Part shown: positions 1 to 64,000 of the stretch, in pieces
How the letters are laid out: every line of letters begins with the position of its first letter
Numbering within the stretch: the stretch's first letter is position 1
Origin: an uncultured Bradyrhizobium sp.
GTDB lineage: Bacteria; Pseudomonadota; Alphaproteobacteria; Rhizobiales; Xanthobacteraceae
Assembly: GCF_936928535.1 (NCBI RefSeq)
Contig: NZ_CAKZHY010000097.1
Coordinates: forward strand, 9,852-73,851
Length of the DNA stretch: 64,000 bases
Direction of reading: 5' to 3'
Translations under genes and position numbers: made by a program
The notes under the pieces: model-generated
The model's database searches: none
The model's input: only the letters and a program-made list of their open reading frames with translations
Told to the model about the DNA's origin: nothing

Positions 1-759
1 GCGACCTTGACGCGCGGGGCGGAAGCCGTCCGGGCCCGGCTTGCCGAATTCTCGGGCAAGGGCATTGGAGCTGCGATCATCGACGCCGTCTTCGACCGTG
101 ACCTCGAGACCATCGGCCTTGTCGCGGCGAAGCACCGGCTCTCGGTCGGCGCCTCGGGCATCGGCCTCGGGCTCGCTCGTGCGCTGGTATCGACCGGCAA
201 GGTCAAGCCGGCTGGCGCCAGCAGCGGGCAGGGGGCGACCGTCGGCGGACAGGTGGCGTGCCTCGCCGGAAGCTGCTCGCAAGCCACCTTGCAGCAAATC
301 GCCAATGCCGAACGTGTCATGCCCGTGTTACATGTCGACACTGACCGTATTCTTACGGGTGCTAATGAAGCGCAGCGCGCATTGGATTGGGCGAAGCCGC
401 GACTGGCCGAGGGGCCGGTGCTGATTGCATCGAGCGCGACACCGGCGGAGGTCGCTGCGCTCCAGGCGCGTCACGGCCGCGACGTCGCAGGGCACGCGAT
501 CGAGCAGACGATGGCCGACATCGCCGAAAATCTAGTCAAATCAGGCGTGCGGCGACTGATCGTCGCGGGCGGCGAGACCTCAGGGGCGGTCGTTGATCGG
601 CTGAAGATTCCCGGATTTCTCGTGGGAGCGGAGATCGCCGCGGGCGTGCCGGTGCTGCGTGCGGTGGGAGCCGCAGCAGGAGACATGCTCCTTGCACTGA
701 AATCCGGCAATTTCGGCGGGCCGGAGTTTTTCTCGGATGCGATGAGGCTCATGCGCTGA
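1..759 (+). CDS. Four-carbon acid sugar kinase family protein (DUF1537 / YgbK-OtnK-like), C-terminal part; the 5' end lies outside the window
   Basis: ORF is open to the window edge in frame 1. C-terminal motifs IVAGGETSGAVV and LALKSGNFGG are typical of the DUF1537 nucleotide-binding domain. Strong GC3 coding bias. Confidence 0.6.
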   Translation, partial: ATLTRGAEAVRARLAEFSGKGIGAAIIDAVFDRDLETIGLVAAKHRLSVGASGIGLGLARALVSTGKVKPAGASSGQGATVGGQVACLAGSCSQATLQQIANAERVMPVLHVDTDRILTGANEAQRALDWAKPRLAEGPVLIASSATPAEVAALQARHGRDVAGHAIEQTMADIAENLVKSGVRRLIVAGGETSGAVVDRLKIPGFLVGAEIAAGVPVLRAVGAAAGDMLLALKSGNFGGPEFFSDAMRLMR

Positions 760-917
760 GCGCAGGGCATTTTTAGTTCCTCATTCATTTGTTTGCGGTT
801 CCGTGCTGGTACGGAGTCGCAGTTACAACAGTCGCTTTGTTGTTGGGCGTCGGCGCCGCTCCTTTTGGTTGACCACGATTTAGGACGCGCGACCGCGCCA
901 ACGCAAAGAGACCCGTT

Positions 918-2609
918 ATGCTCGCCAAGATCTCCATCCGCGCCAAGATCATCAGTGTCGTGGCGTTCCTGCTGGTCGCGATGGCCGGCATGGGTCTGCT
1001 CGCCGTCATGAAGATGCGGTCGATGAATGCCAACACCACCGACATCACGACGAGCTGGATGCCGAGCGTGCGCGTGCTCGGCGACCTTCGTGCCGGCGTG
1101 ATCACTTACCGCAACGTCATCCGGGAGCACATGCTGGCGGAGACGCTGGAGGAGAAACTGGCAGCCGAAAAGATTCTTTCAACCGTGGTTGAGGCGAACA
1201 CCAAGTTCCGCAGGTCCTATGAAGGCATGATCACCTCGCCCCAGGAGCGAGCTCTGTACAGCGAGTGGTCCCAGAAATGGGAGGAATATAAAAAGGGCAC
1301 CCAGGAAGTCATGGCGCTGTCGCGCCGGGATGCGAACAAGATCCCGCATGACGCCCATGAGCTGAACAGCAAGACGGTGAACAAGATTGGGCTCGAAGCC
1401 GATGCCATTTTGGCCAAGGACATAGAACTCAACACCAAGGGGGGCGATCAGGCCTCCGCTGATGCCTCCGAGACCTATTCTTACGCGTTCATGCTCGTGG
1501 CGATCATCCTCGGTGCGGCCGTCATCGCCGGCATCGGCATCAGCTTCTATCTGGTCAAGGACGTCTCCAGCGCCATCGATTCGATCACCCAGCCGATGCA
1601 GGCGCTGGGTCGCGGCGACCTCTCCGCCGAGGTCCCGCACCAGGGCGAGAAGACCGAGATCGGCGCCATGGCCGACGTGCTTCAGGTCTTCAAGGAGGCA
1701 TTGGTCGCCAAGAAGGCTGCCGACGAGGCCGCTGCGGCCGACGCCGAAGCCAAGATCGAGCGCGGCCGCCGTGTCGACAACATCACCCGCGAGTTCGAGA
1801 CGATGATCGGCGAGATCGTCCAGACCGTGTCGTCGGCGTCGACCCAGTTGGAGGCCTCCGCCTCGACACTGACCTCGACCGCCGACCGCTCGCAGCGGAT
1901 GGCCACGACCGTTGCGGCTGCCTCGGAAGAAGCCTCCACCAACGTCCAGTCGGTGGCTTCGGCGACCGAAGAGATGGCTTCGTCGGTCGGCGAGATCAGC
2001 CGCCAGGTGCAGGAATCGGCGCGGATGGCGGGCGACGCCGTCGGCCAGGCCCGTGCCACCACCGACCGCGTCAGCGAGCTGTCCAAGGCTGCCTCGCGCA
2101 TCGGCGATGTCGTCGAGCTGATCAATACCATTGCCGGCCAGACCAACCTCCTGGCGCTCAACGCCACGATCGAGGCGGCGCGCGCCGGTGAAGCCGGCCG
2201 CGGTTTCGCGGTCGTCGCCTCCGAGGTGAAGGCGCTCGCCGAGCAGACCGCCAAGGCGACCGGCGAGATCGGCCAGCAGATTTCCGGCATCCAGGCAGCG
2301 ACCAACGACTCGGTCGGCGCGATCAAGGAGATCTCCTCGACCATCGAGCGTCTCTCGGAAATCTCCTCCGCCATCGCAGCCGCGGTGGAAGAGCAGGGCG
2401 CTGCGACCCAGGAAATCGCCCGCAACGTGCAGCAGGCGGCCCAAGGCACCCAGCAGGTCTCCTCCAACATCACCGATGTGCAGCGCGGCGCCAGCGACAC
2501 CGGCACGGCCTCCTCTCAGGTGCTCTCGGCGGCGCAGATGCTGTCCAACGATTCGAGCCGGCTGAAGACCGAGGTCGGCAAATTCCTGACCAACGTCCGC
2601 GCGGCGTAA
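918..2609 (+). CDS. Methyl-accepting chemotaxis protein (4-helix-bundle sensor, HAMP, MA domain)
   Basis: N-terminal TM, about 170-aa periplasmic region, second TM ([23 protein letters not shown]) and HAMP. Carries the invariant MCP signalling hairpin [39 protein letters not shown]. Confidence 0.9.
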
Positions 2610-2636
2610 TCGCGAAGACGAAGACCATCTCGGACA

Positions 2637-2656
2637 GCGGCGCTTTCGGGCGCCGC
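2637..2656 (+). terminator. Possible intrinsic terminator hairpin after the MCP gene
   Basis: GC-rich hairpin GCGGCGC-tttcgg-GCGCCGC about 28 nt after the stop codon. There is no T-tract, so support is weak. Confidence 0.3.
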
Positions 2657-2810
2657 CTGCATATCTGGAATGCGATTCCGCGGTGCAATAGCTGTGAAGT
2701 GACCGCCCGTGAGACGCTGTCGTTGGCCATTTCGGCGGTGTTCGGGTAAATCAGCGATAGGAACCGTGGGGCGCGTTCCCTTTCGCCCCGTATTTGGATT
2801 TGCCTGACGA

Positions 2811-5800
2811 ATGATTGCTCTGGTCCGTATTGCCCTGAGCCGGCCCTACACGTTTGTCGTGCTGGCGCTTCTGCTTCTGATCGTCGGACCGCTGGCGGCG
2901 CTGCGGACGCCAACCGACATCTTTCCGGACATCCGCATTCCCGTGATCGGCGTGGTCTGGCAGTACACGGGCCTGCCGCCGGACCAGATGTCGGGCCGCA
3001 TCACCACGCCTTTCCAGCGGGCGCTCACCACGACCGTCAACGACATCGAGCACATCACCGCCAATTCCTATAACGGCTTTGGCATCATCAAGATCTTCTT
3101 CCAGCCCAATGTCGACATCCGCACCGCCAATGCGCAGGTGACCGCGATCTCGCAGACGCTGATCAAGCAGATGCCGCCGGGCGCGACGCCGCCCTTGATT
3201 CTGAACTACTCCGCCTCGACCGTGCCGATCGTCCAGGTGGCGCTGTCGGGCGACGGCCTGACCGAGCAGAACCTCGCCGACATCGGCATCAACCAGCTTC
3301 GCACCCCGCTGGTCACGGTGCCGGGCGCTGCGATTCCGTATCCGTTCGGCGGCAAGCAGCGCCAGGTAACGATTGATCTCGACCCGACCGCGCTCCAGGC
3401 CCGCGGGCTATCGGGCCAGGACGTCGCCAATGCGCTCGCCGCGCAAAACCTGATCACGCCGGTCGGCACCCAGAAGATCGGCCAGTTCGAATACAACATC
3501 CAGCTCAACAACTCGCCGCTCAAGATCGAAGAGCTGGGCAATCTGCCGATCAGGACCGTCAACGGCGCGATGGTCTATGTGCGCGACGTCGCGACCGTGC
3601 GCGACGGCAATCCGCCGCAGACCAATATCGTCCATGTCGACGGCAACCGTTCGGTGCTGATGATGGTGCTGAAGGCGGGCGCGACCTCGACGCTCGACAT
3701 CATCGCCGGCATCAAGCAGAAGGTGATCGACGTCAAGGATCAGCTGCCGGATGCGCTGAAGATCGGCTTCATCGGCGACCAGTCGGTGTTCGTCCGTGGC
3801 GCGATCGAGGGCGTCGCCTTCGAAGGCGTCATCGCCGCGCTGCTCACCAGCGTCATGATCCTGCTGTTCCTCGGCAGCTGGCGCTCGACGGTCATCATCG
3901 CGGTCTCGATCCCGCTGTCGGTGCTGGGTGCCATCGTCATGCTGTCGGCGATCGGCGAGACGCTGAACATCATGACACTTGGCGGTCTTGCGCTTGCGGT
4001 CGGCATCCTCGTCGACGACGCCACGGTGACAATCGAGAACATCAATTACCATCTCGAGCAGGGCAAGCCGGTCGAGCAGTCGATTCTCGACGGCGCCAAC
4101 CAGATCGTGACGCCGGCTTTCGTCTCGCTGCTCTGTATCTGCATCGTGTTCGTGCCGATGTTCTTCCTCACCGGCGTCGCACGCTTCCTGTTCGTGCCGA
4201 TGGCCGAAGCCGTGATGTTTGCGATGATCTGGTCGTTCATCCTGTCGCGCACTCTAGTGCCGACCATGGCGAACTATCTGTTGCAGGCGCATGTCCATCA
4301 CGAGGGCGAACCGCCGAAGTCGCGCAATCCTCTCGTCTGGTTCCAGCGCGGTTTCGAGGCCCGGTTCGAACGCATTCGCGGCGGGTACCGCGGGCTGCTC
4401 GGCCTGGCGCTGGCGCATCGCGCGGTGTTCGTGATCGGCTTTCTTTGCGTGGTCGGCGCGTCCTTTGCGCTCGTGCCGTTCCTTGGACGCAACTTCTTCC
4501 CTGCGGTGGACGCCGGCAACATCTTGATGCATGTCCGCACGCAAGTAGGTACCCGCGTCGAGGAGACGGCCAACCAGCTCGCCGACGTGCAGAAGGCCGT
4601 CCGCAAGCTGATTCCCGGCGAGATCGAGACCATGACCGACAACATCGGCATGCCGATCTCCGGCATCAACATGACCTACAACAACACCGGCGTGATCGGC
4701 CCGCAGGACGGCGATATCCAGATCAAGCTGAAAGAAGGCCACAAGCCGACCGAAGAACATGTGAAAGCGCTGCGTGAGCAGCTGCCGCGGCTTTTTCCGG
4801 GCGTGAGCTTCGCCTTCCTGCCGGCCGACATCGTCAGCCAGATCCTGAACTTCGGTGCGCCGGCGCCGATCGACCTGCAAATTCGCGGCGCCAATCTCGC
4901 CGCCAACTTCGCCTATGCCAATAGTCTGCTGGCCAAGGTCCGGCGGATCCCGGGCGTGGCTGATGCACGTATCCAGCAATCGCCAAACGGTCCGACTTTC
5001 AACATCGATGTCGATCGCACCCGCGCGCAATATGTCGGCCTGACCGAGCGCGACGTCACCAACAGCCTCGTGGTCAATCTCGCCGGCTCCTCCCAGGTCG
5101 CGCCGACCTACTTTCTCAATCCCGATAACGGCGTGTCCTATTCGATCGTGATGCAGACGCCGCAATACCAGATCGACTCGCTGAGCGCGTTGCAGACGCT
5201 GCCGATCACGGCATCAGGCAATTCGCAGTCGCCGATCCTCGGCGGCATCGCCGACATCAAGCGCTCGACCTCGAGCGCGGTGGTGTCGCAATACGACATC
5301 CAGTCGATGGTGCAGATCTTTGCGACGACCTCGGGCCGCGATCTCGGTGCCGTCTCCAACGACATCCGCCAGCTGATCGCCGACACCGCCAAGGAGGTGC
5401 CGAAAGGCTCGTCCGTGGTGCTGCTCGGTCAGGTGCAGACCATGAACAGTGCCTTCGCGGGCCTGTTGTTCGGCCTGCTTGGCGCCGTCGTCCTGATCTA
5501 TTTCCTGATCGTGGTGAACTTCCAGTCCTGGTCCGATCCATTCGTGATCATCACGGCGCTGCCGGCCGCGCTCGCCGGCATCGTCTGGATGCTGTTCACG
5601 ACCCAGACCACGTTGTCGGTGCCGGCGCTGACCGGCGCCATCATGTGCATGGGCGTCGCCACCGCCAACAGCGTGCTCGTGATTTCTTTTGCCCGCGAGC
5701 GCTATGAGGAACTCGGTGACCCCATGGCGGCCGCGCTCGAGGCTGGCTTCGTCCGGTTCCGTCCGGTGCTGATGACCGCGCTCGCCATGATCATCGGCAT

Positions 5801-5990
5801 GGCGCCGATGGCGTTGGGGTTAGGGGAGGGTGGCGAGCAGAATGCGCCGCTCGGCCGCGCCGTGATCGGCGGGCTTATTTTCGCAACTTTCGCCACGCTG
5901 ATGTTTGTTCCCGTGGTGTTCAGTATGGTACACAAGAAACAAGGCGCCAAAGCCGCCGCCCCCCTGGAGACTCCGCATGTCGCCCACTGA
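2811..5990 (+). CDS. RND efflux transporter permease (AcrB/AcrD/AcrF, HAE1-like)
   Basis: 1059-aa protein with typical RND N-terminus (MIALVRIALSRPYTFVVLALLLLIVG). Conserved TM4 region GLALAVGILVDDATVTIENI. Duplicated 6-TM plus large-loop organisation. Confidence 0.9.
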   Translation: MIALVRIALSRPYTFVVLALLLLIVGPLAALRTPTDIFPDIRIPVIGVVWQYTGLPPDQMSGRITTPFQRALTTTVNDIEHITANSYNGFGIIKIFFQPNVDIRTANAQVTAISQTLIKQMPPGATPPLILNYSASTVPIVQVALSGDGLTEQNLADIGINQLRTPLVTVPGAAIPYPFGGKQRQVTIDLDPTALQARGLSGQDVANALAAQNLITPVGTQKIGQFEYNIQLNNSPLKIEELGNLPIRTVNGAMVYVRDVATVRDGNPPQTNIVHVDGNRSVLMMVLKAGATSTLDIIAGIKQKVIDVKDQLPDALKIGFIGDQSVFVRGAIEGVAFEGVIAALLTSVMILLFLGSWRSTVIIAVSIPLSVLGAIVMLSAIGETLNIMTLGGLALAVGILVDDATVTIENINYHLEQGKPVEQSILDGANQIVTPAFVSLLCICIVFVPMFFLTGVARFLFVPMAEAVMFAMIWSFILSRTLVPTMANYLLQAHVHHEGEPPKSRNPLVWFQRGFEARFERIRGGYRGLLGLALAHRAVFVIGFLCVVGASFALVPFLGRNFFPAVDAGNILMHVRTQVGTRVEETANQLADVQKAVRKLIPGEIETMTDNIGMPISGINMTYNNTGVIGPQDGDIQIKLKEGHKPTEEHVKALREQLPRLFPGVSFAFLPADIVSQILNFGAPAPIDLQIRGANLAANFAYANSLLAKVRRIPGVADARIQQSPNGPTFNIDVDRTRAQYVGLTERDVTNSLVVNLAGSSQVAPTYFLNPDNGVSYSIVMQTPQYQIDSLSALQTLPITASGNSQSPILGGIADIKRSTSSAVVSQYDIQSMVQIFATTSGRDLGAVSNDIRQLIADTAKEVPKGSSVVLLGQVQTMNSAFAGLLFGLLGAVVLIYFLIVVNFQSWSDPFVIITALPAALAGIVWMLFTTQTTLSVPALTGAIMCMGVATANSVLVISFARERYEELGDPMAAALEAGFVRFRPVLMTALAMIIGMAPMALGLGEGGEQNAPLGRAVIGGLIFATFATLMFVPVVFSMVHKKQGAKAAAPLETPHVAH

Positions 5991-7173
5991 ACCCCGCTCC
6001 CCGGTATCGCACCGGAAACTGGGCATTTTCGGCGTGGTGGCGCTGATTGCGGCGGGTCTCGTCGTCGGCACCGGCATCCGGGCCCGCGAGGACCAGGGCT
6101 CGAAGCTGAAGGAATGGACCGACGACCAGGCTATTCCGAGCGTTGCCGTGACGCTGCCAAACGCCAAGGCGCTCAGCTCCACCCTCGATCTGCCCGGCCG
6201 GCTCGAGGCCTATTATCGCGCGCCGATCTTCGCGCGCGTCTCCGGCTATCTCAAGAGCTGGAGCGCCGACATCGGCGCCCGCGTCAAGGCAGGACAGGTG
6301 ATCGCCGAGATCGAGGCGCCTGACCTCGACCAGCAGCTTCTGCAGGCCCGCGCGGACCTCGCCAGCCAGCAGGCCAGCGCCAGGCTGTCGGAGGCAACCC
6401 TGAACCGGCGCAAGACGCTGGTTGCCTCCAACTTCGTCTCCGCGCAGGAGATCGACGAGCGCACCGCCGACCTCTCCAACAAGAACGCGGCGGTCAAGTC
6501 CGGCCAGGCCAATGTCGAGCGGCTCGAGGCGCTCGCCGGCTACAAGAAGATCACGGTGCCGTTCGATGGCGTGGTGACCTCGCGCGACACCGACGTCGGT
6601 GCGCTGATCAACGCAGGCGGCGGTTCGGGGCCGGCGATGTTCGTGGTCTCCGACATCACCAAGCTGCGCGTGTACGTCAACGTGCCCCAGAATTACGTTC
6701 CGGCCATCAAGATCGGCGCCAAGGCCACCATCTTGTTGCCGGAATATCCGAACCGGACCTTCCAGGCCACGGTGGAGGCATCTTCGCAGGCCGTCGACGT
6801 CGCCTCGGGGACCACGCGCATGCAGCTCGGCCTCGACAATTCCTCCGGTGAGTTGATGCCCGGCGGCTATGCCAGCGTGAAGCTGAGCCTGCAGCGCGAT
6901 TCCGCGCCGCTCAGCATTCCCGCCAGCGCTCTCATTTTCAACGGCAGCGGCCTGCGCGTCGCGACAGTCGGTGCGGACGACAAGGTGAAGTTCAAGACCG
7001 TCACCATCGCCCGCGATCTCGGCAAAGAAATCGAACTCGCCTCGGGCATCGCGCCCGACGACCGCGTCATCACGGCCCCGCCGGACGGCCTCTCCGACGG
7101 CGACCAAGTGCGTGTGGTCGGTGCCGGCGGCAAGCCGGCGACGGCGTCGGAGAAGCAGCCGCCGAAGGGCTGA
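5977..7173 (+). CDS. Efflux RND periplasmic adaptor (membrane fusion protein, HlyD family)
   Basis: ATG at 5977 with GGAG 8 nt upstream; the ORF-track start 5905 is treated as an upstream extension. Single N-terminal TM, lipoyl-like motif APIFARVSGYLKSWSADIGARVKAGQVIAEIEAPDL, coiled coil and beta-barrel region. Overlaps the RND stop by 14 nt. Confidence 0.85.
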   Translation: MSPTEPRSPVSHRKLGIFGVVALIAAGLVVGTGIRAREDQGSKLKEWTDDQAIPSVAVTLPNAKALSSTLDLPGRLEAYYRAPIFARVSGYLKSWSADIGARVKAGQVIAEIEAPDLDQQLLQARADLASQQASARLSEATLNRRKTLVASNFVSAQEIDERTADLSNKNAAVKSGQANVERLEALAGYKKITVPFDGVVTSRDTDVGALINAGGGSGPAMFVVSDITKLRVYVNVPQNYVPAIKIGAKATILLPEYPNRTFQATVEASSQAVDVASGTTRMQLGLDNSSGELMPGGYASVKLSLQRDSAPLSIPASALIFNGSGLRVATVGADDKVKFKTVTIARDLGKEIELASGIAPDDRVITAPPDGLSDGDQVRVVGAGGKPATASEKQPPKG

Positions 7174-7202
7174 GGACTGTCTCGTGCTGCGGACGTGGTC
7201 TC

Positions 7203-7292
7203 GTAGGGTGGGCAAAGCGAAGCGTGCCCACGATCTCGTCTAATCGGAAAAGAATGGTGGGCACGGCGCAAGTGCGCCTTTGCCCACCCTAC
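7203..7292. repeat. REP/MITE-like nested palindrome, family A copy 1 (GTAGGGTGGGCAAAG ... CTTTGCCCACCCTAC)
   Basis: Outer 15-bp inverted repeat plus inner inverted repeat GCGTGCCCAC / GTGGGCACGGC. Lies between convergent genes. About 85% identical to the copy at 14734-14811. Confidence 0.8.
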
Positions 7293-7296
7293 AATA

Positions 7297-8811
7297 TCAC
7301 GCCACCCGCCACTCCGGCACGCCATCCGCGGCCATCGCGATCTCGCCAAGCGAGCCGATCGGCGTGCGGTCCATATCGAGCAGATGCGCCAATGTCGCAC
7401 TGTCGCTCGCCGGAACGCGCGCCAACGTGCGCCTGACATCCTCCGTACGCAGCATCACCACGCCATGCTCGGCGTCGCCACCACGGCCGTAGAGAACCGT
7501 AAAGCTCTCCACCTTGCCTTTGCCCGAGGGCTCGGTGACGAACTCCGGCACCGCGCGTTTGCTGCGGTCGGCTTCCCCTTGCACGCTCGTCTCCTGCGCC
7601 AGCGCCTCGCGCGGCGGCGCCTTCGAGACGACCAGCGCGTGATGCTTGGTGACGAAGCCGCCTTGGCCGTAGAGCAGGCCGAGCTTGTCGCCGCGGCGGA
7701 CCCGACGGACCATCGCGCAGGCTGCATGCGTCATGTAGGTGTTGAGCGGTGCGCCGAAGAAGGTGAGGCCGCCGGTCACGGTGGGCTGCACGTCGGCGGA
7801 GAGGCCGAGCGTCCGCCGCGCCATTTTCGGCACGCAGGGAAAGCAGCTGTAGAGCTCGATGGCGTCGAACCTTCTGCCGTCGCCGCCGGCGAGGTCCATC
7901 GCGGCCTTCAGCACCGCGTTCTGCGGATGGCTCTCGAAAAACTGGTCGCGCAGGAGATAGTCGGGCGGTTCCTCGGCTGAGGCGCCGCCCAGCGGATAGA
8001 CCAGCTTTTCTTCCGCGATGCCGAGCGCGCGCGCCTTGGCGAGGCTGGTGAGCAGCAGCGCGCCGCCCATGTTGACGCTGGGGTTGGCGACCATCAGTTT
8101 GTTGTAGGGCCACGCGATCAGCCGGTTGTCGGCCGTCGGCGTCGTGATCTCCGCCGGCGCATAGCGCCGCTTCAGCCAGGCGTTGGGATTTTGCGCGGCC
8201 GCCTCCGAATAGCGCGACCACAACGTGCCGGATTCGGCCATCGCCTCGCGTGGCGTCTGGCCCCAATGCGCGGAGGAGGCGGCCTCATAAAATGGGTAGA
8301 CCGTGACTGGGCGAAACACGCCGAGCTTGATCGCGAGCGGCTTCTGGAACGCCGCGCCGCGCTTGGGCTCTGCGACATCGTGAGCAAACGGCGTCCATGG
8401 CAGCTTGATGCCGGCGCGATCGGCTTTCGTCGCTGTCGATTGCGCTTCGGCGCCACAGACAGCGGCCACCATGCATTCACCGCGCACGATGCGCTTTGCC
8501 GCCTCGTGGATGTAGCGGATCGGGCTCTCGCCGCCGACAGGGCCGTAATAGCAATGCGCCGGCGAGATGCCGAGGCGCTCCGCCAGCAGCTTCTCCGGAT
8601 CGCGATAGCGCCAGCTCAGGAAGTTGACGACGTCGAGCGACTGCACCTCGCCAAGCAGCTTCGCGCCGGCATCGGCCTCAGCGCGGCGTAGTGCCTGTTC
8701 GAGCAGGTCTAGCGGCTCGAGGCCCGCGGTAATCTCCTTGGGGCGGTCGACGATCTCGCCGATGCCGACGATGACGGGGATGAGGTGTTCGGGGATGTTC
8801 GAGTTGGACAT
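7297..8811 (-). CDS. Thiolase-like protein lacking the canonical catalytic Cys, with a C-terminal OB-like extension
   Basis: 504-aa ORF with thiolase-fold segments (NPSVNMGGALLLTS, TVTGGLTFFGAP). The site aligned by eye to the nucleophile of the window's other thiolase (VGGCSF) reads VGGESP. Carries an extra C-terminal domain of about 110 aa. Confidence 0.7.
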   Translation of the reverse strand: MSNSNIPEHLIPVIVGIGEIVDRPKEITAGLEPLDLLEQALRRAEADAGAKLLGEVQSLDVVNFLSWRYRDPEKLLAERLGISPAHCYYGPVGGESPIRYIHEAAKRIVRGECMVAAVCGAEAQSTATKADRAGIKLPWTPFAHDVAEPKRGAAFQKPLAIKLGVFRPVTVYPFYEAASSAHWGQTPREAMAESGTLWSRYSEAAAQNPNAWLKRRYAPAEITTPTADNRLIAWPYNKLMVANPSVNMGGALLLTSLAKARALGIAEEKLVYPLGGASAEEPPDYLLRDQFFESHPQNAVLKAAMDLAGGDGRRFDAIELYSCFPCVPKMARRTLGLSADVQPTVTGGLTFFGAPLNTYMTHAACAMVRRVRRGDKLGLLYGQGGFVTKHHALVVSKAPPREALAQETSVQGEADRSKRAVPEFVTEPSGKGKVESFTVLYGRGGDAEHGVVMLRTEDVRRTLARVPASDSATLAHLLDMDRTPIGSLGEIAMAADGVPEWRVA

Positions 8812-8852
8812 TCTTTTCTTGCTTCACGTTTTAAGTCTTGGGCACGCCGTCG

Positions 8853-8969
8853 CCCTTCGAGGGCCGCTGAAGAAGCGGCCACCTCAGGGTGACGGCTACG
8901 GGGAAAGCGTCATCCTGAGGTGCGAGCCGTGCGGCGCGAAGCGGCGCATGGGGAGCCTCGAAGGATGAG
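8853..8969. repeat. Composite of short GC-rich hairpin repeats (family E)
   Basis: GGCCGC-tgaagaa-GCGGCC hairpin, then inverted repeat CCTCAGGGTGACG / CGTCATCCTGAGG, then a ...GCCTCGAAGGATGAG tail. Fills the gap between two minus-strand genes. Confidence 0.5.
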
Positions 8970-8999
8970 TAGCGGGCGCTACTCTGGCCGCGTAGACCA

Positions 9000-10133
9000 T
9001 CACTCCGCCACCAGCGCATTCATGTGCTCGACGGCTTCGGCAAACTCTTCCTTGAACTCCTGCACCACGGCGCCCGCCGATTTCACGCTGTCGATCAGGC
9101 CGACGCCCTGGCCGACGAAATAGCTGACGAGGTCGCGCGCCCTAGCGTTTCCGGCGGCAGCAGCCCGGTCAATCGCATTGAAGGCGTCGCGGCTGATGAT
9201 GCTTTGCAGCGGCATCGGCAGCGCGCCCGGACTTTCCGGCGCGCGGTCCCAGGCGTCGGTCCAGACCGAGCGAAGCTGCCGCGCCGGCTTGCCGGTGCGG
9301 CCTTTCGAGCGGATCGCATCGCGCGAGGAAGCCGCGATCATCTTCGCGCGAAAGATCTCGCTGGTTTCGGATTCGACGGTCGCCAGCCACACCGAGCCGG
9401 TCCAGGCGCCGGCTGCACCCATCGCCATGCAGGCCGCCATCTGCCGTCCCGTCATGATGCCACCGGCCGCCAGCACCGGCACGTCGCGGATGGGCTTGAT
9501 CGCCTTGATCACCTCCGGGACCAGCACCATGGTCGAAACCTCGCCGCAATGACCGCCGGCCTCGGTGCCCTGCACCACGAGAATGTCGACGCCGGCCGCG
9601 ACCTGGCGCAGCGCGTGCTCCTTGGCGCCGACGAGGGCGGCAACTGGCACGTTGTACTTCCTGCCCATCTCGATCATCGCTTTCGGCGGCACGCCGAGCG
9701 CATTGGCGATCAGCCGAATCGGATGATTGAACGAGACTCTTAGCAGTTCGAGCGCGGTCTCGGCGTCGAAGGGTTGCGGCTGGTGGTCGTCCACCTCTGA
9801 TGTCGCCAGCTCGATGTCGTATTTCTTCAGGAGATCTCGGGTGTATTTGTGGTGCTCCACCGGCACGCGCGCTTCCAGGCTCTTCCAGGTGACGTTCTTC
9901 TCGCCTGATGTGGAGATGTTTTCCGGAATCAGCACGTCGATGCCATAGGGCTTGCCGTCGACATGGTCGTCGATCCATTTCAGCTCGCGCTCGAGCGTGT
10001 CGGGCGTGTGCACGGTGGCACCAAGCACGCCGAAGCCGCCGGCGCGGCTCACGGCGGCAACGACGTCGCGGCAATGGCTGAAGGCGAGTAGCGGAAACTC
10101 GATGCCCAGCATGTCGCAAATCGGCGATTTCAT
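9000..10133 (-). CDS. Nitronate monooxygenase (NMO / 2-nitropropane dioxygenase family)
   Basis: Start moved to the internal ATG (MKSPICDMLGIEFPLLAFSH), computed as residue 45 of the track ORF. FMN TIM-barrel motifs LVVQGTEAGGHCGE and PVLAAGGIMTGRQMAA. Confidence 0.8.
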   Translation of the reverse strand: MKSPICDMLGIEFPLLAFSHCRDVVAAVSRAGGFGVLGATVHTPDTLERELKWIDDHVDGKPYGIDVLIPENISTSGEKNVTWKSLEARVPVEHHKYTRDLLKKYDIELATSEVDDHQPQPFDAETALELLRVSFNHPIRLIANALGVPPKAMIEMGRKYNVPVAALVGAKEHALRQVAAGVDILVVQGTEAGGHCGEVSTMVLVPEVIKAIKPIRDVPVLAAGGIMTGRQMAACMAMGAAGAWTGSVWLATVESETSEIFRAKMIAASSRDAIRSKGRTGKPARQLRSVWTDAWDRAPESPGALPMPLQSIISRDAFNAIDRAAAAGNARARDLVSYFVGQGVGLIDSVKSAGAVVQEFKEEFAEAVEHMNALVAE

Positions 10134-10388
10134 GGATCTTCTCCCGGCGGCCTTTACGATGAGGCTGAGCCCATCATCATGTGCGATGCCATGCCGGAAT
10201 CCCATGCGCATCTTGCGTGCAGGCGTCAGCTCGTACGATGGCGCATTCCGCCCGCCACCATGCAACGCCGGTTGACCGGATGCATGGCCCTGGTCTGAGG
10301 TGCGCGTGGGGCGCAGAGCCGGCGGGGCTTGCCATCAGCCGCCCGCGGGCTAATTAATGCAGGCGCATCTTTTCGCCGGAGCCCTCGC

Positions 10389-11261
10389 ATGACCGACGCC
10401 CCCTACGTGCCGCCCAAAGTCTGGACCTGGAACAAGGAGAATGGCGGTCAGTTCGCCAGCATCAACCGGCCCATCGCCGGCCCCACCCATGACAAGGAGC
10501 TGCCGGTCGGCAAGCATCCCTTCCAGCTCTACTCCCTGGCGACGCCAAACGGGGTGAAGGTCACGGTGATGCTTGAGGAGCTGCTGGCGCTCGGCCACAA
10601 GGGCGCCGAATATGACGCCTGGCTGATCAAGATCGGCAACGGCGACCAGTTCGGCAGCGGCTTTGTCGACATCAACCCGAATTCGAAGATTCCGGCGCTG
10701 ATGGACCGCTCCGGCCCTGAACCGATCCGTATCTTCGAATCCGGCTCGATCCTGTTCTACCTCGCCGAAAAGTTCGGCGCCTTCCTGCCGAAGGACATCA
10801 AGGCGCGCACCGAGGCGATGTCGTGGCTGTTCTGGCAGATGGGCAGCGCGCCCTATCTCGGCGGCGGCTTCGGCCATTTCTACGCCTACGCACCGTTCAA
10901 GATCGAATACGCCATCGATCGCTTCGCGATGGAGGTCAAGCGTCAGCTCGACGTGCTCGACCGCCGCCTTGCCGACAATGAATACCTCGCGGGCGAGGAG
11001 TATACGATCGCCGACATGGCCGTGTGGCCGTGGTACGGCGCGCTCGCCAAGGGGCTGGTCTACGGCGCCGGCGAATTCCTGTCCGTGCAGGACTACAAGA
11101 ACGTGCAGCGCTGGACTGATGAGATCGCCAAGCGCCCCGCGGTGAAGCGCGGCCGCATGGTCAACCGCGTCTCCGGCGATCCCGCCAGCCAGCTCCACGA
11201 GCGCCACGACGCATCCGATTTCGAGACCAAGACGCAGGACAAGGTCGCGCCGGCGACGTAG
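10389..11261 (+). CDS. yghU: Nu-class glutathione S-transferase, YghU-like
   Basis: From ATG 10389 the protein (MTDAPYVPPKVWTWNKENGGQFASINRPIAGPTHDKELPVGKHPFQLYSL...) matches my recollection of E. coli YghU closely along its length, including the C-terminal HERHDASDFE. Confidence 0.9.
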   Translation: MTDAPYVPPKVWTWNKENGGQFASINRPIAGPTHDKELPVGKHPFQLYSLATPNGVKVTVMLEELLALGHKGAEYDAWLIKIGNGDQFGSGFVDINPNSKIPALMDRSGPEPIRIFESGSILFYLAEKFGAFLPKDIKARTEAMSWLFWQMGSAPYLGGGFGHFYAYAPFKIEYAIDRFAMEVKRQLDVLDRRLADNEYLAGEEYTIADMAVWPWYGALAKGLVYGAGEFLSVQDYKNVQRWTDEIAKRPAVKRGRMVNRVSGDPASQLHERHDASDFETKTQDKVAPAT

Positions 11262-11274
11262 GTCTCGTCCTTCA

Positions 11275-11298
11275 CCTCGCCCCGCAAGCGGGGCGAGG
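11275..11298. terminator. Bidirectional GC-rich hairpin between convergent genes
   Basis: CCTCGCCCCG-caag-CGGGGCGAGG, a 10-bp perfect stem with a tetraloop. Lies 14 nt after the GST stop and 9 nt after the minus-strand stop. Confidence 0.45.
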
Positions 11299-11306
11299 GC
11301 GTACGA

Positions 11307-12032
11307 TCAATCCGGCAACATCTCGCCGGACCCGCCGAGTTCCGCCGGCAGATCGGCGTATTTCGGCAAGCCATCCCTGACCGACACCATCTTGCTCGCG
11401 TAGTTCGCATGCAGGGTCGGGTGGTGCTTGTAGCCCTTCAGCAGGTTGGCATAGACGTCGATCAGCCGCATCCGCGGGTGTTCGGTCATGACATGACCGC
11501 CGCATGTCCTGCAGAATTTGCGATAGGAGTGCTCGGTCTTGTTGAAAGACCCAAGCTCCGCCTCGCCCTTGATGACGCGCACGCTGTCAGACTTCCATAA
11601 ACTGAAGGCGTTCATCGGCGCGGCCGACCAGGCCTGGCAATCGGCACAATGGCAATAGCCGGCGAATACCGGCTTGCCCGTCACCTCGACTTCGACGGCT
11701 CCGCAAAAGCAGCCGGCCCGATAGGTCGCGAGCGGCTCCGCATGGGTGCTCTCGCCCTCGGCAAGTAGATCGTTATATCCGGGGTTCTTGCTCAGGAAAT
11801 TGCGGATGAAGTCGCACTCGACGAACAGCCTTCGTTCCTGTCCGCGTACCGCGTCCAGCGTGGCGCGGCCGAGCTTTGAACCGATACCGCGGCCGCCGAG
11901 CTCGGGCGGCACCTCGGTGTGTACCAGCGTGATGACGCCGTCGGCCTTGCGATAGGTGACGAAGGCGACCACTCCGTCGACATCGAGCTCGAACCGGCTG
12001 CGCTCGTCATTGTCGCGAAAGGCTTCCGGCAT
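11307..12032 (-). CDS. Fusion protein: small GNAT-like (YjdJ-type) N-terminal domain plus GFA/CENP-V Zn-binding C-terminal domain
   Basis: N-terminal about 95 aa (FELDVDG..VTLVHTEVPPELGGRGIGSKLGRATLD..CDFIRNFL) is typical of short GNAT proteins. The C-terminus has GFA Cys motifs CFCGAVEVEV, CHCADCQ and FCRTCGGHV. Confidence 0.7.
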   Translation of the reverse strand: MPEAFRDNDERSRFELDVDGVVAFVTYRKADGVITLVHTEVPPELGGRGIGSKLGRATLDAVRGQERRLFVECDFIRNFLSKNPGYNDLLAEGESTHAEPLATYRAGCFCGAVEVEVTGKPVFAGYCHCADCQAWSAAPMNAFSLWKSDSVRVIKGEAELGSFNKTEHSYRKFCRTCGGHVMTEHPRMRLIDVYANLLKGYKHHPTLHANYASKMVSVRDGLPKYADLPAELGGSGEMLPD

Positions 12033-12052
12033 CGTCTCTCTCCACGGTGCGG

Positions 12053-12670
12053 TTACTTGCTCTTCGCGCCTTCAGCCGCGGGAAACACCACGCGGTCATC
12101 GGTGCGGCAGTAGCGGTCGGCGAACATGCGGCCGATCGGGTGATAGCGCTCCATATGCACCCGCATCGCCTTGTCGTCCCAGAGTTCGTCGCGGATGTGG
12201 AAGTGAATGCCTTCGCCCATGATCAGACGGCGATCGTCGTTGACGTCGATCATCTTCCAGAGCTTGCATTCCATCGCCCAGGGGGTGTCGGCCAGGCGCG
12301 GCACGGCGATCTTCGTGGAAGGCGCGAGCTTCAGCCCGAGATAATCGGGCTCGCCGATTTCAGGCGGAAAATCGCCGCTGGACTCATGCATGGCGCGCGC
12401 CAGCGGCTCGTCGGCGAGGTTGACCACGAACTCGCCGGTTCGCTGGATGTTGAGGAAGGTGTCCTTGTCCTGTCCGTTCGGCTTGCGGTTCGCCGCGAAC
12501 ATGCAGAGCGGCGGATCCTCGCAAAACGCATTGAAAAAGCTGAAAGGGGCAGCGTTGACGATGCCGGATGGCCCCACAGACGTCACCCACGCGATCGGCC
12601 GCGGCAAGATGAAAGACGTCAGCACCTTGTAGCGCTCGCGTGGCGTCAGGTCGCTGGCGGCGTAGTCCAT
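12053..12670 (-). CDS. Flavin reductase family protein (FMN-binding split barrel)
   Basis: Start at ATG 12670 (MDYAASDLTPRERYKVLTSFILPRPIAWVTS...NAAPFSFFN), a classic flavin-reductase-like N-terminus. The track start 12721 runs into a repeat. Confidence 0.8.
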   Translation of the reverse strand: MDYAASDLTPRERYKVLTSFILPRPIAWVTSVGPSGIVNAAPFSFFNAFCEDPPLCMFAANRKPNGQDKDTFLNIQRTGEFVVNLADEPLARAMHESSGDFPPEIGEPDYLGLKLAPSTKIAVPRLADTPWAMECKLWKMIDVNDDRRLIMGEGIHFHIRDELWDDKAMRVHMERYHPIGRMFADRYCRTDDRVVFPAAEGAKSK

Positions 12671-12697
12671 TGACTTCCTTTCCGTCTTGCGATCTCG

Positions 12698-12740
12698 CTC
12701 ACCCCAACCCTCTCTCCGCAAGAACGGGGAGAGGGAGAGG
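12698..12740. repeat. Short hairpin repeat, family D copy (CTCTCCGCAAGAACGGGGAGAG core)
   Basis: Shares the core ...CTCTCC(N)3AAGAACGGGGAGAGG with the arms at 52304-52447. Sits in an intra-operon gap. Confidence 0.5.
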
Positions 12741-12748
12741 AGGACCTT

Positions 12749-14026
12749 TCACGCCATGCTCAGCTCGTGGCGGCCGACCACCATCCAGTGCACTTCGTCC
12801 GGACCGTCGGCGAAGCGGAGGTGGCGGACGTCCTGGTACATTTCGGCGAGCGGGGTCCAGTGCGAGATGCCTGTGGCGCCGTGCATCTGGATCGACTGGT
12901 CGATGATCTTGCAGGCACGCTCGGGCACCATGGCCTTGACCATGGAGACCCAGACGCGGGCCTCCTTGTTGCCGAGCACGTCCATCGCTTTGGCGGCCTT
13001 CAGCACCATCAACCGCATCGCCTCGATCTCGCAGCGGGCTTGCGCGATGATCTGCATGTTGCCGCCGAGATGGGCGATCTTCTTGCCGAAGGCTTCGCGG
13101 GTGAGGCCACGCTGCACCATCAGGTCCAGCGCCTTCTCGGCCTTGCCGATCGTGCGCATGCAGTGATGGATGCGGCCCGGCCCCAAGCGGAGCTGCGAGA
13201 TCTCGAAGCCGCGGCCTTCACCGAGCAGCATGTTCGCCTTCGGCACGCGCACATTGTTGAAGCGCATGTGCATGTGGCCGCGCGGCGCATGGTCCTGGCC
13301 GAACACGTACATGGGCCCGAGCACCTCGACGCCGGGCGTGTCGCGCGGCACCAGGATCTGCGACTGCTGCTTGCTTGGCGCCGCATCCGGATTGGTCTTC
13401 ACCATCACGATGAGAATCTTGCAGCGGGGGTCGCCGAGGCCGGAGATGTAATACTTCTCGCCGTTGATGACCCATTCGTCGCCGACGAGCTTTGCGGTGG
13501 TCGAGATGTTCTTGGCGTCGGAGGAGGCGACGTTCGGCTCGGTCATGACATAGGCCGAGCGGATCTCGCCGTTCATCAGCGGCTTCAGCCACTTCTCCTT
13601 CTGCTCCTTGGTGCCGACGCGCTCCAGCACCTCCATGTTGCCGGTGTCGGGCGCCGAGCAGTTCATGGTCTCGGACGCCAGCGGGCTCTTGCCGAGTTCG
13701 GAGGCGATATAGGCGTAGTCGAGGTTCTTCAGGCCCTGGCCGGTCTCGTCATCGGGCAGGAAGAAATTCCAGAGGCCTTCCTTCTTGGCCTTGTTCTTGG
13801 CGACCTCGAGCACCTCGAGCTGCTTCGGCGTGAAGCTCCAGCGATCCTCCTTGCCTTCGCCGGCCTTGGCGAACTCGATCGACATCGGCTCGACCGTCTC
13901 GCGGATGAACTTCTTGACGTGATCGTAGAGCGGCCGGACCTGGTCCGACATCCTGAGGTCATTGAGCTCATCGCCGGGATTGAGCGTGTAGTTGGTGGTG
14001 CGGGGAATGTAGCTGTGCTTTGTCAT
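12749..14026 (-). CDS. Acyl-CoA dehydrogenase family protein, ACAD10/ACAD11-type
   Basis: Start ATG 14026 with GGAGG upstream; the track start 14314 reads through repeat C1. Motifs NCSAPDTGNMEVL, GEGRGFEISQLRLGPGRIHHCMR and LRFADGPDEVH match my recollection of the ACAD10/11 C-terminal domain. Confidence 0.85.
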   Translation of the reverse strand: MTKHSYIPRTTNYTLNPGDELNDLRMSDQVRPLYDHVKKFIRETVEPMSIEFAKAGEGKEDRWSFTPKQLEVLEVAKNKAKKEGLWNFFLPDDETGQGLKNLDYAYIASELGKSPLASETMNCSAPDTGNMEVLERVGTKEQKEKWLKPLMNGEIRSAYVMTEPNVASSDAKNISTTAKLVGDEWVINGEKYYISGLGDPRCKILIVMVKTNPDAAPSKQQSQILVPRDTPGVEVLGPMYVFGQDHAPRGHMHMRFNNVRVPKANMLLGEGRGFEISQLRLGPGRIHHCMRTIGKAEKALDLMVQRGLTREAFGKKIAHLGGNMQIIAQARCEIEAMRLMVLKAAKAMDVLGNKEARVWVSMVKAMVPERACKIIDQSIQMHGATGISHWTPLAEMYQDVRHLRFADGPDEVHWMVVGRHELSMA

Positions 14027-14212
14027 TGTTCCTCCCGGGAGCGCTGAGATCATATTGGCCGGGAGAATAGTCGCAGCGCCACGAAAGTGCGAGCGCGTAT
14101 TTTCTCGCGCAAGCCATGCCATGCCATGGAATTTTCGCGGGGCGTTTGAAATGTTGTTTGAATGGGGGCGCGGACGTGACGTGGATAGAGTACGGACCCG
14201 TGCCCAGGATTC

Positions 14213-14299
14213 CGTCATTGCGAGCGCAGTGAAGCAATCCAGAATCTTACCGCCGCGACAGTCTGGATTGCTTCGTCGCAAGAGCTCCTCGCAATGACG
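14213..14299. repeat. REP/MITE-like nested palindrome, family C copy 1 (CGTCATTGCGAG ... CTCGCAATGACG)
   Basis: Outer inverted repeat CGTCATTGCGAG / CTCGCAATGACG and inner inverted repeat GAAGCAATCCAGA / TCTGGATTGCTTC. About 90% identical to 42657-42743. Confidence 0.8.
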
Positions 14300-14317
14300 A
14301 GGAGAGATCGGCATTCC

Positions 14318-14698
14318 TCAGCTCGGCATCCGATGCATCGCACAGATCTTGTTGCCGTCGGGATCGCGCAAATAGGCGAGATAAAGCTTGTTCCCCGCGC
14401 CCTCGCGGATGCCGGGCGGGTTTTCGATCGGCGTACCGCCAGCGGCGACGCCGGCGGCGTGCCATTTGTCGACCTGCTCAGGCGAGTTGGCGGCAAAGCC
14501 GATGGTGCCGCCGTTGGCGCAGGTCGCCGGCTCGCCGTTGATCGGCTTCGTCACCGAGAACACACCGGTCTTGGTGAAATAGAAGATGCGATAGCCGTCG
14601 ACCTTGGCGGGGCGCACCTCGAGCGTGCTCAGCAGTTGGTCGTAGAACGTCTTGGCCTTGTCGAGGTCGTTGGTGCCGATCATGATGTGCGAAAACAT
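14318..14698 (-). CDS. VOC family protein (glyoxalase/bleomycin resistance/dioxygenase fold)
   Basis: 126 aa. N-terminal MFSHIMIGTNDLDKAKTFYDQLL and C-terminal YLRDPDGNKI are hallmark VOC beta-alpha-beta3 module sequences. Confidence 0.8.
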   Translation of the reverse strand: MFSHIMIGTNDLDKAKTFYDQLLSTLEVRPAKVDGYRIFYFTKTGVFSVTKPINGEPATCANGGTIGFAANSPEQVDKWHAAGVAAGGTPIENPPGIREGAGNKLYLAYLRDPDGNKICAMHRMPS

Positions 14699-14733
14699 TT
14701 GCCTTCCCCCTCTGCGCTACAAATTTGGAATCC

Positions 14734-14811
14734 GTAGGGTGGGCAAAAGCGCAGCGTGCCCACCACATGGAATTGGTGGGCACGGCGCAAGAGCGCCTTT
14801 GCCCACCCTAC
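14734..14811. repeat. REP/MITE-like nested palindrome, family A copy 2
   Basis: GTAGGGTGGGCAAAAG...GCGTGCCCACC...GGTGGGCACGGCG...CTTTGCCCACCCTAC. Coordinates cross-checked against track ORF 14725. Confidence 0.8.
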
Positions 14812-14817
14812 GAGATC

Positions 14818-15597
14818 TCAAAACGCCGTATAGCCGCCGTCGATCACGAACGTATCGGCCGTGTGATACGACGAGGCCTTGCTCATCAGATACACGGCGA
14901 TGCCGCCGAAATCGCTGGCCTCGCCGAAGCGCCGCATCGGAATCCGCGGCATCACGTTGGCGACGAACTTTTCGTTGGCCATGATGCCCGCGGTCATGTC
15001 GCTCTTGATCCAGCCGGGCAGGATCGCATTCGCGGTGACGCCATGGCGCGCGAGCTCGACGCCGAGGGCGCGCACCAGCGCGTTGATGGCGGCTTTGGTC
15101 GCGGCGTAGTGCTCGTTGCGCGCGGTGCCGAAGATCGAGGCGAGGCTCGAGGTCGCGACCAGCCGGCCGAACGGATCACCCGCATTGGCCCGATCGGTCA
15201 TATGCTTCGCCGCGGCCTGGAACGCGTGAAATACGCCGTCGAGATTGGTCGCAAACATCGTGCGCCATTCCTCCTCGGTGCGCTCGATGAACGACCTGCG
15301 GCCGCCGCCGCCGATGCCGGCATTGGCGAAACAGCCGTCGACCCGGCCGAAGGTGTCAAGTGTCGCCTTCATCGCCGCATTGACGGAAGCGGGATCAGTG
15401 ACGTCGCAGACGCGGGTGTCGATCTTGCCTGAAAGCCCCGCCATGCTCGCGGCAGCAGCTTTGTTCTTGTCAGCATTGCGGCCCCAGATCGAGACGTTGC
15501 AACCCTGGCCGGCCAGCGCCTGTGCGATGCCGAGCCCGATACCGCCATTGCCGCCGGTGATCACGGCGACACGGCCGGTGAGATCGAAAAGGTTCAT
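14818..15597 (-). CDS. SDR family oxidoreductase (FabG-like)
   Basis: Rossmann motif ITGGNGGIGLGIA, a NAG motif and catalytic Tyr-x3-Lys (YAATKAA). Confidence 0.85.
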   Translation of the reverse strand: MNLFDLTGRVAVITGGNGGIGLGIAQALAGQGCNVSIWGRNADKNKAAAASMAGLSGKIDTRVCDVTDPASVNAAMKATLDTFGRVDGCFANAGIGGGGRRSFIERTEEEWRTMFATNLDGVFHAFQAAAKHMTDRANAGDPFGRLVATSSLASIFGTARNEHYAATKAAINALVRALGVELARHGVTANAILPGWIKSDMTAGIMANEKFVANVMPRIPMRRFGEASDFGGIAVYLMSKASSYHTADTFVIDGGYTAF

Positions 15598-15791
15598 GGC
15601 GCGTTTCCTGTATTCTTGGCGGGTTTCTTGGCGTGATGCGCATCAGCCGGTGCGCGCAAGATCGTGCGATATGACGGTGGGGTATGCTTTGGCCACCATG
15701 GACAAGACGGCGCCAAAAATCAAATATGCGTTCCGGCAAAAGCTAATTCCGGTCTGCGAAACATAGGCAGGCCGTAACTGACGAGGAAACG

Positions 15792-16580
15792 ATGCAGTTC
15801 AAACACGTCACGCTCGAATTCGATGGTTCGGTCGCGATCCTCAAGCTCGACCATCAGGAGGTGATGAACGCGGTCTCCGTGGACATGCTGGGTGGCCTCT
15901 CCGATGCGCTCGATGCGATCGAGGAAAAAAGGGACGAGGTGCGCTGCGTCGTGCTGACCGGCGCTGGACGTGCGTTCTGCACGGGGGCGAATCTTCAGGG
16001 CCGCAACAACCAGTCGAAGAAGAGCAAGGCGGGCCTGACGCTGGAAACCGGCTTTCATCCGTTCCTGCGCCGCATCCGCAATCTGCATTGCCCGATCGTA
16101 ACGGCGGTCAACGGCCCCGCCGCCGGCGCCGGCATGAGCTTCGCGCTGCTTGGCGATATGATCTTGTGCGCGCGTTCCTCCTACTTCCTCCAGGCCTTCC
16201 GTCGCATCGGCCTCGTGCCGGATTGCGGCTCGACCTGGCTGTTGCCGCGTCTGATCGGCAAGGCGCGCTCGGTCGAGCTGTCACTGATGGGCGAGCGCCT
16301 GCCGGCCGAGAAGGCGCTGGAATGGGGGCTCGTCAATCGCGTCTATGACGACGGCGTTTTGATGGAGGAGGCGATGAAGCTCGCGCACGATCTCGCCAGC
16401 GGGCCGACGATCGCGCTGTCGCTGATCCGCAAGCTCTATTGGGACAGCCCGGAGAATTCGTTCGAGGAGCAGCTCAATCTCGAATTCCAGTGCCAGCTCC
16501 GTGCCGGCGATACGCAGGATTTTCGCGAAGGTGTCGGCGCATTCCTCGAGAAGCGCCCCGCGCAGTTCAAAGGCAAATGA
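15792..16580 (+). CDS. Enoyl-CoA hydratase/isomerase (crotonase) family protein
   Basis: Oxyanion-hole motifs VVLTGAGRAFCTGANL and AVNGPAAGAGMSFAL. Confidence 0.85.
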   Translation: MQFKHVTLEFDGSVAILKLDHQEVMNAVSVDMLGGLSDALDAIEEKRDEVRCVVLTGAGRAFCTGANLQGRNNQSKKSKAGLTLETGFHPFLRRIRNLHCPIVTAVNGPAAGAGMSFALLGDMILCARSSYFLQAFRRIGLVPDCGSTWLLPRLIGKARSVELSLMGERLPAEKALEWGLVNRVYDDGVLMEEAMKLAHDLASGPTIALSLIRKLYWDSPENSFEEQLNLEFQCQLRAGDTQDFREGVGAFLEKRPAQFKGK

Positions 16581-17563
16581 TCGAGGCGGAGCTCTCCCGC
16601 AGCGTCCGGCGCTGGTGTCCAGGTGCGACCGGCGCGACCTCCGCGGCAAAGCTGTCGGGTGGCGCCAGTCAGGAGACCTGGCGCTTCGATATCGTCCATC
16701 CCGATGGGCCGATCGGTGCGATCCTGCGGCGCTCGCCGAAGGGCTATGGGGCGGCGCCGACGCGTGCAGCGGGGCTCGCGGCCGAAGCGCAGCTGATGCA
16801 GCTCGCTTACGAGGCCGGCGTGCCGTCGCCGCGCGTGATGCATGTGCTGGCGCCGGAGGACGATCTCGGCACCGGCTTCATCATGCAGCGGGTCGAGGGC
16901 GAGACCATCGCCCGCAAGATCCTTCGTGACGATGAATTCGCTGCGGCGCGGCCGCTGCTGGCGCGGCAGATTGGCGGCATCCTTGCTGGCTTGCATCGGC
17001 TCCCGCAGGATAAATTGCCCGAGCTGCGCAGCAGGTCGGCGACGCAGGAGATCTCCGAGTTCGACCGAGACTATCGCAGTCTGAACTGGCCAAAGCCGGT
17101 TTTCGAGCTCGCGCTGCGCTGGCTGCGCGACCACGATCCCGGCCCCTCGACTGAGGTGACGCTGGTGCACGGCGATTTCCGCAACGGCAATCTCATCATC
17201 GGCCCCGACGGCGTGCGCGCCGTGCTCGACTGGGAGCTCGCCCATCTCGGCGATCCCATGGAGGATCTCGGCTGGGTCTGCGTCAACTCCTGGCGTTTCG
17301 GCGAGATCGACAAGCCCGTCGGCGGCTTTGGCTCGCGCGAGGAGCTGTTCGCCGGCTATGAGGCGGCAGGCCGCAAGGTCGATCCGGTACGGGTGAAATT
17401 CTGGGAAGTCATGGGCACGCTACGTTGGGGCATCATGTGCGGCGGGATGATGCAGCGGTTCCGCGAGGGGCCCGATCATTCCATGGAACGCGCCATGATC
17501 GGGCGCCGCGCCTCGGAGACCGAGATCGATCTCTTGCGGCTGCTCGCGCCGCGGGAAGGATAG
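16577..17563 (+). CDS. Phosphotransferase family protein (APH-type kinase; LvaA / ACAD10-11 kinase-domain-like)
   Basis: ATG 16577 overlaps the crotonase stop (ATGA). Brenner motif LVHGDFRNGNLII and metal-binding LDWELAHLGDPMEDLGW. Confidence 0.8.
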   Translation: MIEAELSRSVRRWCPGATGATSAAKLSGGASQETWRFDIVHPDGPIGAILRRSPKGYGAAPTRAAGLAAEAQLMQLAYEAGVPSPRVMHVLAPEDDLGTGFIMQRVEGETIARKILRDDEFAAARPLLARQIGGILAGLHRLPQDKLPELRSRSATQEISEFDRDYRSLNWPKPVFELALRWLRDHDPGPSTEVTLVHGDFRNGNLIIGPDGVRAVLDWELAHLGDPMEDLGWVCVNSWRFGEIDKPVGGFGSREELFAGYEAAGRKVDPVRVKFWEVMGTLRWGIMCGGMMQRFREGPDHSMERAMIGRRASETEIDLLRLLAPREG

Positions 17564-17566
17564 GCC

Positions 17567-17938
17567 ATGCAGGACGAACCGAACCCGATCGAGCTGACCA
17601 AGGCGGTCGCCGATTTCCTCCGCAATGACATCACGCCGTTGATATCAGGCCATCAGGGCTTCAAGCTGCGCGTTGCCATCAACATCCTCGACCTCGTCAC
17701 GCGCCAACTGACGCAGGAGGAGGGCAGCGATGCGAAGGAAGTCGAGCGGTTGCGTGCGCTGCTTGGTGTCGACGGCTCAGTTACTGACCTTAATCGTGCA
17801 CTCGCCGAGCGTATCGCCAAGGGTGAGGTCGATCTGACAACGCCGGGGCTTGCAGAGCATCTGTGGGCGACCACGATGGAGAAGCTCGCCGTCGATCAGC
17901 CGAACTATGCGTCCTACAAGCGGGAACTTGGGAGGTAG
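17567..17938 (+). CDS. Small helical protein coupled to the kinase (DUF6285-like from memory; LvaB-like by size and position)
   Basis: 123 aa, starts 3 nt after the kinase stop and shows good GC3 bias. No enzymatic motifs recognised. Confidence 0.6.
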   Translation: MQDEPNPIELTKAVADFLRNDITPLISGHQGFKLRVAINILDLVTRQLTQEEGSDAKEVERLRALLGVDGSVTDLNRALAERIAKGEVDLTTPGLAEHLWATTMEKLAVDQPNYASYKRELGR

Positions 17939-17961
17939 GCGGGCTACGCCCGCTCTCTCCC

Positions 17962-18045
17962 CGTCATTGCGAGGAGCGAAGCGACGAAGCAACCCAGACT
18001 GTTTCCGGGGAGCGATTCTGGATTGCTTCTACGCTCGCAATGACG
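17962..18045. repeat. REP/MITE-like nested palindrome, family C copy 2 (inverted orientation)
   Basis: The reverse complement aligns with C1 and C3 at about 85%. Lies between convergent genes. Confidence 0.8.
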
Positions 18046-18057
18046 GCGGAGAAACCT

Positions 18058-18837
18058 TTACTTCCCCACCCATTTCGGCGGCCGCTTCTCCGAGAACGCC
18101 TTCGGGCCCTCGATGTAATCCTGCGAGGCCACCATCGCCTTCACCGCCGGGTACTCCCGCTGCTCCTCGATCGCCTGCTCCAGCGACACGGCGAGTCCTT
18201 TCCGGATGGTCTGCTTCGAGGCCCGGATCGACATCGGCGAGTTCTTGGTGATCATCTCTGCCCAGCGCAGCGCGCCGGCGAGGGCCTCGCCCTGCGGCAC
18301 CACCTCGTTGACGAAGCCGAGCTCATGACCCTCCTTGGCGCTGACATGGCGCGCGGTGAGGATCATGCCCATGGCGCGCTTCAGGCCGATCTGCCGTGGC
18401 AGCCGGTGCAGGCCACCGGCGAGCGCGGCGAGGCCGACGCGTGGCTCAGGCAGGGCGAAGGTCGCGTTCTCCGATGCGATGATCAGATCGCAGGCCAGCG
18501 CGATTTCGAAACCGCCACCCATGGCGACGCCGTTGACCGCAGCGATGATCGGCTTGTCGCAGTCGAATCGCGCAGTGAGGCCGGCAAAGCCGCCCTTGTC
18601 CCATCCGCGCTTGCCGCCGGCCGCCTGCCACTTCAGATCATTGCCGGCGCAGAATGCCTTGTCGCCGGCGCCGGTGACGACCGCGACCCATTGCGCGGGG
18701 TCCGCGGCGAAATCGTCGAAGACCTTGTTGAGCTCGAAATGCGCATCGATGTGCAGCGCGTTATAGACCTCGGGCCGTGACAGCGTGACGATCGTGATCG
18801 GTCCCTTGCGTTCCACCTTCGAAAACTTCAGCTCCAT
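18058..18837 (-). CDS. Enoyl-CoA hydratase/carnithine racemase family protein
   Basis: Crotonase motifs VVTGAGDKAFCAGNDLK and AAVNGVAMGGGFEIALACD. Confidence 0.85.
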   Translation of the reverse strand: MELKFSKVERKGPITIVTLSRPEVYNALHIDAHFELNKVFDDFAADPAQWVAVVTGAGDKAFCAGNDLKWQAAGGKRGWDKGGFAGLTARFDCDKPIIAAVNGVAMGGGFEIALACDLIIASENATFALPEPRVGLAALAGGLHRLPRQIGLKRAMGMILTARHVSAKEGHELGFVNEVVPQGEALAGALRWAEMITKNSPMSIRASKQTIRKGLAVSLEQAIEEQREYPAVKAMVASQDYIEGPKAFSEKRPPKWVGK

Positions 18838-19046
18838 CGCGCGCTCCCGCAGTTTCTCATGAATATTGGCGTCATACTACCGCGCGTCAGCGCCGCCGCA
18901 CCATTGAATTGCGCGGGTGCGCCTTGCGCGCTTCACACGCGTCGGCTTGCTTGACTTGCGCGCGCTCTTCTCACCTTAATCGTGCGAAGCAAAGACGCGA
19001 CTAGCGCCTTAACGCAAAACGATAAAACCAATCCGGGAGAGAATCT

Positions 19047-20321
19047 GTGGATTTCTCATTGCCTGCCGATCTCGTCGCCTATCTCGGAGAGCTCGACCGT
19101 TTCATCGAGCGCGAGATCAAGCCGCTGGAACAGGCCGACGACAACATCCGCTTCTTCGATCATCGCCGCGAATGGGCGCGCACCGATTTCGAGAATGGCG
19201 GCCTGCCGCGGCATGAATGGGAAGGGCTGCTGCGCAAGGCGAAGGACCTCGCGGATGCCGCCGGCCACTTACGCTTTCCGGTGCCGAAGCAATATGGCGG
19301 CAAGGACGGCTCCAATCTCTGGATGGCCGTGATCCGCGAGCATTTTGCCGCGAAGGGTCTCGGCCTGCACAATGACCTGCAGAACGAGCACTCCATCGTC
19401 GGCAATTTCCCTGTCGTCACCATGCTCGACCGCTACGGCCGCGACGACCAGAAGGCGATGATCGACGGCTCGATCAAGGGCAAGTACCGCATCACGTTTG
19501 GTTTGACGGAGCCGCATCACGGCTCGGACGCCACGCACATGGAAACGCGCGCGGTGCCGGCTGTCAGAGACAACGTCAAGGGCTGGATCATCAACGGCGA
19601 GAAGATGTGGACGACGGGAATGCATGTCGCCACGCATTGCGCGCTGTTCGCGCGCACGTCGGGTAATGACGGCGATGCCCGCGGCATCACCTGCCTCCTG
19701 GTGCCGGCCAAGAGCCATGGTGTGAAGGTCGAGGAATACATGTGGACCTTCAACATGCCGACCGACCATCCCCGTGTCAGCTTTACGGATGTGTTCGTGC
19801 CTGAAGACGCGCAGTTCGGCGAGGTCGGCCGCGGCCTGTCGCTGGCGCAATGCTTCGTGCACCAGAACCGCATTCGCCAAGCGGCAAGCTCGCTCGGCGC
19901 TGCAGTCTACTGCATCAACGAGAGCGTTAAGTATGCGCGCGAGCGAAAGCCGTTCGGCAAGGCGCTTGCGGAGAACCAGGCGATCCAGTTCCCGCTGGTC
20001 GAACTCGCGACGCAGGCCGAGATGCTGCGTCTGTTGATCCGCAAGACCGCCTGGGAGATGGACCAGCTCACCGAGGAGCAGGTCGAGCGCACGCTCTCCG
20101 ACCGCGTCTCGATGTGCAACTACTGGGCAAATCGCCTTTGTTGTGAATCGGCCGACCGGGCCATGCAGGTCCATGGCGGCATGGGCTATTCACGCCACAA
20201 GCCGTTCGAGCACATCTATCGCCATCACCGTCGCTACCGCATCACCGAAGGCAGCGAAGAGATCCAGATGCGCAAGGTGGCGGGGTTCTTGTTCGGCTAT
20301 ATGGGGCCGGGGAAACATTGA
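19047..20321 (+). CDS. Acyl-CoA dehydrogenase family protein
   Basis: 424 aa with ITFGLTEPHHGSDATHMETRA, INGEKMWTTG and C-terminal YRITEGSEEIQMRKVAG. Uses a GTG start. Confidence 0.85.
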   Translation: MDFSLPADLVAYLGELDRFIEREIKPLEQADDNIRFFDHRREWARTDFENGGLPRHEWEGLLRKAKDLADAAGHLRFPVPKQYGGKDGSNLWMAVIREHFAAKGLGLHNDLQNEHSIVGNFPVVTMLDRYGRDDQKAMIDGSIKGKYRITFGLTEPHHGSDATHMETRAVPAVRDNVKGWIINGEKMWTTGMHVATHCALFARTSGNDGDARGITCLLVPAKSHGVKVEEYMWTFNMPTDHPRVSFTDVFVPEDAQFGEVGRGLSLAQCFVHQNRIRQAASSLGAAVYCINESVKYARERKPFGKALAENQAIQFPLVELATQAEMLRLLIRKTAWEMDQLTEEQVERTLSDRVSMCNYWANRLCCESADRAMQVHGGMGYSRHKPFEHIYRHHRRYRITEGSEEIQMRKVAGFLFGYMGPGKH

Positions 20322-20337
20322 GGCTCCCACCGGTTTG

Positions 20338-20452
20338 GTAGGGTGGGTTAGCCAGGCAGATGCGCGAAGCGGATCTGCTCGGTGTAACCCACCAACTTCC
20401 ATCCGCGCGGGTAGTAAAGAGGTGGGTTACGCCTGCGGCTAACCCACCCTAC
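20338..20452. repeat. REP/MITE-like nested palindrome, family A variant (GTAGGGTGGGTTAGCC ... GGCTAACCCACCCTAC)
   Basis: Outer 16-bp perfect inverted repeat and inner inverted repeat GGTGTAACCCACC / GGTGGGTTACGCC. Lies between convergent genes. Confidence 0.7.
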
Positions 20453-20462
20453 GGCACCACGC

Positions 20463-22043
20463 TCAATTCACCCGCCGGTCCTTCCCCGCCCAATACGGCT
20501 CGCGCAACTGTCGCCGCAAGATCTTGCCACTCGGATTCCTCGGCAACGCCGGCAGGAACTCCACGCTCTTCGGCGTCTTGAAGCCGGCGATGCGCTCGCG
20601 GGTGAAGTTGATGATGTCGGTCGCGGTGGCCTGCTTGCCGGGCTTCATCACCACGACGGCTTTGACGGCTTCGCCCCATTTCTCGTCGGGCACGCCGATC
20701 ACCGCGGCTTCCGCGACATCAGGGTGATCGCACAGTGCGCTCTCGACCTCGGCCGGGTAGATGTTCTCGCCGCCCGAGATGATCATGTCCTTGATGCGGT
20801 CGTGAATGTAGAGATAGCCGTCCTCGTCCATGTAGCCGGCATCGCCCGTGCGCAGCCAGCCGTCGCTGCGCAGCGTCGAGGCGGTGGCCTCAGGCAAATT
20901 CCAGTAGCCGGCCATGTTGGAGCCCGAGCGCGTCGCGATCTCGCCGACCTGGCGCGGTGGCAGCGGTTTGCCGTCCGCATCCAGGATCGCGATCTCCACG
21001 CCCGGCAGCGCCTTCCCGGCAGAGCGCATCCGCTCTAGGCCCTCGACGTGGTCCTCCGGCGGCAGCGCGACGATGGTGCCTGTCGTCTCCGTCATGCCGT
21101 ACATCTGCACGAAGCCGCATTTGAAAACCTCGATGCATTCCTTCAGCAGCGCGGCCGGAATGGGGGAGGCGCCGTACAGCATGTATTTCAATCTTGAGAA
21201 GTCGACCGTCCTGGCGCGCGGCTGCCGCACCACAAACTGCATTGCCGCCGGCACCATGAACAGTTTCGTGATGCCCGACTGCTCGAAGAAATCCAGCACC
21301 TTGGTCGGGTCGAACTCGCGCGCTATCACGCCGCGAGCGCCGTGATAGAGGCCCATCACGCCCCAGCCGGAGCCGCCGATATGAAAGATTGGCATCGCGA
21401 CCAGCGAGACATCATCGGTCGACCATCGGTTCCATTCCGGCTTGTCCTCGGCATTGCCTGTCTGCACCAGGTTGAGGAAATTCGCGTGGCTGAGCATCGC
21501 GCCCTTCGGCTTGCCCGTAGTGCCCGATGTGTAGAGTTGGATCGCGATATCGCGGGTGTCGATCGGCACCTTCGGATCATTGCCGCTCTGCGCATCGCGC
21601 CACGCGGCAAAGTCCTGCCATTCCGGTGCGCCGCCCTCGGTCGTGATGACGGTGCGCACGCTCGGCAGCTGATCCTCGATCTGGCGGACTTGCGTGATGA
21701 ACTCCGGTCCGACGAACAGAACCGGCGCCTTGCAATCGGCAACAATAAACGCGACTTCGGGGCCCGCGAGCCGCCAGTTCACCGGCGCCATCACGACGCC
21801 GGCCTTGATCGCGCCCATCAGCAGCTCGAAGTAGAGATCGCTGTTCTTGCCGAGATAGGCGATGCGGTCGCCCTTCTTCACGCCCATCGCGATCAGGGCA
21901 TTGGCAACCTTGTTGGTGCTGATGTCGAACTCGGCAAAGCTGGTGACACGACCCTCGAACTCATAGGCGATGGCGTTGCCGCGGCTTTTCGCGCGCTCGC
22001 GCACCATGTCGGCGAGGTTCGCCAGTTTCGGTGATGCGGACAT
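20463..22043 (-). CDS. Long-chain-fatty-acid--CoA ligase / AMP-dependent synthetase
   Basis: AMP-binding motif YTSGTTGKPKGAMLSH and TGDAGYMDEDGYLYIHDRIKDMIISGGENIYPAEVE. Confidence 0.85.
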   Translation of the reverse strand: MSASPKLANLADMVRERAKSRGNAIAYEFEGRVTSFAEFDISTNKVANALIAMGVKKGDRIAYLGKNSDLYFELLMGAIKAGVVMAPVNWRLAGPEVAFIVADCKAPVLFVGPEFITQVRQIEDQLPSVRTVITTEGGAPEWQDFAAWRDAQSGNDPKVPIDTRDIAIQLYTSGTTGKPKGAMLSHANFLNLVQTGNAEDKPEWNRWSTDDVSLVAMPIFHIGGSGWGVMGLYHGARGVIAREFDPTKVLDFFEQSGITKLFMVPAAMQFVVRQPRARTVDFSRLKYMLYGASPIPAALLKECIEVFKCGFVQMYGMTETTGTIVALPPEDHVEGLERMRSAGKALPGVEIAILDADGKPLPPRQVGEIATRSGSNMAGYWNLPEATASTLRSDGWLRTGDAGYMDEDGYLYIHDRIKDMIISGGENIYPAEVESALCDHPDVAEAAVIGVPDEKWGEAVKAVVVMKPGKQATATDIINFTRERIAGFKTPKSVEFLPALPRNPSGKILRRQLREPYWAGKDRRVN

Positions 22044-22140
22044 GTCTCTCCCGTTGGCGTTTTGTTTTTATACCAGGGAGTGTGGCGTCATCTGCGGGGG
22101 AAGACAAGGTGGGGTGATTGAAGCGACGTACTCTGAATGC

Positions 22141-22260
22141 GTCGTCCCGGCGAAGGCCGGGACCCATAACCACTAAACGCAATTTGGCGAAGACTGGTCA
22201 TGACCAATCTTCGCCAAACCAAATTCGGTGGCTATGGGTCCCGGCCTTCGCCGGGACGAC
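22141..22260. repeat. REP/MITE-like nested palindrome, family B-related variant (GTCGTCCCGGCGAAGGCCGGGACCCATA ... inverted)
   Basis: 28-bp outer inverted repeat plus an inner near-palindrome TTGGCGAAGACTGGTCA|TGACCAATCTTCGCCAA. Ends cross-checked against track ORFs 22118 and 22200. Confidence 0.75.
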
Positions 22261-22306
22261 GGTGGAGCGTGGAGCAACCTTCGCGCTTCTCACTACGGAG
22301 GAGGTA

Positions 22307-23179
22307 TCACCCCCGCTTCGCGCGGTCCTTTTCGTTCTGGGCCATGATGCTCTCGCGCGCGGTCTTCCAGTCGTCGTCGCTCCAGTCGCGGAGCTGGTAG
22401 AAATTGCCGCCCATGGCGAGCGCCTGCGCGCCGTCCATCGCAATGGTCTCGCCGTTGATCCAGTCGCAGCCGCCGGAGATCAGGAACACCGCGAGGTTCT
22501 GCAATTCCTCCATGGTGCCGACGCGGCCCATCGGGTTCATCGCCTTGGTGCGCGCGCCGGCTTCGTCACCGGGCTTGATGCGCTTGCTCATGCCTTCAGT
22601 CGGGATCTCGCCTGGCGCGATGGTGTTGAGGCGGATGCCGTGGCGGCCCCATTCGGTCGCGAGCGACATGGTCATGGCGTGGATCGCCGACTTGCTCATC
22701 GCCGAGGGCACGACGTAGGGCGAGCCGTTGCGCACCCAGGTCACGGTGATCGAGACGACGTTGCCGGGCTGCTTCAAGGCGATCCAGCGCTTGCCGACCG
22801 CTTGCGTCACGTAGAACGTGCCGTGCATGACGATGTTGGCAACGGCATCGAAGCCGCGCGGCGAGAGCTCTTCCGTGCGCGAGATGAAATTGCCTGCGGC
22901 ATTGTTGATGAGATCGGTCAGCGGCGCATCGCGAAAGATGGTCTCGATCATTTCCTCGACCGCGAGCGCGTTGCGGATGTCGACACCGTGGCTGGTGACG
23001 CGGCCGCCATACTCGCTCATCAGCTCGATCGCAGTCTCGTCGCAAACGATCTTGCGCCGACCGCAGATGTGCACCTCGGCGCCGAGCTGAAGGAAGCGCG
23101 CCGCCATGGACTTGCCGAGCCCTGTGCCGCCGCCGGTCACGAGAATGCGCCGCCCAGCCAGAAGATTTTCCTTGAACAT
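22307..23179 (-). CDS. SDR family oxidoreductase (2,4-dienoyl-CoA reductase-like)
   Basis: Rossmann motif VTGGGTGLGKSMA. 290 aa. The DECR-like assignment is inferred from overall resemblance and context. Confidence 0.75.
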   Translation of the reverse strand: MFKENLLAGRRILVTGGGTGLGKSMAARFLQLGAEVHICGRRKIVCDETAIELMSEYGGRVTSHGVDIRNALAVEEMIETIFRDAPLTDLINNAAGNFISRTEELSPRGFDAVANIVMHGTFYVTQAVGKRWIALKQPGNVVSITVTWVRNGSPYVVPSAMSKSAIHAMTMSLATEWGRHGIRLNTIAPGEIPTEGMSKRIKPGDEAGARTKAMNPMGRVGTMEELQNLAVFLISGGCDWINGETIAMDGAQALAMGGNFYQLRDWSDDDWKTARESIMAQNEKDRAKRG

Positions 23180-23283
23180 GGCTGTTTCTCCCGTACGTAT
23201 CGTCAGTTAATTGGTCGATTGACTAAATCCGGCCGTCAGCTTTCTGTAAAGCGGCACCGAACAAGAACAGGGAGAATTCATCC

Positions 23284-24093
23284 ATGGAAGAGCGCGTCTC
23301 GATCTCGATCTCGGAAGGCGTTGCCGACGTGCGCCTGGTGCGTGCGGACAAGATGAATGCGCTCGATCAGGCCATGTTCGAGGCGCTTGTCGCGGCAACG
23401 GAGCGGCTTTCGAAGGAAAAAGGCGTGCGCGTCGTCGTGCTGTCAGGTGAGGGCCGCGCCTTCTGCGCCGGTCTCGACATGGGGCGTTTTGCCGCCATGA
23501 AGGAGAAGGGCGGCAACGGAATTCCGGGTGGCGAAAATCGCGATCTCACCAAGCGTACGCACGGGCTGGCGAACTTTCCGCAACAGGCGGTATGGGGATG
23601 GCGCCAGCTTCCGGTTCCTGTGATCGCGGCGGTACATGGCGTCGCCTTCGGCGGCGGCTTCCAGCTCTCGCTCGGCGCCGACATGCGTTTCCTGAGCCCC
23701 GACGCGCGGATGTCGATCATGGAAATCAAATGGGGCCTCGTTCCTGACATGGCGGGAACGCCGATCCTGGCTTCGCTGGTGCGCGACGACATCTTGCGCG
23801 ATCTCACCTACACCGGCCGCATCTTCTCGGCGCAGGAGGCGATGGCTTACGGCCTCGCCACGCGCATCTGTGATGATCCGCGCGCTGCCGCGCTTGAAGT
23901 GGCGCGGGAGATCGCGGGCAGGAGCCCCGATGCGATCCGCGCGGCGAAGCGGCTGCTCAACAATCTCTCGGTCGATCCTGGCCCGGCGCTGCTCGCGGAG
24001 TCGGTGGAACAGCAAAAGCTGATCGGTAGCGCGAACCAGACGGAAGCGGTCCGCTCCAATCTGGAGAAGCGCGCGGCGAAGTATGCGGACTAA
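23284..24093 (+). CDS. Enoyl-CoA hydratase/isomerase family protein
   Basis: Crotonase motifs VVLSGEGRAFCAGLDM and AAVHGVAFGGGFQLSLGAD. Confidence 0.8.
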   Translation: MEERVSISISEGVADVRLVRADKMNALDQAMFEALVAATERLSKEKGVRVVVLSGEGRAFCAGLDMGRFAAMKEKGGNGIPGGENRDLTKRTHGLANFPQQAVWGWRQLPVPVIAAVHGVAFGGGFQLSLGADMRFLSPDARMSIMEIKWGLVPDMAGTPILASLVRDDILRDLTYTGRIFSAQEAMAYGLATRICDDPRAAALEVAREIAGRSPDAIRAAKRLLNNLSVDPGPALLAESVEQQKLIGSANQTEAVRSNLEKRAAKYAD

Positions 24094-24099
24094 CCGTCT

Positions 24100-24179
24100 A
24101 TCGTTCCGGGACGGTCCGAAGGACCAGACCCGGAACCTCGAGATTCCGGGCTCGATGCTTCGCATCGCCCCGGAATGAC
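24100..24179. repeat. REP/MITE-like nested palindrome, family B copy (inverted orientation)
   Basis: About 90% identical to the reverse complement of 34146-34223. Central CCGGAACCTCGAGATTCCGG palindrome and terminal CGCCCCGGAATGAC. Confidence 0.75.
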
Positions 24180-24209
24180 AGTCGCTAACGACAACAAAGA
24201 AAAACAAGC

Positions 24210-25754
24210 ATGAGCGAAACGTCCAACTTCCTTGGCATCGTCTCCGGCGATCGACACCGTTCTCACGCCGACGTCGCGGCCCGCGCTGATCGCATCGCGT
24301 CCGGTCTCGCCAGGATCGGCGTCAGGCAAGGTGATTGCGTCTGCATGCTGATGCGCAACGACATCGCCTTCCTCGAGGCCGCCTACGCCGCGATGCGGCT
24401 GGGCGCCTATGGCGTGCCGATCAACTGGCACTTCAAGCCCGAGGAGATCAACTACATCCTGGGCGATACCGGCACATCCGTGCTGATCGGGCATGCCGAC
24501 ATGCTACACGCCTTGCGCGATGCCATACCGAAAGGTGTCACCGTTCTCAGCGTGCCGACGCCGCCGGAGATATTGTCCAATTACAAGATCGATCCCGATC
24601 ACCTGAAGACGCCGGACTTCGCGATCGACTTCGAATCCTGGCTCGCGCAACTCGAGCCCTATGACGGCCCGGTCGTGCCGCAGCCGATGAACATGATCTA
24701 CACGTCGGGCACGACAGGCCACCCCAAGGGGGTGCGGCGCAATGCGCCAACGCCGGAGCAGCAGGCGGCCGGCGAGCGAATGCGCGCGATGATCTATGGC
24801 CTCAAGCCCGGTGCCCGCGCGATCCTGCCGGGCCCGCTCTATCATTCCGCGCCGAACTCGTTCGGCATCCGCGCTGGCAAGCTCGGCGGCGCGCTCGTGC
24901 TGATGCCGCGCTTCGAGGCGGAAGAATTTCTGCAGCTGATCGAGCGCTACAGAATCGACACCATCTTCATGGTGCCGACCATGTTCATCCGCCTGATGAA
25001 ACTGCCGGAGGAGGTCCGTAAAAAATACGACGTCTCCTCGCTTCGCCACATCATCCACGCCGCCGCGCCCTGTCCGGCCGACGTCAAGCGCGCGATGATC
25101 GAGTGGTGGGGCCCGGTGATCTACGAATTCTACGGCTCGACCGAATCCAGCGCCGTGACCTTCGCGACTTCAGAGGATGCGCTGAAGAAGCCCGGCACGG
25201 TCGGCAAGGTCTCGCCCGGCGCCGAGTTGCGCTTCATCGGCGACGACGGACGCGTGCTCGGCGTCGGTGAGATCGGCGAGATCTATTCCCGCGTGCTAGA
25301 CATGGCCGACTTCACCTATCACAACAAGCCGGAGAAGCGGGCCGAGATCGACCGCGACGGCTTCATCACCTCGGGCGACGTCGGCTATATCGACGACGAT
25401 GGTTACGTCTTCATCTGCGATCGCAAGCGCGACATGGTGATCTCGGGCGGCGTCAATATCTATCCGGCTGAAATCGAGTCGGTGCTGCACGCCGTCCCGG
25501 GCGTGCATGACTGCGCCGTGTTCGGCATCCCCGACGCCGAGTTCGGCGAGGCGCTGATGGCGGTAGTCGAGCCGCAACCTGATGTCACGCTCGGTGTCGC
25601 CGACATCCGTGCGCGACTGAAGAGCTCGCTCGCCGACTACAAGGTGCCGAAGCATATCGAGATCCGCACGGGCCTGCCGCGCGAAGATTCCGGAAAAATC
25701 TTCAAGCGGCGCCTGCGCGATCCCTATTGGGAGCAGGCAGGGCGGAAGATCTGA
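24210..25754 (+). CDS. Acyl-CoA synthetase (AMP-binding)
   Basis: YTSGTTGHPKGVRR and SGDVGYIDDDGYVFICDRKRDMVISGGVNIYPAEIE. Confidence 0.85.
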   Translation: MSETSNFLGIVSGDRHRSHADVAARADRIASGLARIGVRQGDCVCMLMRNDIAFLEAAYAAMRLGAYGVPINWHFKPEEINYILGDTGTSVLIGHADMLHALRDAIPKGVTVLSVPTPPEILSNYKIDPDHLKTPDFAIDFESWLAQLEPYDGPVVPQPMNMIYTSGTTGHPKGVRRNAPTPEQQAAGERMRAMIYGLKPGARAILPGPLYHSAPNSFGIRAGKLGGALVLMPRFEAEEFLQLIERYRIDTIFMVPTMFIRLMKLPEEVRKKYDVSSLRHIIHAAAPCPADVKRAMIEWWGPVIYEFYGSTESSAVTFATSEDALKKPGTVGKVSPGAELRFIGDDGRVLGVGEIGEIYSRVLDMADFTYHNKPEKRAEIDRDGFITSGDVGYIDDDGYVFICDRKRDMVISGGVNIYPAEIESVLHAVPGVHDCAVFGIPDAEFGEALMAVVEPQPDVTLGVADIRARLKSSLADYKVPKHIEIRTGLPREDSGKIFKRRLRDPYWEQAGRKI

Positions 25755-25780
25755 CGGCTGTCACGTTCGTTGGCGTGCGC

Positions 25781-27898
25781 CTAGACCAGCTCGCCGCCGA
25801 CGAACAGCAGGAACGAGCGGCCCGGCACCTTGTAGACGCTGTCGAACTCGAACCGGGCGCCGGATGCGCCGTCGGCGGCATTGGTGTCGAGCAGCAGCGA
25901 CCAGCACGGTCCGGCCGTGGTCTGCGGCAGCTTGAAATCGACCTCGCCCTCATAAGCGTTGAGGATGATCAGCACGCTGTCGTCCTCGCCATGGCGCGGG
26001 ATGGCCGTTTTGCGTGCGCGGCCGTCGAGCATGGCGCCGAAGCATTTCAGCCAGCCGCTTTCCCACTCGGCGCTCGACATCTCGCTGCCATTGGCATTGA
26101 TCCAGACGACATCGCGGATGTCGAGCTGCGCATCGTGCACGCCGGTGAGGAAGCGGCTGCGGCGCAGGATCGGATAGTCGCGCCGGAGCTGGATCACACG
26201 CTTGGTGAACGCGAGCAGCTTTTGCGCATCCTCGCCCATGGTCCAGTCGAACCAGGAGATGTCGCTGTCCTGGCAGTAGGCGTTGTTGTTGCCCTGCTGG
26301 GTCCTGCCAAATTCGTCGCCGCCGAGCAGCATCGGCGTTCCCTGCGAGAGCAGCAGGGTGGCCAGCATGTTACGCTTTTGCCGCTCGCGCAGCGCAATGA
26401 CATCCTTGTTGTCGGTCGGGCCTTCGACGCCGCAGTTCCAGGAGCGGTTGCTGGAATTGCCGTCGCGGTTGCCCTCGCCATTGGCTTCGTTGTGCTTGTC
26501 GTTATAGCTCGCCCAATCGTTCAGCGTGAAACCGTCATGAGCCGTGATGAAGTTGACGCTCGCCCATGAGCGCCGTCCGCCCCAGCGGCCGAAGATGTCG
26601 CCGGAGCCCAGCAGCCGCGCGGCGAGCGCGGATGGCGGCGCTTCGCCGCGCCAATAATCGCGTGCCGTGTCGCGATATTTGTCGTTCCACTCGGCCCAGC
26701 CGGGCGGGAAGCCGCCGACCTGGTAACCACCGGGTCCGCAGTCCCAGGGTTCGGCGATCAGCTTGACGGTCGAGAGCAGCGGATCCTGGTCCATCGCCTT
26801 CAGAAATCCGCTCTGCTCGTCGAAGCCGTAGACCTCGCGCGCGAGAATGGTGCCGAGATCGAAGCGAAAGCCGTCGATATGCATATGGCCGGCCCAATAG
26901 CGCAAACTGTCCATCACCATCTGGATCACGCGCGGATGCGACAGGTTGACGGTGTTTCCGGTGCCGGTGTCGTTGATGTAGTAGCGCTTGCGGTCGGGCA
27001 GGAGGCGATAATAGCTCGCATTGTCGATGCCCTTGAAGGACAGTGTCGGCCCGAGCTCGTTGCCTTCGGCGGTGTGGTTGTAGACGACGTCGAGGAACAC
27101 CTCGAGCCCGGCGCCGTGCAGTTTCGAGACCATCTCCTTGAACTCGCGCAGGGAGTTCGGCACGTCGGAGGCGTAGCGCGGGTCGGGCGCGAAGAAGCCG
27201 ATGGTGTTGTAGCCCCAATAATTGACCAGGTTCTTCTTCAGAAGATTGTCGTCGTTGATGAAGGAATGCACCGGCAACAGCTCGATCGAGGTCACGCCGA
27301 GCGAGGTCAGGTGCGCGATCATCTCGGGCGCGGCAAAGCCGGCATAAGTGCCGCGCAGGTTCTCCGGCACCGCGGGATGCTTCTTTGTAAAGCCCTTGAC
27401 GTGGGTCTCGTAGACGATGGTCTCGTCCCAATGAACATTCTGACGGGCCGCCTCGGCCTGCCAGTCGAAATCAGGATCGACCACGACGCATTTCGGCATG
27501 AACGGCGCGCTGTCGCGCTCGTCGAAGGTGGTGTCGTCGCCCGTCTCCATGATGTAGCCGAACACGGCGGGATTCCAGGTCAGGCTTCCCGCATGCGCGC
27601 GGGCATAGGGATCGAGCACCAGCTTGTTGGGGTTGAAGCGATGCCCTGCATCGGGCTGATAGGGCCCGTAGACGCGGTAGCCGTAAAAGGTGCCGGGACC
27701 GACGCCGGCGATGTACCCGTGGAAGACCTGGTCGGTATATTCCGGCAGCTCGAAGCGGTGCGTCTCGCGATCGCCGTCGTACAGGCAGACCACCACCTTG
27801 GTGGCATTGGCTGAAAACACCGCGAAGTTGGTGCCGTTGCCGCTCCAATGGGCACCCAGCGGATAAGGCAGGCCTTCCTCGATGACGAAATCGGACAT
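25781..27898 (-). CDS. glgX: Glycogen debranching enzyme GlgX (GH13)
   Basis: Start ATG 27898 ([29 protein letters not shown]). GH13 conserved regions DVVYNHT, GFRFDLG, EPWD and FITAHDGF. Confidence 0.9.
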
Positions 27899-28115
27899 GT
27901 GAATCCCCCTGGGGCCCCGATGGCCGCGACCGGCAACGCCATTGCGCCCTGAATGTTTCAAGCGCCTTGCCATTCTGGGCGCTGCGTACGTCAATTCAAT
28001 GAACAGCGAACGGCGGACGCTATTTCAGGCAATCACGTAAGGCGGGCCGGCGGCGTCTTCGCACCGACGGGTTTAGCACCTATATAGGCGGGGTCATCGA
28101 CCCGCGGATAAAGCC

Positions 28116-28520
28116 ATGTCCCCCGTTTCCATCCTGCTCAACCTGATCTGGATTCTCATCGGCGGCGCCTGGATGGCGTTCGGCTGGCTGGTGGCCTCGG
28201 TCATCATGGCCATCACCATCATCGGCCTGCCCTGGGCGCGGGCGGCGTTCAACATCGCTATTTACACGCTGCTGCCGTTCGGCTCGCGTGCGGTCAATCG
28301 CGACGAGGTTACCGGCATGAGCGACATCGGTACCGGCGCCCTCGGTGTGATCGGCAATATCATCTGGCTCGTGCTGGCCGGCTGGTGGCTGGCGCTCGGC
28401 CACCTCCTGACGGCCGTGCTCTTTGCCATCACCATTATCGGCCTTCCCTTCGCCTGGGCCCATCTGAAGCTCGCGGGCATCGCGCTCTGGCCGATCGGCA
28501 AGGTGATTGTGCCGGCGTAA
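28116..28520 (+). CDS. yccF: YccF domain-containing inner membrane protein
   Basis: 134 aa with a duplicated YccF motif (NLIWILIGGAWMAFGW...ITIIGLPWA and GNIIWLVLAGWWLALGH...ITIIGLPFA). Confidence 0.85.
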   Translation: MSPVSILLNLIWILIGGAWMAFGWLVASVIMAITIIGLPWARAAFNIAIYTLLPFGSRAVNRDEVTGMSDIGTGALGVIGNIIWLVLAGWWLALGHLLTAVLFAITIIGLPFAWAHLKLAGIALWPIGKVIVPA

Positions 28521-28645
28521 AATCCGCTTCGGAGGCTTCGGCCTGCGAGACCAAGCGGCGTTGCCGCGCACCTCCGGCGAACCACTTTCCACCCGGCGGA
28601 CCAGCCGCTACGATGAGCCCGGACAGAACGTCGGAGGTGCCTGAA

Positions 28646-29623
28646 ATGAGGCGTCGCGAGTTCGTGGCCCTTGTCGGCAGTTCACTGGCGGCGTTGCCCC
28701 TGATGGCGCGCGCTCAGCAACACAAAGTCGTGCACATTGGATATCTGATGGACCGCTCCGGACCACCGGGCGTGCTCGATCAGGGCTTTTTCGATGGCCT
28801 TCGCGAGCACGGGTATGTCCTGGGCCAGAATGCCGAGATCGAGTATCGGTGGACCGAAGGCAAGACCGAACGGCTTCTTGCCCTCGCGCGCGAGCTGGTC
28901 ACAAGCAAGGTCGACATTATCGTCGTCGCTGGCGCGGATTCGACGAAGGCCGCAAAGCAGGCGACCGCGACCATCCCGATTGTCATGGCAAGCAGCCAAG
29001 ATGCCGTTGGCGACGGCCTTGTCGCGAGCTTGGCACATCCCGGTGGCAACGTGACCGGGCGGTCCGTCTATGCGCCCGAACTGACATCCAAGCGGATCGA
29101 AATTCTCAAGGAAATGGTCCCAAACCTGACCAAGCTCGGGGTGCTCTGGAACAGGGACAATGTCGGAGCTGCGGGTCAGTTGCAGGAAGCAAGAATGGCC
29201 GGACAAGCGCTCGGCATCTCGATCGAATCGCTACCTGCGCAAATTCCTGATGGTCTGGACGAGGTGATGGCGAGAGCGGCAGAGCTCGGCGCGGGTGCGA
29301 TCCTCATCGTCTCCGACAGCTCGACAATAGGTAATCGCGCGAAGATCGGCAGCTCTGCTCTACAACGCCATCTGCCTACAATCTTCGCCAACAAAGCGTA
29401 TCTCAGTGGTGGCGGCTTGATGAGTTACGGTCCTGATATCGTCGAGAGTTTTCGGTTGGCTGTCGTTCACGTCGACAAGATTCTGAGGGGCGCAAATCCT
29501 GCAAGCTTGCCAGTCGAGCAGCCCACGAAGTTCGAGTACGTGATCAACATGAAGACGGCGAAAGCGCTCGAAATCGCGATCTCACCGGCGTTGCAGGCGC
29601 GCGCCGATGAGGTGCTCGAATAG
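28646..29623 (+). CDS. Orphan ABC-transporter substrate-binding protein (ABC_sub_bind type)
   Basis: ATG 28646 with GGAGG upstream. Twin-arginine-like signal MRRREFVALVGSSLAALPLMARA. No permease or ATPase is adjacent. Confidence 0.75.
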   Translation: MRRREFVALVGSSLAALPLMARAQQHKVVHIGYLMDRSGPPGVLDQGFFDGLREHGYVLGQNAEIEYRWTEGKTERLLALARELVTSKVDIIVVAGADSTKAAKQATATIPIVMASSQDAVGDGLVASLAHPGGNVTGRSVYAPELTSKRIEILKEMVPNLTKLGVLWNRDNVGAAGQLQEARMAGQALGISIESLPAQIPDGLDEVMARAAELGAGAILIVSDSSTIGNRAKIGSSALQRHLPTIFANKAYLSGGGLMSYGPDIVESFRLAVVHVDKILRGANPASLPVEQPTKFEYVINMKTAKALEIAISPALQARADEVLE

Positions 29624-29718
29624 CTTTCATGCTGTGGGCATAAGTCCACGTAGCCCCGCAAGCGATGCCTCGCTCTACCCGGCGCGTACACTCCTATTGA
29701 AATCGGAAGGAAAGAAAC

Positions 29719-30123
29719 ATGTTGGCAAACGCGAGGGTAGCCACCCGTCTTCCGGCCAAGGATCTTGATCGCGCGCGAGCATTCTATTCGGAGAAACTCG
29801 GGCTCGACCCGGTCGAGCAACGAGACGGCGGACTGCGCTATGTCTGCGCCGGCGGTGAGTTTGCAATATTCCTTTCGGCCGGTGCGCAATCCGGCACGCA
29901 CACGCAGATGGGCTGGGAAGTCGAAGACCTCGAAACCACCGTGCGCGAGCTTCGCGCGCGGGGCGTGAAGTTCGAGGAATATGATCTGCCCGGCTTGAAG
30001 ACTGTTAACGGGATTGCCGACATTGCCGGAAATTACCCGAGCAAGGGTATTGCTGAGCGAGGTGCCTGGTTTCGCGACAGCGAAGGCAACCTTCTCGGAA
30101 TAGGGCAGCCTGTCCGGTCCTGA
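29719..30123 (+). CDS. VOC family protein (glyoxalase fold)
   Basis: 134 aa. [20 protein letters not shown] and [12 protein letters not shown] are typical VOC module ends. Confidence 0.8.
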
Positions 30124-30293
30124 GAGCGGGATGGATCGCGTCTGACGATGCCTCGCGCTGCGGGGCGTTGCGGCGCATCGGGCCACGAAGGCCGGTGTGC
30201 GCCGCCACCAAGTTCATCTTGCGCTGCGGTAGAAAAATATCGCACACTCGGCCGGCCGGGGAGCCATTGGGAGCTCTACAAGAGGAGCGAGCC

Positions 30294-33083
30294 ATGTCCC
30301 TCCAGACCGTACCGTCCGACGTCGATCAACGCCCGAACCGGCCTGAGGACGTCCAGGCGCTCGAGGCTGACGCGCGGCTGCGCGACGATATTCGCCTGCT
30401 CGGGCGCATCCTGGGCGACACGGTGCGCGACCAGGAGGGGGCCGATGTGTTCGACCTGGTCGAGCGTATCAGGCAGACCTCGATCCGGTTCCACCGCGAC
30501 GAGGACCGGGTGGCCCGCCGCGAGCTCGAGCAGATCCTCGACAGCATGTCGACCTCGGAGACGGTGCGGATCGTCCGCGCCTTCAGCTATTTTTCCCACC
30601 TCGCCAACATCGCCGAGGATCAGAACAACATCCGCCAGATGCGCACCCGCAGCGCCGCCAGCGGCACCAGCGTGCTGGCGGAAACATTGGCCAACGCCAA
30701 GGCTGCCGGCATCGGCGCTGACGCGCTGCGCAGCTTCTTCAAGACCGCGCTGGTGAGCCCGGTGCTCACAGCGCATCCGACCGAAGTCCGCCGCAAGAGC
30801 ACGATGGACCGCGAGATGGAGGTCGCAAGCCTCCTCGATCGCCGCGAGCGGGTCGCGCTGACCGCCGACGAGGCCGCCGCCAGCGACGAGCAGCTTCGCC
30901 GCGAGGTGCTGACGCTGTGGCAGACCAATCTGCTCCGCCGCACCAAGCTCACCGTACTCGATGAGGTCGCCAACGGCCTGTCGTTCTACGACTACACCTT
31001 CCTGCGCGAGGTGCCGCGGCTGGCCAACGCACTGGAAGACCGGCTGGAGGAGGGCGGCGTGCAAGCTGCCAGCGAGCTCGCTTCGTTCCTGAGGATGGGA
31101 AGCTGGATCGGCGGCGACCGCGACGGCAATCCCTTCGTCACCGCCGACGTGATGCGCGGCACGCTGCGGCTGCAGTCGAGCCGCGTGATGCAATTCTATC
31201 TGAACGAGTTGCACGTGCTCGGCTCGGAGCTGTCGATCGCGGCGCATCTCGCCGATGTCTCGGAGGAGCTGCGGACCCTGGCGGAGCGCTCGCCCGACAC
31301 CTCGCCGCACCGGAGCGGCGAGCCCTACCGCCTCGCGGTCTCAGGCATCTATGCGCGCCTGACCGCGACCGCCGAAAAGCTCGAGGTCGAGATCACCCGC
31401 CGGCCGGTTGGCAAGGGCGCACCCTATGACAGCGTCAAGGAGCTGCAAGCCGATCTCGACGTGCTGCATCGCTCGCTGATCTCCAACAACGCCCGCGTCA
31501 TCGCACGCGGGCGCTTACGGCTGCTCCGGCGCGCGGTGGATTGCTTTGGCTTCCATCTGGCGCGACTCGACATCCGCCAGAACTCGGCGGTGCACGAACG
31601 CACCATCGCCGAGCTGATGGACGCCGCCAATCCCGGCATGTCCTATCTCGCGCTCGGCGAAGACGCGCGTATCTCGCTGCTCACCAACGAATTGCGCTCG
31701 ACGCGCGCGCTGGTGTCGCCCTTCGTCAAATACAGCGATGAGACCATGGGCGAGCTCAACGTCTTCCATGCGGCCGCGGAGGCGCATGCGAAGTTCGGCT
31801 CGGACGCCATTCCCCAATGCATCATCTCGATGTGCAAGGGCATGTCCGACATGCTCGAGGTCGCGGTGCTGCTCAAGGAGGTCGGCCTCGTTCATCCCTC
31901 CGGGCGCAGCGCCATCAACATCGTGCCGTTGTTCGAGACCATCGAGGACTTGCAGGCCTCTTCCGGCATCATGGATCGCATGCTGTCGCTGCACGATTAC
32001 CGCCGCCTCGTCGACAGCCGCGGCAGCGTGCAGGAAGTCATGCTCGGCTATTCCGACAGCAACAAGGATGGCGGCTTCGTCACCTCGGGCTGGGAGCTCT
32101 ACAAGGCCGAGATCGGGCTCGTCGACGTGTTCGAGCGTCATCACGTGCGGCTGCGGCTTTTCCACGGCCGCGGCGGCTCGGTCGGCCGCGGAGGCGGACC
32201 AAGCTATGACGCCATCGTCGCCCAGCCGGGCGGCGCCGTGAACGGCCAGATCCGCATCACCGAGCAAGGCGAGATCATCTCGTCGAAATATTCCAACGCC
32301 GAAGTCGGTCGTAACAATCTGGAGATCCTGGCCGCGGCGACGCTGGATGCGAGCCTGTTGCGGCCGCGCGAGAGCGCGCCGCGCCGCGAATATCTGATCG
32401 CGATGGACGAGCTTTCAAATCTCGCCTTCAAGGCCTATCGCGGCCTCGTCTACGAGACCGAGGGCTTCGTCGATTATTTCTGGTCGTCGACCGTAATCAA
32501 CGAGATCGCGACGCTGAACATCGGCAGCCGTCCGGCCTCGCGCAAGAAGACCCGCGCGATTGAGGACCTTCGCGCGATTCCGTGGGTGTTCTCGTGGGCG
32601 CAGTGCCGGCTGATGCTGCCGGGCTGGTACGGCTTTGGCAGCGCGGTCGAGCAGTGGATCACCGAGCATCCCGACAAGGGCATGCCGTTCCTCAAAGAGC
32701 TCTACAAGCAGTGGCCGTTCTTCCGCATGTTGCTGTCGAACATGGACATGGTGCTCGCCAAGAGCTCGATCGCGATCGCCTCGCGCTATGCCGAGCTGGT
32801 GCCGGACGAGGCGTTGCGCGAAAAGATCTTCGGCCGCATCCGCCGCGAATGGCATTCCTGCATCGAGACGCTGCTCGACATCATGGGGCAGGACCGCCTG
32901 CTGCAGGGCAACCCGCTGCTCGAACGCTCCGTACGCCACCGCTTCCCCTATCTCGATCCGCTCAACCACGTCCAGGTCGAGCTGCTCAGGGCACATCGCG
33001 CGCAGAACCCGGATGAGCAGGTGTTGCGCGGAATTCAGCTGACGATCAATGGAATATCGGCGGGGCTGAGAAATACGGGGTAG
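30294..33083 (+). CDS. ppc: Phosphoenolpyruvate carboxylase
   Basis: ATG 30294 preceded by AGAGGAG. PEPC signatures [13 protein letters not shown] and [10 protein letters not shown], and C-terminal [12 protein letters not shown]. Confidence 0.95.
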
Positions 33084-33086
33084 GGA

Positions 33087-33187
33087 GTCATTCCGGGGCG
33101 ATGCGAAGCATCGAACTATGGTGCGCAATTGCGCACCTGAGAATCTCGAGATTCCGGGTTCGGCTCTTCGAGCCGCCCCGGAATGAC
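33087..33187. repeat. REP/MITE-like nested palindrome, family B copy with an extra internal 16-bp palindrome
   Basis: GTCATTCCGGGGCG...GATGC-gaa-GCATC...GTGCGCAATTGCGCAC...CTCGAG core...GGCTC-ttc-GAGCC...CGCCCCGGAATGAC. Coordinates cross-checked against track ORF 33101. Confidence 0.8.
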
Positions 33188-33209
33188 AACGAAAAGAATC
33201 AGCGCGACC

Positions 33210-34124
33210 TCACACCGGATCCCACGGGAAGATATCGGCGGAACGGTCGAGCTTGTAGAACGAGCCCTTCAACGCGGGCATGCCGTGCTCCGCGATCGAC
33301 TGCGGGGTCCAGCCTTCGCTGCGATGAACCGAGCGCAACGGGCGGTTCTGGCTGAACAGGAACAGCTCGTTCATGCGCGCGCCGAAGATCTGGCCTGAGA
33401 CATCCTTGGCGGCATCGGAGAGCAGATAGGCGCAGATCGGCGCGATCTTCTCGGGGCCCATCTGCTTGATCTTCTCGACCCGCGCCTTCTCGGCTTCAGT
33501 CTCGGTCGGGATGGTGCCGATCATGCGGGTCCAGGCAAACGGCGAGACGCAGTTGGAGCGCACGTTGAAGCGGCCCATGTCGAGAGCGATCGACTTGGAG
33601 AGGCCGACGATGCCGAGCTTGGCCGCGGCGTAGTTGGCCTGCCCGAAATTGCCGATCAGGCCGGAGGTCGACGTGAAGTGCACGAAAGAGCCGCTCTCCT
33701 GCTCACGGAAGATGCGCGCGGCGGCATGGCTGACGTAGAACGAGCCCATCAGATGCACCTTGATGACGGCCTCGAACGCTTCCACGCTCATCTTGTGGAA
33801 GATCATGTCGCGCAGGATGCCGGCATTGTTGACGACGCCATCCAGCTTGCCGAAGGCATCGGTCGCAGTCTTCACGATCTTGCTGGCGGGGATCGCTTCC
33901 GCGACCGACTCGAAATTGGCGACCGCCGTGCCGCCGCGCTTCTTGATCTCCTCGACCACCTCCTCGGCGGGCGTGGCGCTCGAACCGGCGCCATCGGCGG
34001 CCGCGCCGGGATCGTTGACGACGACCTTGGCGCCTTCGGCCGCGCAGAGCAGCGCGATCTCGCGCCCGATGCCGCGCCCGGCGCCGGTGACGATGATGAC
34101 CTTGTCCTGCAGTGATTTGCTCAT
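33210..34124 (-). CDS. SDR family oxidoreductase (MFE-2-type 3-hydroxyacyl-CoA dehydrogenase-like)
   Basis: ATG 34124 with AGGAGA upstream. Motifs VTGAGRGIGREIAL, NNAGILRD and YAAAKLGIVGL. The MFE-2 resemblance is inferred. Confidence 0.8.
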   Translation of the reverse strand: MSKSLQDKVIIVTGAGRGIGREIALLCAAEGAKVVVNDPGAAADGAGSSATPAEEVVEEIKKRGGTAVANFESVAEAIPASKIVKTATDAFGKLDGVVNNAGILRDMIFHKMSVEAFEAVIKVHLMGSFYVSHAAARIFREQESGSFVHFTSTSGLIGNFGQANYAAAKLGIVGLSKSIALDMGRFNVRSNCVSPFAWTRMIGTIPTETEAEKARVEKIKQMGPEKIAPICAYLLSDAAKDVSGQIFGARMNELFLFSQNRPLRSVHRSEGWTPQSIAEHGMPALKGSFYKLDRSADIFPWDPV

Positions 34125-34145
34125 GTGGGTTCTCCTGTTGTCTCT

Positions 34146-34223
34146 GTCATTCCGGGGCGTGCGAAGCACGAACCTGGAATCTCGAGGTTCCGGGTCTGGT
34201 CCTTCGGACCATCCCGGAACGAC
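34146..34223. repeat. REP/MITE-like nested palindrome, family B copy
   Basis: GTCATTCCGGGGCG, CGTGC-gaa-GCACG, central GGAATCTCGAGGTTCC, GGTCC-ttc-GGACC, CCCGGAACGAC. Sits in an intra-operon gap. Confidence 0.8.
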
Positions 34224-34229
34224 GAGGAA

Positions 34230-35369
34230 TTACCTCTCGTTCGTAAACACGATCGTACCCGACGCGGCGAACATGCCGCCGACGCCGTGGCACACCGAAA
34301 TCTTCGCGTTCGGCACCTGTGCCGGCGCGATGCCGCGCATCTGCCGCACGCTCTCCTGGAGCGCGTACATGCCGTACATGCCCGAATGCATGTAGGAGAG
34401 GCCGCCGCCATTGGTGTTGAGCGGCAGCTTGCCGCCGGGCCGCGTGTTGCCGTCCGCGATGAATTTGCCGGTCTCCTCGTGCGGCATGAAGCCGAGATCG
34501 CCCAGGCCGAACAGCGGCAGATGCGCAAAGGCGTCATAGATCATGAGATGATCGACGTCCTTGTGGGCGATGCCCGCTTCCCTGAAGGCGAGGGGGCCAG
34601 CGGTCTTGAACGCGCGCGAGGAGTTGAACGTCTCCATCTGGCTGACCATCGGCGTTTCCACGCTCTCGCCGGTGCCCATGATGTAGACGGGCTTGCGGGG
34701 AAAATCCCTGGCGCGGTCGGCCGAGGTGAGGATCAGCGCGCCGCCGCCGTCGGTGACGAGGCAGCACTGCAGCAGCCGGAACGGGTAGGCGATCATGCGC
34801 GAGTTGAGCACGTCGGCGACGGTGATCGGATCCTTCATCATCGCCCGCGGATTCCTCGCCGCCCATTCGCGCTGCACGACGGCGACCGAGGCGAGCTGTT
34901 CATGGGTGATGCCGTAGGTCTTCATGAAGCGCAGCACCGGGATCGGGAACATGCTGGGCGGGCCGTAGACGCCATAGGGCGCCTCGAACTGGCCTTGCAG
35001 GCTGTCCGCGGGGATCGAGCGCGGCGCCTTGCCGATCATCGACTTACCGCTCTCGGCATGCGTGATCAGCACGGTCTTGCACAGCCCGGCCTCGATCGCT
35101 GCAGCGGCATGGCGAACATGCAGCATGAAGGAGCAGCCGCCGACCGAGGTGCCATCCACCCAGGTCGGCTTGATGCCGAGATAGTGGCAGACCTGCTGCG
35201 GCGTTTCGACGGCGGTCGCAAAGCCGTCGATGTCGGAGAGCTTCAGCCCGGCATCGGCGATGGCATTGAGGGCTGCATCGGCGTGGAGCTGCAACTGCGA
35301 GGCGTTGGGGATGACACCGAGCTCGGTGGTCTCGGCCGCACCGACGACGGCAACCTGGTTCTTGCGCAT
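34230..35369 (-). CDS. Thiolase-like lipid-transfer protein (SCP-x-type thiolase, DUF35-partnered)
   Basis: 379 aa. Nucleophile context TSVGGCSFMLHV, C-terminal NTNGGGLSYMHSG and CHGVGG. Immediately downstream of a DUF35 gene. Confidence 0.8.
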   Translation of the reverse strand: MRKNQVAVVGAAETTELGVIPNASQLQLHADAALNAIADAGLKLSDIDGFATAVETPQQVCHYLGIKPTWVDGTSVGGCSFMLHVRHAAAAIEAGLCKTVLITHAESGKSMIGKAPRSIPADSLQGQFEAPYGVYGPPSMFPIPVLRFMKTYGITHEQLASVAVVQREWAARNPRAMMKDPITVADVLNSRMIAYPFRLLQCCLVTDGGGALILTSADRARDFPRKPVYIMGTGESVETPMVSQMETFNSSRAFKTAGPLAFREAGIAHKDVDHLMIYDAFAHLPLFGLGDLGFMPHEETGKFIADGNTRPGGKLPLNTNGGGLSYMHSGMYGMYALQESVRQMRGIAPAQVPNAKISVCHGVGGMFAASGTIVFTNER

Positions 35370-35372
35370 GGC

Positions 35373-35786
35373 CTACCCCTTCGCCGGACGGAACACGGGG
35401 AGAGTGATCTTGTCGTCCAGCTCCTGGAACGCGACTTCGAGCTTCATGTCGAGTTCGAGCGCTTCGGGCGTTTGCGGACAATTGATGATGCTGCTCATCA
35501 TCCGCGGTCCTTCGTCAAGCTCGACTACGGCAATCGCGTAAGGCGGCGTGAAGCCCGGCGCGGCGGGCCGGTGGTTGATCACGTAGCTGTAGAGGAAACC
35601 CTTACCGCTCGCCTTGAAGACGGAGACCTTGCGCGAGGCGCAGGACGGGCAGAACGGGCGCGGCGGAAAGTAAACCTGCGCACACGCATCGCAGCGTTGC
35701 AAACGCAGTTCGCCGGCTTTGGTGCCATCCCAGAAATGCTGGGTTTCCGGCGTCGGTTTCGGTCGTGCGCGCTGCGGTTCGGCCAT
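35373..35786 (-). CDS. Zn-ribbon / OB-fold protein (DUF35 family, thiolase partner)
   Basis: ATG 35786 with GGAGGAG upstream. Rubredoxin-like CDACAQVYFPPRPFCPSC followed by an OB-fold segment. 3-nt gap to the thiolase gene. Confidence 0.8.
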   Translation of the reverse strand: MAEPQRARPKPTPETQHFWDGTKAGELRLQRCDACAQVYFPPRPFCPSCASRKVSVFKASGKGFLYSYVINHRPAAPGFTPPYAIAVVELDEGPRMMSSIINCPQTPEALELDMKLEVAFQELDDKITLPVFRPAKG

Positions 35787-35992
35787 GTCGGCAGCTCCTC
35801 CCAAAGGCGAGCACTTGATGCTCGTCCGTTTCAATCTTGATGCGCCAATTGACTATCGCGCGTCAACGGTCCAGCACAGAGCTCTGCACGCCATGTATTC
35901 CACCATGCGCACAATTGCGGTTGGCGTGCTTGTGTGCCAGTAAGTCGGCAAGGTACATAAGTGCCGAGACAAGAAGAGATCGGGAGGATTCC

Positions 35993-37240
35993 ATGTTGAG
36001 ATCACTAGGCGTTGCGCTGGTTGCAGGTCTGACCTTCGCTGCACCGGCCCTTGCTGCGGACGCGCCGGCCGAGATCAAGATCGGCACGCTCTACGCGTCG
36101 AGCGGACGCTATGCCTCGATCTCGATGCCGGTTCACTATGGACTGAAGCTGTGGGTCGAACAGAAGAACGCCGAGGGCGGCGTCTATGTGAAGGCGTTCG
36201 ACAAGAAGATCCCGATCAAGCTCGTCGCCTATGACGACCAGAGCAATACGGCGACCGCGGCGACCCTGTACAATCAGCTCATCACCCAGGACAAGGTCGA
36301 CCTTTTAGTTGCCGATTCCGGCTCGGTGCTGACCGCGCCTGCGGTCGCGATTGCCCGCGACCACAAGATGTTCCTGTTCGACCAGACCGGCACGGGCGCC
36401 AGCTTCTTCTCCAAGGACAATCCCTACATCGCCCTGATGGCCGACCCCGTCTCGACCATCTGGCCGAAGCCGGTTGCCGATTTCGTCTCGCATGATGGAC
36501 CCGGTCTCGGCATCAAGAAGATCGCGATCCTCTATGCGACCAACGAGTTCACGGGCACGCAGGCCAACGCTTTCCGAAAGTTCGTCAAGGAGTCGGGCGC
36601 GCCAATCGAGATCGTCTACGATCAGGGCGTTCCGACCGAGACGACCAACTACACCGTCATCATCAACAACATCGCCAACACCAACCCGGACGCGGTGATT
36701 CACTTCGGCTATGCGCCGAACGACATCGCTTTCCTGCGCAACGTCCAGGACGTCGGCGCCAATTTCAAGATGCTGTTTTCGATCTATGCAGGTCTGGAGA
36801 CAGAGCTGCTCGAGAAGAACGTCGGCGCGAAGGGACTGGAGCACGTCTTCACCTACGTTCCGCCGCAGGAGCTGAAATATCCCGTGAACTTCGGGATGAA
36901 CATGGACGAGTACAAGGCGGCCTGGGACAAGAAATACCCCGACGGCAAGGTCGAGTTCGGCTTCAACTCGGTGGCCGGTTACACCTCGGCTCTGGTGATC
37001 GAGAAGACCCTGTCGGTCGCGACCAGCCTTGATCAGCTCGAGTTGCGCAAGGCGACCTTCAGCCTGTCCAATCAGCTGCAAACGCTCGACGGGACGTTCG
37101 CGCTCGACGAGATGGGCGGCCAGATCGGCGAACTCACGCCGCTCGGCCAGCTCGAGCTGAACGATCACGGCCACATCAAGTTCATCTCGATCTATCCGCA
37201 CGAGACGGCGACCGGAAAGCCGGTCTATCCGCGTCCATGA
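35993..37240 (+). CDS. ABC transporter substrate-binding protein (Leu/Ile/Val-binding, type I PBP family)
   Basis: ATG 35993 with GGGAGGA upstream. Sec signal MLRSLGVALVAGLTFAAPALAADA. Followed by two permease and two ATPase genes. Confidence 0.8.
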   Translation: MLRSLGVALVAGLTFAAPALAADAPAEIKIGTLYASSGRYASISMPVHYGLKLWVEQKNAEGGVYVKAFDKKIPIKLVAYDDQSNTATAATLYNQLITQDKVDLLVADSGSVLTAPAVAIARDHKMFLFDQTGTGASFFSKDNPYIALMADPVSTIWPKPVADFVSHDGPGLGIKKIAILYATNEFTGTQANAFRKFVKESGAPIEIVYDQGVPTETTNYTVIINNIANTNPDAVIHFGYAPNDIAFLRNVQDVGANFKMLFSIYAGLETELLEKNVGAKGLEHVFTYVPPQELKYPVNFGMNMDEYKAAWDKKYPDGKVEFGFNSVAGYTSALVIEKTLSVATSLDQLELRKATFSLSNQLQTLDGTFALDEMGGQIGELTPLGQLELNDHGHIKFISIYPHETATGKPVYPRP

Positions 37241-37280
37241 CAGGAAACCCTGAGAAGCGAGTCCTGGGAGTCGGCTGCTG

Positions 37281-38204
37281 ATGTTGACCTACGCGTTGGT
37301 CGCCGGCGTCCTGTTCGGGCTGTATTTCAGCCTGGTCGGTGTGGGGCTCAACCTCGTCTTCGGCGTCATGCGCATCGTCAATCTTGCGCATGGCGACGTC
37401 ATGATGCTCGGCGCCTTCGTGGCGCTGGGTGTCGTCACCCTGGCCGGAATCGACCCGCTGTTTGCGGTGCCGCTGGCCTTCGTGGTGTTTCTGCTGGTCG
37501 GCACGCTGCTCTATTGGGTGCTGGTGCCGCGGCTGCAGGGATCCGCAAATCCGGAGATGCTGTCGATCATCCTGTTCTTCGGCCTGTCGCAGGTGGTCGA
37601 AGCCATCACCACGATCTTTGCCGGCACCAGCGAGCGCTCGATCCAGAGCCGGCTGCTCGGCACGGTTTTCTCGACCATCAAGGTCCGGCTGTTCGGCGGC
37701 AAGCCGGAGGCCGGTCCCATCCGCATCCTCGGCCAGGGATTTCCCGCGCCCTGGGTGATTGCCGCAGGAACCAGCCTGGTCGCGATCGGTCTTGTGTACG
37801 TCTATCTCTATCGCACCCGGCTCGGCACCTTGACCCGGGCCGTGATGTCGCGACGCGACGAAGCGCTGGCCTCGGGCATCGACGTCGATCGCGTCTCGGC
37901 CGCGGCCTTTGGAATCGGGCTCGGTCTCGCCGCGGTTGCGGGCGTGTTCGCCCCGTTCATGTTCGGCTCGATTACGCCGGCCTTCGGTGCGGACGCGACG
38001 GTAACGTCGTTTGCGATCGTCGTGCTGGGCTCGCTCGGCAATCCGCTCGGCACCGCTCTCGGCGGCGTCGTCTACGGTGTCTGCTACATGCTGGTGCAGA
38101 CCTATCTCAGCTCATGGGCGGACCTTCTGCCCTATGTGCTGCTGATCCTGATCCTCTTGCTACGTCCGAGCGGCCTGCTTGGAAGGCAGGTGCGCGTTGC
38201 CTAA
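37281..38204 (+). CDS. Branched-chain amino acid-type ABC transporter permease (LivH-like)
   Basis: 307-aa polytopic protein. N-terminus LVGVGLNLVFGVMRIVNLAHGDVMMLGAF is typical of LivH. Confidence 0.85.
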   Translation: MLTYALVAGVLFGLYFSLVGVGLNLVFGVMRIVNLAHGDVMMLGAFVALGVVTLAGIDPLFAVPLAFVVFLLVGTLLYWVLVPRLQGSANPEMLSIILFFGLSQVVEAITTIFAGTSERSIQSRLLGTVFSTIKVRLFGGKPEAGPIRILGQGFPAPWVIAAGTSLVAIGLVYVYLYRTRLGTLTRAVMSRRDEALASGIDVDRVSAAAFGIGLGLAAVAGVFAPFMFGSITPAFGADATVTSFAIVVLGSLGNPLGTALGGVVYGVCYMLVQTYLSSWADLLPYVLLILILLLRPSGLLGRQVRVA

Positions 38205-39117
38205 TGCCGTCAAGCATGTGCTGTTCATTCTGGTGCCGCTGATCGCAGTGTTTGCGGTGCTGCCGGGCGTCTATCAAAACCATCTGTTGCTGTTCAATTT
38301 CGTCACGTTCCTGATCCTCGCGCAGGGCGTCAACATCATCTACGGCTTCACCGGCTATTTGCCATTCGGCTATGTCGGCTTCTTCGGAGCCGGTGCCTAT
38401 GGCTTTGCGGTGCTGGTGATGCACTATCAGTCGCCGGCGCTCGTGGCGGTGCTGGCGGCGGGGCTGGTCGGCGTGCTGCTCGGCCTGCTGCTGACGCCGT
38501 TGTTGCGGCTCTCGGGCGCCTATTTTGCCATCGCCAATCTCGCCGCGTCACTGGCTGTGCTGCATCTGGTCGCCAATCCCGCCTTGGAGGGCATCACCAA
38601 GGGGCCGTATGGCGTGTCGCTGACCGGGACGTTCAACCCGTCGCACGCCTATTATGCGGCGCTGGCGGTGCTGGCGTTGACGGTGGGCGGTGTCGTCTTC
38701 CTGAAGAACTCGAGCTTCGGGCTTGCGCTGCAGGCTGTTCGCGAGGATGCGGTGAGCGCGTCGATGGCGGGGGTCAACGTCGTCAAGATGCGCATCGCGG
38801 CCTGGCTGGCGTCGGCACTAGTTGCGGGGCTCGCGGGCGGCATCTATGCCTGGTACGTCTCCGTGTTCTATCCCGACAACGTCTTCAGTGGCGATTTCAG
38901 CATCTTCGCGATCGTCTTCGCGCTGTTCGGCGGTGTTGCGACCATCTCCGGTCCGATCATCGGCGTCCTGATCCTGTACGGCGTCTACAATCTGATCGGG
39001 TTCACGACCCCGCAATATTTCCAGCTCATCTACGGTCTTCTCATCATGGGGTTGGTGTTGTTCCTCCCGGCGGGACTGGTCTCGCTGGCGACGCGGAGGG
39101 GCTGGCATGTCCCCTGA
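38179..39117 (+). CDS. Branched-chain amino acid-type ABC transporter permease (LivM-like)
   Basis: Polytopic protein with GVNIIYGFTGYLPFGYVGFFGAGAY typical of LivM. The start is uncertain: TTG 38179, TTG 38197 or GTG 38218. Confidence 0.8.
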   Translation: MEGRCALPNAVKHVLFILVPLIAVFAVLPGVYQNHLLLFNFVTFLILAQGVNIIYGFTGYLPFGYVGFFGAGAYGFAVLVMHYQSPALVAVLAAGLVGVLLGLLLTPLLRLSGAYFAIANLAASLAVLHLVANPALEGITKGPYGVSLTGTFNPSHAYYAALAVLALTVGGVVFLKNSSFGLALQAVREDAVSASMAGVNVVKMRIAAWLASALVAGLAGGIYAWYVSVFYPDNVFSGDFSIFAIVFALFGGVATISGPIIGVLILYGVYNLIGFTTPQYFQLIYGLLIMGLVLFLPAGLVSLATRRGWHVP

Positions 39118-39838
39118 GACAAAACCCATTCTCAGCGTCCGCAAGCTGGTGAAACGCTTTGGCGGCTTCGTGGCGCTGGATGGCTTGACCTTTCATGCCG
39201 CGCCCGGCGAGGTGCTGGGGCTGGTCGGTCCGAACGGTTCGGGCAAGACCACGGCCATCAACGTGATTTCGGGTCTCTACGCACCCGACGGCGGAGAGGT
39301 CGTGTTCGACGACGTCTCCATTGGCGGCACTGCGTCCCACAAACTCGTCCATCGCGGTATCAACCGGACCTTCCAGGTGCCGAAGCCGTTCATGTCGCTG
39401 ACCGTGCGCGAGAACGTCAGGGTCGCCTTGGCCTATGGCCATATCGGGGGAACGCCACCGGCGCTCGATGCGCTGCTCGACGAATATCGTTTGGCTGCCG
39501 TCGCGGATCGGCCGGCAGCCGATCTCAACAGTGCGCAGCAGAAGATGCTGGACCTGGTCCGCGCCCTGGCGACGCGGCCGCGCCTGTTGCTGCTCGACGA
39601 GCTCGCTGCCGGGCTCAATCCCGCCGAGCTCGACTGGATTGCCGGGCGGATCAAGCAGCTCGCGGCAGGCGGCATGTCGATCATCGTCGTCGAGCATCTG
39701 ATGGGCTTCATCGAGCACATCACCGACCGCGTCATCGTCCTCAATGCGGGCCGGGAGATCTTCGAGGGCAAGCTCGCCGCGGCCGTGCAGGAACCGCAGG
39801 TGATCGAGGTGTTCTTGGGAGGCGAGCATGCCGCCTGA
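39107..39838 (+). CDS. ABC transporter ATP-binding protein (LivG-like)
   Basis: Walker A GPNGSGKTT, a degenerate signature-motif region (LNSAQQKMLDL in the usual LSGGQ position) and Walker B LLLLDE. 11-nt overlap with the upstream gene. Confidence 0.85.
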   Translation: MSPETKPILSVRKLVKRFGGFVALDGLTFHAAPGEVLGLVGPNGSGKTTAINVISGLYAPDGGEVVFDDVSIGGTASHKLVHRGINRTFQVPKPFMSLTVRENVRVALAYGHIGGTPPALDALLDEYRLAAVADRPAADLNSAQQKMLDLVRALATRPRLLLLDELAAGLNPAELDWIAGRIKQLAAGGMSIIVVEHLMGFIEHITDRVIVLNAGREIFEGKLAAAVQEPQVIEVFLGGEHAA

Positions 39839-40547
39839 AGCAATGCCTCTTATCCAGGCGCAAGGCGTCGATGCGGGCTACGGCACCATGCAGGTGCTTT
39901 GGGGCGTCGATCTCGACGTCAGGCCCGGCGAGACGGTCCTGCTGCTCGGCGCCAACGGGGCCGGCAAGACCACGTTCCTGAAATCGCTGGTCGGCCTGGT
40001 CGAGGCCCGTCACGGCAGTATTGCGCTAGCGGGGCAGGATATCGCGCATATGCGCTCCAGCGACCGCATGAAGCTGGGCATGACCTACATGTCCGAGCTT
40101 GCGGTGTTCCCCGACCTGTCCATCGAAGAAAACATCCTGGTAGGGGCTCAGGCGCTGGGACATGCCAACCCCCGCCGGCGCCTCGACGAGCTCTATGGCC
40201 TGTTTCCCGTCCTGCGCGACAAGCGCCGCGACGCCGCCTCCAGCCTGTCAGGCGGGCAGCGCAAGATGCTCGGGATCGCCAAGGCGCTCGCGGCCGAGCC
40301 GAAGCTTCTCGTCATGGACGAGCCTTCGGCCGGGCTGTCGCCGCTCTTCGTCAAGGAGGTGATCCGCATCCTGAACGGCCTGCAGGGGCGCGGTATCGCG
40401 CTTTTGATCGCGGAGCAGAATATCGGTTTCCTTGAAGTGGCAACCCGCGTATTTGTTCTGGAAGGCGGGCGCATTCGCTTTTCCGGCACGGTTGCCGAGA
40501 TGACCGACAACGAGGCGCTGCGGCGCGCCTATTTTGGATTGAAATAG
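39828..40547 (+). CDS. ABC transporter ATP-binding protein (LivF-like)
   Basis: Walker A GANGAGKTT, signature LSGGQRKML and Walker B LLVMDEPS. 11-nt overlap with the upstream gene. Confidence 0.85.
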   Translation: MPPEAMPLIQAQGVDAGYGTMQVLWGVDLDVRPGETVLLLGANGAGKTTFLKSLVGLVEARHGSIALAGQDIAHMRSSDRMKLGMTYMSELAVFPDLSIEENILVGAQALGHANPRRRLDELYGLFPVLRDKRRDAASSLSGGQRKMLGIAKALAAEPKLLVMDEPSAGLSPLFVKEVIRILNGLQGRGIALLIAEQNIGFLEVATRVFVLEGGRIRFSGTVAEMTDNEALRRAYFGLK

Positions 40548-40556
40548 CGCGGCAGC

Positions 40557-41939
40557 GTGTTGGCCGCGCTCCACGCAGGCGAACCAGATATGCCGAACGC
40601 CCCGACCCTCGCCACATTGGCCGACGATCTCGAAAGCGGCCGCACCACCTCCCGAAAACTTGTCGAGGCGTGCATCGCCAGGATCGCCGATCCCGCGGGC
40701 GAAGGGCAGCGCACCTTCATCCATGTCGACAAGGACGCTGCGCTCGTCACTGCGGACGCGATGGATGCACTGCGCAAGGTCAAGGCCGCCCCATCGCGCT
40801 ATGCCGGCATTCCGGTTTCGATCAAGGATCTGTTCGACATCAAGGGCCAGGTGACGCGCGCCGGCTCGCGCGCGCTCGACGATTCCTCGCCGGCCGAGCA
40901 GGACGCGGCCACGGTGGCGCGGCTGCGCAAGGCCGGCTTCGTCGTGATCGGGCGCACCAACATGACCGAGTTCGCCTATTCCGGCATCGGCATCAATCCG
41001 CATTACGGCACGCCGAAGGGCGCCTGGAACCGGGCCGAGGGGCACGTGCCCGGCGGCTCGTCCTCGGGCGCTGCGGTCTCCGTGCTCGACGGCATGGCGC
41101 ACGGCGCGCTCGGCACCGACACCGGCGGGTCCTGCCGCATTCCGGCGGCCTATAACGGCATCGTCGGCTACAAGCCGACACAGCGCCGCGTGCCGCTCGA
41201 CGGCTCGGTGCCGCTGTCGTTCTCGCTCGACAGCATCGGTCCCCTGGCGCGATCGGTCAGCTGCTGTGCCATACTCGACGCCGTGCTCGCGAACGAGCCG
41301 ATCGTTCCGCTGAGGCCGCGCCCTGTGAAGGGCATGCGGCTCGCCGTGCCGACCACGATCGCGCTCGACGATCTCGACGCAGAAGTGGCCTCGACCTTCG
41401 AGCGCGCGCTGAAATCGCTCGCCGATCACGGCGCCATCATCGAGCGCATCGAGATGGCGGAATTCCACGACATCGGCCCGATGAATGCCAAGGGTGGCTT
41501 TGCGGCGTCCGAGAGCTATGCCTGGCATCGCTATCTCATCACCTCCAAGGGCGACGTCTACGATCCGCGCGTCTCCGTCCGCATCATGCGCGGCGAGGCG
41601 CAGAGCGCGGCCGACTATATCGACCTTCTCAACGAGCGCCGCTCGCTGATCGCCCGCGTCAACGCCCGCATCGCGCCCTACGACGCCCTGGTGCTGCCGA
41701 CCACCGCCAACACGCCGCCGAAGATCGCGGATCTCGCCGACGACAAGGCGTTCACCACGCAAAACCTGCGCGCACTGCGCAATTGCACGCTGATCAACAT
41801 GATCGACGGCTGCGCTATCTCGTTGCCGGCGCATCGCGAGGGCGAGGTTCCCGTCGGCCTGATGCTTGCAGGGGCGGGCGGATCGGACCGCCGTATCTTT
41901 GAACTTGCTGCCGGCATGGAGGCCGTCATCCGTGTTTGA
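40557..41939 (+). CDS. Amidase (amidase-signature family)
   Basis: AS motif GGSSSGAAVSV, SIKDLFDIKG and GTDTGGSCRIPAAYNG. The alternative ATG start at 40590 is at least as plausible. Confidence 0.85.
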   Translation: MLAALHAGEPDMPNAPTLATLADDLESGRTTSRKLVEACIARIADPAGEGQRTFIHVDKDAALVTADAMDALRKVKAAPSRYAGIPVSIKDLFDIKGQVTRAGSRALDDSSPAEQDAATVARLRKAGFVVIGRTNMTEFAYSGIGINPHYGTPKGAWNRAEGHVPGGSSSGAAVSVLDGMAHGALGTDTGGSCRIPAAYNGIVGYKPTQRRVPLDGSVPLSFSLDSIGPLARSVSCCAILDAVLANEPIVPLRPRPVKGMRLAVPTTIALDDLDAEVASTFERALKSLADHGAIIERIEMAEFHDIGPMNAKGGFAASESYAWHRYLITSKGDVYDPRVSVRIMRGEAQSAADYIDLLNERRSLIARVNARIAPYDALVLPTTANTPPKIADLADDKAFTTQNLRALRNCTLINMIDGCAISLPAHREGEVPVGLMLAGAGGSDRRIFELAAGMEAVIRV

Positions 41940-42618
41940 TCTCACTTTCACCGTCGACGCCCAGGACACCACGACGCCGCTGACCTTGGCGATCGACCAG
42001 ATGGTCATCGCCGGCTGGACCGGCCGCGACCCGGTTGCGCGGGACAAGCACATCAAAGAGCTGCAGGAGATGGGCATCGCCCCGCCGGCATCGACGCCGA
42101 TCTACTACCGCGCCTCGGCGCGCCGGCTGACCCAGCAAGACGGCATCGAGTGCTGCGGCGGGGACTCGTCCGGTGAGGTCGAGTTCGTGCTGATCGGCTG
42201 GCAGGGCCGTATCTTCGTCGGCTGCGGTTCCGACCACACCGACCGCAAGGTCGAGGCCTATAACGTTACCGTCTCCAAGCAGATGTGCGACAAGCCGATC
42301 GCATCCACGCTGTGGGAGCTCGAGGACGTCATCGGCCATTGGGACAAGATGATCCTGCGCTCCTACGCGACGATCAAGGGCGAGCGCGTGCTCTACCAGG
42401 AGGGCACGCTCGACGCGATGCTGCCGGTCGCGGACCTCATCGCCCGGGGCTTCGAGGGCGGCAAGTTCCCCGACGGCTGCGCCATGTTCGGCGGCACCTT
42501 CGCCGCCAAGGGCGGCATTCGCCCCGCCGACCGCTTCGACTTCGAGCTGGAGGATCCCGTGCTGAAACGCACGATCAGGCACGGCTACGACGTGGTGACG
42601 CTGCCGGTGCGGGGCTGA
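41932..42618 (+). CDS. DUF2848 domain-containing protein
   Basis: GTG 41932 overlaps the amidase stop by 8 nt. Segments VIAGWTGRD and GSDHTDRKVE match my memory of DUF2848. No function is known to me. Confidence 0.6.
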   Translation: MFDLTFTVDAQDTTTPLTLAIDQMVIAGWTGRDPVARDKHIKELQEMGIAPPASTPIYYRASARRLTQQDGIECCGGDSSGEVEFVLIGWQGRIFVGCGSDHTDRKVEAYNVTVSKQMCDKPIASTLWELEDVIGHWDKMILRSYATIKGERVLYQEGTLDAMLPVADLIARGFEGGKFPDGCAMFGGTFAAKGGIRPADRFDFELEDPVLKRTIRHGYDVVTLPVRG

Positions 42619-42656
42619 TCTCCCTCATTCATCATTGTCGGGCACAGCTCTCTCCA

Positions 42657-42743
42657 CGTCATTGCGAGCGCAGCGAAGCAATCCAGAATCTCTACGCGGA
42701 ACCAGTCTGGATTGCTTCGTCGCAAGGGCTCCTTGCAATGACG
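42657..42743. repeat. REP/MITE-like nested palindrome, family C copy 3
   Basis: CGTCATTGCGAGCGCAGCGAAGCAATCCAGA...TCTGGATTGCTTCGTCGCAAGGGCTCCTTGCAATGACG. Confidence 0.8.
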
Positions 42744-42795
42744 AGGAGAGAGACATCGGAAATCGGGTGGCGGGGGTGAACGCTGGCCTGCAAAG

Positions 42796-43551
42796 ATGAT
42801 TGTCATGACAATGATCGCTCGCAAATCGCCCCATACGCCGCCCGCCGACCTCACCACTCACGTCGACACCCTCGACTGGCCCCAAATCACCGCCGAGCTC
42901 GACACCCAGGGCTGCGCCGTCTTGAAAGGCTTGCTCACGCCCGAACAGTGCCGCGCCGTCGCCGCGCTCTATCCCCACGACGCCCACTTCCGCAGCCGCA
43001 TCGTCATGGGCCGCCACGGCTTTGGCCGCGGCGAGTACAAGTACTTCTCTTACCCGCTGCCCGACCTGATCGCGGAGCTGCGCCCGGCGCTCTATGGGCG
43101 CCTGCAGGGCGTCGCCAACCGCTGGAACGAGGCGATGGGGATCGACATCCGTTACCCCGCCGCGCATGCGGCGTTCCTCAAGCGCTGCCATGAGGCGGGG
43201 CAGGCGCGGCCGACGCCGTTGCTGCTGCAATACGAAGCCGGTGACTTCAACTGCCTGCATCAGGACCTCTATGGCGAGCACGTGTTCCCGATTCAGGTTG
43301 CGATTTTGCTGTCCGAACCGGGGCGCGATTTCACCGGCGGCGAGTTCGTGCTGACGGAACAGCGCCCGCGCATGCAGTCCCGCGCCGAGGTGGTTCCGCT
43401 GGCGCAGGGCGATGCGGTTGCCTTCGCTGTGCATCACCGGCCGGTGCAGGGGACACGCGGCACCTACCGCGTTAATCTCCGCCACGGCGTCAGCCGGATC
43501 AGGTCCGGCCAGCGCCATACGGTGGGTGTGATCTTTCACGATGCGAAATGA
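42796..43551 (+). CDS. 2OG-Fe(II) oxygenase (AlkB-associated, Oxygenase-NA/PF09859-like)
   Basis: HxD...H facial-triad candidates (NCLHQDLYGE ... VNLRHGVSRI) in a double-stranded beta-helix-sized C-terminal half. 9 nt upstream of alkB. Confidence 0.7.
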   Translation: MIVMTMIARKSPHTPPADLTTHVDTLDWPQITAELDTQGCAVLKGLLTPEQCRAVAALYPHDAHFRSRIVMGRHGFGRGEYKYFSYPLPDLIAELRPALYGRLQGVANRWNEAMGIDIRYPAAHAAFLKRCHEAGQARPTPLLLQYEAGDFNCLHQDLYGEHVFPIQVAILLSEPGRDFTGGEFVLTEQRPRMQSRAEVVPLAQGDAVAFAVHHRPVQGTRGTYRVNLRHGVSRIRSGQRHTVGVIFHDAK

Positions 43552-43560
43552 GCGGAGCCA

Positions 43561-44214
43561 TTGACGGCCGATTTGTTCGACAGCGTTGCGGAGGCGCAGC
43601 CGTCGCGCGAGGAGATCGCCGACGGCGCCGTGCTGTTGCGCGGCTTCGTCAGGTCGATCGAGGACGAGCTGATCGAAGCGGTGCGCGCCATCGTCGCGCA
43701 ATCGCCCTTCCGCCGCATGACGACGCCCGGCGGCCATCTGATGTCGGTCGCGATGACCAACTGCGGCGAGCGCGGCTGGATCACCGATCATACCGGCTAC
43801 CGCTACGATCCCATCGATCCGCGCACCGGCGCGCCGTGGCCCGCGATGCCGCCGGTGCTGCGCGATCTCGCCCGCCGTGCGGCGGAGCAGGGCGGCTTTC
43901 AAAATTTCGCGCCCGATGCCTGCCTGGTCAACCGCTACGAGCCCCGGACGCGGCTGTCGCTGCATCAGGACAAGGACGAGCTCGACTATTCAGCGCCGAT
44001 CGTCTCGGTCTCGCTCGGGCTGCCCGCGACCTTCCTGTTCGGTGGCCTCGCGCGCAGCGACAAGCCGCGGCGCTATCGGCTCGTTCATGGTGACGTCGTC
44101 GTTTGGGGCGGGCCGTCGAGGCTGGCCTATCACGGCGTCGCGCCGCTCGCCGACGGCGAGCATGCGCTGCTGGGCCGCAAGCGGATCAATCTGACGTTCC
44201 GCCGGACGCGGTGA
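43561..44214 (+). CDS. alkB: Alpha-ketoglutarate-dependent DNA/RNA dealkylating dioxygenase AlkB
   Basis: Near-collinear with my recollection of E. coli AlkB: SPFRRMTTPGGHLMSVAMTNCG, LSLHQDKDE, PIVSVSLGLPATFLFGG, GDVVVWGGPSRLAYHG and INLTFR. Confidence 0.95.
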   Translation: MTADLFDSVAEAQPSREEIADGAVLLRGFVRSIEDELIEAVRAIVAQSPFRRMTTPGGHLMSVAMTNCGERGWITDHTGYRYDPIDPRTGAPWPAMPPVLRDLARRAAEQGGFQNFAPDACLVNRYEPRTRLSLHQDKDELDYSAPIVSVSLGLPATFLFGGLARSDKPRRYRLVHGDVVVWGGPSRLAYHGVAPLADGEHALLGRKRINLTFRRTR

Positions 44215-44221
44215 GGGGCTC

Positions 44222-44300
44222 GTCATTCCGGGGCGCGCGTTAGCGCGAACCCGGAATCTCGAGGTTCCGGGTTCGGCTCTGCGAGCCGCCCCGGAACGAC
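44222..44300. repeat. REP/MITE-like nested palindrome, family B copy
   Basis: GTCATTCCGGGGCG, CGCGC-gtta-GCGCG, GAACCCGGAATCTCGAGGTTCCGGGTTC, GGCTC-tgc-GAGCC, CGCCCCGGAACGAC. Fills the whole gap between convergent genes. Confidence 0.8.
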
Positions 44301-44301
44301 G

Positions 44302-45927
44302 TCAAGGCTTCGGCGGGTGAATAAACGCCCACGGGCTCGCTTCGGAATCCCGCGTCACCTCCACCGAGATCAGATACGGCCCGCCATGCGCGAGCGCCTT
44401 CTCCATGGCGGCCTTGAACTGATCCGGCGCGGTCACGCGCGCAGATGCGACGCCGAAGGACTCCGCCAGCTTGACGAAATCAGGATTGACCAGGTCCGAC
44501 GCCACCACACGGCCGTCAAAGCGTTCGCGCTGATCACGGCGGACATTGCCGTAGGCGTTGTTGTTGAACACCAGCGTCACCACGCCGATGTTGAACTGCA
44601 CGGCGGTGGCGAGCTCCTGCACGCCGAACATGAAGCCGCCGTCGCCGGTGATCGCCACCACCGGCTTGTCGGGGTTGGCGACCTTGGCCCCCAATGCGGT
44701 CGGGAAGCCCGAGCCGAGCGTGCCCTGATAGCCCGACGTGATGAAGGTGCGCGGCTCGTAGATCGGAAAGCCGTACCAGGACGCGAAGCCGAACTGCGAC
44801 AATTCATCTGTCACGATCGCGTTCGCCGGCAGCACCTCGCGCAGGATGTTGAGATAGGCCATCTGCGGCTGAATGCGTTGGATCTCGGCCAGGGCGCTCG
44901 CGCTGGCGTCGCGGATCGCGGCCCGGCGGCCGGTCGTCTTGCTGTAGCCGGCCCTGCTGACGGCAGAGGCGAGATCGGCGGTCGCTGCCTTGGCATCGGC
45001 AACGATCGCGGCGTCCGAGATGAAGCGCCGCATCTCGACCGGATCGATGTCGATGCGGATGCTCTTCAAGCCGTCCGGCCGATACGGCCAGCGCGACATG
45101 GTCGGCAGCTCCAGCCGGGTGCCGATTCCGATCATCAGATCGGTCTTGGCCCATAGCTTGTAGGCCGCGGCCATTGTGAGGCCGAGCTCATGCGCGTTGG
45201 AGACGATGCCGCGGCCGCTGCGGAAAGCGACGACGGGCGCATCGATCATCTCGGCGAGTTCGAGGATTTCCTCGCGTGCCTCGATCGCACCGCTGCCGAC
45301 GAAGATCATCGGCGCCTTGCTGGCCTTGATCAGCGCAGCCGCCTGCTTGATGGCATCGGGATCGGGGGGCGGCGCGGGCAGGGGTTCCAGCACCTGCGCA
45401 GCGGCGGTATCCGCGCGCTGGGTAAAGATGTCCCAGGGCATCTCGACCGAGGCGGGACCACGCCGTCCCGAGATCATCTCCTGGAACGCACGCGCCACGG
45501 TGGTCGGCGCATTGCCGGGATGTTCGATGCGATCAGCCCATTTCACATAGCTGCGCAAGGTCGCGAGCTGGTCCGGCATCTCATGCAGATGACCGCGGCC
45601 CTTGCCCAAAAACTGCGTCGGCACCTGGCCGGTGACGCACAGCACCGGCTCGTTGCAGCCGTAAGCGGTGAGCAGCGCCGCGCTGGCGTTGAGCACGCCG
45701 GGGCCGGGCACGACGCTGAACACGCCGGGCTTGCCACTGGAACGCGCATAGCCGAACGCCATGTAGCCGCAGGCCTGCTCGTGCCGCGCGCCGATCACCT
45801 TGAGCTGGGCCTGGTGGAAGGCGTCGAACAGGCCGTAGACCTGCGCGCCCGGCAGGCCGAACACGGTGTCGACGCCATGGGCGACGAGCCCGCTTACGAT
45901 CGCTTCGCCGCCGGTGAGGGTGGTCAT
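44302..45927 (-). CDS. Thiamine pyrophosphate-binding protein (acetolactate synthase large subunit-like)
   Basis: ATG 45927. N-terminal Pyr domain GGEAIVSGLVAHGVDTVFGLPG and C-terminal TPP motif ITGDGGFMFGVQELATAVQFNIGVVTLVFNNNAYGNV. Confidence 0.8.
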   Translation of the reverse strand: MTTLTGGEAIVSGLVAHGVDTVFGLPGAQVYGLFDAFHQAQLKVIGARHEQACGYMAFGYARSSGKPGVFSVVPGPGVLNASAALLTAYGCNEPVLCVTGQVPTQFLGKGRGHLHEMPDQLATLRSYVKWADRIEHPGNAPTTVARAFQEMISGRRGPASVEMPWDIFTQRADTAAAQVLEPLPAPPPDPDAIKQAAALIKASKAPMIFVGSGAIEAREEILELAEMIDAPVVAFRSGRGIVSNAHELGLTMAAAYKLWAKTDLMIGIGTRLELPTMSRWPYRPDGLKSIRIDIDPVEMRRFISDAAIVADAKAATADLASAVSRAGYSKTTGRRAAIRDASASALAEIQRIQPQMAYLNILREVLPANAIVTDELSQFGFASWYGFPIYEPRTFITSGYQGTLGSGFPTALGAKVANPDKPVVAITGDGGFMFGVQELATAVQFNIGVVTLVFNNNAYGNVRRDQRERFDGRVVASDLVNPDFVKLAESFGVASARVTAPDQFKAAMEKALAHGGPYLISVEVTRDSEASPWAFIHPPKP

Positions 45928-45952
45928 TGCATCATTCCAATCGTGTTGTTGT

Positions 45953-46822
45953 TCAGGCTTCGTCGACGACGCCGTTGCGCAAAGTGCCGATGCCTTCGGC
46001 CGCGACCTCGATGACGTCACCAGGCTTCAGGTAGCGCGGCGGATCGAACCGCGCACCTGCGCCGGTCGGCGTGCCCGTGACGATGATGTCGCCGGGCACG
46101 AGCGTGGCGAAGGTCGAGATATAGCTGATGAGGTAGCGGAACGAAAACATCAGCCGGCTGGTGCGGTCGTCCTGCCTGAGCTCACCATTGACATGCGTGG
46201 TCAGCCTGATGTCGGCGATCTGCGCTTCCCTGATGTAGGGCACGAGCCACGGTCCGAGGCTTCCGCTGGAATCAAAGTTCTTGCCTTGCGTGACGTTGAA
46301 TTTGGCGTGGCGCAGCCAGTCGCGCACCGAGCCTTCGTTGCACAGCGTCAGCGCCGCGATGTGGTCGAGCGCAGCACTCTCCTTGATGTGCCGGCCGGGC
46401 TTGCCGATCACCAGCACGATCTCGCCTTCGTAGTCGAGCTGCTCGGATGCGCGCGGGCGCACCAGCGGCGTGTCATGGCCGACGAAGGAACGGGGCGAGC
46501 GCATGAACATGCTCGGATATTTCGGCGCGTCCTGGCCGTCCTTGTACTCGGCATTGCGATCAGGATAGTTCACGCCGATGCAGATGATCTTTTCCGGTGC
46601 GGGCACCGGCGGCAGCCATGTGATCTCGTCGAGTGCATAAACCGGCGTGCGGCCGGCGGCCTCTTCGGCGAGGCTCACCAGCTTTCCGGCCGCAATAACC
46701 TCTCGCAGCGTCGGATAATCTTTGGCATAGCGCGCGGAGAGATCGACGATGCCGCCCTCCAGGACGGCGCCGTATCGGGTTTCACCCTTGACGGAGTAGG
46801 TGGCGAGGCGAGGGATTTTCAT
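45953..46822 (-). CDS. Fumarylacetoacetate hydrolase family protein (probable HpaG-type OPET decarboxylase/HHDD isomerase)
   Basis: FAH-fold motifs LDYEGEIVLVIGK and PGDIIVTGTPTGAG. Position within the hpa operon supports the role. Confidence 0.75.
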   Translation of the reverse strand: MKIPRLATYSVKGETRYGAVLEGGIVDLSARYAKDYPTLREVIAAGKLVSLAEEAAGRTPVYALDEITWLPPVPAPEKIICIGVNYPDRNAEYKDGQDAPKYPSMFMRSPRSFVGHDTPLVRPRASEQLDYEGEIVLVIGKPGRHIKESAALDHIAALTLCNEGSVRDWLRHAKFNVTQGKNFDSSGSLGPWLVPYIREAQIADIRLTTHVNGELRQDDRTSRLMFSFRYLISYISTFATLVPGDIIVTGTPTGAGARFDPPRYLKPGDVIEVAAEGIGTLRNGVVDEA

Positions 46823-46825
46823 GAT

Positions 46826-47809
46826 TTAGTCCGCCACCAGCACGTCGGCCACAAATTTCGGCTCGCGCACGGCTTGCCCTGAGAACGGCGAGCCCTGCTC
46901 GAACCAGGAGCGCGGCGCGGGCGCGCCCCACAGCGTCTGGCGGCGTGGGTCGCGCAGCGACCAGCGCAGCGGTTCATGGTCGTGATCCCCGGTGAAGTAA
47001 TCGCTGGTATAGAGCTCGAGACGATGCCCGTCGGGATCGCGCACGTAAAGGAAGAACGCGTTCGAGATGCCGTGGCGGCCGGGGCCGCGCTCGATATTCT
47101 TCACAAAGCCCTGCGAGGCCATGACGTCGCAGAGATGGATGATGTTCATCGCCGTCGGTGTCCAGTAGGCGAAGTGATGCAGCCGCGGGCCCTTGCCGTT
47201 GGTGATGGCGAAATCGTGCACGTTGCCCTTGCGATGCATCCAGGCCGCCGCGATGCGGCCGTTCGGCCCATCTTCCTCGGCGTACTCGGTCAGGCGGAAG
47301 CCGAGCCGCGCATAGAAGTCGACGGTGTCCTGCACTTCGGCCGCGAACACGTTGAAATGGTCGAGCCGCTGCGGGTGGCATCCGCGGTAGAGGTCATAGC
47401 GGCGGAGCAGGTGCGGGCGCCGCTCCATCGACGCGCAGAGCTCGATCTGGAAGCCGAACGGATCGGTGAATTGCAGCGTGCGGCCCTGGAACGGCTGATC
47501 GGCGAAGACGTAGGCGAGGCCGTTCTCGGAGAGAAACTTTGCGGCCTTGTCGAGATCGCCGTCATTGCCGACCTTGAAGCCGAGTCTGGCGCAGGCCGGC
47601 ACTGCTGCTTTGCGCAGCACCAGCGAGTGATGCTGATGTTCTTCGGCCGCGCGCAAATACACGAATTTGTCGTCGGCATCCTCGACATGCAGGCCGACAA
47701 TGGTCTCGTAGAACTCGCGGCTCAGCTTCAGGTCCGTCACGTCGAGCACGACGTGGCTGGAGCGGATGATGTTGAACGGCGGCTCGAAGATATGTTGCGG
47801 TACCGGCAT
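46826..47809 (-). CDS. hpaD: 3,4-dihydroxyphenylacetate (homoprotocatechuate) 2,3-dioxygenase, two-domain VOC-type extradiol enzyme
   Basis: 327 aa with two VOC modules (SHVVLDVTDLKLSREFYETIVGL; RLDHFNVFAAEVQDTVDFYARLGF). Operon context with hpaE/F/H. Confidence 0.8.
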   Translation of the reverse strand: MPVPQHIFEPPFNIIRSSHVVLDVTDLKLSREFYETIVGLHVEDADDKFVYLRAAEEHQHHSLVLRKAAVPACARLGFKVGNDGDLDKAAKFLSENGLAYVFADQPFQGRTLQFTDPFGFQIELCASMERRPHLLRRYDLYRGCHPQRLDHFNVFAAEVQDTVDFYARLGFRLTEYAEEDGPNGRIAAAWMHRKGNVHDFAITNGKGPRLHHFAYWTPTAMNIIHLCDVMASQGFVKNIERGPGRHGISNAFFLYVRDPDGHRLELYTSDYFTGDHDHEPLRWSLRDPRRQTLWGAPAPRSWFEQGSPFSGQAVREPKFVADVLVAD

Positions 47810-47830
47810 TGGCGTTTCCCCCTCGGTCCT

Positions 47831-47924
47831 GTCATTCCAGCGCGGCTCGTAGAGCCGAACCCGGAATCTCGAGGTTCCGGGCTCTCCGGGCAGCGCTTGC
47901 GCGGTCCCGTCGCCCCGGAACGAC
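47831..47924. repeat. REP/MITE-like nested palindrome, family B copy inside the hpa operon
   Basis: GTCATTCCAGCGC, GGCTC-gta-GAGCC, GAACCCGGAATCTCGAGGTTCCGGG, longer right arm, CGCCCCGGAACGAC. Lies between the hpaD start and the hpaE stop. Confidence 0.8.
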
Positions 47925-47931
47925 GGTGGCT

Positions 47932-49470
47932 TTAGATTCCCAGCTTCTGAATTTTGTGCGTGCCCCGCGCCAGCGAGACGTGCTTGGTTTCCATGTAGAA
48001 ATCGAACGAGTAATCGCCGCCGTCGCGGCCGATTCCTGACGCCTTCATGCCGCCGAACGGCGTCGGCAGATGGCGCACGTTTTCCGAGTTCAGCCAGATC
48101 ATGCCGGCCTCGAGCGCGTCGGCGACGCGAAGTGCGCGACCCACATCGTTGGTCCAGACATAGCCGGTGAGGCCATAGCGGATGTCGTTGGCGATCGCGA
48201 TCGCGTCCGCCTCGTCCTTGAAGGGCAGCACGGTGAGGAAGGGACCGAACACCTCTTCCTGCGCCACACGCATCTTGCCATGCGCGCCTGTGACCAGCGT
48301 CGGCTCGACATAATGCCCGCCGCCTGGGCCGTCGTGAGCTTTGCCGCCGACGGCGATGGTCGCGCCGTCCTGGCGTGCAACGTCGAAGTACGAGCAGACC
48401 TTGGCCAGATGCCGCTCGTGGATCAGCGGTCCGATCTCGGTGGCGGGATCGAGGGGGTGGCCGACCTTCAGCGCCTTCACGCGCGCGGTCAGCTTATCCA
48501 CGAATTTTTCGGCGATGTTCGCCTGGATGAGCAGCCGGCTCGACGATGTGCAACGCTCGCCGTTGAGCGAGTAGATCATGAACACGACGGCATCGAGCGC
48601 GCGATCGAGATCGGCATCGTCGAACACGACGACGGGATTTTTGCCGCCGAGCTCGAAATGCACGCGCTTCAAGGTCGGGGCGCCCTGAACCATGATGGCC
48701 GAGCCCGTCGCGCTCTCGCCGACGAAGCCGATCGCCTTGATGGCGGGATGCTCCGTCAGTGCCTTGCCGGCCTCCTCGCCAAAACCGTGGACAGTGTTGA
48801 GCACGCCGTCGGGCACTCCGGCTTCCTTGACCAGCCGCGCCAGAATGGCAGCAGTCACCGGTGACCACTCCGCCGGCTTGTGCACGACGGTGCAGCCGGC
48901 GGCGAGGGCCGGGGCGATCTTCCAGGTCGAGAGCATGAACGGCGTGTTCCACGGCGTGATCACGCCGACGGGGCCGATCGGCACGCGGGTCGAGATATTC
49001 CAGTGCTCATCGCTCGGCGTGTTGAGGCCGTCGCGTGCCTCCCCGCATTTGTCGGCGAAGAAGCGGAAGTTCTCGGCGGCGCGGATCGCGGCCTTGGCCA
49101 TGAAGCGATAGGCTTGGCCGGTGTCGATGCATTCGAGCACCGCGATGTCTTCGGCATTGTCCTCGATCGCGTCGGCGACACGATGAAGCAGCTTCTTCCG
49201 CATCGCCGGTCCCATATCGCGCCAGGACTTGAAGGCGAGGGCGGCGGAGGTGGCCGCGGCGTCGATGTCCTCGGCATTGCCGCGCGCGACGCTTGCGAGC
49301 GTCGCCCCATCGACCGGCGACTTGGTCTCGAACGTCTGGCTCGAGATCGACGGCACGATCTTGCCATCGATGAAGTGGCCGATGCCCTCGGCGCCGAGCT
49401 TTTTCAGCAGCGGCGCGACGCGGTCCCGGTTGGCCTGGAACACATCGACTTTCGGCGTGGGCTTATCCAT
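47932..49470 (-). CDS. hpaE: 5-carboxymethyl-2-hydroxymuconate semialdehyde dehydrogenase
   Basis: ALDH motifs FELGGKNP and NGERCTSSSR. Operon position fits, with an 8-nt overlap with hpaF. Confidence 0.85.
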   Translation of the reverse strand: MDKPTPKVDVFQANRDRVAPLLKKLGAEGIGHFIDGKIVPSISSQTFETKSPVDGATLASVARGNAEDIDAAATSAALAFKSWRDMGPAMRKKLLHRVADAIEDNAEDIAVLECIDTGQAYRFMAKAAIRAAENFRFFADKCGEARDGLNTPSDEHWNISTRVPIGPVGVITPWNTPFMLSTWKIAPALAAGCTVVHKPAEWSPVTAAILARLVKEAGVPDGVLNTVHGFGEEAGKALTEHPAIKAIGFVGESATGSAIMVQGAPTLKRVHFELGGKNPVVVFDDADLDRALDAVVFMIYSLNGERCTSSSRLLIQANIAEKFVDKLTARVKALKVGHPLDPATEIGPLIHERHLAKVCSYFDVARQDGATIAVGGKAHDGPGGGHYVEPTLVTGAHGKMRVAQEEVFGPFLTVLPFKDEADAIAIANDIRYGLTGYVWTNDVGRALRVADALEAGMIWLNSENVRHLPTPFGGMKASGIGRDGGDYSFDFYMETKHVSLARGTHKIQKLGI

Positions 49471-49861
49471 GGGCAGCCTCCACTTTCAGGGCGTCGTGCA
49501 TGTTGTTGCGCTTCCAGCTGGTGTCCTTGTCGTTGATCTGCATGTCGAACGACAAAGCGAATTTGCTGGCGGCGAAGACGGGATCGAGATGTCTCGAGAG
49601 TGCCTGAAAGACGTGCTCGCCGGCTTTCTGGCGGGTCGCGAGGTCGCGGCCTTCGCCGATGCGCAGCACCATGTCGAGGAAGCCGTAATCGTGCCTGTTA
49701 TCGGCGATCGCATAATGCTCGCACCTGATGGCGCGCACGCGGATGCCGCCGAGCGGGAAGATACCGGTTTCGACCGCCGCCTTGCGCACCACCTCGCAGA
49801 CCGCGCCGATGTCGAGGCGGCCATCGAGATTGGCCGAATATTCGATCGTGAAATGCGGCAT
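49463..49861 (-). CDS. hpaF: 5-carboxymethyl-2-hydroxymuconate isomerase
   Basis: MPHFTIEYSANL...TGIFPLGGIRVRA...HDYGFLDM.LRIGEGR is collinear with my recollection of E. coli HpaF/HpcD. Confidence 0.95.
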   Translation of the reverse strand: MPHFTIEYSANLDGRLDIGAVCEVVRKAAVETGIFPLGGIRVRAIRCEHYAIADNRHDYGFLDMVLRIGEGRDLATRQKAGEHVFQALSRHLDPVFAASKFALSFDMQINDKDTSWKRNNMHDALKVEAAHG

Positions 49862-49896
49862 GGCGGTTTCACTCCCTGTGTCGTCTTATTGCTGTC

Positions 49897-50703
49897 TTAA
49901 GCGAAGTAGCAGCTAACCGAGCCGTAGGCGCCATAATCGGCTTGAATTGTGTCGCCCTTGCGGGTCTCGATCGGACGGATGAAGGAGCCGGCGAGCACGA
50001 TTTGGCCGGGCTCGAGCGCAAGTCCCAGCGGCGCGATCTTGTTGGCGAGCCAGGCCACCGCGGTTGCGGGATGATTTAGCACGCCGGCGGCAAGGCCGGT
50101 CTCTTCCAACTGGCCGTTCCTGAAGCAGAGCGCACCGATCCAGCGCAAATCCGCATCTAACGGGCGGATCGGCCGTCCGCCGAGTACGATGCCGGCATTC
50201 GCCGCGTTGTCGGCGATGGTGTCGTAGATCTTTCGCGTGGCCTTGGTCGCGGGATCGACGCGCTCGATGCGTGTGTCCAGGATCTCCAGCGCCGGCACGA
50301 CGAAGTCGGTGGCATTGAGCACGTCGAATAGCGTGCAATCCGGCCCTTCGAGACGCTTGTTCATGACAAAGGCGAGCTCGGCCTCGACGCGCGTGGCGAT
50401 GAAGCGCTCGGGCGGAATGATCCCGCCATCGGCGAAGAACATGTCATCGAGCAGCACGCCGGAATCCGGCTCGTCGATGTTGAGCGCGCTCTGCATCGCT
50501 TTCGAGGTCAGGCCGATCTTGTGGCCTTTGACCATGCGTCCCTCGGCGATCTTGATGTCGACCCACGCCTTCTGAATCGCGTAGGCATCGGCGATGGTGA
50601 TCGCGGGGAAATCCTGCGAGAGCTGCCGGATCTGCACGCGGGTCTTCTCCGCCTGGTGCAGACGCCTCGCGCAAGCTTGGATATCGTCGTTGGAAAGCGC
50701 CAT
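49897..50703 (-). CDS. hpaH: 2-oxo-hepta-3-ene-1,7-dioate hydratase
   Basis: [28 protein letters not shown]...[13 protein letters not shown]...[11 protein letters not shown]...[16 protein letters not shown] is collinear with my recollection of E. coli HpaH/HpcG. Confidence 0.95.
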
Positions 50704-50734
50704 GGATGATCTACGTATCAGTGGTGCCCGAGAT

Positions 50735-50750
50735 ACTTAACATGTTAAGT
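50735..50750. promoter_or_regulatory. Perfect 16-bp palindrome ACTTAACATGTTAAGT in the hpaH/hpaR divergent region; candidate HpaR (MarR) operator
   Basis: Perfect dyad 32 nt upstream of the hpaH start codon and 76 nt upstream of the hpaR ORF. AT-rich relative to its surroundings. MarR-family dimers bind such dyads. Confidence 0.45.
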
Positions 50751-50825
50751 GAATGCGTCAAACAGATTCTGGCTTGCTGCACTGCAAACGTTTGTGGTCC
50801 GAACGGGCGGCCTTGAAAGGGCGAT

Positions 50826-51344
50826 ATGGCAAAGAGACCGGCTGACCCAACCAACGCAGCTGCACCCGCCGCCCGCCAGGTGCCGATGCGCGATTTCTCG
50901 CGCTCGCTGCCGATGTCGCTGCTGCGGGCACGCGAGGCGGTGATGCGGCAATTTCGCCCCAAGCTGCGCGAGCACGGTCTGACCGAGCAGCAATGGCGCA
51001 TCCTGCGCGCGCTCGCCGCCATCGAGGCCGCCGAGGTCACGGAACTCGCGCGCACCGCCTTTCTCCTGGGGCCAAGCCTGTCGCGCATCCTGCGCGATCT
51101 CGAGGCGCGCAATCTGATCGAGCGCAGGACGGCGAAGTCGGACCAGCGCCGCAGCATGGTCTCGATCTCGAAAGACGGTGTGAAGCTGATGGCCTCGGTC
51201 GCGCCGTCGTCGGAGGCGATCTATGCCGAGATCACGCAGCGCTTCGGCGCGCGCAAGCTTGGCGAGTTGCAGGAGATGCTTGGAGAGCTCGAGCAGAGCC
51301 TCGCAGGGCTCGGTGCCGGCGACGAGGCAAGTGCCGAGGAGTGA
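50826..51344 (+). CDS. hpaR: Homoprotocatechuate degradation operon regulator HpaR (MarR family)
   Basis: LLRAREAVMRQFRPKLREHGLTEQQWRILRAL resembles the E. coli HpaR N-terminus as I recall it. Winged-HTH follows. The true start may be the internal ATG near 50886. Confidence 0.85.
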   Translation: MAKRPADPTNAAAPAARQVPMRDFSRSLPMSLLRAREAVMRQFRPKLREHGLTEQQWRILRALAAIEAAEVTELARTAFLLGPSLSRILRDLEARNLIERRTAKSDQRRSMVSISKDGVKLMASVAPSSEAIYAEITQRFGARKLGELQEMLGELEQSLAGLGAGDEASAEE

Positions 51345-51472
51345 ACCCAGATATGCGCTTGGACGCAGCGAGAAACCATGGACATTGCTGCGTTTTTTGG
51401 CTCAAAGTGCCGCCCAAGCTGATCCGTCCACCGGCACCCGGAAGCGGGATCGCGCTGTCGCGGCGCGTCGTC

Positions 51473-52288
51473 ATGGCGACGAAGGCTCAAACAACAAAGA
51501 AGGAAGGCAACGTGGCGAACAAGGTCAAGGAAATCTGGAAGTCGGGCAAGGCCGTGGTCAACGCGTGGCTCGCTATTCCCTCCGGCTTCTCGGCTGAGAT
51601 GATCGCGCAATGCGGCTTCGACAGCGTCACCGTCGACATGCAGCACGGCGTGCAGGACTATCTGTCGATGGTGCAGTGCTTCCAGGCCATGGACAAGCAC
51701 CCTGTCACCCCGATGGTCCGCGTGCCCTGGAACGAGCCCGGCATCATCGGCAAGGTGCTCGACGGCGGCGCCTATGGTGTGATCTGCCCGATGGTCAACA
51801 CGCCGCAAGAGGCCAGGAACCTCGTTTCTTACTCGAAGTATCCGCCGAAAGGCGTCCGCTCCAACGGCCCGATCCGGGCAGGCATGTACGGCACGGCCGG
51901 CTCCTACCAGAAGACGGCCAACGATGACATCGTGCTGTTGCCGATGATGGAGACGAAGACTGCGGTCGAGAACATGGAAGCGATCCTCGACGTCGAAGGC
52001 CTCAACGGGGTCTATATCGGCCCGTCCGACCTCGGCTTCTCCTACGGCCTCGAGCCCAAGCTCGACCGGTCCGAGCCCGAGATCCTCGCGATCTACGAGA
52101 AGATCATCAAGGAATGCGACAAGCGTGGGCTCTTCCCCGGCATCCATTGCAGCGGCGCCGAAGGCGCTGCGCGCGCCATCAACATGGGCTTCAAGCTGGT
52201 GACGCTCTCGAACGAGGTCGGCATGATGACGACCTATGCCAAGATGCAGGTCAACGCCACCCGCAAGGAGTCCGGCGGCAAGGCCTAA
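51473..52288 (+). CDS. hpaI: HpcH/HpaI family aldolase (probable 4-hydroxy-2-oxoheptanedioate aldolase)
   Basis: ATG 51473; the track start 50993 is an out-of-frame overlap with hpaR. Has the HpaI-type N-terminus (VNAWLAIPSGFSAEMIAQCGFDSVTVDMQHG), although Q replaces the usual E of DxEH. Downstream of hpaR. Confidence 0.75.
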   Translation: MATKAQTTKKEGNVANKVKEIWKSGKAVVNAWLAIPSGFSAEMIAQCGFDSVTVDMQHGVQDYLSMVQCFQAMDKHPVTPMVRVPWNEPGIIGKVLDGGAYGVICPMVNTPQEARNLVSYSKYPPKGVRSNGPIRAGMYGTAGSYQKTANDDIVLLPMMETKTAVENMEAILDVEGLNGVYIGPSDLGFSYGLEPKLDRSEPEILAIYEKIIKECDKRGLFPGIHCSGAEGAARAINMGFKLVTLSNEVGMMTTYAKMQVNATRKESGGKA

Positions 52289-52303
52289 GTTTTCTCTCCT
52301 TTC

Positions 52304-52447
52304 CCTCTCCCCGTTCTTACGGGGAGAGGGTTAGGGTGAGGGGCCTCTCTCAACACGAATGAAACTCACGATCGAGCGCGCGGCTTGCCCCTCACCCGGC
52401 TCGCTTCGCGATCCGACCTCTCCCCGTAAGAACGGGGAGAGGTGAAG
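52304..52447. repeat. Inverted pair of family D hairpin repeats
   Basis: Left arm CCTCTCCCCGTTCTTACGGGGAGAGGGTTAGGGTGAGGGGC. Right arm GCCCCTCACCC...CCTCTCCCCGTAAGAACGGGGAGAGG. Each arm is itself a hairpin. Confidence 0.6.
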
Positions 52448-52469
52448 TAAGAGACCTAAGGAGACTTCC

Positions 52470-53993
52470 ATGACCATCAGCCCCGTCATCCGCCTGCACC
52501 CCGATGATGGCGTGCTGATCGCGCGCGCGAGCCTGCCGCCGGGAACGGTGGTGGCCGACGGCGTGACCACGGTCGAACGTATTCCCTCCGGCCACAAGGT
52601 TGCGATCAAGCCGATCGCCGTGGGCGAACCTGTCGTCCGCTACGGCCAGATCATCGGCTTTGCGACCCAGGCCATTGCGCCGGGCCAGCACGTACATGTC
52701 CAGAACATCGGCATGGGCGACTTCGCCAAGGACTACGCCTATTGCGCCGACGTCAAGCCGACGCCGAATTTCGATCTGCCGGCGACTTTCGAAGGCATCC
52801 GCCGTCCGGACGGCCGCGTCGCCACGCGCAACTATATCGGCATCCTCACCTCGGTGAATTGCAGCGCGCATGTCGCAAGCCTCGTCGCCGATGTCTTCAA
52901 GAAGAATCCCTTCACCGGCGACAATCCGCTGGCCGAGTTTTCCAATGTCGACGGTGTCGTTGCGCTGACGCACAAGACCGGCTGCGGCATGACGCAGAAC
53001 GAGCCGCTTGCGCTGCTCCGCCGCACCCTCGGCGGCTATGCGCGGCACGTCAATTTCTCCCATGTCATCGTGCTCGGCCTCGGCTGTGAGGTGAACCAGA
53101 TCGGCGGCCTGATGGAAGAGCAGAAGCTCGCCGGCCGCCTCCGCGCGATGGACATCCAGGAGGTCGGCGGCACCCGCAAGACGGTGGAAGCCGGCATTGC
53201 CTTTGTGCGCGAGGCGCTTGCCGACTCCAACAAGGTGAAGCGCGAGTCCGTGCCGGTGAGCGAGCTGACCGTGGCGCTGCAATGCGGCGGCTCGGATGGC
53301 TATTCCGGCGTGTCGGCCAATCCGGCCTTGGGCGCGGCCAGCGATCTCATCGTCCGCCACGGCGGGACCGTGATCCTGTCGGAGACGCCGGAGACCTACG
53401 GCGCCGAGCACCTGCTGACGCGCCGGGCCGTCAGCCGCGAGGTCGGCGAGAAGCTGGTCGACCTCATGCGCTGGTGGGACGAATACACGACGCGCGAAGG
53501 CGCAGAGATGAACGCCAATCCGAGTCCCGGCAACAAGGCCGGCGGCCTCACCACCATTCTGGAAAAGTCGCTCGGCGCGATGGCCAAGGCCGGCACCACC
53601 AATCTCGTCGAGGTGCTGCGCTACGCCGAGCCCGTCACCAAGAAGGGTTTTGTCTTCATGGACACGCCCGGCTACGACCCAGTCGCGGCCACGGGGCAGG
53701 TCGCCGGCGGCGCCAACCTCGTCTGCTTCACCACGGGCCGCGGCAGCGTGTTCGGCTGCAAGCCCGCGCCCTCTATCAAGCTCGCCACCAACACGCCCAT
53801 GTACAAGCGCATGGAAGAGGACATGGACGTCAATTGCGGCACCATCCTCGAAGGCGAGGAGAGCGTGCAGGAGTGCGGCCAGCGCATCTTCGATCTGATC
53901 CTGAAGACCGCCTCGGGCCAGCCGACCAAGAGCGAAAGCTTCGATTTCGGCGGCGCCGAGTTCGCACCTTGGGTGCTGGGCGCGACGATGTGA
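52470..53993 (+). CDS. UxaA family hydrolyase (altronate/galactarate dehydratase-like)
   Basis: N-terminal SAF domain (GTVVADGVTTVERIPSGHKVAIKPIAVGEPVVRYGQIIG) followed by an approximately 400-aa UxaA/GarD-type C-terminal domain. Confidence 0.8.
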   Translation: MTISPVIRLHPDDGVLIARASLPPGTVVADGVTTVERIPSGHKVAIKPIAVGEPVVRYGQIIGFATQAIAPGQHVHVQNIGMGDFAKDYAYCADVKPTPNFDLPATFEGIRRPDGRVATRNYIGILTSVNCSAHVASLVADVFKKNPFTGDNPLAEFSNVDGVVALTHKTGCGMTQNEPLALLRRTLGGYARHVNFSHVIVLGLGCEVNQIGGLMEEQKLAGRLRAMDIQEVGGTRKTVEAGIAFVREALADSNKVKRESVPVSELTVALQCGGSDGYSGVSANPALGAASDLIVRHGGTVILSETPETYGAEHLLTRRAVSREVGEKLVDLMRWWDEYTTREGAEMNANPSPGNKAGGLTTILEKSLGAMAKAGTTNLVEVLRYAEPVTKKGFVFMDTPGYDPVAATGQVAGGANLVCFTTGRGSVFGCKPAPSIKLATNTPMYKRMEEDMDVNCGTILEGEESVQECGQRIFDLILKTASGQPTKSESFDFGGAEFAPWVLGATM

Positions 53994-53996
53994 GAG

Positions 53997-54063
53997 GGCG
54001 ATTGGCGAATAGGGGTTAGCGAAGAGGGGAAGCCTTCGGCAATTCGCTACTCGCCATTCGCCC
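53997..54063. repeat. Imperfect inverted repeat (GGGCGATTGGCGAATAG ... CTACTCGCCATTCGCCC), possible terminator or REP-like element
   Basis: Arms of about 17 bp with mismatches, starting just after the dehydratase stop. Seen once in the window, so family status is unproven. Confidence 0.4.
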
Positions 54064-54153
54064 GTGCCGTAGGCACCCACTGCCCGTTGTTAATGCTTGA
54101 TCGAGGTCACCAGCAGTGTTCTGCTCAAAAAAGCTGCTGGAGCACCGCACCCC

Positions 54154-57100
54154 GTGTCGATCTACGTCGCATTACACCACGTCACGCACTACAAATACGA
54201 CCGCCCGATCGATCTGGGACCGCAGACTATTCGCCTGCGGCCGGCGCCGCATACGCGCACGCCAATCCTGAGCTATTCGCTCAAGGTCACGCCATCCAAT
54301 CACTTCGTGAACTGGCAGCAGGACCCGCAGGGCAACTGGCTTGCCCGCTATGTCTTTCCGGAGAAGACGACCGAACTGAAATTCGAGGTCGACTTCACGG
54401 CGCAGATGACCACGGTCAATCCGTTCGACTTCTTCGTCGAGCCTTACGCCGACAGCTTTCCGTTCGAATATCCTAAGGACTTGAAGACCGAGCTCGCGCC
54501 CTATCTCGAGACCATCAAGCCCGATCCGGCCTTCGCGAAATATCTGGCCTCGCTCCCGCGCGAGGCGCCGAACACCGTCAATTACCTGGTCGATCTCAAT
54601 CGCGAGCTCCAGAAGAAGATCAGCTACATCATCCGCATGGAGCCCGGCGTGCAGACGCCGGAGGAGACGCTGACCTCCTGCGCCGGCTCTTGCCGCGACT
54701 CCGCCTGGCTCCTGATCCAGACCTTCCGTCATCTCGGCCTCGCCGCGCGTTTCGTCTCCGGCTATCTGATCCAGATCCGCCCCGACATCGATCCGATCGA
54801 AGGGCCGCCCGAGGTCGAGAACGACTTCACGGATTTGCACGCCTGGGCCGAGGTCTATCTGCCGGGCGCGGGATGGATCGGGTTCGACGCGACGTCAGGC
54901 ATGCTCGCAGGCGAGGGGCACATCCCGGTCGCCGCCACGCCGCATTATCGCTCGGCCGCGCCGATCTCGGGCGGCGCAGGTTTCGCCGAGGTCGAGTTCG
55001 CCTTCGACATGAGCGTGAAGCGGATCCGCGAGGCGCCGCGCATCACAAAGCCGTTCTCGGACGAATCCTGGGGGCGGCTCAACGATCTCGGCGAGCAGGT
55101 CGACGGCGACCTCGCCGCGCAAGACGTGCGCCTCACCATGGGCGGCGAGCCGACCTTCGTCTCGGTCGATGATCTCGAAGCGGCGGAGTGGAATACGGAA
55201 GCCGTCGGCCCGACCAAGCGCGCGCTCGGCGACGACCTGATCCGCCGCCTGCGCAATCGCTTCGCGCCGGGCGGCCTTTTGCATTACGGCCAGGGCAAAT
55301 GGTATCCGGGCGAAAGCCTGCCGCGCTGGGCGTTCGGCCTCTACTGGCGCAAGGACGGCATGCCGATCTGGAAGAACGCCGACCTCATTGCAAAGATCGA
55401 GAATCCCAGGCGCGCCCACACCGAAGACGCCGAGGATTTCATGGAGGGCACGGCCGTGCGGCTCGGGCTCGATCCCGGCTACATCATTCCGGCCTATGAG
55501 GACACGGTCTACTGGCTCAAGAAGGAAGCCGAGCTTCCTGTCAACGTCGACCCGTCCGACTCCAAATTGTCCGATCCCGAGGCACGCGCGCGGATGGCGC
55601 GGGTGTTCAATCAGGGCCTCCGCGCGCCGCGCGGCTTCGTGTTGCCGGTGCAGCGCTGGAACGCGCCGCCGCGCTGGCGCAGCGAGCGCTGGCAACTCCG
55701 GCGCGGTCATCTGTTCCTGATGCCTGGGGATTCGCCGCTGGGTCTGCGCCTGCCGCTTGACTCGCTCGGCTATGTCCCGCCCAATCAATATCCTTACATC
55801 ATCGAGCGGGATCCGATGGAGGCCCGCGGCAAGCTGCCGGTGTTCAGCCTCCCCGCGCGCCCGGAATCGCCGCCACCGCGGATCGCGCCCGAGCAACTCA
55901 ACATGTCTGTCCCCGTCCGGACCGCGCTGTCGATCGAGGTCCGCGACGGCGTCATCTGCGCGTTCATGCCGCCGGTCGAGCGCATCGAGGATTATCTCGA
56001 AATGATCGCGGCGCTCGAAGCCACGGCCGAGGAGATGAAGCTCCAGGTCCATGTCGAGGGTTATCCGCCGCCATTCGATCCGCGCATCGAGGTCATCAAG
56101 GTGACGCCGGACCCAGGCGTCATCGAGGTCAACATCCAGCCGGCGCAGAGCTGGCGCGATGCGGTCGAGATTACCTCGGGTCTTTATGAGGACGCCGGCA
56201 AGGTCCGTCTCGGCGCTAACCGATTTCTGCTCGATGGCCGCCACACCGGCACTGGTGGTGGCAACCACGTCGTGATCGGCGGCTCCTCACCGCAGGATTC
56301 GCCGTTTCTGCGCCGGCCTGATCTCCTGAAGAGCCTCGTGCTCTACTGGCAGCGGCATCCGTCGCTGTCCTACTTCTTCTCCGGCCTGTTCATCGGCCCG
56401 ACCAGCCAGGCGCCCCGCATCGACGAAGCCCGCCACGACAGCATCTACGAGCTCGAGATCGCGCTCGCGCAGGTGCCGCCGCCGGGCTACCAGGTGCCGC
56501 TGTGGCTGGTCGACCGGCTGTTCCGGCACCAGCTCGTCGACATCACCGGCAACACCCATCGCTCCGAGATCTGTATCGACAAGCTCTATTCGCCCGACGG
56601 TCCCACGGGGCGTCTCGGCCTCGTCGAATTCCGCGCGCTCGAAATGCCGCCGGATCCGCGGATGTCGCTGGCGCAGCAGCTCTTGATCCGCGCGCTGATC
56701 GCAAAGTTCTGGCGCGAGCCGCAACAAGGCAAGTTCGTGCGGTGGGGCACGGCGCTGCATGATCGCTTCATGCTGCCGCATTTCATCTGGGAAGATTTTC
56801 AGGACGTGCTCTCCGAGCTGAAAAGCTCCGGCTATGCGTTCGAGCCGGAATGGTATCTGGCTCAGCTCGAATTCCGCTTCCCCGCCTTCGGCCGCGTTCA
56901 CCACGGCGGCGTGACGATGGAGCTGAGGCAGGCGCTGGAGCCCTGGCACGTCCTGGGCGAGGAGGGCTCGGCCGGCGGCACCGTGCGCTATGTCGATTCG
57001 TCCGTCGAACGGCTTCAGGTCAAGGCCGAGGGGTTCGTCGAAGGCCGTCACATCATTACCTGCAATGGTCGTCGCCTGCCGATGACCTCGACCGGCCGCT

Positions 57101-57426
57101 CGGCCGAAGCCGTGGCCGGCGTTCGCTTCAAGGCCTGGCAACCGGCCTCCGGCCTGCACCCGACCATCCCGGTCCATGCGCCGCTGACGTTTGACCTGAT
57201 CGACAGCTGGAACGGCCGCTCGCTGGGCGGTTGCGTCTATCACGTCGCCCATCCCGGCGGCCGTAACTACGAGACCAAGCCTGTCAACACCTACGAGGCC
57301 GAGGCGCGGCGGCTGGCGCGCTTCCAGGACCACGGTCATACGCCGGGGCCGATGCTGCCGCCGCCCGAGGAACGCACAAATGAATTCCCGCTGACCCTCG
57401 ACTTGCGGACCCCGCTCCTGCAATGA
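54154..57426 (+). CDS. Large transglutaminase-family protein (Bact_transglu_N + transglutaminase core + DUF2126-like C-terminal region)
   Basis: GTG 54154 ([18 protein letters not shown]) with GGAG upstream. Cys-His-Asp candidates are [18 protein letters not shown] and GFDATSG. About 800 further residues carry no motif I recognise. Confidence 0.85.
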
Positions 57427-57453
57427 GTATGATGGTGGGGCAGGGAGAGGCGC

Positions 57454-59976
57454 ATGGGCGAGGGCGCAGCCGAAGGCGACAGGACAGGTAAGGCGCAAGG
57501 ACAGCGCGAAGGCCAGCGCCGCCTTGCGCAATGGGTCCGCGACTATCGCCGCCTGCCTGGCATCCCCGACGAATTCTTAGGCGCCGACGGTGCTCCGCGC
57601 CCGGTCTGGAGCCGCTTCTTCGACGCCTTCGGCGCGCTCGCGCCCGACGAGGTCGAGCGGCGCTTCGGCATGGCCGACCGTCACCTGCGCGAGGCCGGCG
57701 TCACCTACCGCGCCCCCGGCGACAGCGCCGACCGGCCTTGGATGCTGAGCCATCTGCCGCTCTTGATCGATGAAGCCGACTGGAAGCAGCTCTGCGCCGG
57801 CATCACCCAGCGCGCCGAGCTCCTGGAGCTCGTGCTGCGCGACATCTATGGTGAGGGCAAGCTGGTTGCGGAGGGCGCGCTGCCTGCCGGCGCGATCGCC
57901 GGCAGTCCCGAATATCTCCGCCCCGTCTGCGGCGTACCGCCGCCGGGCGGCCGCTACCTCTCGCTCTATGCCGCCGATGTCGGCCGCGGCCCCGACGGCC
58001 GCTGGTGGGTGCTTGGCGATCGCACGCAGGCGCCGTCGGGCGCGGGCTATGCGCTGGAGAACCGCCTGGTGCTCTCGCGCGCCTTCTCCGATCTCTACAA
58101 GTCGATGAACGTGCCGCGCGTCGCGCCGTTCTTCGAGGCGTTTCGCGACAGTCTTCGCGCGCGGGCCGATCGCGACGAGCCGCGCATCGGCGTGCTGACG
58201 CCGGGCAGTTTCAGCGAGACCTATTTCGAGCACGCGACCTTGGCGCGCTATCTCGGTTTCCTCCTGGTCGAGGGCGACGATCTCGCCGTCAGCGACAATC
58301 GCATCCACATCCGCACTGTTGCTGGGCTGAAGCGGCTCGACGTGCTGTTGCGCCGCGTCGATTCCAATTCGCTCGATCCACTCGAGCTCGATGCCTCCTC
58401 GCATCTCGGCGTGCCCGGCCTGATCGACGTGCTGCGCAAGGACGGCGTCGTCGTCGCCAACATGCCGGGCTCGGGCGTCCTTGAGGCGCGGGCGCTGCTC
58501 GGCTTCCTGCCGGCGCTGAGCCGCCGCCTGCTCGGCGAAGAGCTGAAGATGCCGCATATCGCGACCTGGTGGTGCGGCCAGAAATCGGCGTGCGACGAGG
58601 TGTTGTCACGGCTCGACGAGGTCGCGATCGAAGGTGCTTACAGGCGCGGCGTGCCGGGCTTCGACAGTAACGGCCCGGTGCTGGCGAGTGAGCTCAATGC
58701 GGCGGGGCGTCAGCGCCTGATCGATGCCATCGGCGCGCGCGGCATGGATTATGTCGGCCAAGAGGTGGTGCGCCTCTCCACCATGCCGGTGTGGGAGCAG
58801 GGCCAGTTGACCCCGCGGCCCTTCGTGCTGCGCGTGTTTGCGGCCGCAACGCCCGATGGCTGGGCCATCATGCCCGGCGGCTTCTGCCGCATCGCCGAGC
58901 AGGCGGACGCGCGCGCGGTGTCGATGGGCGATGGTGCCCGTGCCGCCGACGTCTGGGTTGTCTCCGAGAAGAAGGTCGCGACCGCATCTCTGCTGCCGGC
59001 AACCGACAAGGTGCGCATCCGCCGCATTGCCGGCGTGCTGCCGAGCCGCGCCGCCGACAATCTGTTCTGGCTCGGCCGCTATCTCGAACGCGCCGAAGCG
59101 ACGCTGCGGCTGGTGCGCGCGCTGGGCTCGCCGAGCGGGCCCAACAAGGGCACCGCGGCCTCGCTGCAATCGGCCGAACGGATCCAGCGCCTGCTGGTGA
59201 CCTGGGGGGCGATCTCGCAGACCTCGCGCGCGGCACCGGGGCGCATCGTCGCCGAAGCCTTGCAAAGCGAGGCGCGTTTCGGCTCGGCGCTGTCGCTGGT
59301 GCGCTCGGCGCTGCGCACGGCCACCTCCTTGCGCGAACGGCTGTCGCCCGATGCCTGGCAGGTCATCACTGAGATGGCTGACCGTCTCTCCTACGAGGTC
59401 GAGGACGACGACAGCGTGCTGAGCGCAGCCGAGCTGACCCTGCAGGAGCTCGCGAGCTTCGCAGGGCTTGCGCAGGAGAACATGAACCGCGCCGCCGGCT
59501 GGCGCTTCCTCGATATCGGACGCCGCACCGAGCGCGCCATCAACACCACGCGCTTTGCGCGGCAGTTCGCCTATGACGAGGCCGGCGACGAGGATCTCGA
59601 CATCCTGCTGACGCTGGTGGATTCCCAGATCACCTACCGCTCGCGCTATCTGCTGGCCCCGATCCTGGCGCCGGTGCGCGACCTCGCGGTGCTCGACAGC
59701 TACAATCCGCGTTCGGTCGCGTTCCAGGTCGCGACCTTGAACGAGCATATCGCGGCGTTGCCAACCCTGAAGGAGCACGGCCTGATCGAAAAGCCGCAGC
59801 GGCTTGCGGTGGCGGTGCAGGCGATGCTGGCGACCGCGGAGGCTGAGAAGCTCGAGGTCAAGGCGCTGTTTACGCTGGAACAGGATCTGCTCGGCCTCGC
59901 CGAGGCGATCGGGCTGCACTACTTCCCGCACGGTCCGAATGCGAGCCGGCCGGAAAAGTTGACGGGGCTGGCGTGA
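57454..59976 (+). CDS. Circularly permuted type-2 ATP-grasp protein fused to an alpha-E domain
   Basis: 840 aa. N-terminal half has CP-ATP-grasp segments (VVANMPGSGVLEARALLGFLP, HIATWWCGQ). C-terminal half has the alpha-E hallmark NLFWLGRYLERAEATLRLVRA. Confidence 0.85.
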   Translation: MGEGAAEGDRTGKAQGQREGQRRLAQWVRDYRRLPGIPDEFLGADGAPRPVWSRFFDAFGALAPDEVERRFGMADRHLREAGVTYRAPGDSADRPWMLSHLPLLIDEADWKQLCAGITQRAELLELVLRDIYGEGKLVAEGALPAGAIAGSPEYLRPVCGVPPPGGRYLSLYAADVGRGPDGRWWVLGDRTQAPSGAGYALENRLVLSRAFSDLYKSMNVPRVAPFFEAFRDSLRARADRDEPRIGVLTPGSFSETYFEHATLARYLGFLLVEGDDLAVSDNRIHIRTVAGLKRLDVLLRRVDSNSLDPLELDASSHLGVPGLIDVLRKDGVVVANMPGSGVLEARALLGFLPALSRRLLGEELKMPHIATWWCGQKSACDEVLSRLDEVAIEGAYRRGVPGFDSNGPVLASELNAAGRQRLIDAIGARGMDYVGQEVVRLSTMPVWEQGQLTPRPFVLRVFAAATPDGWAIMPGGFCRIAEQADARAVSMGDGARAADVWVVSEKKVATASLLPATDKVRIRRIAGVLPSRAADNLFWLGRYLERAEATLRLVRALGSPSGPNKGTAASLQSAERIQRLLVTWGAISQTSRAAPGRIVAEALQSEARFGSALSLVRSALRTATSLRERLSPDAWQVITEMADRLSYEVEDDDSVLSAAELTLQELASFAGLAQENMNRAAGWRFLDIGRRTERAINTTRFARQFAYDEAGDEDLDILLTLVDSQITYRSRYLLAPILAPVRDLAVLDSYNPRSVAFQVATLNEHIAALPTLKEHGLIEKPQRLAVAVQAMLATAEAEKLEVKALFTLEQDLLGLAEAIGLHYFPHGPNASRPEKLTGLA

Positions 59977-60851
59977 TCTACGACATCCGGCACGTTACCA
60001 CCTACGAATATGAGAGCCCGGTCAGCTTCGCCCGCTGCACATTGCGGCTCGAGCCGAACAGCGGTCATGGTCAGGAGCTGATCTCGCACAAGGTCGAGAT
60101 CCGCCCGCGCCCGTCCGAGCGGAACGTCCGCCGCGACTTCTTCGGCACGCTGACCGAGAGCATCGTGATCGAGGCCGCGCACCGCAATTTGCGCATCGAC
60201 TCGCGCTCGCGTGTTTCAGTCGATCGCAAGCCGCCGGCGCGCGATGCCGCGAGTCCGTCCTGGGAGAGCATCCGCGACGTTGCCTTCGAGGCCACGAGCC
60301 TCGGGCCGTCCTCGCCGGTCGGCTACGTCTTTGCAAGCCCGCTGGTGCCTGTGCTGCGTCCCGTCAGCGCCTATGCCGCCGAGAGCTTCAGGCCCGAGAC
60401 CGGTATCCTCGCCGGCGCGGTTGATCTCATGCACCGCATCCGCGCCGAGTTTCGTTACGACCCCAAGGCCACCGCGATCTCGACGCCGCTCGACGAGGTG
60501 TTCGACAAGCGCCATGGCGTCTGCCAGGATTTTGCTCACGTCATGATCGCCGGCCTGCGCGGGCTCGGCCTGCCTGCCGCCTATGTCAGCGGTTACTTGC
60601 GCACCATTCCGCCGCTGGGCCAGGCGCGCTTGCAAGGTGCGGACGCAACCCATGCCTGGGTATCGCTCTGGTGCGGGGCAGAGCTCGGCTGGATTGATTT
60701 CGATCCGACCAACGATCTCCTGGTCGCCAACGATCACATCGTGCTGGCGATGGGCCGCGACTTCTCCGATGTGTCCCCGGTCGACGGTATCATCGTCGGC
60801 TCGCCGAAGCAGAAGCTCGGCGTCGCCGTGGACGTGCTGCTGGTGGAGTGA
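59973..60851 (+). CDS. Transglutaminase family protein (Bact_transglu_N + transglutaminase core)
   Basis: GTG 59973 overlaps the upstream stop (GTGA). Start MIYDIRHVTTYEYESPVSF. Triad candidates GVCQDFAH, THAWVSLW and DFDPTN. Confidence 0.85.
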   Translation: MIYDIRHVTTYEYESPVSFARCTLRLEPNSGHGQELISHKVEIRPRPSERNVRRDFFGTLTESIVIEAAHRNLRIDSRSRVSVDRKPPARDAASPSWESIRDVAFEATSLGPSSPVGYVFASPLVPVLRPVSAYAAESFRPETGILAGAVDLMHRIRAEFRYDPKATAISTPLDEVFDKRHGVCQDFAHVMIAGLRGLGLPAAYVSGYLRTIPPLGQARLQGADATHAWVSLWCGAELGWIDFDPTNDLLVANDHIVLAMGRDFSDVSPVDGIIVGSPKQKLGVAVDVLLVE

Positions 60852-61011
60852 CCGTCGTTTCACCGACCCCCGGATGTGACCGAATGCGTCCAGCCGCGGG
60901 AAATTTGTTTCACCGTATTTCCTTGACGTGCCGAACGGCGGTTCATTAACACGCTGTTAACGCTACCCCGCGACACATTGGCTCACTTTCAACGCTGCTG
61001 AAGCCGAACCG

Positions 61012-61686
61012 ATGGTCGAGGGACTTGCATTGCTGACAGAGGCCGCCGAGCAGGTGGCGCTGTCGCGGATACTGCGAAATTTCAGGCCTGATCTGGCGAT
61101 CTGGGCCGTGTCCGGGATCGAAGAGCTACGCAGCATCGATGCCTCGGCCCTCCGCAACACCAGGCTGGTCGCGTTCGCCTCCGGCGTCATTGTGCCGGCC
61201 GACCTGCTCGCACGCTTTGGCCACGGTGCCTACAATTTCCATCCGGGGCCACCGAACTATCCGGGCTGGGCTCCCGCCCATTTCGCGCTCTATGACCGCG
61301 CGGAGACATTCGGCGTGACCTTTCACGCCATGGCGGAAAAAGTCGATACCGGCGCGATCCTCGACGTGGTGTCGTTTCCGATTCCGCCGGGCAGCACGCT
61401 CATGCGCCTCGGCGAGCTCGGCTATGCGCATCTGCTGCAGATGTTCGAGGTGTGGGCCGAACCGCTGGCGCAGGAGTCCTCGCTGATGCCGCGCTGCGCG
61501 CAGTCCTGGAGCGGTCGCACCAACACGCGTCGTAGCTACAAGCAAGCTTGCGACATTCCGCTCGACATCTCCAGCGATGAGCTGTGGCGCCGCATGCGTG
61601 CCTTCGGCGGCAATCATTACGGCATCGCGCCGGCGATCAATCTGCATGGTGTCACCTTCAGGGCGTCACCTCCGGAGTCTTCATGA
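61012..61686 (+). CDS. Formyltransferase-like protein (Formyl_trans_N domain only)
   Basis: YNFHPGPPNYPGWAPAHFALYDRAETFGVTFHAMAEKVDTGAILD parallels the Fmt/PurN motif N-x-H-x-S-L-L-P...D-x-G, so Asn, His and Asp are retained. No Fmt C-terminal domain. Confidence 0.7.
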   Translation: MVEGLALLTEAAEQVALSRILRNFRPDLAIWAVSGIEELRSIDASALRNTRLVAFASGVIVPADLLARFGHGAYNFHPGPPNYPGWAPAHFALYDRAETFGVTFHAMAEKVDTGAILDVVSFPIPPGSTLMRLGELGYAHLLQMFEVWAEPLAQESSLMPRCAQSWSGRTNTRRSYKQACDIPLDISSDELWRRMRAFGGNHYGIAPAINLHGVTFRASPPESS

Positions 61687-63317
61687 CGTCACCATCGATG
61701 GCCCTTGCGCTGCCTGCCGCCGGCGCGCCAAGCATCGCCGATCTGCTGCACACGGGGCGCGAGCACTACCGGCGTGGTGAGATCAGGCCCGCGATCGCGG
61801 TATTTCAGGCCGGGCTCGCGCTTGCGGCCACGGCGTCGATGGGTGTCGTCGTCGATGGCATTGCCGACCTCCACGCAGCGCTCGCCAATGCGTTCATGCT
61901 CTGCGACGACATCGGTTCTGCGGCCGAGAACTACAAGGCGGCCTTGCGCATCGCGCCGCATCTCGTCGCCTGCTGGTGCAATCTCGGCATCGTCCATCAG
62001 CGCAGCGGCATGATGCAGGATGCGATTTCGCTTTACCTGGAGGCGCTCAGGCGCAATCCGGGCCATCGGCCGTCGCGCACGAATCTGGTCCAGGCATTGA
62101 TGGCGACGCGGCAGTTCGCGATCGCAAAGACCTTGCTGCTGGAATTGATCGAGGAGACGCCCGACGACGCCGATCTCCACAGCCAGCTTGGCAAGGTCTG
62201 CTTCGAGCTCGGCGAGACCGGGGAGGCGGTAGCGCAGTTCGAGCGTGCCGTGGCACTCGCGCCGGGGCAGGCCGAGAATTTCTACTGGGTCGGTGCGATC
62301 CGTCAGGCGCGCGGCGAAAAGGACGAGGCCGAGGCCGCCTACGCCCGCGCCGCGAAAGTACATCCCATCCTGCGCAGGCAAGCCAACCAATCGCCGCCTG
62401 CGTTTCGAGCGCTGGCGCTGTTTGCCCCTTTCTTCGGCAACACGCCGGTCGAATTCCTCTTCAAGGATTGCGCCTACCAGACCAGCATCCTGTCGCTCCT
62501 GCCCGGTCGCCAGCCTGATATCGCGCTGTTGGCGCAGGAGGCCGATGTGGTCGTCAATCTCGTCTCCGATGCCGACCAGGGCGCGGAGGTGCTTCCTCTT
62601 GCCATGGCCATCGCACGAAGCCTCGGCAAGCCTGTCGTCAACGATCCCGCAAAGATCCAGAACACGACGCGCGACGCTACGGCTCTGGCCCTCGCCGATC
62701 TCGACGGCTGCCGCGTTCCGCGCACGGTCCGCATCGCGGCCGGCGAGGGGCTACCCGATGGCCTCGCGCTCGCCTTTCCGCTGCTGGCGCGCCCGGCCGG
62801 TATGCACGGTGGCGATCTCTTCGAGAAGCTCGAGGATGTCGCCGCGCTGATCTCGTTCCTTGCGGCACATGCGGCGCATGACCGCTACGTGATCGACTAT
62901 ATCGACTATCGTTCCGCAGACGGCTACTTCCGCAAGTACAGGTTCTTGTTCGTGGGCGAGGAAATTCTACCCTATCATCTGGCCATTGGCGAGGACTGGA
63001 AGCTCCATCGCGATGCGACGGAGATGGGCAGTCACGCCTGGATGCAGGCCGAGGAGGAGCACTTCCTGCAGGCGCCCGAGCAGGTCTTTAGCCCGCGGCA
63101 CATCGCGGCGTTGCGAGTCATTCGCGATCGCATCGGTCTCGACTATTTCGGCATCGATTGCGGATTGGACCTTGACGGCTGTCTGGTCGTGTTCGAGGTC
63201 AACGCCTCCATGTTGGTGCACGACCAGAATCCGGAATTTCCCTACAAGGACCCGTATATCCACGGGATCAAGGTCGCGTTCGACGCGATGCTTGCGCGCC
63301 TCGCGCGAGGGAATTGA
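61683..63317 (+). CDS. TPR-repeat protein with a C-terminal ATP-grasp (RimK/GshB-like) domain
   Basis: ATG 61683 overlaps the formyltransferase stop (ATGA), with GGAG upstream. About 250 aa of TPR repeats, then ATP-grasp elements FPLLARPAGMHGGDLF, YRKYRFLFVGEEILPYHLAI and LVVFEVNAS (E-x-N). Confidence 0.75.
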   Translation: MTSPSMALALPAAGAPSIADLLHTGREHYRRGEIRPAIAVFQAGLALAATASMGVVVDGIADLHAALANAFMLCDDIGSAAENYKAALRIAPHLVACWCNLGIVHQRSGMMQDAISLYLEALRRNPGHRPSRTNLVQALMATRQFAIAKTLLLELIEETPDDADLHSQLGKVCFELGETGEAVAQFERAVALAPGQAENFYWVGAIRQARGEKDEAEAAYARAAKVHPILRRQANQSPPAFRALALFAPFFGNTPVEFLFKDCAYQTSILSLLPGRQPDIALLAQEADVVVNLVSDADQGAEVLPLAMAIARSLGKPVVNDPAKIQNTTRDATALALADLDGCRVPRTVRIAAGEGLPDGLALAFPLLARPAGMHGGDLFEKLEDVAALISFLAAHAAHDRYVIDYIDYRSADGYFRKYRFLFVGEEILPYHLAIGEDWKLHRDATEMGSHAWMQAEEEHFLQAPEQVFSPRHIAALRVIRDRIGLDYFGIDCGLDLDGCLVVFEVNASMLVHDQNPEFPYKDPYIHGIKVAFDAMLARLARGN

Positions 63318-63634
63318 CGCGACCGTCCGCAGTCTGGCGCAGGCGGCCCTGGCTGCGCCGCAGCGATCCCCCGGACCTATATGGCCTTCCTCGCGAGATG
63401 AACGCTCGGCCATTGGACATGCTGGGAAGCGTACGCGCGCGGCCTGGCTGTGGGATGCATCGGACAGCGACCGCAACCGCAATACGGCGCGGCGGTGGAG
63501 TAACATATTTACGTATTTTTGTTTCGGGATTTGGTCAGCCGCCCCAGATTGGGCTATGCTGGACCCTGCGTCGAGGACAAGAATGAGGCGTCGGGAGTTG
63601 CCGTGGGACACCACCGACAGACGGGGCTGCATCC

Positions 63635-64000
63635 ATGATGACGTTACCGCGACTGGCGGCTGAATCCCTGGAGAAGTTGCTAGGCTCGTTCATGCGTCGC
63701 AGGTACGACGAGACCTATGCCAGGGTCGTGGAAGCCTCGACGCGTACCGCGATGGAATGCATCGGCAACAGCGATGCGCTCTATCACAATATCGAGCATA
63801 CCATGCTGGTGACGCTGGCGGCCCAGGCGATCATGCTGGGCCGCAATCTCCATGCCCACATCGATGCCGACGATTACATTCACGTTCTGATCGCCTGCCT
63901 GGCGCACGATATCGGCTATGTCCGCGGGCTGTTTCCCGAAGATGACGAAGATGGTTTCATCATCGACGAGGCCGGCACCAAGGTGTCATTGCCGCGCGGC
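63635..64000 (+). CDS. HD-domain metal-dependent phosphohydrolase, N-terminal part (3' end outside the window)
   Basis: Not in the ORF track because it is open-ended. My translation from ATG 63635 gives MMTLPRLAAESLEKLLG...LYHNIEHTMLVT...LIACLAHDIGYVRG, which contains the H...HD motif. Frame checked against track ORFs 62986 and 63757. Confidence 0.65.
   Translation, partial: MMTLPRLAAESLEKLLGSFMRRRYDETYARVVEASTRTAMECIGNSDALYHNIEHTMLVTLAAQAIMLGRNLHAHIDADDYIHVLIACLAHDIGYVRGLFPEDDEDGFIIDEAGTKVSLPRG

Follow-up and report, generated by a model that had tools for sequence, protein, structure and literature searches.

Gene organization at the locus

In the 64-kb stretch of Bradyrhizobium DNA analyzed here (the window), which matches B. 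guangzhouense at 97%, three genes follow each other on the forward strand. According to the ORF calls, gene 1 (54154-57426, +) encodes a protein of 1090 aa from a GTG start, gene 2 (57454-59976, +) a protein of 840 aa from an ATG start, and gene 3 (59973-60851, +) a protein of 292 aa from a GTG start. The open reading frame of gene 1 already opens at a TTG at position 54097; its start was set at GTG 54154, because the resulting 1090 aa fit the 1089-1090 aa found in most database homologues and the Pfam domain Bact_transglu_N then begins at residue 6. Genes 1 and 2 are spaced by 27 nt, and the Shine-Dalgarno sequence GGGAGAGG precedes the ATG of gene 2. The GTG start of gene 3 and the stop codon of gene 2 share the overlap GTGA (a junction of -4 nt), by which gene 3 is translationally coupled to cytoplasmic partners. 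The co-directional order, the coordinates, the gap and the overlap had all been reported in a preliminary description of this DNA and are the same in the ORF calls, and all motifs quoted there, including NLFWLGRYLERAE, GVCQDFAH, THAWVSLW and DFDPTN, were found again. Neither transmembrane segments nor signal peptides were predicted from the sequences of the three proteins, and none of them matched the anti-phage defence models of PADLOC.

According to Pfam, the flanking genes are sugar-acid catabolism genes including a galactarate/altronate dehydratase upstream and a formyltransferase-like gene and a TPR gene downstream. A strong nested hairpin (53996..54063, +) is located directly 3' of the stop codon of the dehydratase gene at 53993. 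It has a predicted folding energy of -41.4 kcal/mol (z = -3.83; 0 of 200 shuffled sequences fold equally well) and occurs once within the window. It probably acts as a terminator or insulator between the sugar-acid genes and the three-gene module, hence gene 1 would head its own unit. A sigma-70-like promoter was not detected in the region 53800-61200. Genes 1 to 3 form a real, discrete and tightly packed module, probably a co-transcribed operon.

Conservation and distribution of the module

The preliminary description had suggested an analysis of gene neighbourhoods, and this revealed that 64 of 72 informative loci from Proteobacteria, Acidobacteriota and Nitrospirales have gene 1, fused gene 2 and gene 3 in this order on one strand. 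Because order and strand recur in so many loci of several phyla, the arrangement is far beyond chance. Genes 2 and 3 overlap by 4 nt in 24 of the 64 loci, and in 94% of the 64 their junction measures at most 60 nt. The parts are not strictly interdependent, since gene 1 occurs without genes 2 and 3 in 8 of the 72 loci and the catalytic Cys is missing from 4 of 25 gene 1 homologues. Beyond the three genes, no conserved neighbour was found among 80 loci, of which 15 had the commonest flanking family; conserved genes for transporters, oxidoreductases or other metabolic functions were absent beside the module. The family is very abundant, with 3,079 representative clusters (50% identity, E<=1e-30) and at least 599 matches in contigs representing one genome per species, and the module is also kept in free-living soil and water bacteria.

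The Bradyrhizobium locus is an ordinary member of a widespread family. It shares domain architecture and neighbourhood with the Rv2566-type family, whose description in PMC2588565 covers the very fusion seen in gene 1, and is an orthologous member of it that differs in nothing substantive, in agreement with the earlier assignment to the system predicted by Iyer, Aravind and colleagues (PMC2588565, PMC3495828). This family is documented by Iyer, Burroughs and Aravind 2008, by Iyer et al. 2009 and by the Pfam entries DUF2126, CP_ATPgrasp and Alpha-E. These sources are computational predictions only, so membership confers no experimentally known function. In line with the preliminary description, no substrate, product or phenotype for this gene family was found in the literature. 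The description of the system as genuinely uncharacterised holds in the experimental sense; as a computational prediction it is known from the literature and Pfam since 2008-2009, and it is very common rather than new.

Gene 1 combines a transglutaminase-like domain with a predicted ligase

The HMM searches that had been proposed for CP_ATPgrasp_2, Alpha-E, Bact_transglu_N, Transglut_core and DUF2126 returned every named domain in Pfam. The N-terminal part of gene 1 (residues 1-275; 54154..54978, +) consists of Bact_transglu_N (PF08379, 3e-25) and a transglutaminase-like, papain-fold core (Transglut_core, PF01841, 4e-15), both above the gathering cut-offs, and matches 3ISR and 6G49 in sequence comparisons. 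Its identity to gene 3 is 25%. The triad Cys180-His229-Asp245 is intact, as had been claimed, and is retained among 25 diverse homologues in 21 (Cys), 24 (His) and 25 (Asp) cases. The domain is predicted to be a thiol amidase, peptidase or transamidase.

The following about 800 residues, in which the preliminary description could name no motif, are in fact the DUF2126 domain (residues 276-1090; 54979..57426, +), which was matched with 1334 bits over profile positions 3-826 of 826 (PF09899) and is labelled by Pfam itself as a putative amidoligase. Its confident AlphaFold2 model (pLDDT 86.8, pTM 0.87) shows an 815-aa domain with an extra C-terminal beta-rich region. When the model was compared with the PDB by Foldseek, all 50 matches listed were GS, gamma-glutamyl-amide synthetases or gamma-GCS, among them GmaS (gamma-glutamylmethylamide synthetase) and 1-naphthylamine GS; the match is weak, with a best E of 2.8e-3 at a probability of 1.0, TMt up to 0.34 and an rmsd of about 10 Å. 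Sequence profiles of DUF2126 reached no GS or GCS2 structure, and hhalign gave no match to YbdK. Thirty columns of the domain are invariant, including R257, H460, R480, E483, E530, D606, E654, D673 and R678 (domain numbering). Judging from this weak structural match, DUF2126 is predicted to be a glutamine-synthetase-fold, ATP-dependent carboxylate-amine ligase. It is the better ligase candidate of the locus, which the preliminary description had not recognised. Since the listed matches of the model are GS-fold ligases only, gene 1 would represent a fusion of a thiol peptidase with a ligase. The profile-based GS-fold assignment made for the Rv2566-type fusion by Iyer, Burroughs and Aravind 2008 agrees with the model (PMC2588565). 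A biochemical report on ATP-dependent amide-bond formation by the DUF2126 family was not found in the literature.

Gene 3 is a second transglutaminase-like protein

Gene 3 contains the same two domains as the N-terminal part of gene 1 (Bact_transglu_N 3e-24, Transglut_core 2e-17, both above the gathering cut-offs). Its triad Cys184-His227-Asp244 is likewise intact, as the preliminary description had stated, with a conservation of 95% or more across 62 syntenic orthologues. In alignments, the motifs around these three residues match those of TgpA of Pseudomonas aeruginosa (6G49) and of 3ISR of Cytophaga, which have the same catalytic core. TgpA is a membrane protein carrying this domain in the periplasm, whereas gene 3 and the N-terminus of gene 1 are predicted to be soluble and cytoplasmic and possess the Bact_transglu_N extension. 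Gene 3 is predicted to be a cytoplasmic thiol peptidase or amidase.

A different view of such proteins, namely as general proteases that are secreted or located in the cell wall and attack host proteins, follows from the only biochemical claim found for such a system, the report that Rv2569c of Mycobacterium tuberculosis is a "serine protease" cleaving E-cadherin (PMC11081392). For the transglutaminase-fold proteins of the present locus this is highly improbable. AEBSF and PMSF stopped the activity of Rv2569c, a putative relative of gene 3, whereas E-64 and NEM did not (PMC11081392). This pattern fits poorly to a papain-like Cys-His-Asp fold and could stem from a contaminating protease. Moreover, gene 3 lacks both a signal peptide and a transmembrane segment and is coupled to cytoplasmic partners, and the occurrence of the module in free-living bacteria also speaks against host proteins as targets.

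Gene 2 fuses a degenerate ATP-grasp to an Alpha-E domain

The N-terminal half of gene 2 (residues 1 to ~510; 57454..58983, +) has a circularly permuted (CP) ATP-grasp fold. It was matched by CP_ATPgrasp_2 (PF14403, 1e-138) and CP_ATPgrasp_1 (PF04174, 7e-86), and it resembles 3N6X in sequence (1e-70) as well as in structure (E 2e-26, TMt 0.77). The structure search also found trypanothione synthetase, YjfC and eukaryotic glutathione synthetases. The preliminary description had regarded gene 2 as a CP ATP-grasp amidoligase fused to Alpha-E, of which the two domains, their fusion and the fold were verified; the amidoligase assignment was not, because the phosphate-binding elements are lost. In ATP-grasp enzymes a glycine-rich loop contacts the phosphates of ATP together with two conserved residues that are Lys or otherwise basic (PMC2034487). 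The corresponding element VVK-x4-SGG-YGM of the standalone proteins reads AIEGAYRRGVPGFDSNGPV in gene 2 (AIE...RGVPGFDSNGPV), ADDK is changed to LEAR and TKDTW to AADVW, such that all three lysine sites are replaced in the gene 2 of this window. Across 69 fused orthologues these positions are variable, and some orthologues keep the strand lysine and TKDTW. From 180 columns that are invariant in a reference set of four standalone sequences, gene 2 keeps 49. The CP_ATPgrasp_1 profile is matched in full by standalone paralogues with 460-504 bits and by gene 2 with 289 bits over positions 1-304 of 332.

These substitutions make it probable that the ATP-grasp half of gene 2 is a non-catalytic binding or regulatory module and not a working ligase. 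It could alternatively be assumed that two ATP-dependent ligases of the operon are functional, i.e. that the ATP-grasp of gene 2, possibly besides DUF2126, builds or attaches a peptide that is processed by the transglutaminase-fold peptidases. In addition to the strong profile matches and the confirmed fold, this assumption can draw on the putative Mg/acyl-phosphate motif D189...E202-N203-R204, which is kept in gene 2 and in at least 90% of the fused orthologues, and on the retained pair R300-R301. The conservation of this motif together with the strong conservation of gene 2 makes a divergent but active enzyme possible, and Pi is released from ATP by a standalone homologue that is encoded in the Anbu operon of Yersinia (PMC6376114). 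Nevertheless, two working ligases appear clearly unlikely to us, given the lost or variable lysines and glycine-rich loop and the small share of retained columns. Reportedly, the Pfam text for PF04174 describes inactive forms as often being N-terminally fused to Alpha-E. Furthermore, no activity has been reported for Rv2567, the fused homologue of mycobacteria; the single assay tried, which covered GABA-trehalose synthesis only, was negative.

The C-terminal half of gene 2 (residues 529-840; 59038..59976, +) is an all-alpha Alpha-E domain matched over profile positions 1-294 of 294 (PF04168, 1e-64), and residues 531 to 839 of the model are all helices. Two GRxxER motifs (R542/E545/R546 and R690/E693/R694) show no variation among 29 orthologues, and in a set of 69 their conservation is 95% or higher. 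A structure search against the PDB gave no significant match (best E 0.08). Of 68 loci, 64 have Alpha-E and the ATP-grasp joined in one protein. Alpha-E is a candidate for an adaptor or substrate-binding part of the system.

A predicted system for amide-bond formation and reversal

Taken together, we estimate a probability of about 0.5 that the three proteins of the operon make up a self-contained system in the cytoplasm, which forms amide bonds and also reverses or transfers them. The DUF2126 domain of gene 1, plausibly the sole active ligase of the operon, would activate a carboxylate as acyl-phosphate at the expense of ATP and then couple it to an amine, giving an amide bond of the isopeptide or gamma-glutamyl type. 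The transglutaminase-fold domain of gene 1 and gene 3, both with papain-like Cys-His-Asp sets, would hydrolyse, trim or transamidate this bond, and gene 2 with its degenerate ATP-grasp and Alpha-E would serve as a substrate-binding or regulatory adaptor instead of a second ligase. Transglutaminase-fold enzymes can be cross-linkers instead of hydrolases, which counts against the reversal role in this scheme.

By analogy, the operon logic resembles the ligase-plus-reversal pairs of glutathionylspermidine synthetase/amidase, PuuA/PuuD and PafA/Dop. The Gss protein of E. coli unites in one polypeptide a papain-like thiol amidase and an ATP-dependent amide ligase making the bond that the amidase cleaves. 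Gene 1 is similar to Gss/trypanothione synthetase in joining a papain-like thiol domain to a predicted amide ligase; however, Gss combines an ATP-grasp-type ligase with a CHAP amidase, whereas at the present locus a predicted GS-fold ligase is fused to a transglutaminase-fold thiol domain and the ATP-grasp is separate and degenerate. PafA/Dop, which form and reverse an isopeptide bond, belong to the GS-fold carboxylate-amine ligase superfamily, as DUF2126 does by prediction, and the Rv2566 family came from the same profile searches (PMC2588565). There the reversal enzyme is the GS-fold paralogue Dop, while the one predicted here has a thiol transglutaminase fold.

Two rival proposals are more specific. 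The first is protein tagging akin to pupylation or tubulin polyglutamylation, in which the ligase tags targets, possibly Alpha-E itself or clients recruited by it, the transglutaminase-fold enzymes de-tag them, and the products may be passed on to Anbu, a proteasome-like particle encoded by the paralogous operon. The removal of ligase-attached peptide tags by the TGL domains is a published prediction (PMC3495828, PMC2588565), PafA and Dop are examples of the GS fold with proteins as substrates, and an 815-aa ligase domain with a beta-rich extension exceeds the needs of a small-molecule ligase. In addition, standalone CP-ATP-grasp and Alpha-E genes directly adjoin the module in two loci (L075, L077), with secondary matches in L076 and L078. 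On the other hand, a Pup-like small ORF was found neither within nor beside the operon with its junctions of 27 nt and -4 nt, proteasome or ATPase genes do not occur near it, PafA/Dop are absent from the 50 structural matches listed, where small-molecule ligases (GS, GmaS, 1-naphthylamine GS) were nearest, and stable complexes between Anbu-operon proteins were not detected (PMC6376114). We regard protein tagging as rather unlikely.

The comparison with the Anbu operon bears on the same proposal. It comprises a standalone CP-ATP-grasp, Alpha-E, a transglutaminase-like protein and the Ntn-hydrolase Anbu, so that CP-ATP-grasp, Alpha-E and Bact_transglu_N/TGase core, three of the four domain families of this operon, are common to both, and operon and module are adjacent in some genomes (L075, L077). 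Unlike the Anbu operon, the present locus has ATP-grasp and Alpha-E fused, the ATP-grasp degenerate and a predicted GS-fold DUF2126 added. A gene for Anbu (Ntn-hydrolase, proteasome beta-like) is absent from this locus and its flanks within the window, a further point against the tagging proposal. Nor did this family appear in the flanking genes conserved across the 80 loci.

The second proposal is a small-molecule pathway modelled on PuuA, GmaS or glutathionylspermidine synthetase, in which gene 1 would gamma-glutamylate or amidate a free amine, polyamine or amino acid and the thiol domains would hydrolyse the conjugate, for the purpose of nitrogen assimilation, storage, detoxification or redox buffering. 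The occurrence of gamma-glutamylmethylamide synthetase, 1-naphthylamine GS and gamma-GCS among the listed Foldseek matches and the Gss-like fusion of thiol amidase and ligase are consistent with it. However, the lack of a conserved metabolic gene beside the module in the 80 loci is not in favour of such a pathway, and a simple conjugate cycle would seem to need less than a large adaptor and two separate peptidase-like proteins, so that we consider it doubtful, too. Associations of related operons and domains with nitrogen also fit here: nitrogen limitation induces the Anbu operon of Pseudomonas putida (PMC6376114, PMC5666114), and marine metagenomes show co-variation of these domains with domains of urea metabolism (PMC3597751). 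For the preferred scheme of amide-bond formation and reversal, the paralogous Anbu-type operons likewise give weak hints to a role in nitrogen economy.

Genomic organization of the three-gene module

The module occupies positions 54154-60851 of the window on the plus strand. Gene 1 (54154-57426) encodes a protein of 1090 amino acids when translated from the GTG codon at 54154; the open reading frame itself opens at 54097, and the length obtained from the GTG corresponds to that of most database homologues. It is followed on the same strand by gene 2 (57454-59976, 840 amino acids) and gene 3 (59973-60851, 292 amino acids). The 27 nt between genes 1 and 2 contain a ribosome-binding site (GGGAGAGG), and genes 2 and 3 share the start/stop overlap GTGA. 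Hence, inspection of the open reading frames and junctions bears out the co-directional layout and the coordinates of the preliminary description, and all peptide motifs quoted there are present. The best homologues of gene 1 are Bradyrhizobium proteins, with the closest one found in B. guangzhouense (97%).

Upstream of the module lies a sugar-acid catabolism cluster (47932-53993), which comprises an aldehyde dehydrogenase (47932-49470, minus strand), a weak FAA-hydrolase-like ORF (49897-50703, minus strand), an HpcH/HpaI-type aldolase with a long N-terminal extension (50993-52288, plus strand) and, as the last gene before the module, a galactarate/altronate dehydratase (52470-53993, plus strand). 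This cluster has no relation to the module, and such a neighbourhood is not kept at other loci. Between the dehydratase stop codon and gene 1 are 160 nt, which hold a very stable nested hairpin directly after the stop codon (53996-54063, -41.4 kcal/mol, z -3.83). It has no T-run, is present in one copy in the window, and probably terminates transcription of the sugar-acid genes or insulates the module from them. On the downstream side, another 160 nt separate gene 3 from a formyltransferase-like ORF, which is followed by a TPR protein (61012-63317 for both). The three genes are thus set off on both sides, by the spacer with its stable hairpin and by the downstream spacer, and therefore represent a discrete unit. 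The formyltransferase-like ORF (224 amino acids) matches only the C-terminal part of Formyl_trans_N (positions 89-165 of 181) and overlaps the start of the TPR-repeat ORF (61584-63317, 577 amino acids) by approximately 100 nt, so that the start of one of the two ORFs has probably been misassigned.

A scan of positions 53800-61200 found no sigma-70 promoter, and no convincing sigma-54 element of the GG-N10-GC type was seen by eye upstream of the operon; terminator-like hits within genes were disregarded, because they are not intergenic. Neither an Anbu gene nor a Pup-like small ORF is present in the flanks within the window or in the junctions. Hydrophobic segments and signal peptides are absent from all three proteins, which argues for a cytoplasmic system.

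Distribution and synteny

The gene 1 family is large: clustering at 50% identity gives 12,769 clusters with a threshold of E<=1e-3 and 3,079 when the threshold is tightened to E<=1e-30. A scan using one genome per species yielded at least 599 confirmed relatives, of which the best 80 were compared in their genomic context; these loci come from Alpha-, Beta-, Gamma- and Deltaproteobacteria, Bryobacterales/Acidobacteriota and Nitrospirales. The order and strand of the three genes are kept in 64 of the 72 loci with sufficient downstream sequence, in line with the conserved multi-gene neighbourhood that had been proposed. The ATP-grasp and Alpha-E domains form a single ORF in 64/68 loci, the median distance from gene 1 to gene 2 is 6 nt, and the junction of genes 2 and 3 does not exceed 60 nt in 94% of cases, with a 4-nt overlap in 24/64 loci. 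No fourth conserved gene was detected in the flanks of the 80 loci, the commonest flanking family being an ABC transporter (15/80). The kept synteny and the absence of any flanking family from more than 15 loci indicate that exactly three genes make up the conserved functional unit. In the remaining 8 of the 72 informative loci (L010, L013, L014, L017, L021, L035, L043 and L059), gene 1 has neither gene 2 nor gene 3 beside it, hence, the ligase fusion can apparently act alone or with partners encoded elsewhere.

In 8/80 loci, a gene for Peptidase_Mx, a putative Zn metallopeptidase, with a zinc ribbon adjoins gene 1, mostly divergently upstream (L005, L009, L019, L042, L056, L059, L061 and L071; for example, 190-1725 in L061 and 8749-9897 in L042). 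It is a possible accessory peptidase; no such gene occurs in the flanks of the module in the window. Homologues of gene 1 were also found in 201 plasmid records of PLSDB, which for the most part are megaplasmids or chromids from Agrobacterium, Rhizobium, Ralstonia, Burkholderia and Azospirillum; for many of them, the PLSDB table lists no gene in the region.

DUF2126 as ligase candidate

All domains named in the preliminary description were matched by Pfam profiles far over the gathering thresholds. The DUF2126 match in gene 1 extends end to end with 1334 bits, and approximately 30 positions of the domain are invariant and rich in E, D, R and H. For residues 276-1090, AlphaFold2 gave a confident model (pLDDT 86.8, pTM 0.87) based on 30 diverse sequences. 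When this model was compared with the PDB using Foldseek, all 50 matches listed were carboxylate-amine ligases, among them glutamine synthetases (GS), gamma-glutamylmethylamide synthetase, 1-naphthylamine GS and a bifunctional gamma-GCS/GS; the match probability reached 1.0, yet the E-values were weak (best 2.8e-3) and the TM-scores low. The GS-fold result agrees with the assignment of the Rv2566 family by Iyer, Burroughs and Aravind in 2008 (PMC2588565). A profile of 25 diverse gene 1 homologues searched against all PDB sequences at E<=10 retrieved matches to the transglutaminase part (3ISR, 6G49) and none to DUF2126, and no signal was obtained when hhalign was used to compare the DUF2126 alignment with E. 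coli YbdK (GCS2; probability 0.1). An internal duplication of DUF2126 is likewise unsupported, because hhalign between its thirds matched only the deliberately overlapping ends. Going by the structural model, DUF2126 rather than the ATP-grasp is the candidate for the active ligase of the operon.

Gene 2 as probable pseudo-enzyme

Gene 2 matches CP_ATPgrasp_2, CP_ATPgrasp_1 and Alpha-E. Its N-terminal half has the circularly permuted ATP-grasp fold, with the standalone CP-ATP-grasp structure 3N6X as best structural match (E 2e-26, TMt 0.77), followed by eukaryotic-type glutathione synthetases, nematode GS-like effectors, YjfC and trypanothione synthetase. The Alpha-E domain is all-helical with two invariant GRxxER motifs, and no PDB structure matches it significantly. 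Four standalone proteins, 3N6X and those encoded beside the module in the loci L075, L077 and L078, served as reference, and 49 of the 180 columns invariant among them are kept in 69 fused proteins. The losses are non-random and comprise the strand lysine and glycine-rich loop (VVK-x4-SGG-YGM), the ADDK lysine and the TKDTW lysine. ATP-grasp modules contact the ATP phosphates through two conserved lysine/basic residues and a glycine-rich loop (Balaji and Aravind, PMC2034487). Because the losses fall on such elements, the ATP-grasp of gene 2 is probably non-catalytic, or at least non-canonical, and its proposed function as amidoligase is not supported. The Mg/acyl-phosphate motif is kept (D189, E202-N203-R204). 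Gene 2 likely represents a pseudo-enzyme adaptor. According to the Pfam annotation, inactive ATP-grasp versions are reportedly often fused to Alpha-E, which fits gene 2.

Transglutaminase-fold domains

Bact_transglu_N and Transglut_core were matched in both gene 1 and gene 3. As judged from the alignments, both domains have intact catalytic triads: in gene 1, C180, H229 and D245 are found in 21/25, 24/25 and 25/25 diverse homologues, respectively, and in gene 3, C184, H227 and D244 are at least 95% conserved among 62 syntenic orthologues, with catalytic motifs that line up with TgpA (6G49) and 3ISR. The intact triads noted in the preliminary description are thus borne out. In four gene 1 homologues of alignment A1 (P0145, P0161, P0170 and P0184), the catalytic Cys is replaced by Pro, Ala or Asp; all four keep the Asp and three keep the His, which is Ile in P0184. 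The thiol domain of this divergent, Cys-less subgroup is probably inactive and restricted to binding.

The sole biochemical claim concerns Rv2569c, which has been described as a cell-wall "serine protease" cleaving E-cadherin (PMC11081392). This explanation was rejected, because an activity sensitive to AEBSF/PMSF and insensitive to E-64/NEM ill suits a Cys-His-Asp fold. A cell-wall location also ill suits gene 3 of the window, which is cytoplasmic and translationally coupled, and Rv2569c is only a presumed orthologue of gene 3.

Proposed mechanism

The best-supported reading, to which we give a probability of about 0.5, combines a ligase with a fused thiol amidase in gene 1, a second thiol enzyme encoded by gene 3, and gene 2. 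The GS-fold domain of gene 1 would form an amide bond through an acyl-phosphate, and the papain-like domain fused to it would hydrolyse or transfer that bond. Gene 3 would provide a second thiol peptidase or amidase, and gene 2 would act as adaptor or regulator. The same design is found in glutathionylspermidine synthetase/amidase, PuuA/PuuD and PafA/Dop, although the folds differ. Regarding the substrate, a protein tag has been predicted (PMC3495828), which we regard as unlikely. A small amine is suggested by the nearest structural matches and appears similarly doubtful. Even less probable is a third bacterial protein-tagging system beside pupylation and the bacterial ubiquitin-like systems, in which the GS-fold ligase of gene 1 would add an amino acid or short peptide tag, for example gamma-glutamyl or polyglutamate, to targets recruited by the pseudo-ATP-grasp/Alpha-E protein, the two transglutaminase-fold enzymes would edit or remove the tag, and the output would feed turnover by the Anbu particle or proteolysis under nitrogen starvation. 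A defence system was rejected, because PADLOC gave no match for any of the three proteins; NCBIfam gave none either.

Published knowledge and significance

The observation reported in the preliminary description is confirmed and its interpretation partly supported. The module is real and conserved, and it is uncharacterised experimentally: no published function was found in the literature searched, including under the name DUF2126. As a computational prediction, however, it dates back to 2008-2009, and it is annotated in Pfam. According to a paper from 2024 on ML2678, the M. leprae homologue, the function of ML2678 has not been studied experimentally; this gene for a transglutaminase-fold and DUF2126 protein is still annotated as coding despite massive gene decay. 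In a 2026 preprint, Rv2567 and Rv2411c were expressed solely to test them for GABA-trehalose synthesis, with a negative result for both. In a GWAS on nodule competitiveness in S. meliloti, a regulatory region close to a COG2308 gene was flagged.

The Bradyrhizobium locus of the window is a routine orthologue, which offers nothing beyond other family members. The module, which has thousands of family clusters and is found in rhizobia, pseudomonads, Ralstonia, Burkholderia and mycobacteria, ranks with the more widely distributed multi-protein systems of bacteria without a known function. If it were solved, four Pfam families (DUF2126, the fused CP_ATPgrasp, Alpha-E and Bact_transglu_N) would gain a function, and the paralogous Anbu operon, the place of which in proteasome evolution has been under debate since 2008, would probably become clearer as well.

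Relation to the Anbu-type module

In the Anbu operon, the standalone ATP-grasp releases Pi from ATP, the sole activity shown, and no substrate or complexes were found (PMC6376114). The P. putida Anbu operon is induced by nitrogen limitation (PMC6376114, PMC5666114), and in marine metagenomes the domain families of the module vary together with urea-metabolism domains (PMC3597751). These findings from related systems hint that the module might have a role in nitrogen economy.

In a few genomes, standalone CP-ATP-grasp and Alpha-E genes directly adjoin the three-gene module, and the occasional adjacency of these paralogues links it to the Anbu-type module. In L075 the pair (6820-9413, plus strand) and the module form five co-directional genes, and in L077 the pair (7351-10023, minus strand) is divergent from gene 1. 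The adjoining standalone CP-ATP-grasp is apparently of the active type. Secondary standalone matches were found in L076 (58-648) and L078 (866-2275), and in L077 a Sir2-family gene (6181-7095, minus strand) lies beside the standalone pair.

Follow-up and report, generated by a model that had tools for sequence, protein, structure and literature searches.

Among described enzymes, those closest to the two proteins considered here are (i) the ATP-grasp ligases RimK (Escherichia coli; PDB 5zct), LysX (Thermus; 3vpd), and ArgX (Sulfolobus; 3vpb), which employ acyl-phosphate ligase chemistry, and (ii) the formyltransferases, including the sugar N-formyltransferases of 230-250 aa (Rv3404c, 4pzu; VioF, 4yfv; WbkC, 5vyq-u; and FdtF), the ArnA N-domain, and Fmt, a protein of ~315 aa with a tRNA-binding C-terminal domain. 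In ATP-grasp enzymes, the strand ahead of the Gly-rich loop supplies a basic residue, usually Lys, that contacts the ATP phosphates. Tetratricopeptide repeats (TPRs) are fused to a catalytic domain in O-GlcNAc transferase, where an N-terminal TPR array chooses the protein substrates of the C-terminal catalytic domain. Our literature search turned up no paper on a TPR-ATP-grasp family, on a formyltransferase gene paired with such a ligase gene, or on a pathway having that pair.

Such a pair is found in a 64,000-nucleotide stretch of a contig from an uncultured Bradyrhizobium sp. (herein, the window), in which a 224-aa formyltransferase-fold protein (ORF1) and a 544-aa TPR + ATP-grasp protein (ORF2) are encoded by overlapping genes. 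A sequence-only reading of this DNA had presented them as a functional amidoligase cassette of no characterised pathway. Its ORF coordinates and lengths and the ATGA stop/start overlap agree with the sequence, and the motifs it quoted (NFHPG, VDTGAIL, LLARPAGMHGG, FRKYRFLFVGEEILPYHLAI, and FEVNAS) are all present; likewise, no orthologue with an assigned function was found. The features of the locus are as follows.

60852 to 61011, + strand: intergenic region of 160 bp, from the transglutaminase gene to ORF1 (conservation)
61012 to 61686, + strand: ORF1, formyltransferase-fold protein, 224 aa (Pfam, homologues, AlphaFold2, Foldseek)
61234-61236, 61240-61242, and 61345-61347, + strand: ORF1 catalytic-type residues Asn75, His77, and Asp112, respectively (homologue alignment)
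61674 to 61686, + strand: coupling junction, with GGAG at 61674-61677, the ORF2 ATG at 61683-61685, and the ORF1 TGA at 61684-61686
61683 to 63317, + strand: ORF2, TPR + ATP-grasp ligase, 544 aa (domains, homologues, model)
61734 to 62372, + strand: ORF2 TPR region, ~aa 18-230, 5-6 repeats (Pfam; start at aa 18 read from the sequence)
62400 to 63314, + strand: ORF2 ATP-grasp domain, aa 240-544 (AlphaFold2, Foldseek, hhalign)
62790-62792, + strand: ORF2 Arg370, at the phosphate-binding Lys position (RimK alignment)
63156-63158, 63195-63197, and 63201-63203, + strand: ORF2 Mg/ATP ligands Asp492, Glu505, and Asn507, respectively (RimK alignment)

As judged from its sequence and predicted structure, ORF1 is a small enzyme of formyltransferase fold whose Asn/His/Asp triad is of the N10-formyl-tetrahydrofolate type, and it may use the corresponding donor. 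The designation as a formyltransferase follows from the agreement between sequence and structure matches; i.e., (i) Pfam Formyl_trans_N (PF00551) matches ORF1 at 43.4 bits (cut-off 26.1), covering only profile positions 89-165 of 181, (ii) its best PDB sequence matches are Fmt and ArnA, with residues of which N75, H77, and D112 line up, and (iii) Foldseek ranks sugar N-formyltransferases and Fmt highest (TM 0.6-0.7) against its AlphaFold2 model, which has a pLDDT of 87.6 and low confidence over the last 20 aa. The retention of the Asn/His/Asp residues pointed out by the earlier reading extends to all 40 homologues aligned, in which the three are invariant. More than 1300 homologues were detected at E <= 0.001, and a dN/dS of 0.23 indicates purifying selection.

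The core fold is common to ORF1 and each of the formyltransferases named above. With the sugar N-formyltransferases and Fmt it also shares the triad and an 'H-x-x-x-x-P-x-Y-x-G-x-A-P' folate-loop pattern, at an identity of 15-22%, and its overall size is similar to that of the former. The earlier description of ORF1 as carrying 'only' the Formyl_trans_N catalytic domain thus holds for the fold and fails for its limits, with the N-terminal subdomain being short (57 aa ahead of the matched part versus ~88 profile positions) and a C-terminal extension of ~90 aa being conserved. Scores fell far short of all NCBIfam equivalog cut-offs. ORF1 is named Fmt in the JGI annotation; however, it reaches 42.2 bits against the Fmt equivalog TIGR00460 (cut-off 201.5), matches only the first part of the Fmt C-terminal domain, and is without the tRNA-binding domain of that much longer protein. 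Against the sugar N-formyltransferase model NF005755, it scored 23.6 bits (cut-off 238), and no nucleotide-sugar biosynthesis genes were found near ORF1 in the examined part of the window or at the locus. Hydrolase or other acyl-transfer activity may instead be its function.

For ORF2, Pfam models TPR_1, TPR_2, TPR_16, TPR_12, and TPR_6 match aa 57-228, with E-values down to 4e-22. The catalytic half required structure prediction and Foldseek because PDB sequence searches gave chance-level or weak matches; the single ATP-grasp domain sequence returned one chance-level match only, and a profile built from 37 sequences returned only weak ATP-grasp matches. Among Pfam/NCBIfam ATP-grasp models, the sole match to ORF2 was TIGR00768, at 19.6 bits versus a cut-off of 143.4, while PF08443 (RimK family) did not match ORF2 and matched 10 of 37 family members at E <= 1 (best 0.032). 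In the AlphaFold2 model (pLDDT 95.6, pTM 0.92), the C-terminal 305 aa adopt an ATP-grasp fold complete with its three subdomains, for which Foldseek reported probability 1.0 to RimK, LysX/ArgX, synapsin, Ddl, and PurK (RimK 5zct, E 8e-13); in total, 602 PDB chains matched at E <= 0.001. Taken together, alignment and model place ORF2 in the ATP-grasp superfamily, with RimK, LysX/ArgX, synapsin, and Ddl as its nearest structural relatives. The earlier call of TPR repeats joined to a RimK-like ATP-grasp domain was thus borne out, the former by Pfam and the latter by AlphaFold2 and Foldseek. The protein has more than 1300 homologues at E <= 0.001 and a dN/dS of 0.17, again indicative of purifying selection.

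With RimK, LysX, and ArgX, ORF2 shares the three-subdomain fold (Foldseek E ~1e-12, TM ~0.6), at an identity of only 15-19% and with scores far under the family cut-offs; by these sequence criteria, ORF2 lies outside the RimK family proper (PF08443/TIGR00768). RimK and ORF2 have in common the Mg/ATP ligands Asp, Glu, and Asn together with an Arg on the 'DIR'/'KYR' strand. In an hhalign comparison with E. coli RimK, K141 is replaced by Arg, and D248, E260, and N262 are matched by Asp, Glu, and Asn of the ORF2 domain (R131, D253, E266, and N268 in domain numbering, corresponding to R370, D492, E505, and N507 of ORF2); the first three of these are invariant in 37 diverse family members. The RimK segment 'FRSNLHRGG' has no such counterpart, aligning to unrelated family-specific sequence with an inserted helix (HLAI..W-K-x-H..M..EE helix region). 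ORF2 further differs from RimK, LysX, and ArgX by its N-terminal TPR array, and no ribosomal protein S6 or LysW-type partner gene was found near it at the locus.

The substitution of Arg for the usual Lys, already flagged from the sequence, is real and is not an anomaly. The phosphate-binding Lys of the RimK/LysX/ArgX branch is an invariant Arg in the ORF2 family, and in a profile search Arg370 aligns with the native Arg of the carbamoyl-phosphate synthetase large subunit (1bxr), in which a 'vvRPsxxxGG' strand-loop corresponds to LLARPAGMHGG of ORF2. This match is weak (E ~0.01) and local only, and the architecture and chemistry of carbamoyl-phosphate synthetase (bicarbonate or carbamate phosphorylation) are unlike those of ORF2. 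Nonetheless, as this enzyme has Arg at the phosphate-contact position, Arg is a native solution there in a well-studied ATP-grasp enzyme.

On its model, ORF2 is predicted to be a cytoplasmic ATP-dependent carboxylate-amine ligase, with its chemistry and substrates extrapolated from the superfamily; acyl-phosphate chemistry of the RimK/LysX/ArgX kind would probably be used. By the standard superfamily mechanism, ORF2 would bind Mg-ATP via Arg370, Lys418/Arg420, Asp492, Glu505, and Asn507, then phosphorylate a carboxylate to give an acyl-phosphate, with attack by an amine yielding an amide. The N-terminal TPR module would most likely pick or hold a partner. The architecture of O-GlcNAc transferase is analogous, with unrelated catalytic fold and chemistry, and is hence a lead for the role of the TPR module and not evidence of it.

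ORF2 belongs to a large paralogous family, which comprises 2644 clusters at 50% identity (E <= 0.001) from soil Alpha- and Betaproteobacteria. Its members are labelled only as 'tetratricopeptide repeat protein', with no informative names in the cluster entries of distant representatives; no Pfam/NCBIfam model reaches threshold on the catalytic domain (sub-threshold Pfam ATP-grasp matches only), and no solved or characterised member was found. Partner genes vary by subclade: a class-V aminotransferase, decarboxylases, and an unknown protein of 510 aa occur, as does, in two cases, a DUF2126/Alpha-E/transglutaminase operon. Family members would generally work without a fixed neighbour. The aminotransferase occurs near family members in 10 loci, mostly immediately downstream; one member neighbours a PLP-dependent decarboxylase, and another is followed, after 18 bp, by a gene for a PanD-type aspartate decarboxylase. 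These amino-acid-metabolising neighbours, together with the Ddl-type ligases among its structural matches, might suggest that ORF2 is a small-molecule amide synthetase akin to carnosine/dipeptide synthetases, ligating an amino acid or derived amine, with the TPR module serving assembly and not substrate capture. However, the neighbours in question belong to homologues 31-45% identical to ORF2, with none at the ORF2 locus itself, the best structural matches (RimK and LysX/ArgX) act on protein C-termini, and TPR fusion is near-universal across the family. We therefore hold a small-molecule substrate to be possible, if somewhat doubtful, and by analogy with RimK and LysX/ArgX would only slightly favour a peptide or protein tail. 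The small-molecule alternative bears on substrate alone and is compatible with ORF2 being separable from ORF1.

At the junction of the two genes in the window, the 4-bp ATGA overlap is accompanied by a GGAG Shine-Dalgarno sequence 5 nt upstream of the ORF2 ATG. A start five codons later, as in the JGI call (539 aa; no overlap), was rejected: that ATG is absent in three loci (L010, L027, and L080) while ATGA is kept in 9 of the 9 loci having both genes, upholding the 544-aa start and the overlap. Given that these two-gene loci span species at dS ~0.5 with the overlap retained throughout, both genes would be expressed together where both exist. Upstream, the 160-bp intergenic region is conserved between the window and all five related loci that are without the formyltransferase gene, and contains a conserved block, GGAAATTTGTTTC, at ~60898-60911 as well as an inverted repeat within a conserved block (TTAAC-ACGCT-GTTAA, 60946-60960). 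Scans of this region found neither a terminator-like site nor a sigma-70-like consensus promoter on the + strand, and Rfam had no match across 52000-64000. We infer that the region probably holds a candidate promoter or operator for ORF1-ORF2.

Retention of the overlap in every two-gene locus, with purifying selection on both ORF1 and ORF2, is what would be expected if the pair functioned as a cassette on a single substrate, e.g., with the ligase adding an amino acid or amine, the formyltransferase N-formylating (capping) the free amino group on either donor or product, and translational coupling setting the stoichiometry. The history of the pair among Bradyrhizobium loci runs against this. 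A formyltransferase gene adjoins the ORF2 orthologue in 9 of 14 syntenic loci; in the other five (L003, L006, L007, L009, and L013) it has been deleted, with five different breakpoints and with remnants of its 5' or 3' end still in place. These remnants and differing breakpoints indicate that the gene is ancestral and was lost repeatedly, and the remnants rule out the converse scenario of insertion in some strains. After deletion, the ORF2 ATG was retained in 5/5 loci and GGAG in 4/5, with the ligase remaining full length (aa 1-544 in L003, L006, and L009; aa 1-542 and 1-543 in L007 and L013, respectively). Its dN/dS without the formyltransferase is 0.15-0.18, as measurable in the three of five loci of equal length (L003, L006, and L009), versus 0.14-0.21 in lineages keeping the gene. 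Conversely, two loci (L012 and L080) have kept the formyltransferase gene while ORF2 is frameshifted. The partners have thus not been gained and lost together among syntenic loci, with five deletions leaving ORF2 intact and two cases of the opposite kind. The two frameshifts could be sequencing errors; if the losses are recent, the observed pattern could also arise when one gene is lost and the gene left behind then decays.

Related genome loci were gathered by searching with an 8-sequence alignment of the ATP-grasp family. No formyltransferase gene adjoins a ligase paralogue in any of 67 paralogous genome loci, nor was one found near distant family members in the fetched flanks of 80 metagenome loci (many on short contigs, with ~30 exceeding 9 kb). 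As to conservation across genomes, a single Bradyrhizobium orthologue group accounts for all cases of the pairing. Formyltransferase homologues at 51-57% identity lie in four unrelated contexts, mostly alone. A second, independent proximity does exist, in that a TPR-ATP-grasp paralogue is followed ~2.9 kb downstream by a formyltransferase paralogue in the L047 group (L045, L047, L050, L055, and L070), with a decayed form at L087, where the formyltransferase gene sits beside ligase gene fragments. By a rough estimate, two proximities among ~five formyltransferase contexts exceed chance (~5e-4, given ~10 ligase paralogues per 9-Mb genome), which speaks for the cassette. At L047, the formyltransferase paralogue is followed by an ORF of 346 aa, which was considered as a TPR-less ATP-grasp protein and discarded (hhalign probability 0.6%). 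Weighing this proximity against the independent deletions, the frameshifts, the solitary formyltransferase homologues, and the lack of any published pathway with the pair, we regard a one-substrate cassette as unlikely. Nor is a defence system indicated, since neither ORF1 nor ORF2 had a PADLOC match at E <= 0.01.

A different partner for ORF2 could be sought immediately upstream, where a DUF2126/circularly permuted ATP-grasp + Alpha-E/transglutaminase operon occupies 54097-60851. Operons of this type were reportedly covered in the 2009 amidoligase survey of Iyer and colleagues. ORF2 would then be a further ligase for the peptide or protein substrate of that operon, with ORF1 inserted between. 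In 14/14 syntenic loci, the ORF2 orthologue does lie downstream of this operon in the same orientation, with no predicted terminator; however, conserved gene order inside a single genus carries little weight. Further afield, an 808-aa family member with ~39% domain identity (P0402) adjoins a DUF2126+transglutaminase/243-aa/Alpha-E operon in an unrelated assembly (L094 and L095), and another (P0297) lies 3 kb from a transglutaminase gene. Two such cases in ~60 independent contexts (P ~0.01, a rough estimate) are suggestive only, and the L094 genes are convergent and therefore not one operon. Moreover, DUF2126, permuted ATP-grasp, and transglutaminase genes are found in the fetched flanks of 0/67 paralogous Bradyrhizobium-type loci and 0/80 metagenome loci. 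Partnership of ORF2 with this operon is thus, in our judgement, improbable.

We are instead led to a reading to which we assign an even chance, namely that ORF1 and ORF2, both of them genuine genes, share a transcript and are coupled in translation in this Bradyrhizobium lineage, and that they are functionally separable and do not constitute an obligate two-enzyme system. Such an obligate system is unlikely because the pair occurs in one lineage only and the genes are lost independently. In the ancestor of the orthologue group, ORF1 would have come to precede ORF2 as its upstream cistron, with ORF2 able to do without it. Each is an uncharacterised member of a known enzyme superfamily, and the proposed cassette, with pairing in only 9 of 14 syntenic loci, at least five formyltransferase losses, and absence from paralogous loci, is probably a lineage-specific operon arrangement.

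A more far-reaching and highly improbable analogy would cast the family as a bacterial counterpart of RimK, LysX, and the tubulin ligases, in which the TPRs of different paralogues would pick different proteins or peptides for addition of amino acids to a carboxylate, with the coupled formyltransferase of the window's lineage capping the tail by N-formylating the newly attached residue. If true, this would amount to an undescribed two-step protein modification (i.e., ligation followed by N-formyl capping), and repeated formyltransferase loss would reflect an optional cap, not unrelated genes. At present, the finding of ORF1-ORF2 opens no long-standing question. The presence/absence polymorphism of the formyltransferase gene among Bradyrhizobium species would nevertheless provide a natural experiment on any common product. 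Ultimately, a family model coupled with one biochemical characterisation would bring annotation to thousands of genes.

ORF1 and ORF2 lie where the sequence-only reading had placed them, and the ATGA that it described at their junction is real, the ATG of ORF2 being overlapped by the TGA of ORF1:
61012-61686 (+), ORF1, formyltransferase-like gene, 224 aa, read from the sequence
61683-63317 (+), ORF2, TPR + ATP-grasp ligase gene, 544 aa, read from the sequence
A GGAG is found 5 nt 5' of the ORF2 ATG. A 401-kb contig of JGI metagenome 3300047542 includes a stretch identical to the window over the region compared (genes 54097-63317); the JGI gene call starts ORF2 five codons downstream, i.e., predicts a shorter protein. 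Since the ATGA is present in 9/9 loci encoding both proteins, and the second ATG called by JGI is replaced in three orthologous loci, the overlap is a conserved arrangement. Each protein has >1000 homologues, and purifying selection acts on both genes (Nei-Gojobori dN/dS of 0.23 for ORF1 and 0.17 for ORF2, with 0.07 for the neighbouring transglutaminase gene).

Upstream, the operon at 54097-60851 encodes a DUF2126+transglutaminase protein (1109 aa), a circularly permuted ATP-grasp+Alpha-E protein (840 aa), and a transglutaminase (292 aa), which are 90-97% identical across syntenic Bradyrhizobium loci and far more conserved than ORF1/ORF2. The 160-bp region 5' of ORF1 contains conserved blocks within 60898-60963, including GGAAATTTGTTTC, as well as an inverted repeat, TTAAC-ACGCT-GTTAA, at 60946-60960. 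Every locus compared retains these blocks, even where the formyltransferase gene has been lost, and they represent a candidate operator or promoter element. Downstream of ORF2, a gene for a 275-aa Npun_R2479-family (PF28239) protein covers 63635-64000 and runs off the window end; it is conserved at this position in syntenic loci, and on the parent contig genes for TspO and two ECF sigma factors come next.

We retrieved 80 genome loci that encode relatives of the ATP-grasp domain and searched them for the neighbour genes of the window; 13 were syntenic with it, with the three-gene operon (DUF2126+transglutaminase, circularly permuted ATP-grasp+Alpha-E, transglutaminase) upstream of the ligase gene. 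With the window included, a formyltransferase gene lies directly upstream with the ATGA overlap in 9/14 syntenic loci, and is missing from five (B. zhengyangense, B. manausense, BR13661, genosp. A, and one MAG). Junction alignment revealed all five to be deletions, each with different breakpoints: the final 30-50 nt of the gene are retained in L003 and L009, both gene ends persist in L006 as an in-frame 34-codon mini-ORF still ending in ATGA, nearly nothing is left between the 5' leader and CATGA in L007, and the L013 junction is different again. Such differing breakpoints, with gene ends left behind, indicate that the formyltransferase gene is ancestral to the syntenic group, with at least five losses since. 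The L006 mini-ORF (Bradyrhizobium manausense, 5180-5287) reads MVEAPVLLTDTAEQVAIARTLHGVTFTATFPETA*; as it still ends in ATGA, its translation may still be coupled to that of the ligase gene. Start codons are missing from the remnants in L003, L007, and L013; the open frame remaining in L009 is longer and includes start codons, making a coupled remnant ORF possible there.

The ligase gene is full length in all five formyltransferase-less genomes, with dN/dS of 0.15-0.18 in the three equal-length loci computed (L003, L006, L009) and 0.14-0.21 in formyltransferase-bearing lineages. Intact formyltransferase genes also precede frameshifted ligase genes in L012 (5284-6916, complete chromosome, one frameshift) and L080 (5282-6924, draft assembly, three frameshifts), these being either pseudogenes or sequencing errors. 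We read ORF1 and ORF2 as genes that would be co-expressed in the lineage of the window but are evolutionarily separable.

The remaining 67 genome loci resemble paralogues (45-62% identity) and form a few synteny groups; in none of them does a formyltransferase gene adjoin the ligase gene. Scanning metagenomes with a distant clade of the ORF2 family as seed gave 80 loci, many on short contigs (only ~30 contigs exceed 9 kb), whose fetched flanks contained no gene for a formyltransferase, transglutaminase, DUF2126 protein, or permuted ATP-grasp protein. Among the loci compared, the pairing on which the sequence-only reading had built an amidoligase cassette is thus confined to the syntenic Bradyrhizobium group. 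In five paralogue loci (L045, L047, L050, L055, L070), a formyltransferase paralogue (46-50% identity) lies ~2.9 kb downstream of the ligase paralogue, the two being separated by an opposite-strand histidine kinase/response regulator pair and a ~200-aa Ser-rich protein; L087 has the same arrangement with an intact formyltransferase gene and a fragmented ligase gene. That ORF1 and ORF2 form a functional cassette is unlikely, and keeps some weight because of the conserved overlap and this other, independent case of the two families lying close together. The Ser-rich low-complexity protein directly 5' of the formyltransferase paralogue (L047:9184-9807 and L087:5372-5938; ~190-207 aa, copies 59% identical) contains a His/Gly-rich stretch, HHGHHGG, and has no Pfam match. 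Formyltransferase homologues (51-57% identity) also occur in unrelated contexts: on their own, next to a P450 gene, or ahead of a gene for a KaiC-like ATPase.

ORF1 matches Pfam Formyl_trans_N above threshold, limited to the catalytic half of the model, with Fmt, ArnA, and the gramicidin F-domain as top PDB sequence matches. The catalytic Asn/His/Asp reported from sequence are indeed retained: N75, H77, and D112, within GAYNFHPGPPxYPGWAP and VDxGxI, are invariant across 40 aligned homologues (51-88% identity), in which a ~90-aa C-terminal extension is also conserved. The AlphaFold2 model (pLDDT 87.6) resembles similar-sized sugar N-formyltransferases (Rv3404c, VioF, WbkC, FdtF, ArnA) and Fmt (TM 0.6-0.7, 15-22% identity). 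ORF1 scores far under all NCBIfam equivalog cut-offs and, unlike Fmt, has no tRNA-binding domain; the source name "methionyl-tRNA formyltransferase" is thus unjustified.

In ORF2, Pfam TPR matches span aa 57-228. No Pfam model matches the C-terminal 305 aa, the sole NCBIfam match is RimK at 19.6 bits, and a PDB search with the single domain sequence gave one chance-level match. The AlphaFold2 model is very confident (pLDDT 95.6, pTM 0.92), with RimK, ArgX/LysX, synapsin, and D-Ala-D-Ala ligases as Foldseek neighbours (E ~1e-12, TM ~0.6, 11-19% identity). In hhalign against E. coli RimK, K141 aligns to an invariant Arg (R370), the DIR strand to KYR, and D248/E260/N262 to D492/E505/N507, whereas the substrate-side motif of RimK is replaced by family-specific sequence. 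The RimK-like assignment is thereby upheld; the Arg-for-Lys substitution is genuine but not odd, being family-invariant and native to carbamoyl-phosphate synthetase at the aligned position. Together, the model, structural neighbours, and residue matches indicate that ORF2 is a complete ATP-grasp enzyme, probably active, whose family is distinct.

Exhaustive HMMER searching placed 2644 clusters (50% identity) in this family at E <= 0.001 and 617 at E <= 1e-30, most with a 150-500 aa N-terminal extension. Across 37 aligned members (35-57% identity), N81, P83, R91, R131, G138, D174, R178, K179, R181, H193, W200, E218, E219, D253, F265, and E266 (domain numbering) are invariant; the resulting profile weakly matches LysX and carbamoyl-phosphate synthetase, and no Pfam or NCBIfam model matches the family at threshold. 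Members are common in Bradyrhizobium, other Alphaproteobacteria, and Paraburkholderia, labelled only as TPR, hypothetical, or ATP-grasp domain proteins, and PDB and literature searches found no characterised orthologue, structure, or paper for either the ORF1 or ORF2 family. The ORF2 family is multi-copy in Bradyrhizobium-like genomes: L017 carries divergent back-to-back TPR-ATP-grasp genes (3573-5111, -, and 5248-6924, +; hhalign E 1e-62) with ~32% identity in the catalytic domain, and the matching neighbour in L047 (3508-5121, -) encodes a TPR protein of similar size.

Elsewhere in the family, a class-V (SerC-like) aminotransferase gene adjoins the ligase gene in 10 distant-clade loci, mostly immediately downstream (L107:8949-10037, L090:7942-9036, and 8 more), the two genes overlapping by 4 bp on a Paraburkholderia plasmid. 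A ~510-560-aa protein without a Pfam match recurs beside members in seven loci, and an 808-aa distant member in an unrelated assembly directly adjoins a DUF2126+transglutaminase / 243-aa / Alpha-E operon, the same system type as that upstream of ORF1-ORF2:
L169:9036-10553, ~510-560-aa protein
L091:8430-9974, ~510-560-aa protein
L092:9073-10752, ~510-560-aa protein (4 more loci in addition)
L094:6001-13510, 808-aa member and operon, convergent
L095:211-7723, 808-aa member and operon, convergent
In L091 (Rhizobium tumorigenes plasmid), a PLP-dependent decarboxylase gene comes after that of the ~510-560-aa protein, and L092 has a PanD-type aspartate decarboxylase gene 18 bp 3' of the ligase gene. 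The association with DUF2126/Alpha-E operons may be recurrent, a lead rather than a result.

In our preferred reading, ORF2 would act as a stand-alone TPR-tethered ATP-grasp amide ligase and ORF1 as an accessory formyltransferase-fold enzyme. As the partner substrate of ORF2, a protein or peptide carboxylate is slightly favoured, given the structural neighbours of the enzyme and the fusion of nearly all family members to TPRs; a small-molecule product is still very much alive, given the amino-acid-metabolism genes beside members of other subclades. Ultimately, each protein is an uncharacterised member of an enzyme superfamily that is itself well known; as far as our tools show, the fusion architecture and the ORF2 family are undescribed, with no mechanistic surprise. 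The main value of these findings lies in annotation and in the natural experiment offered by loci with and without the formyltransferase gene.
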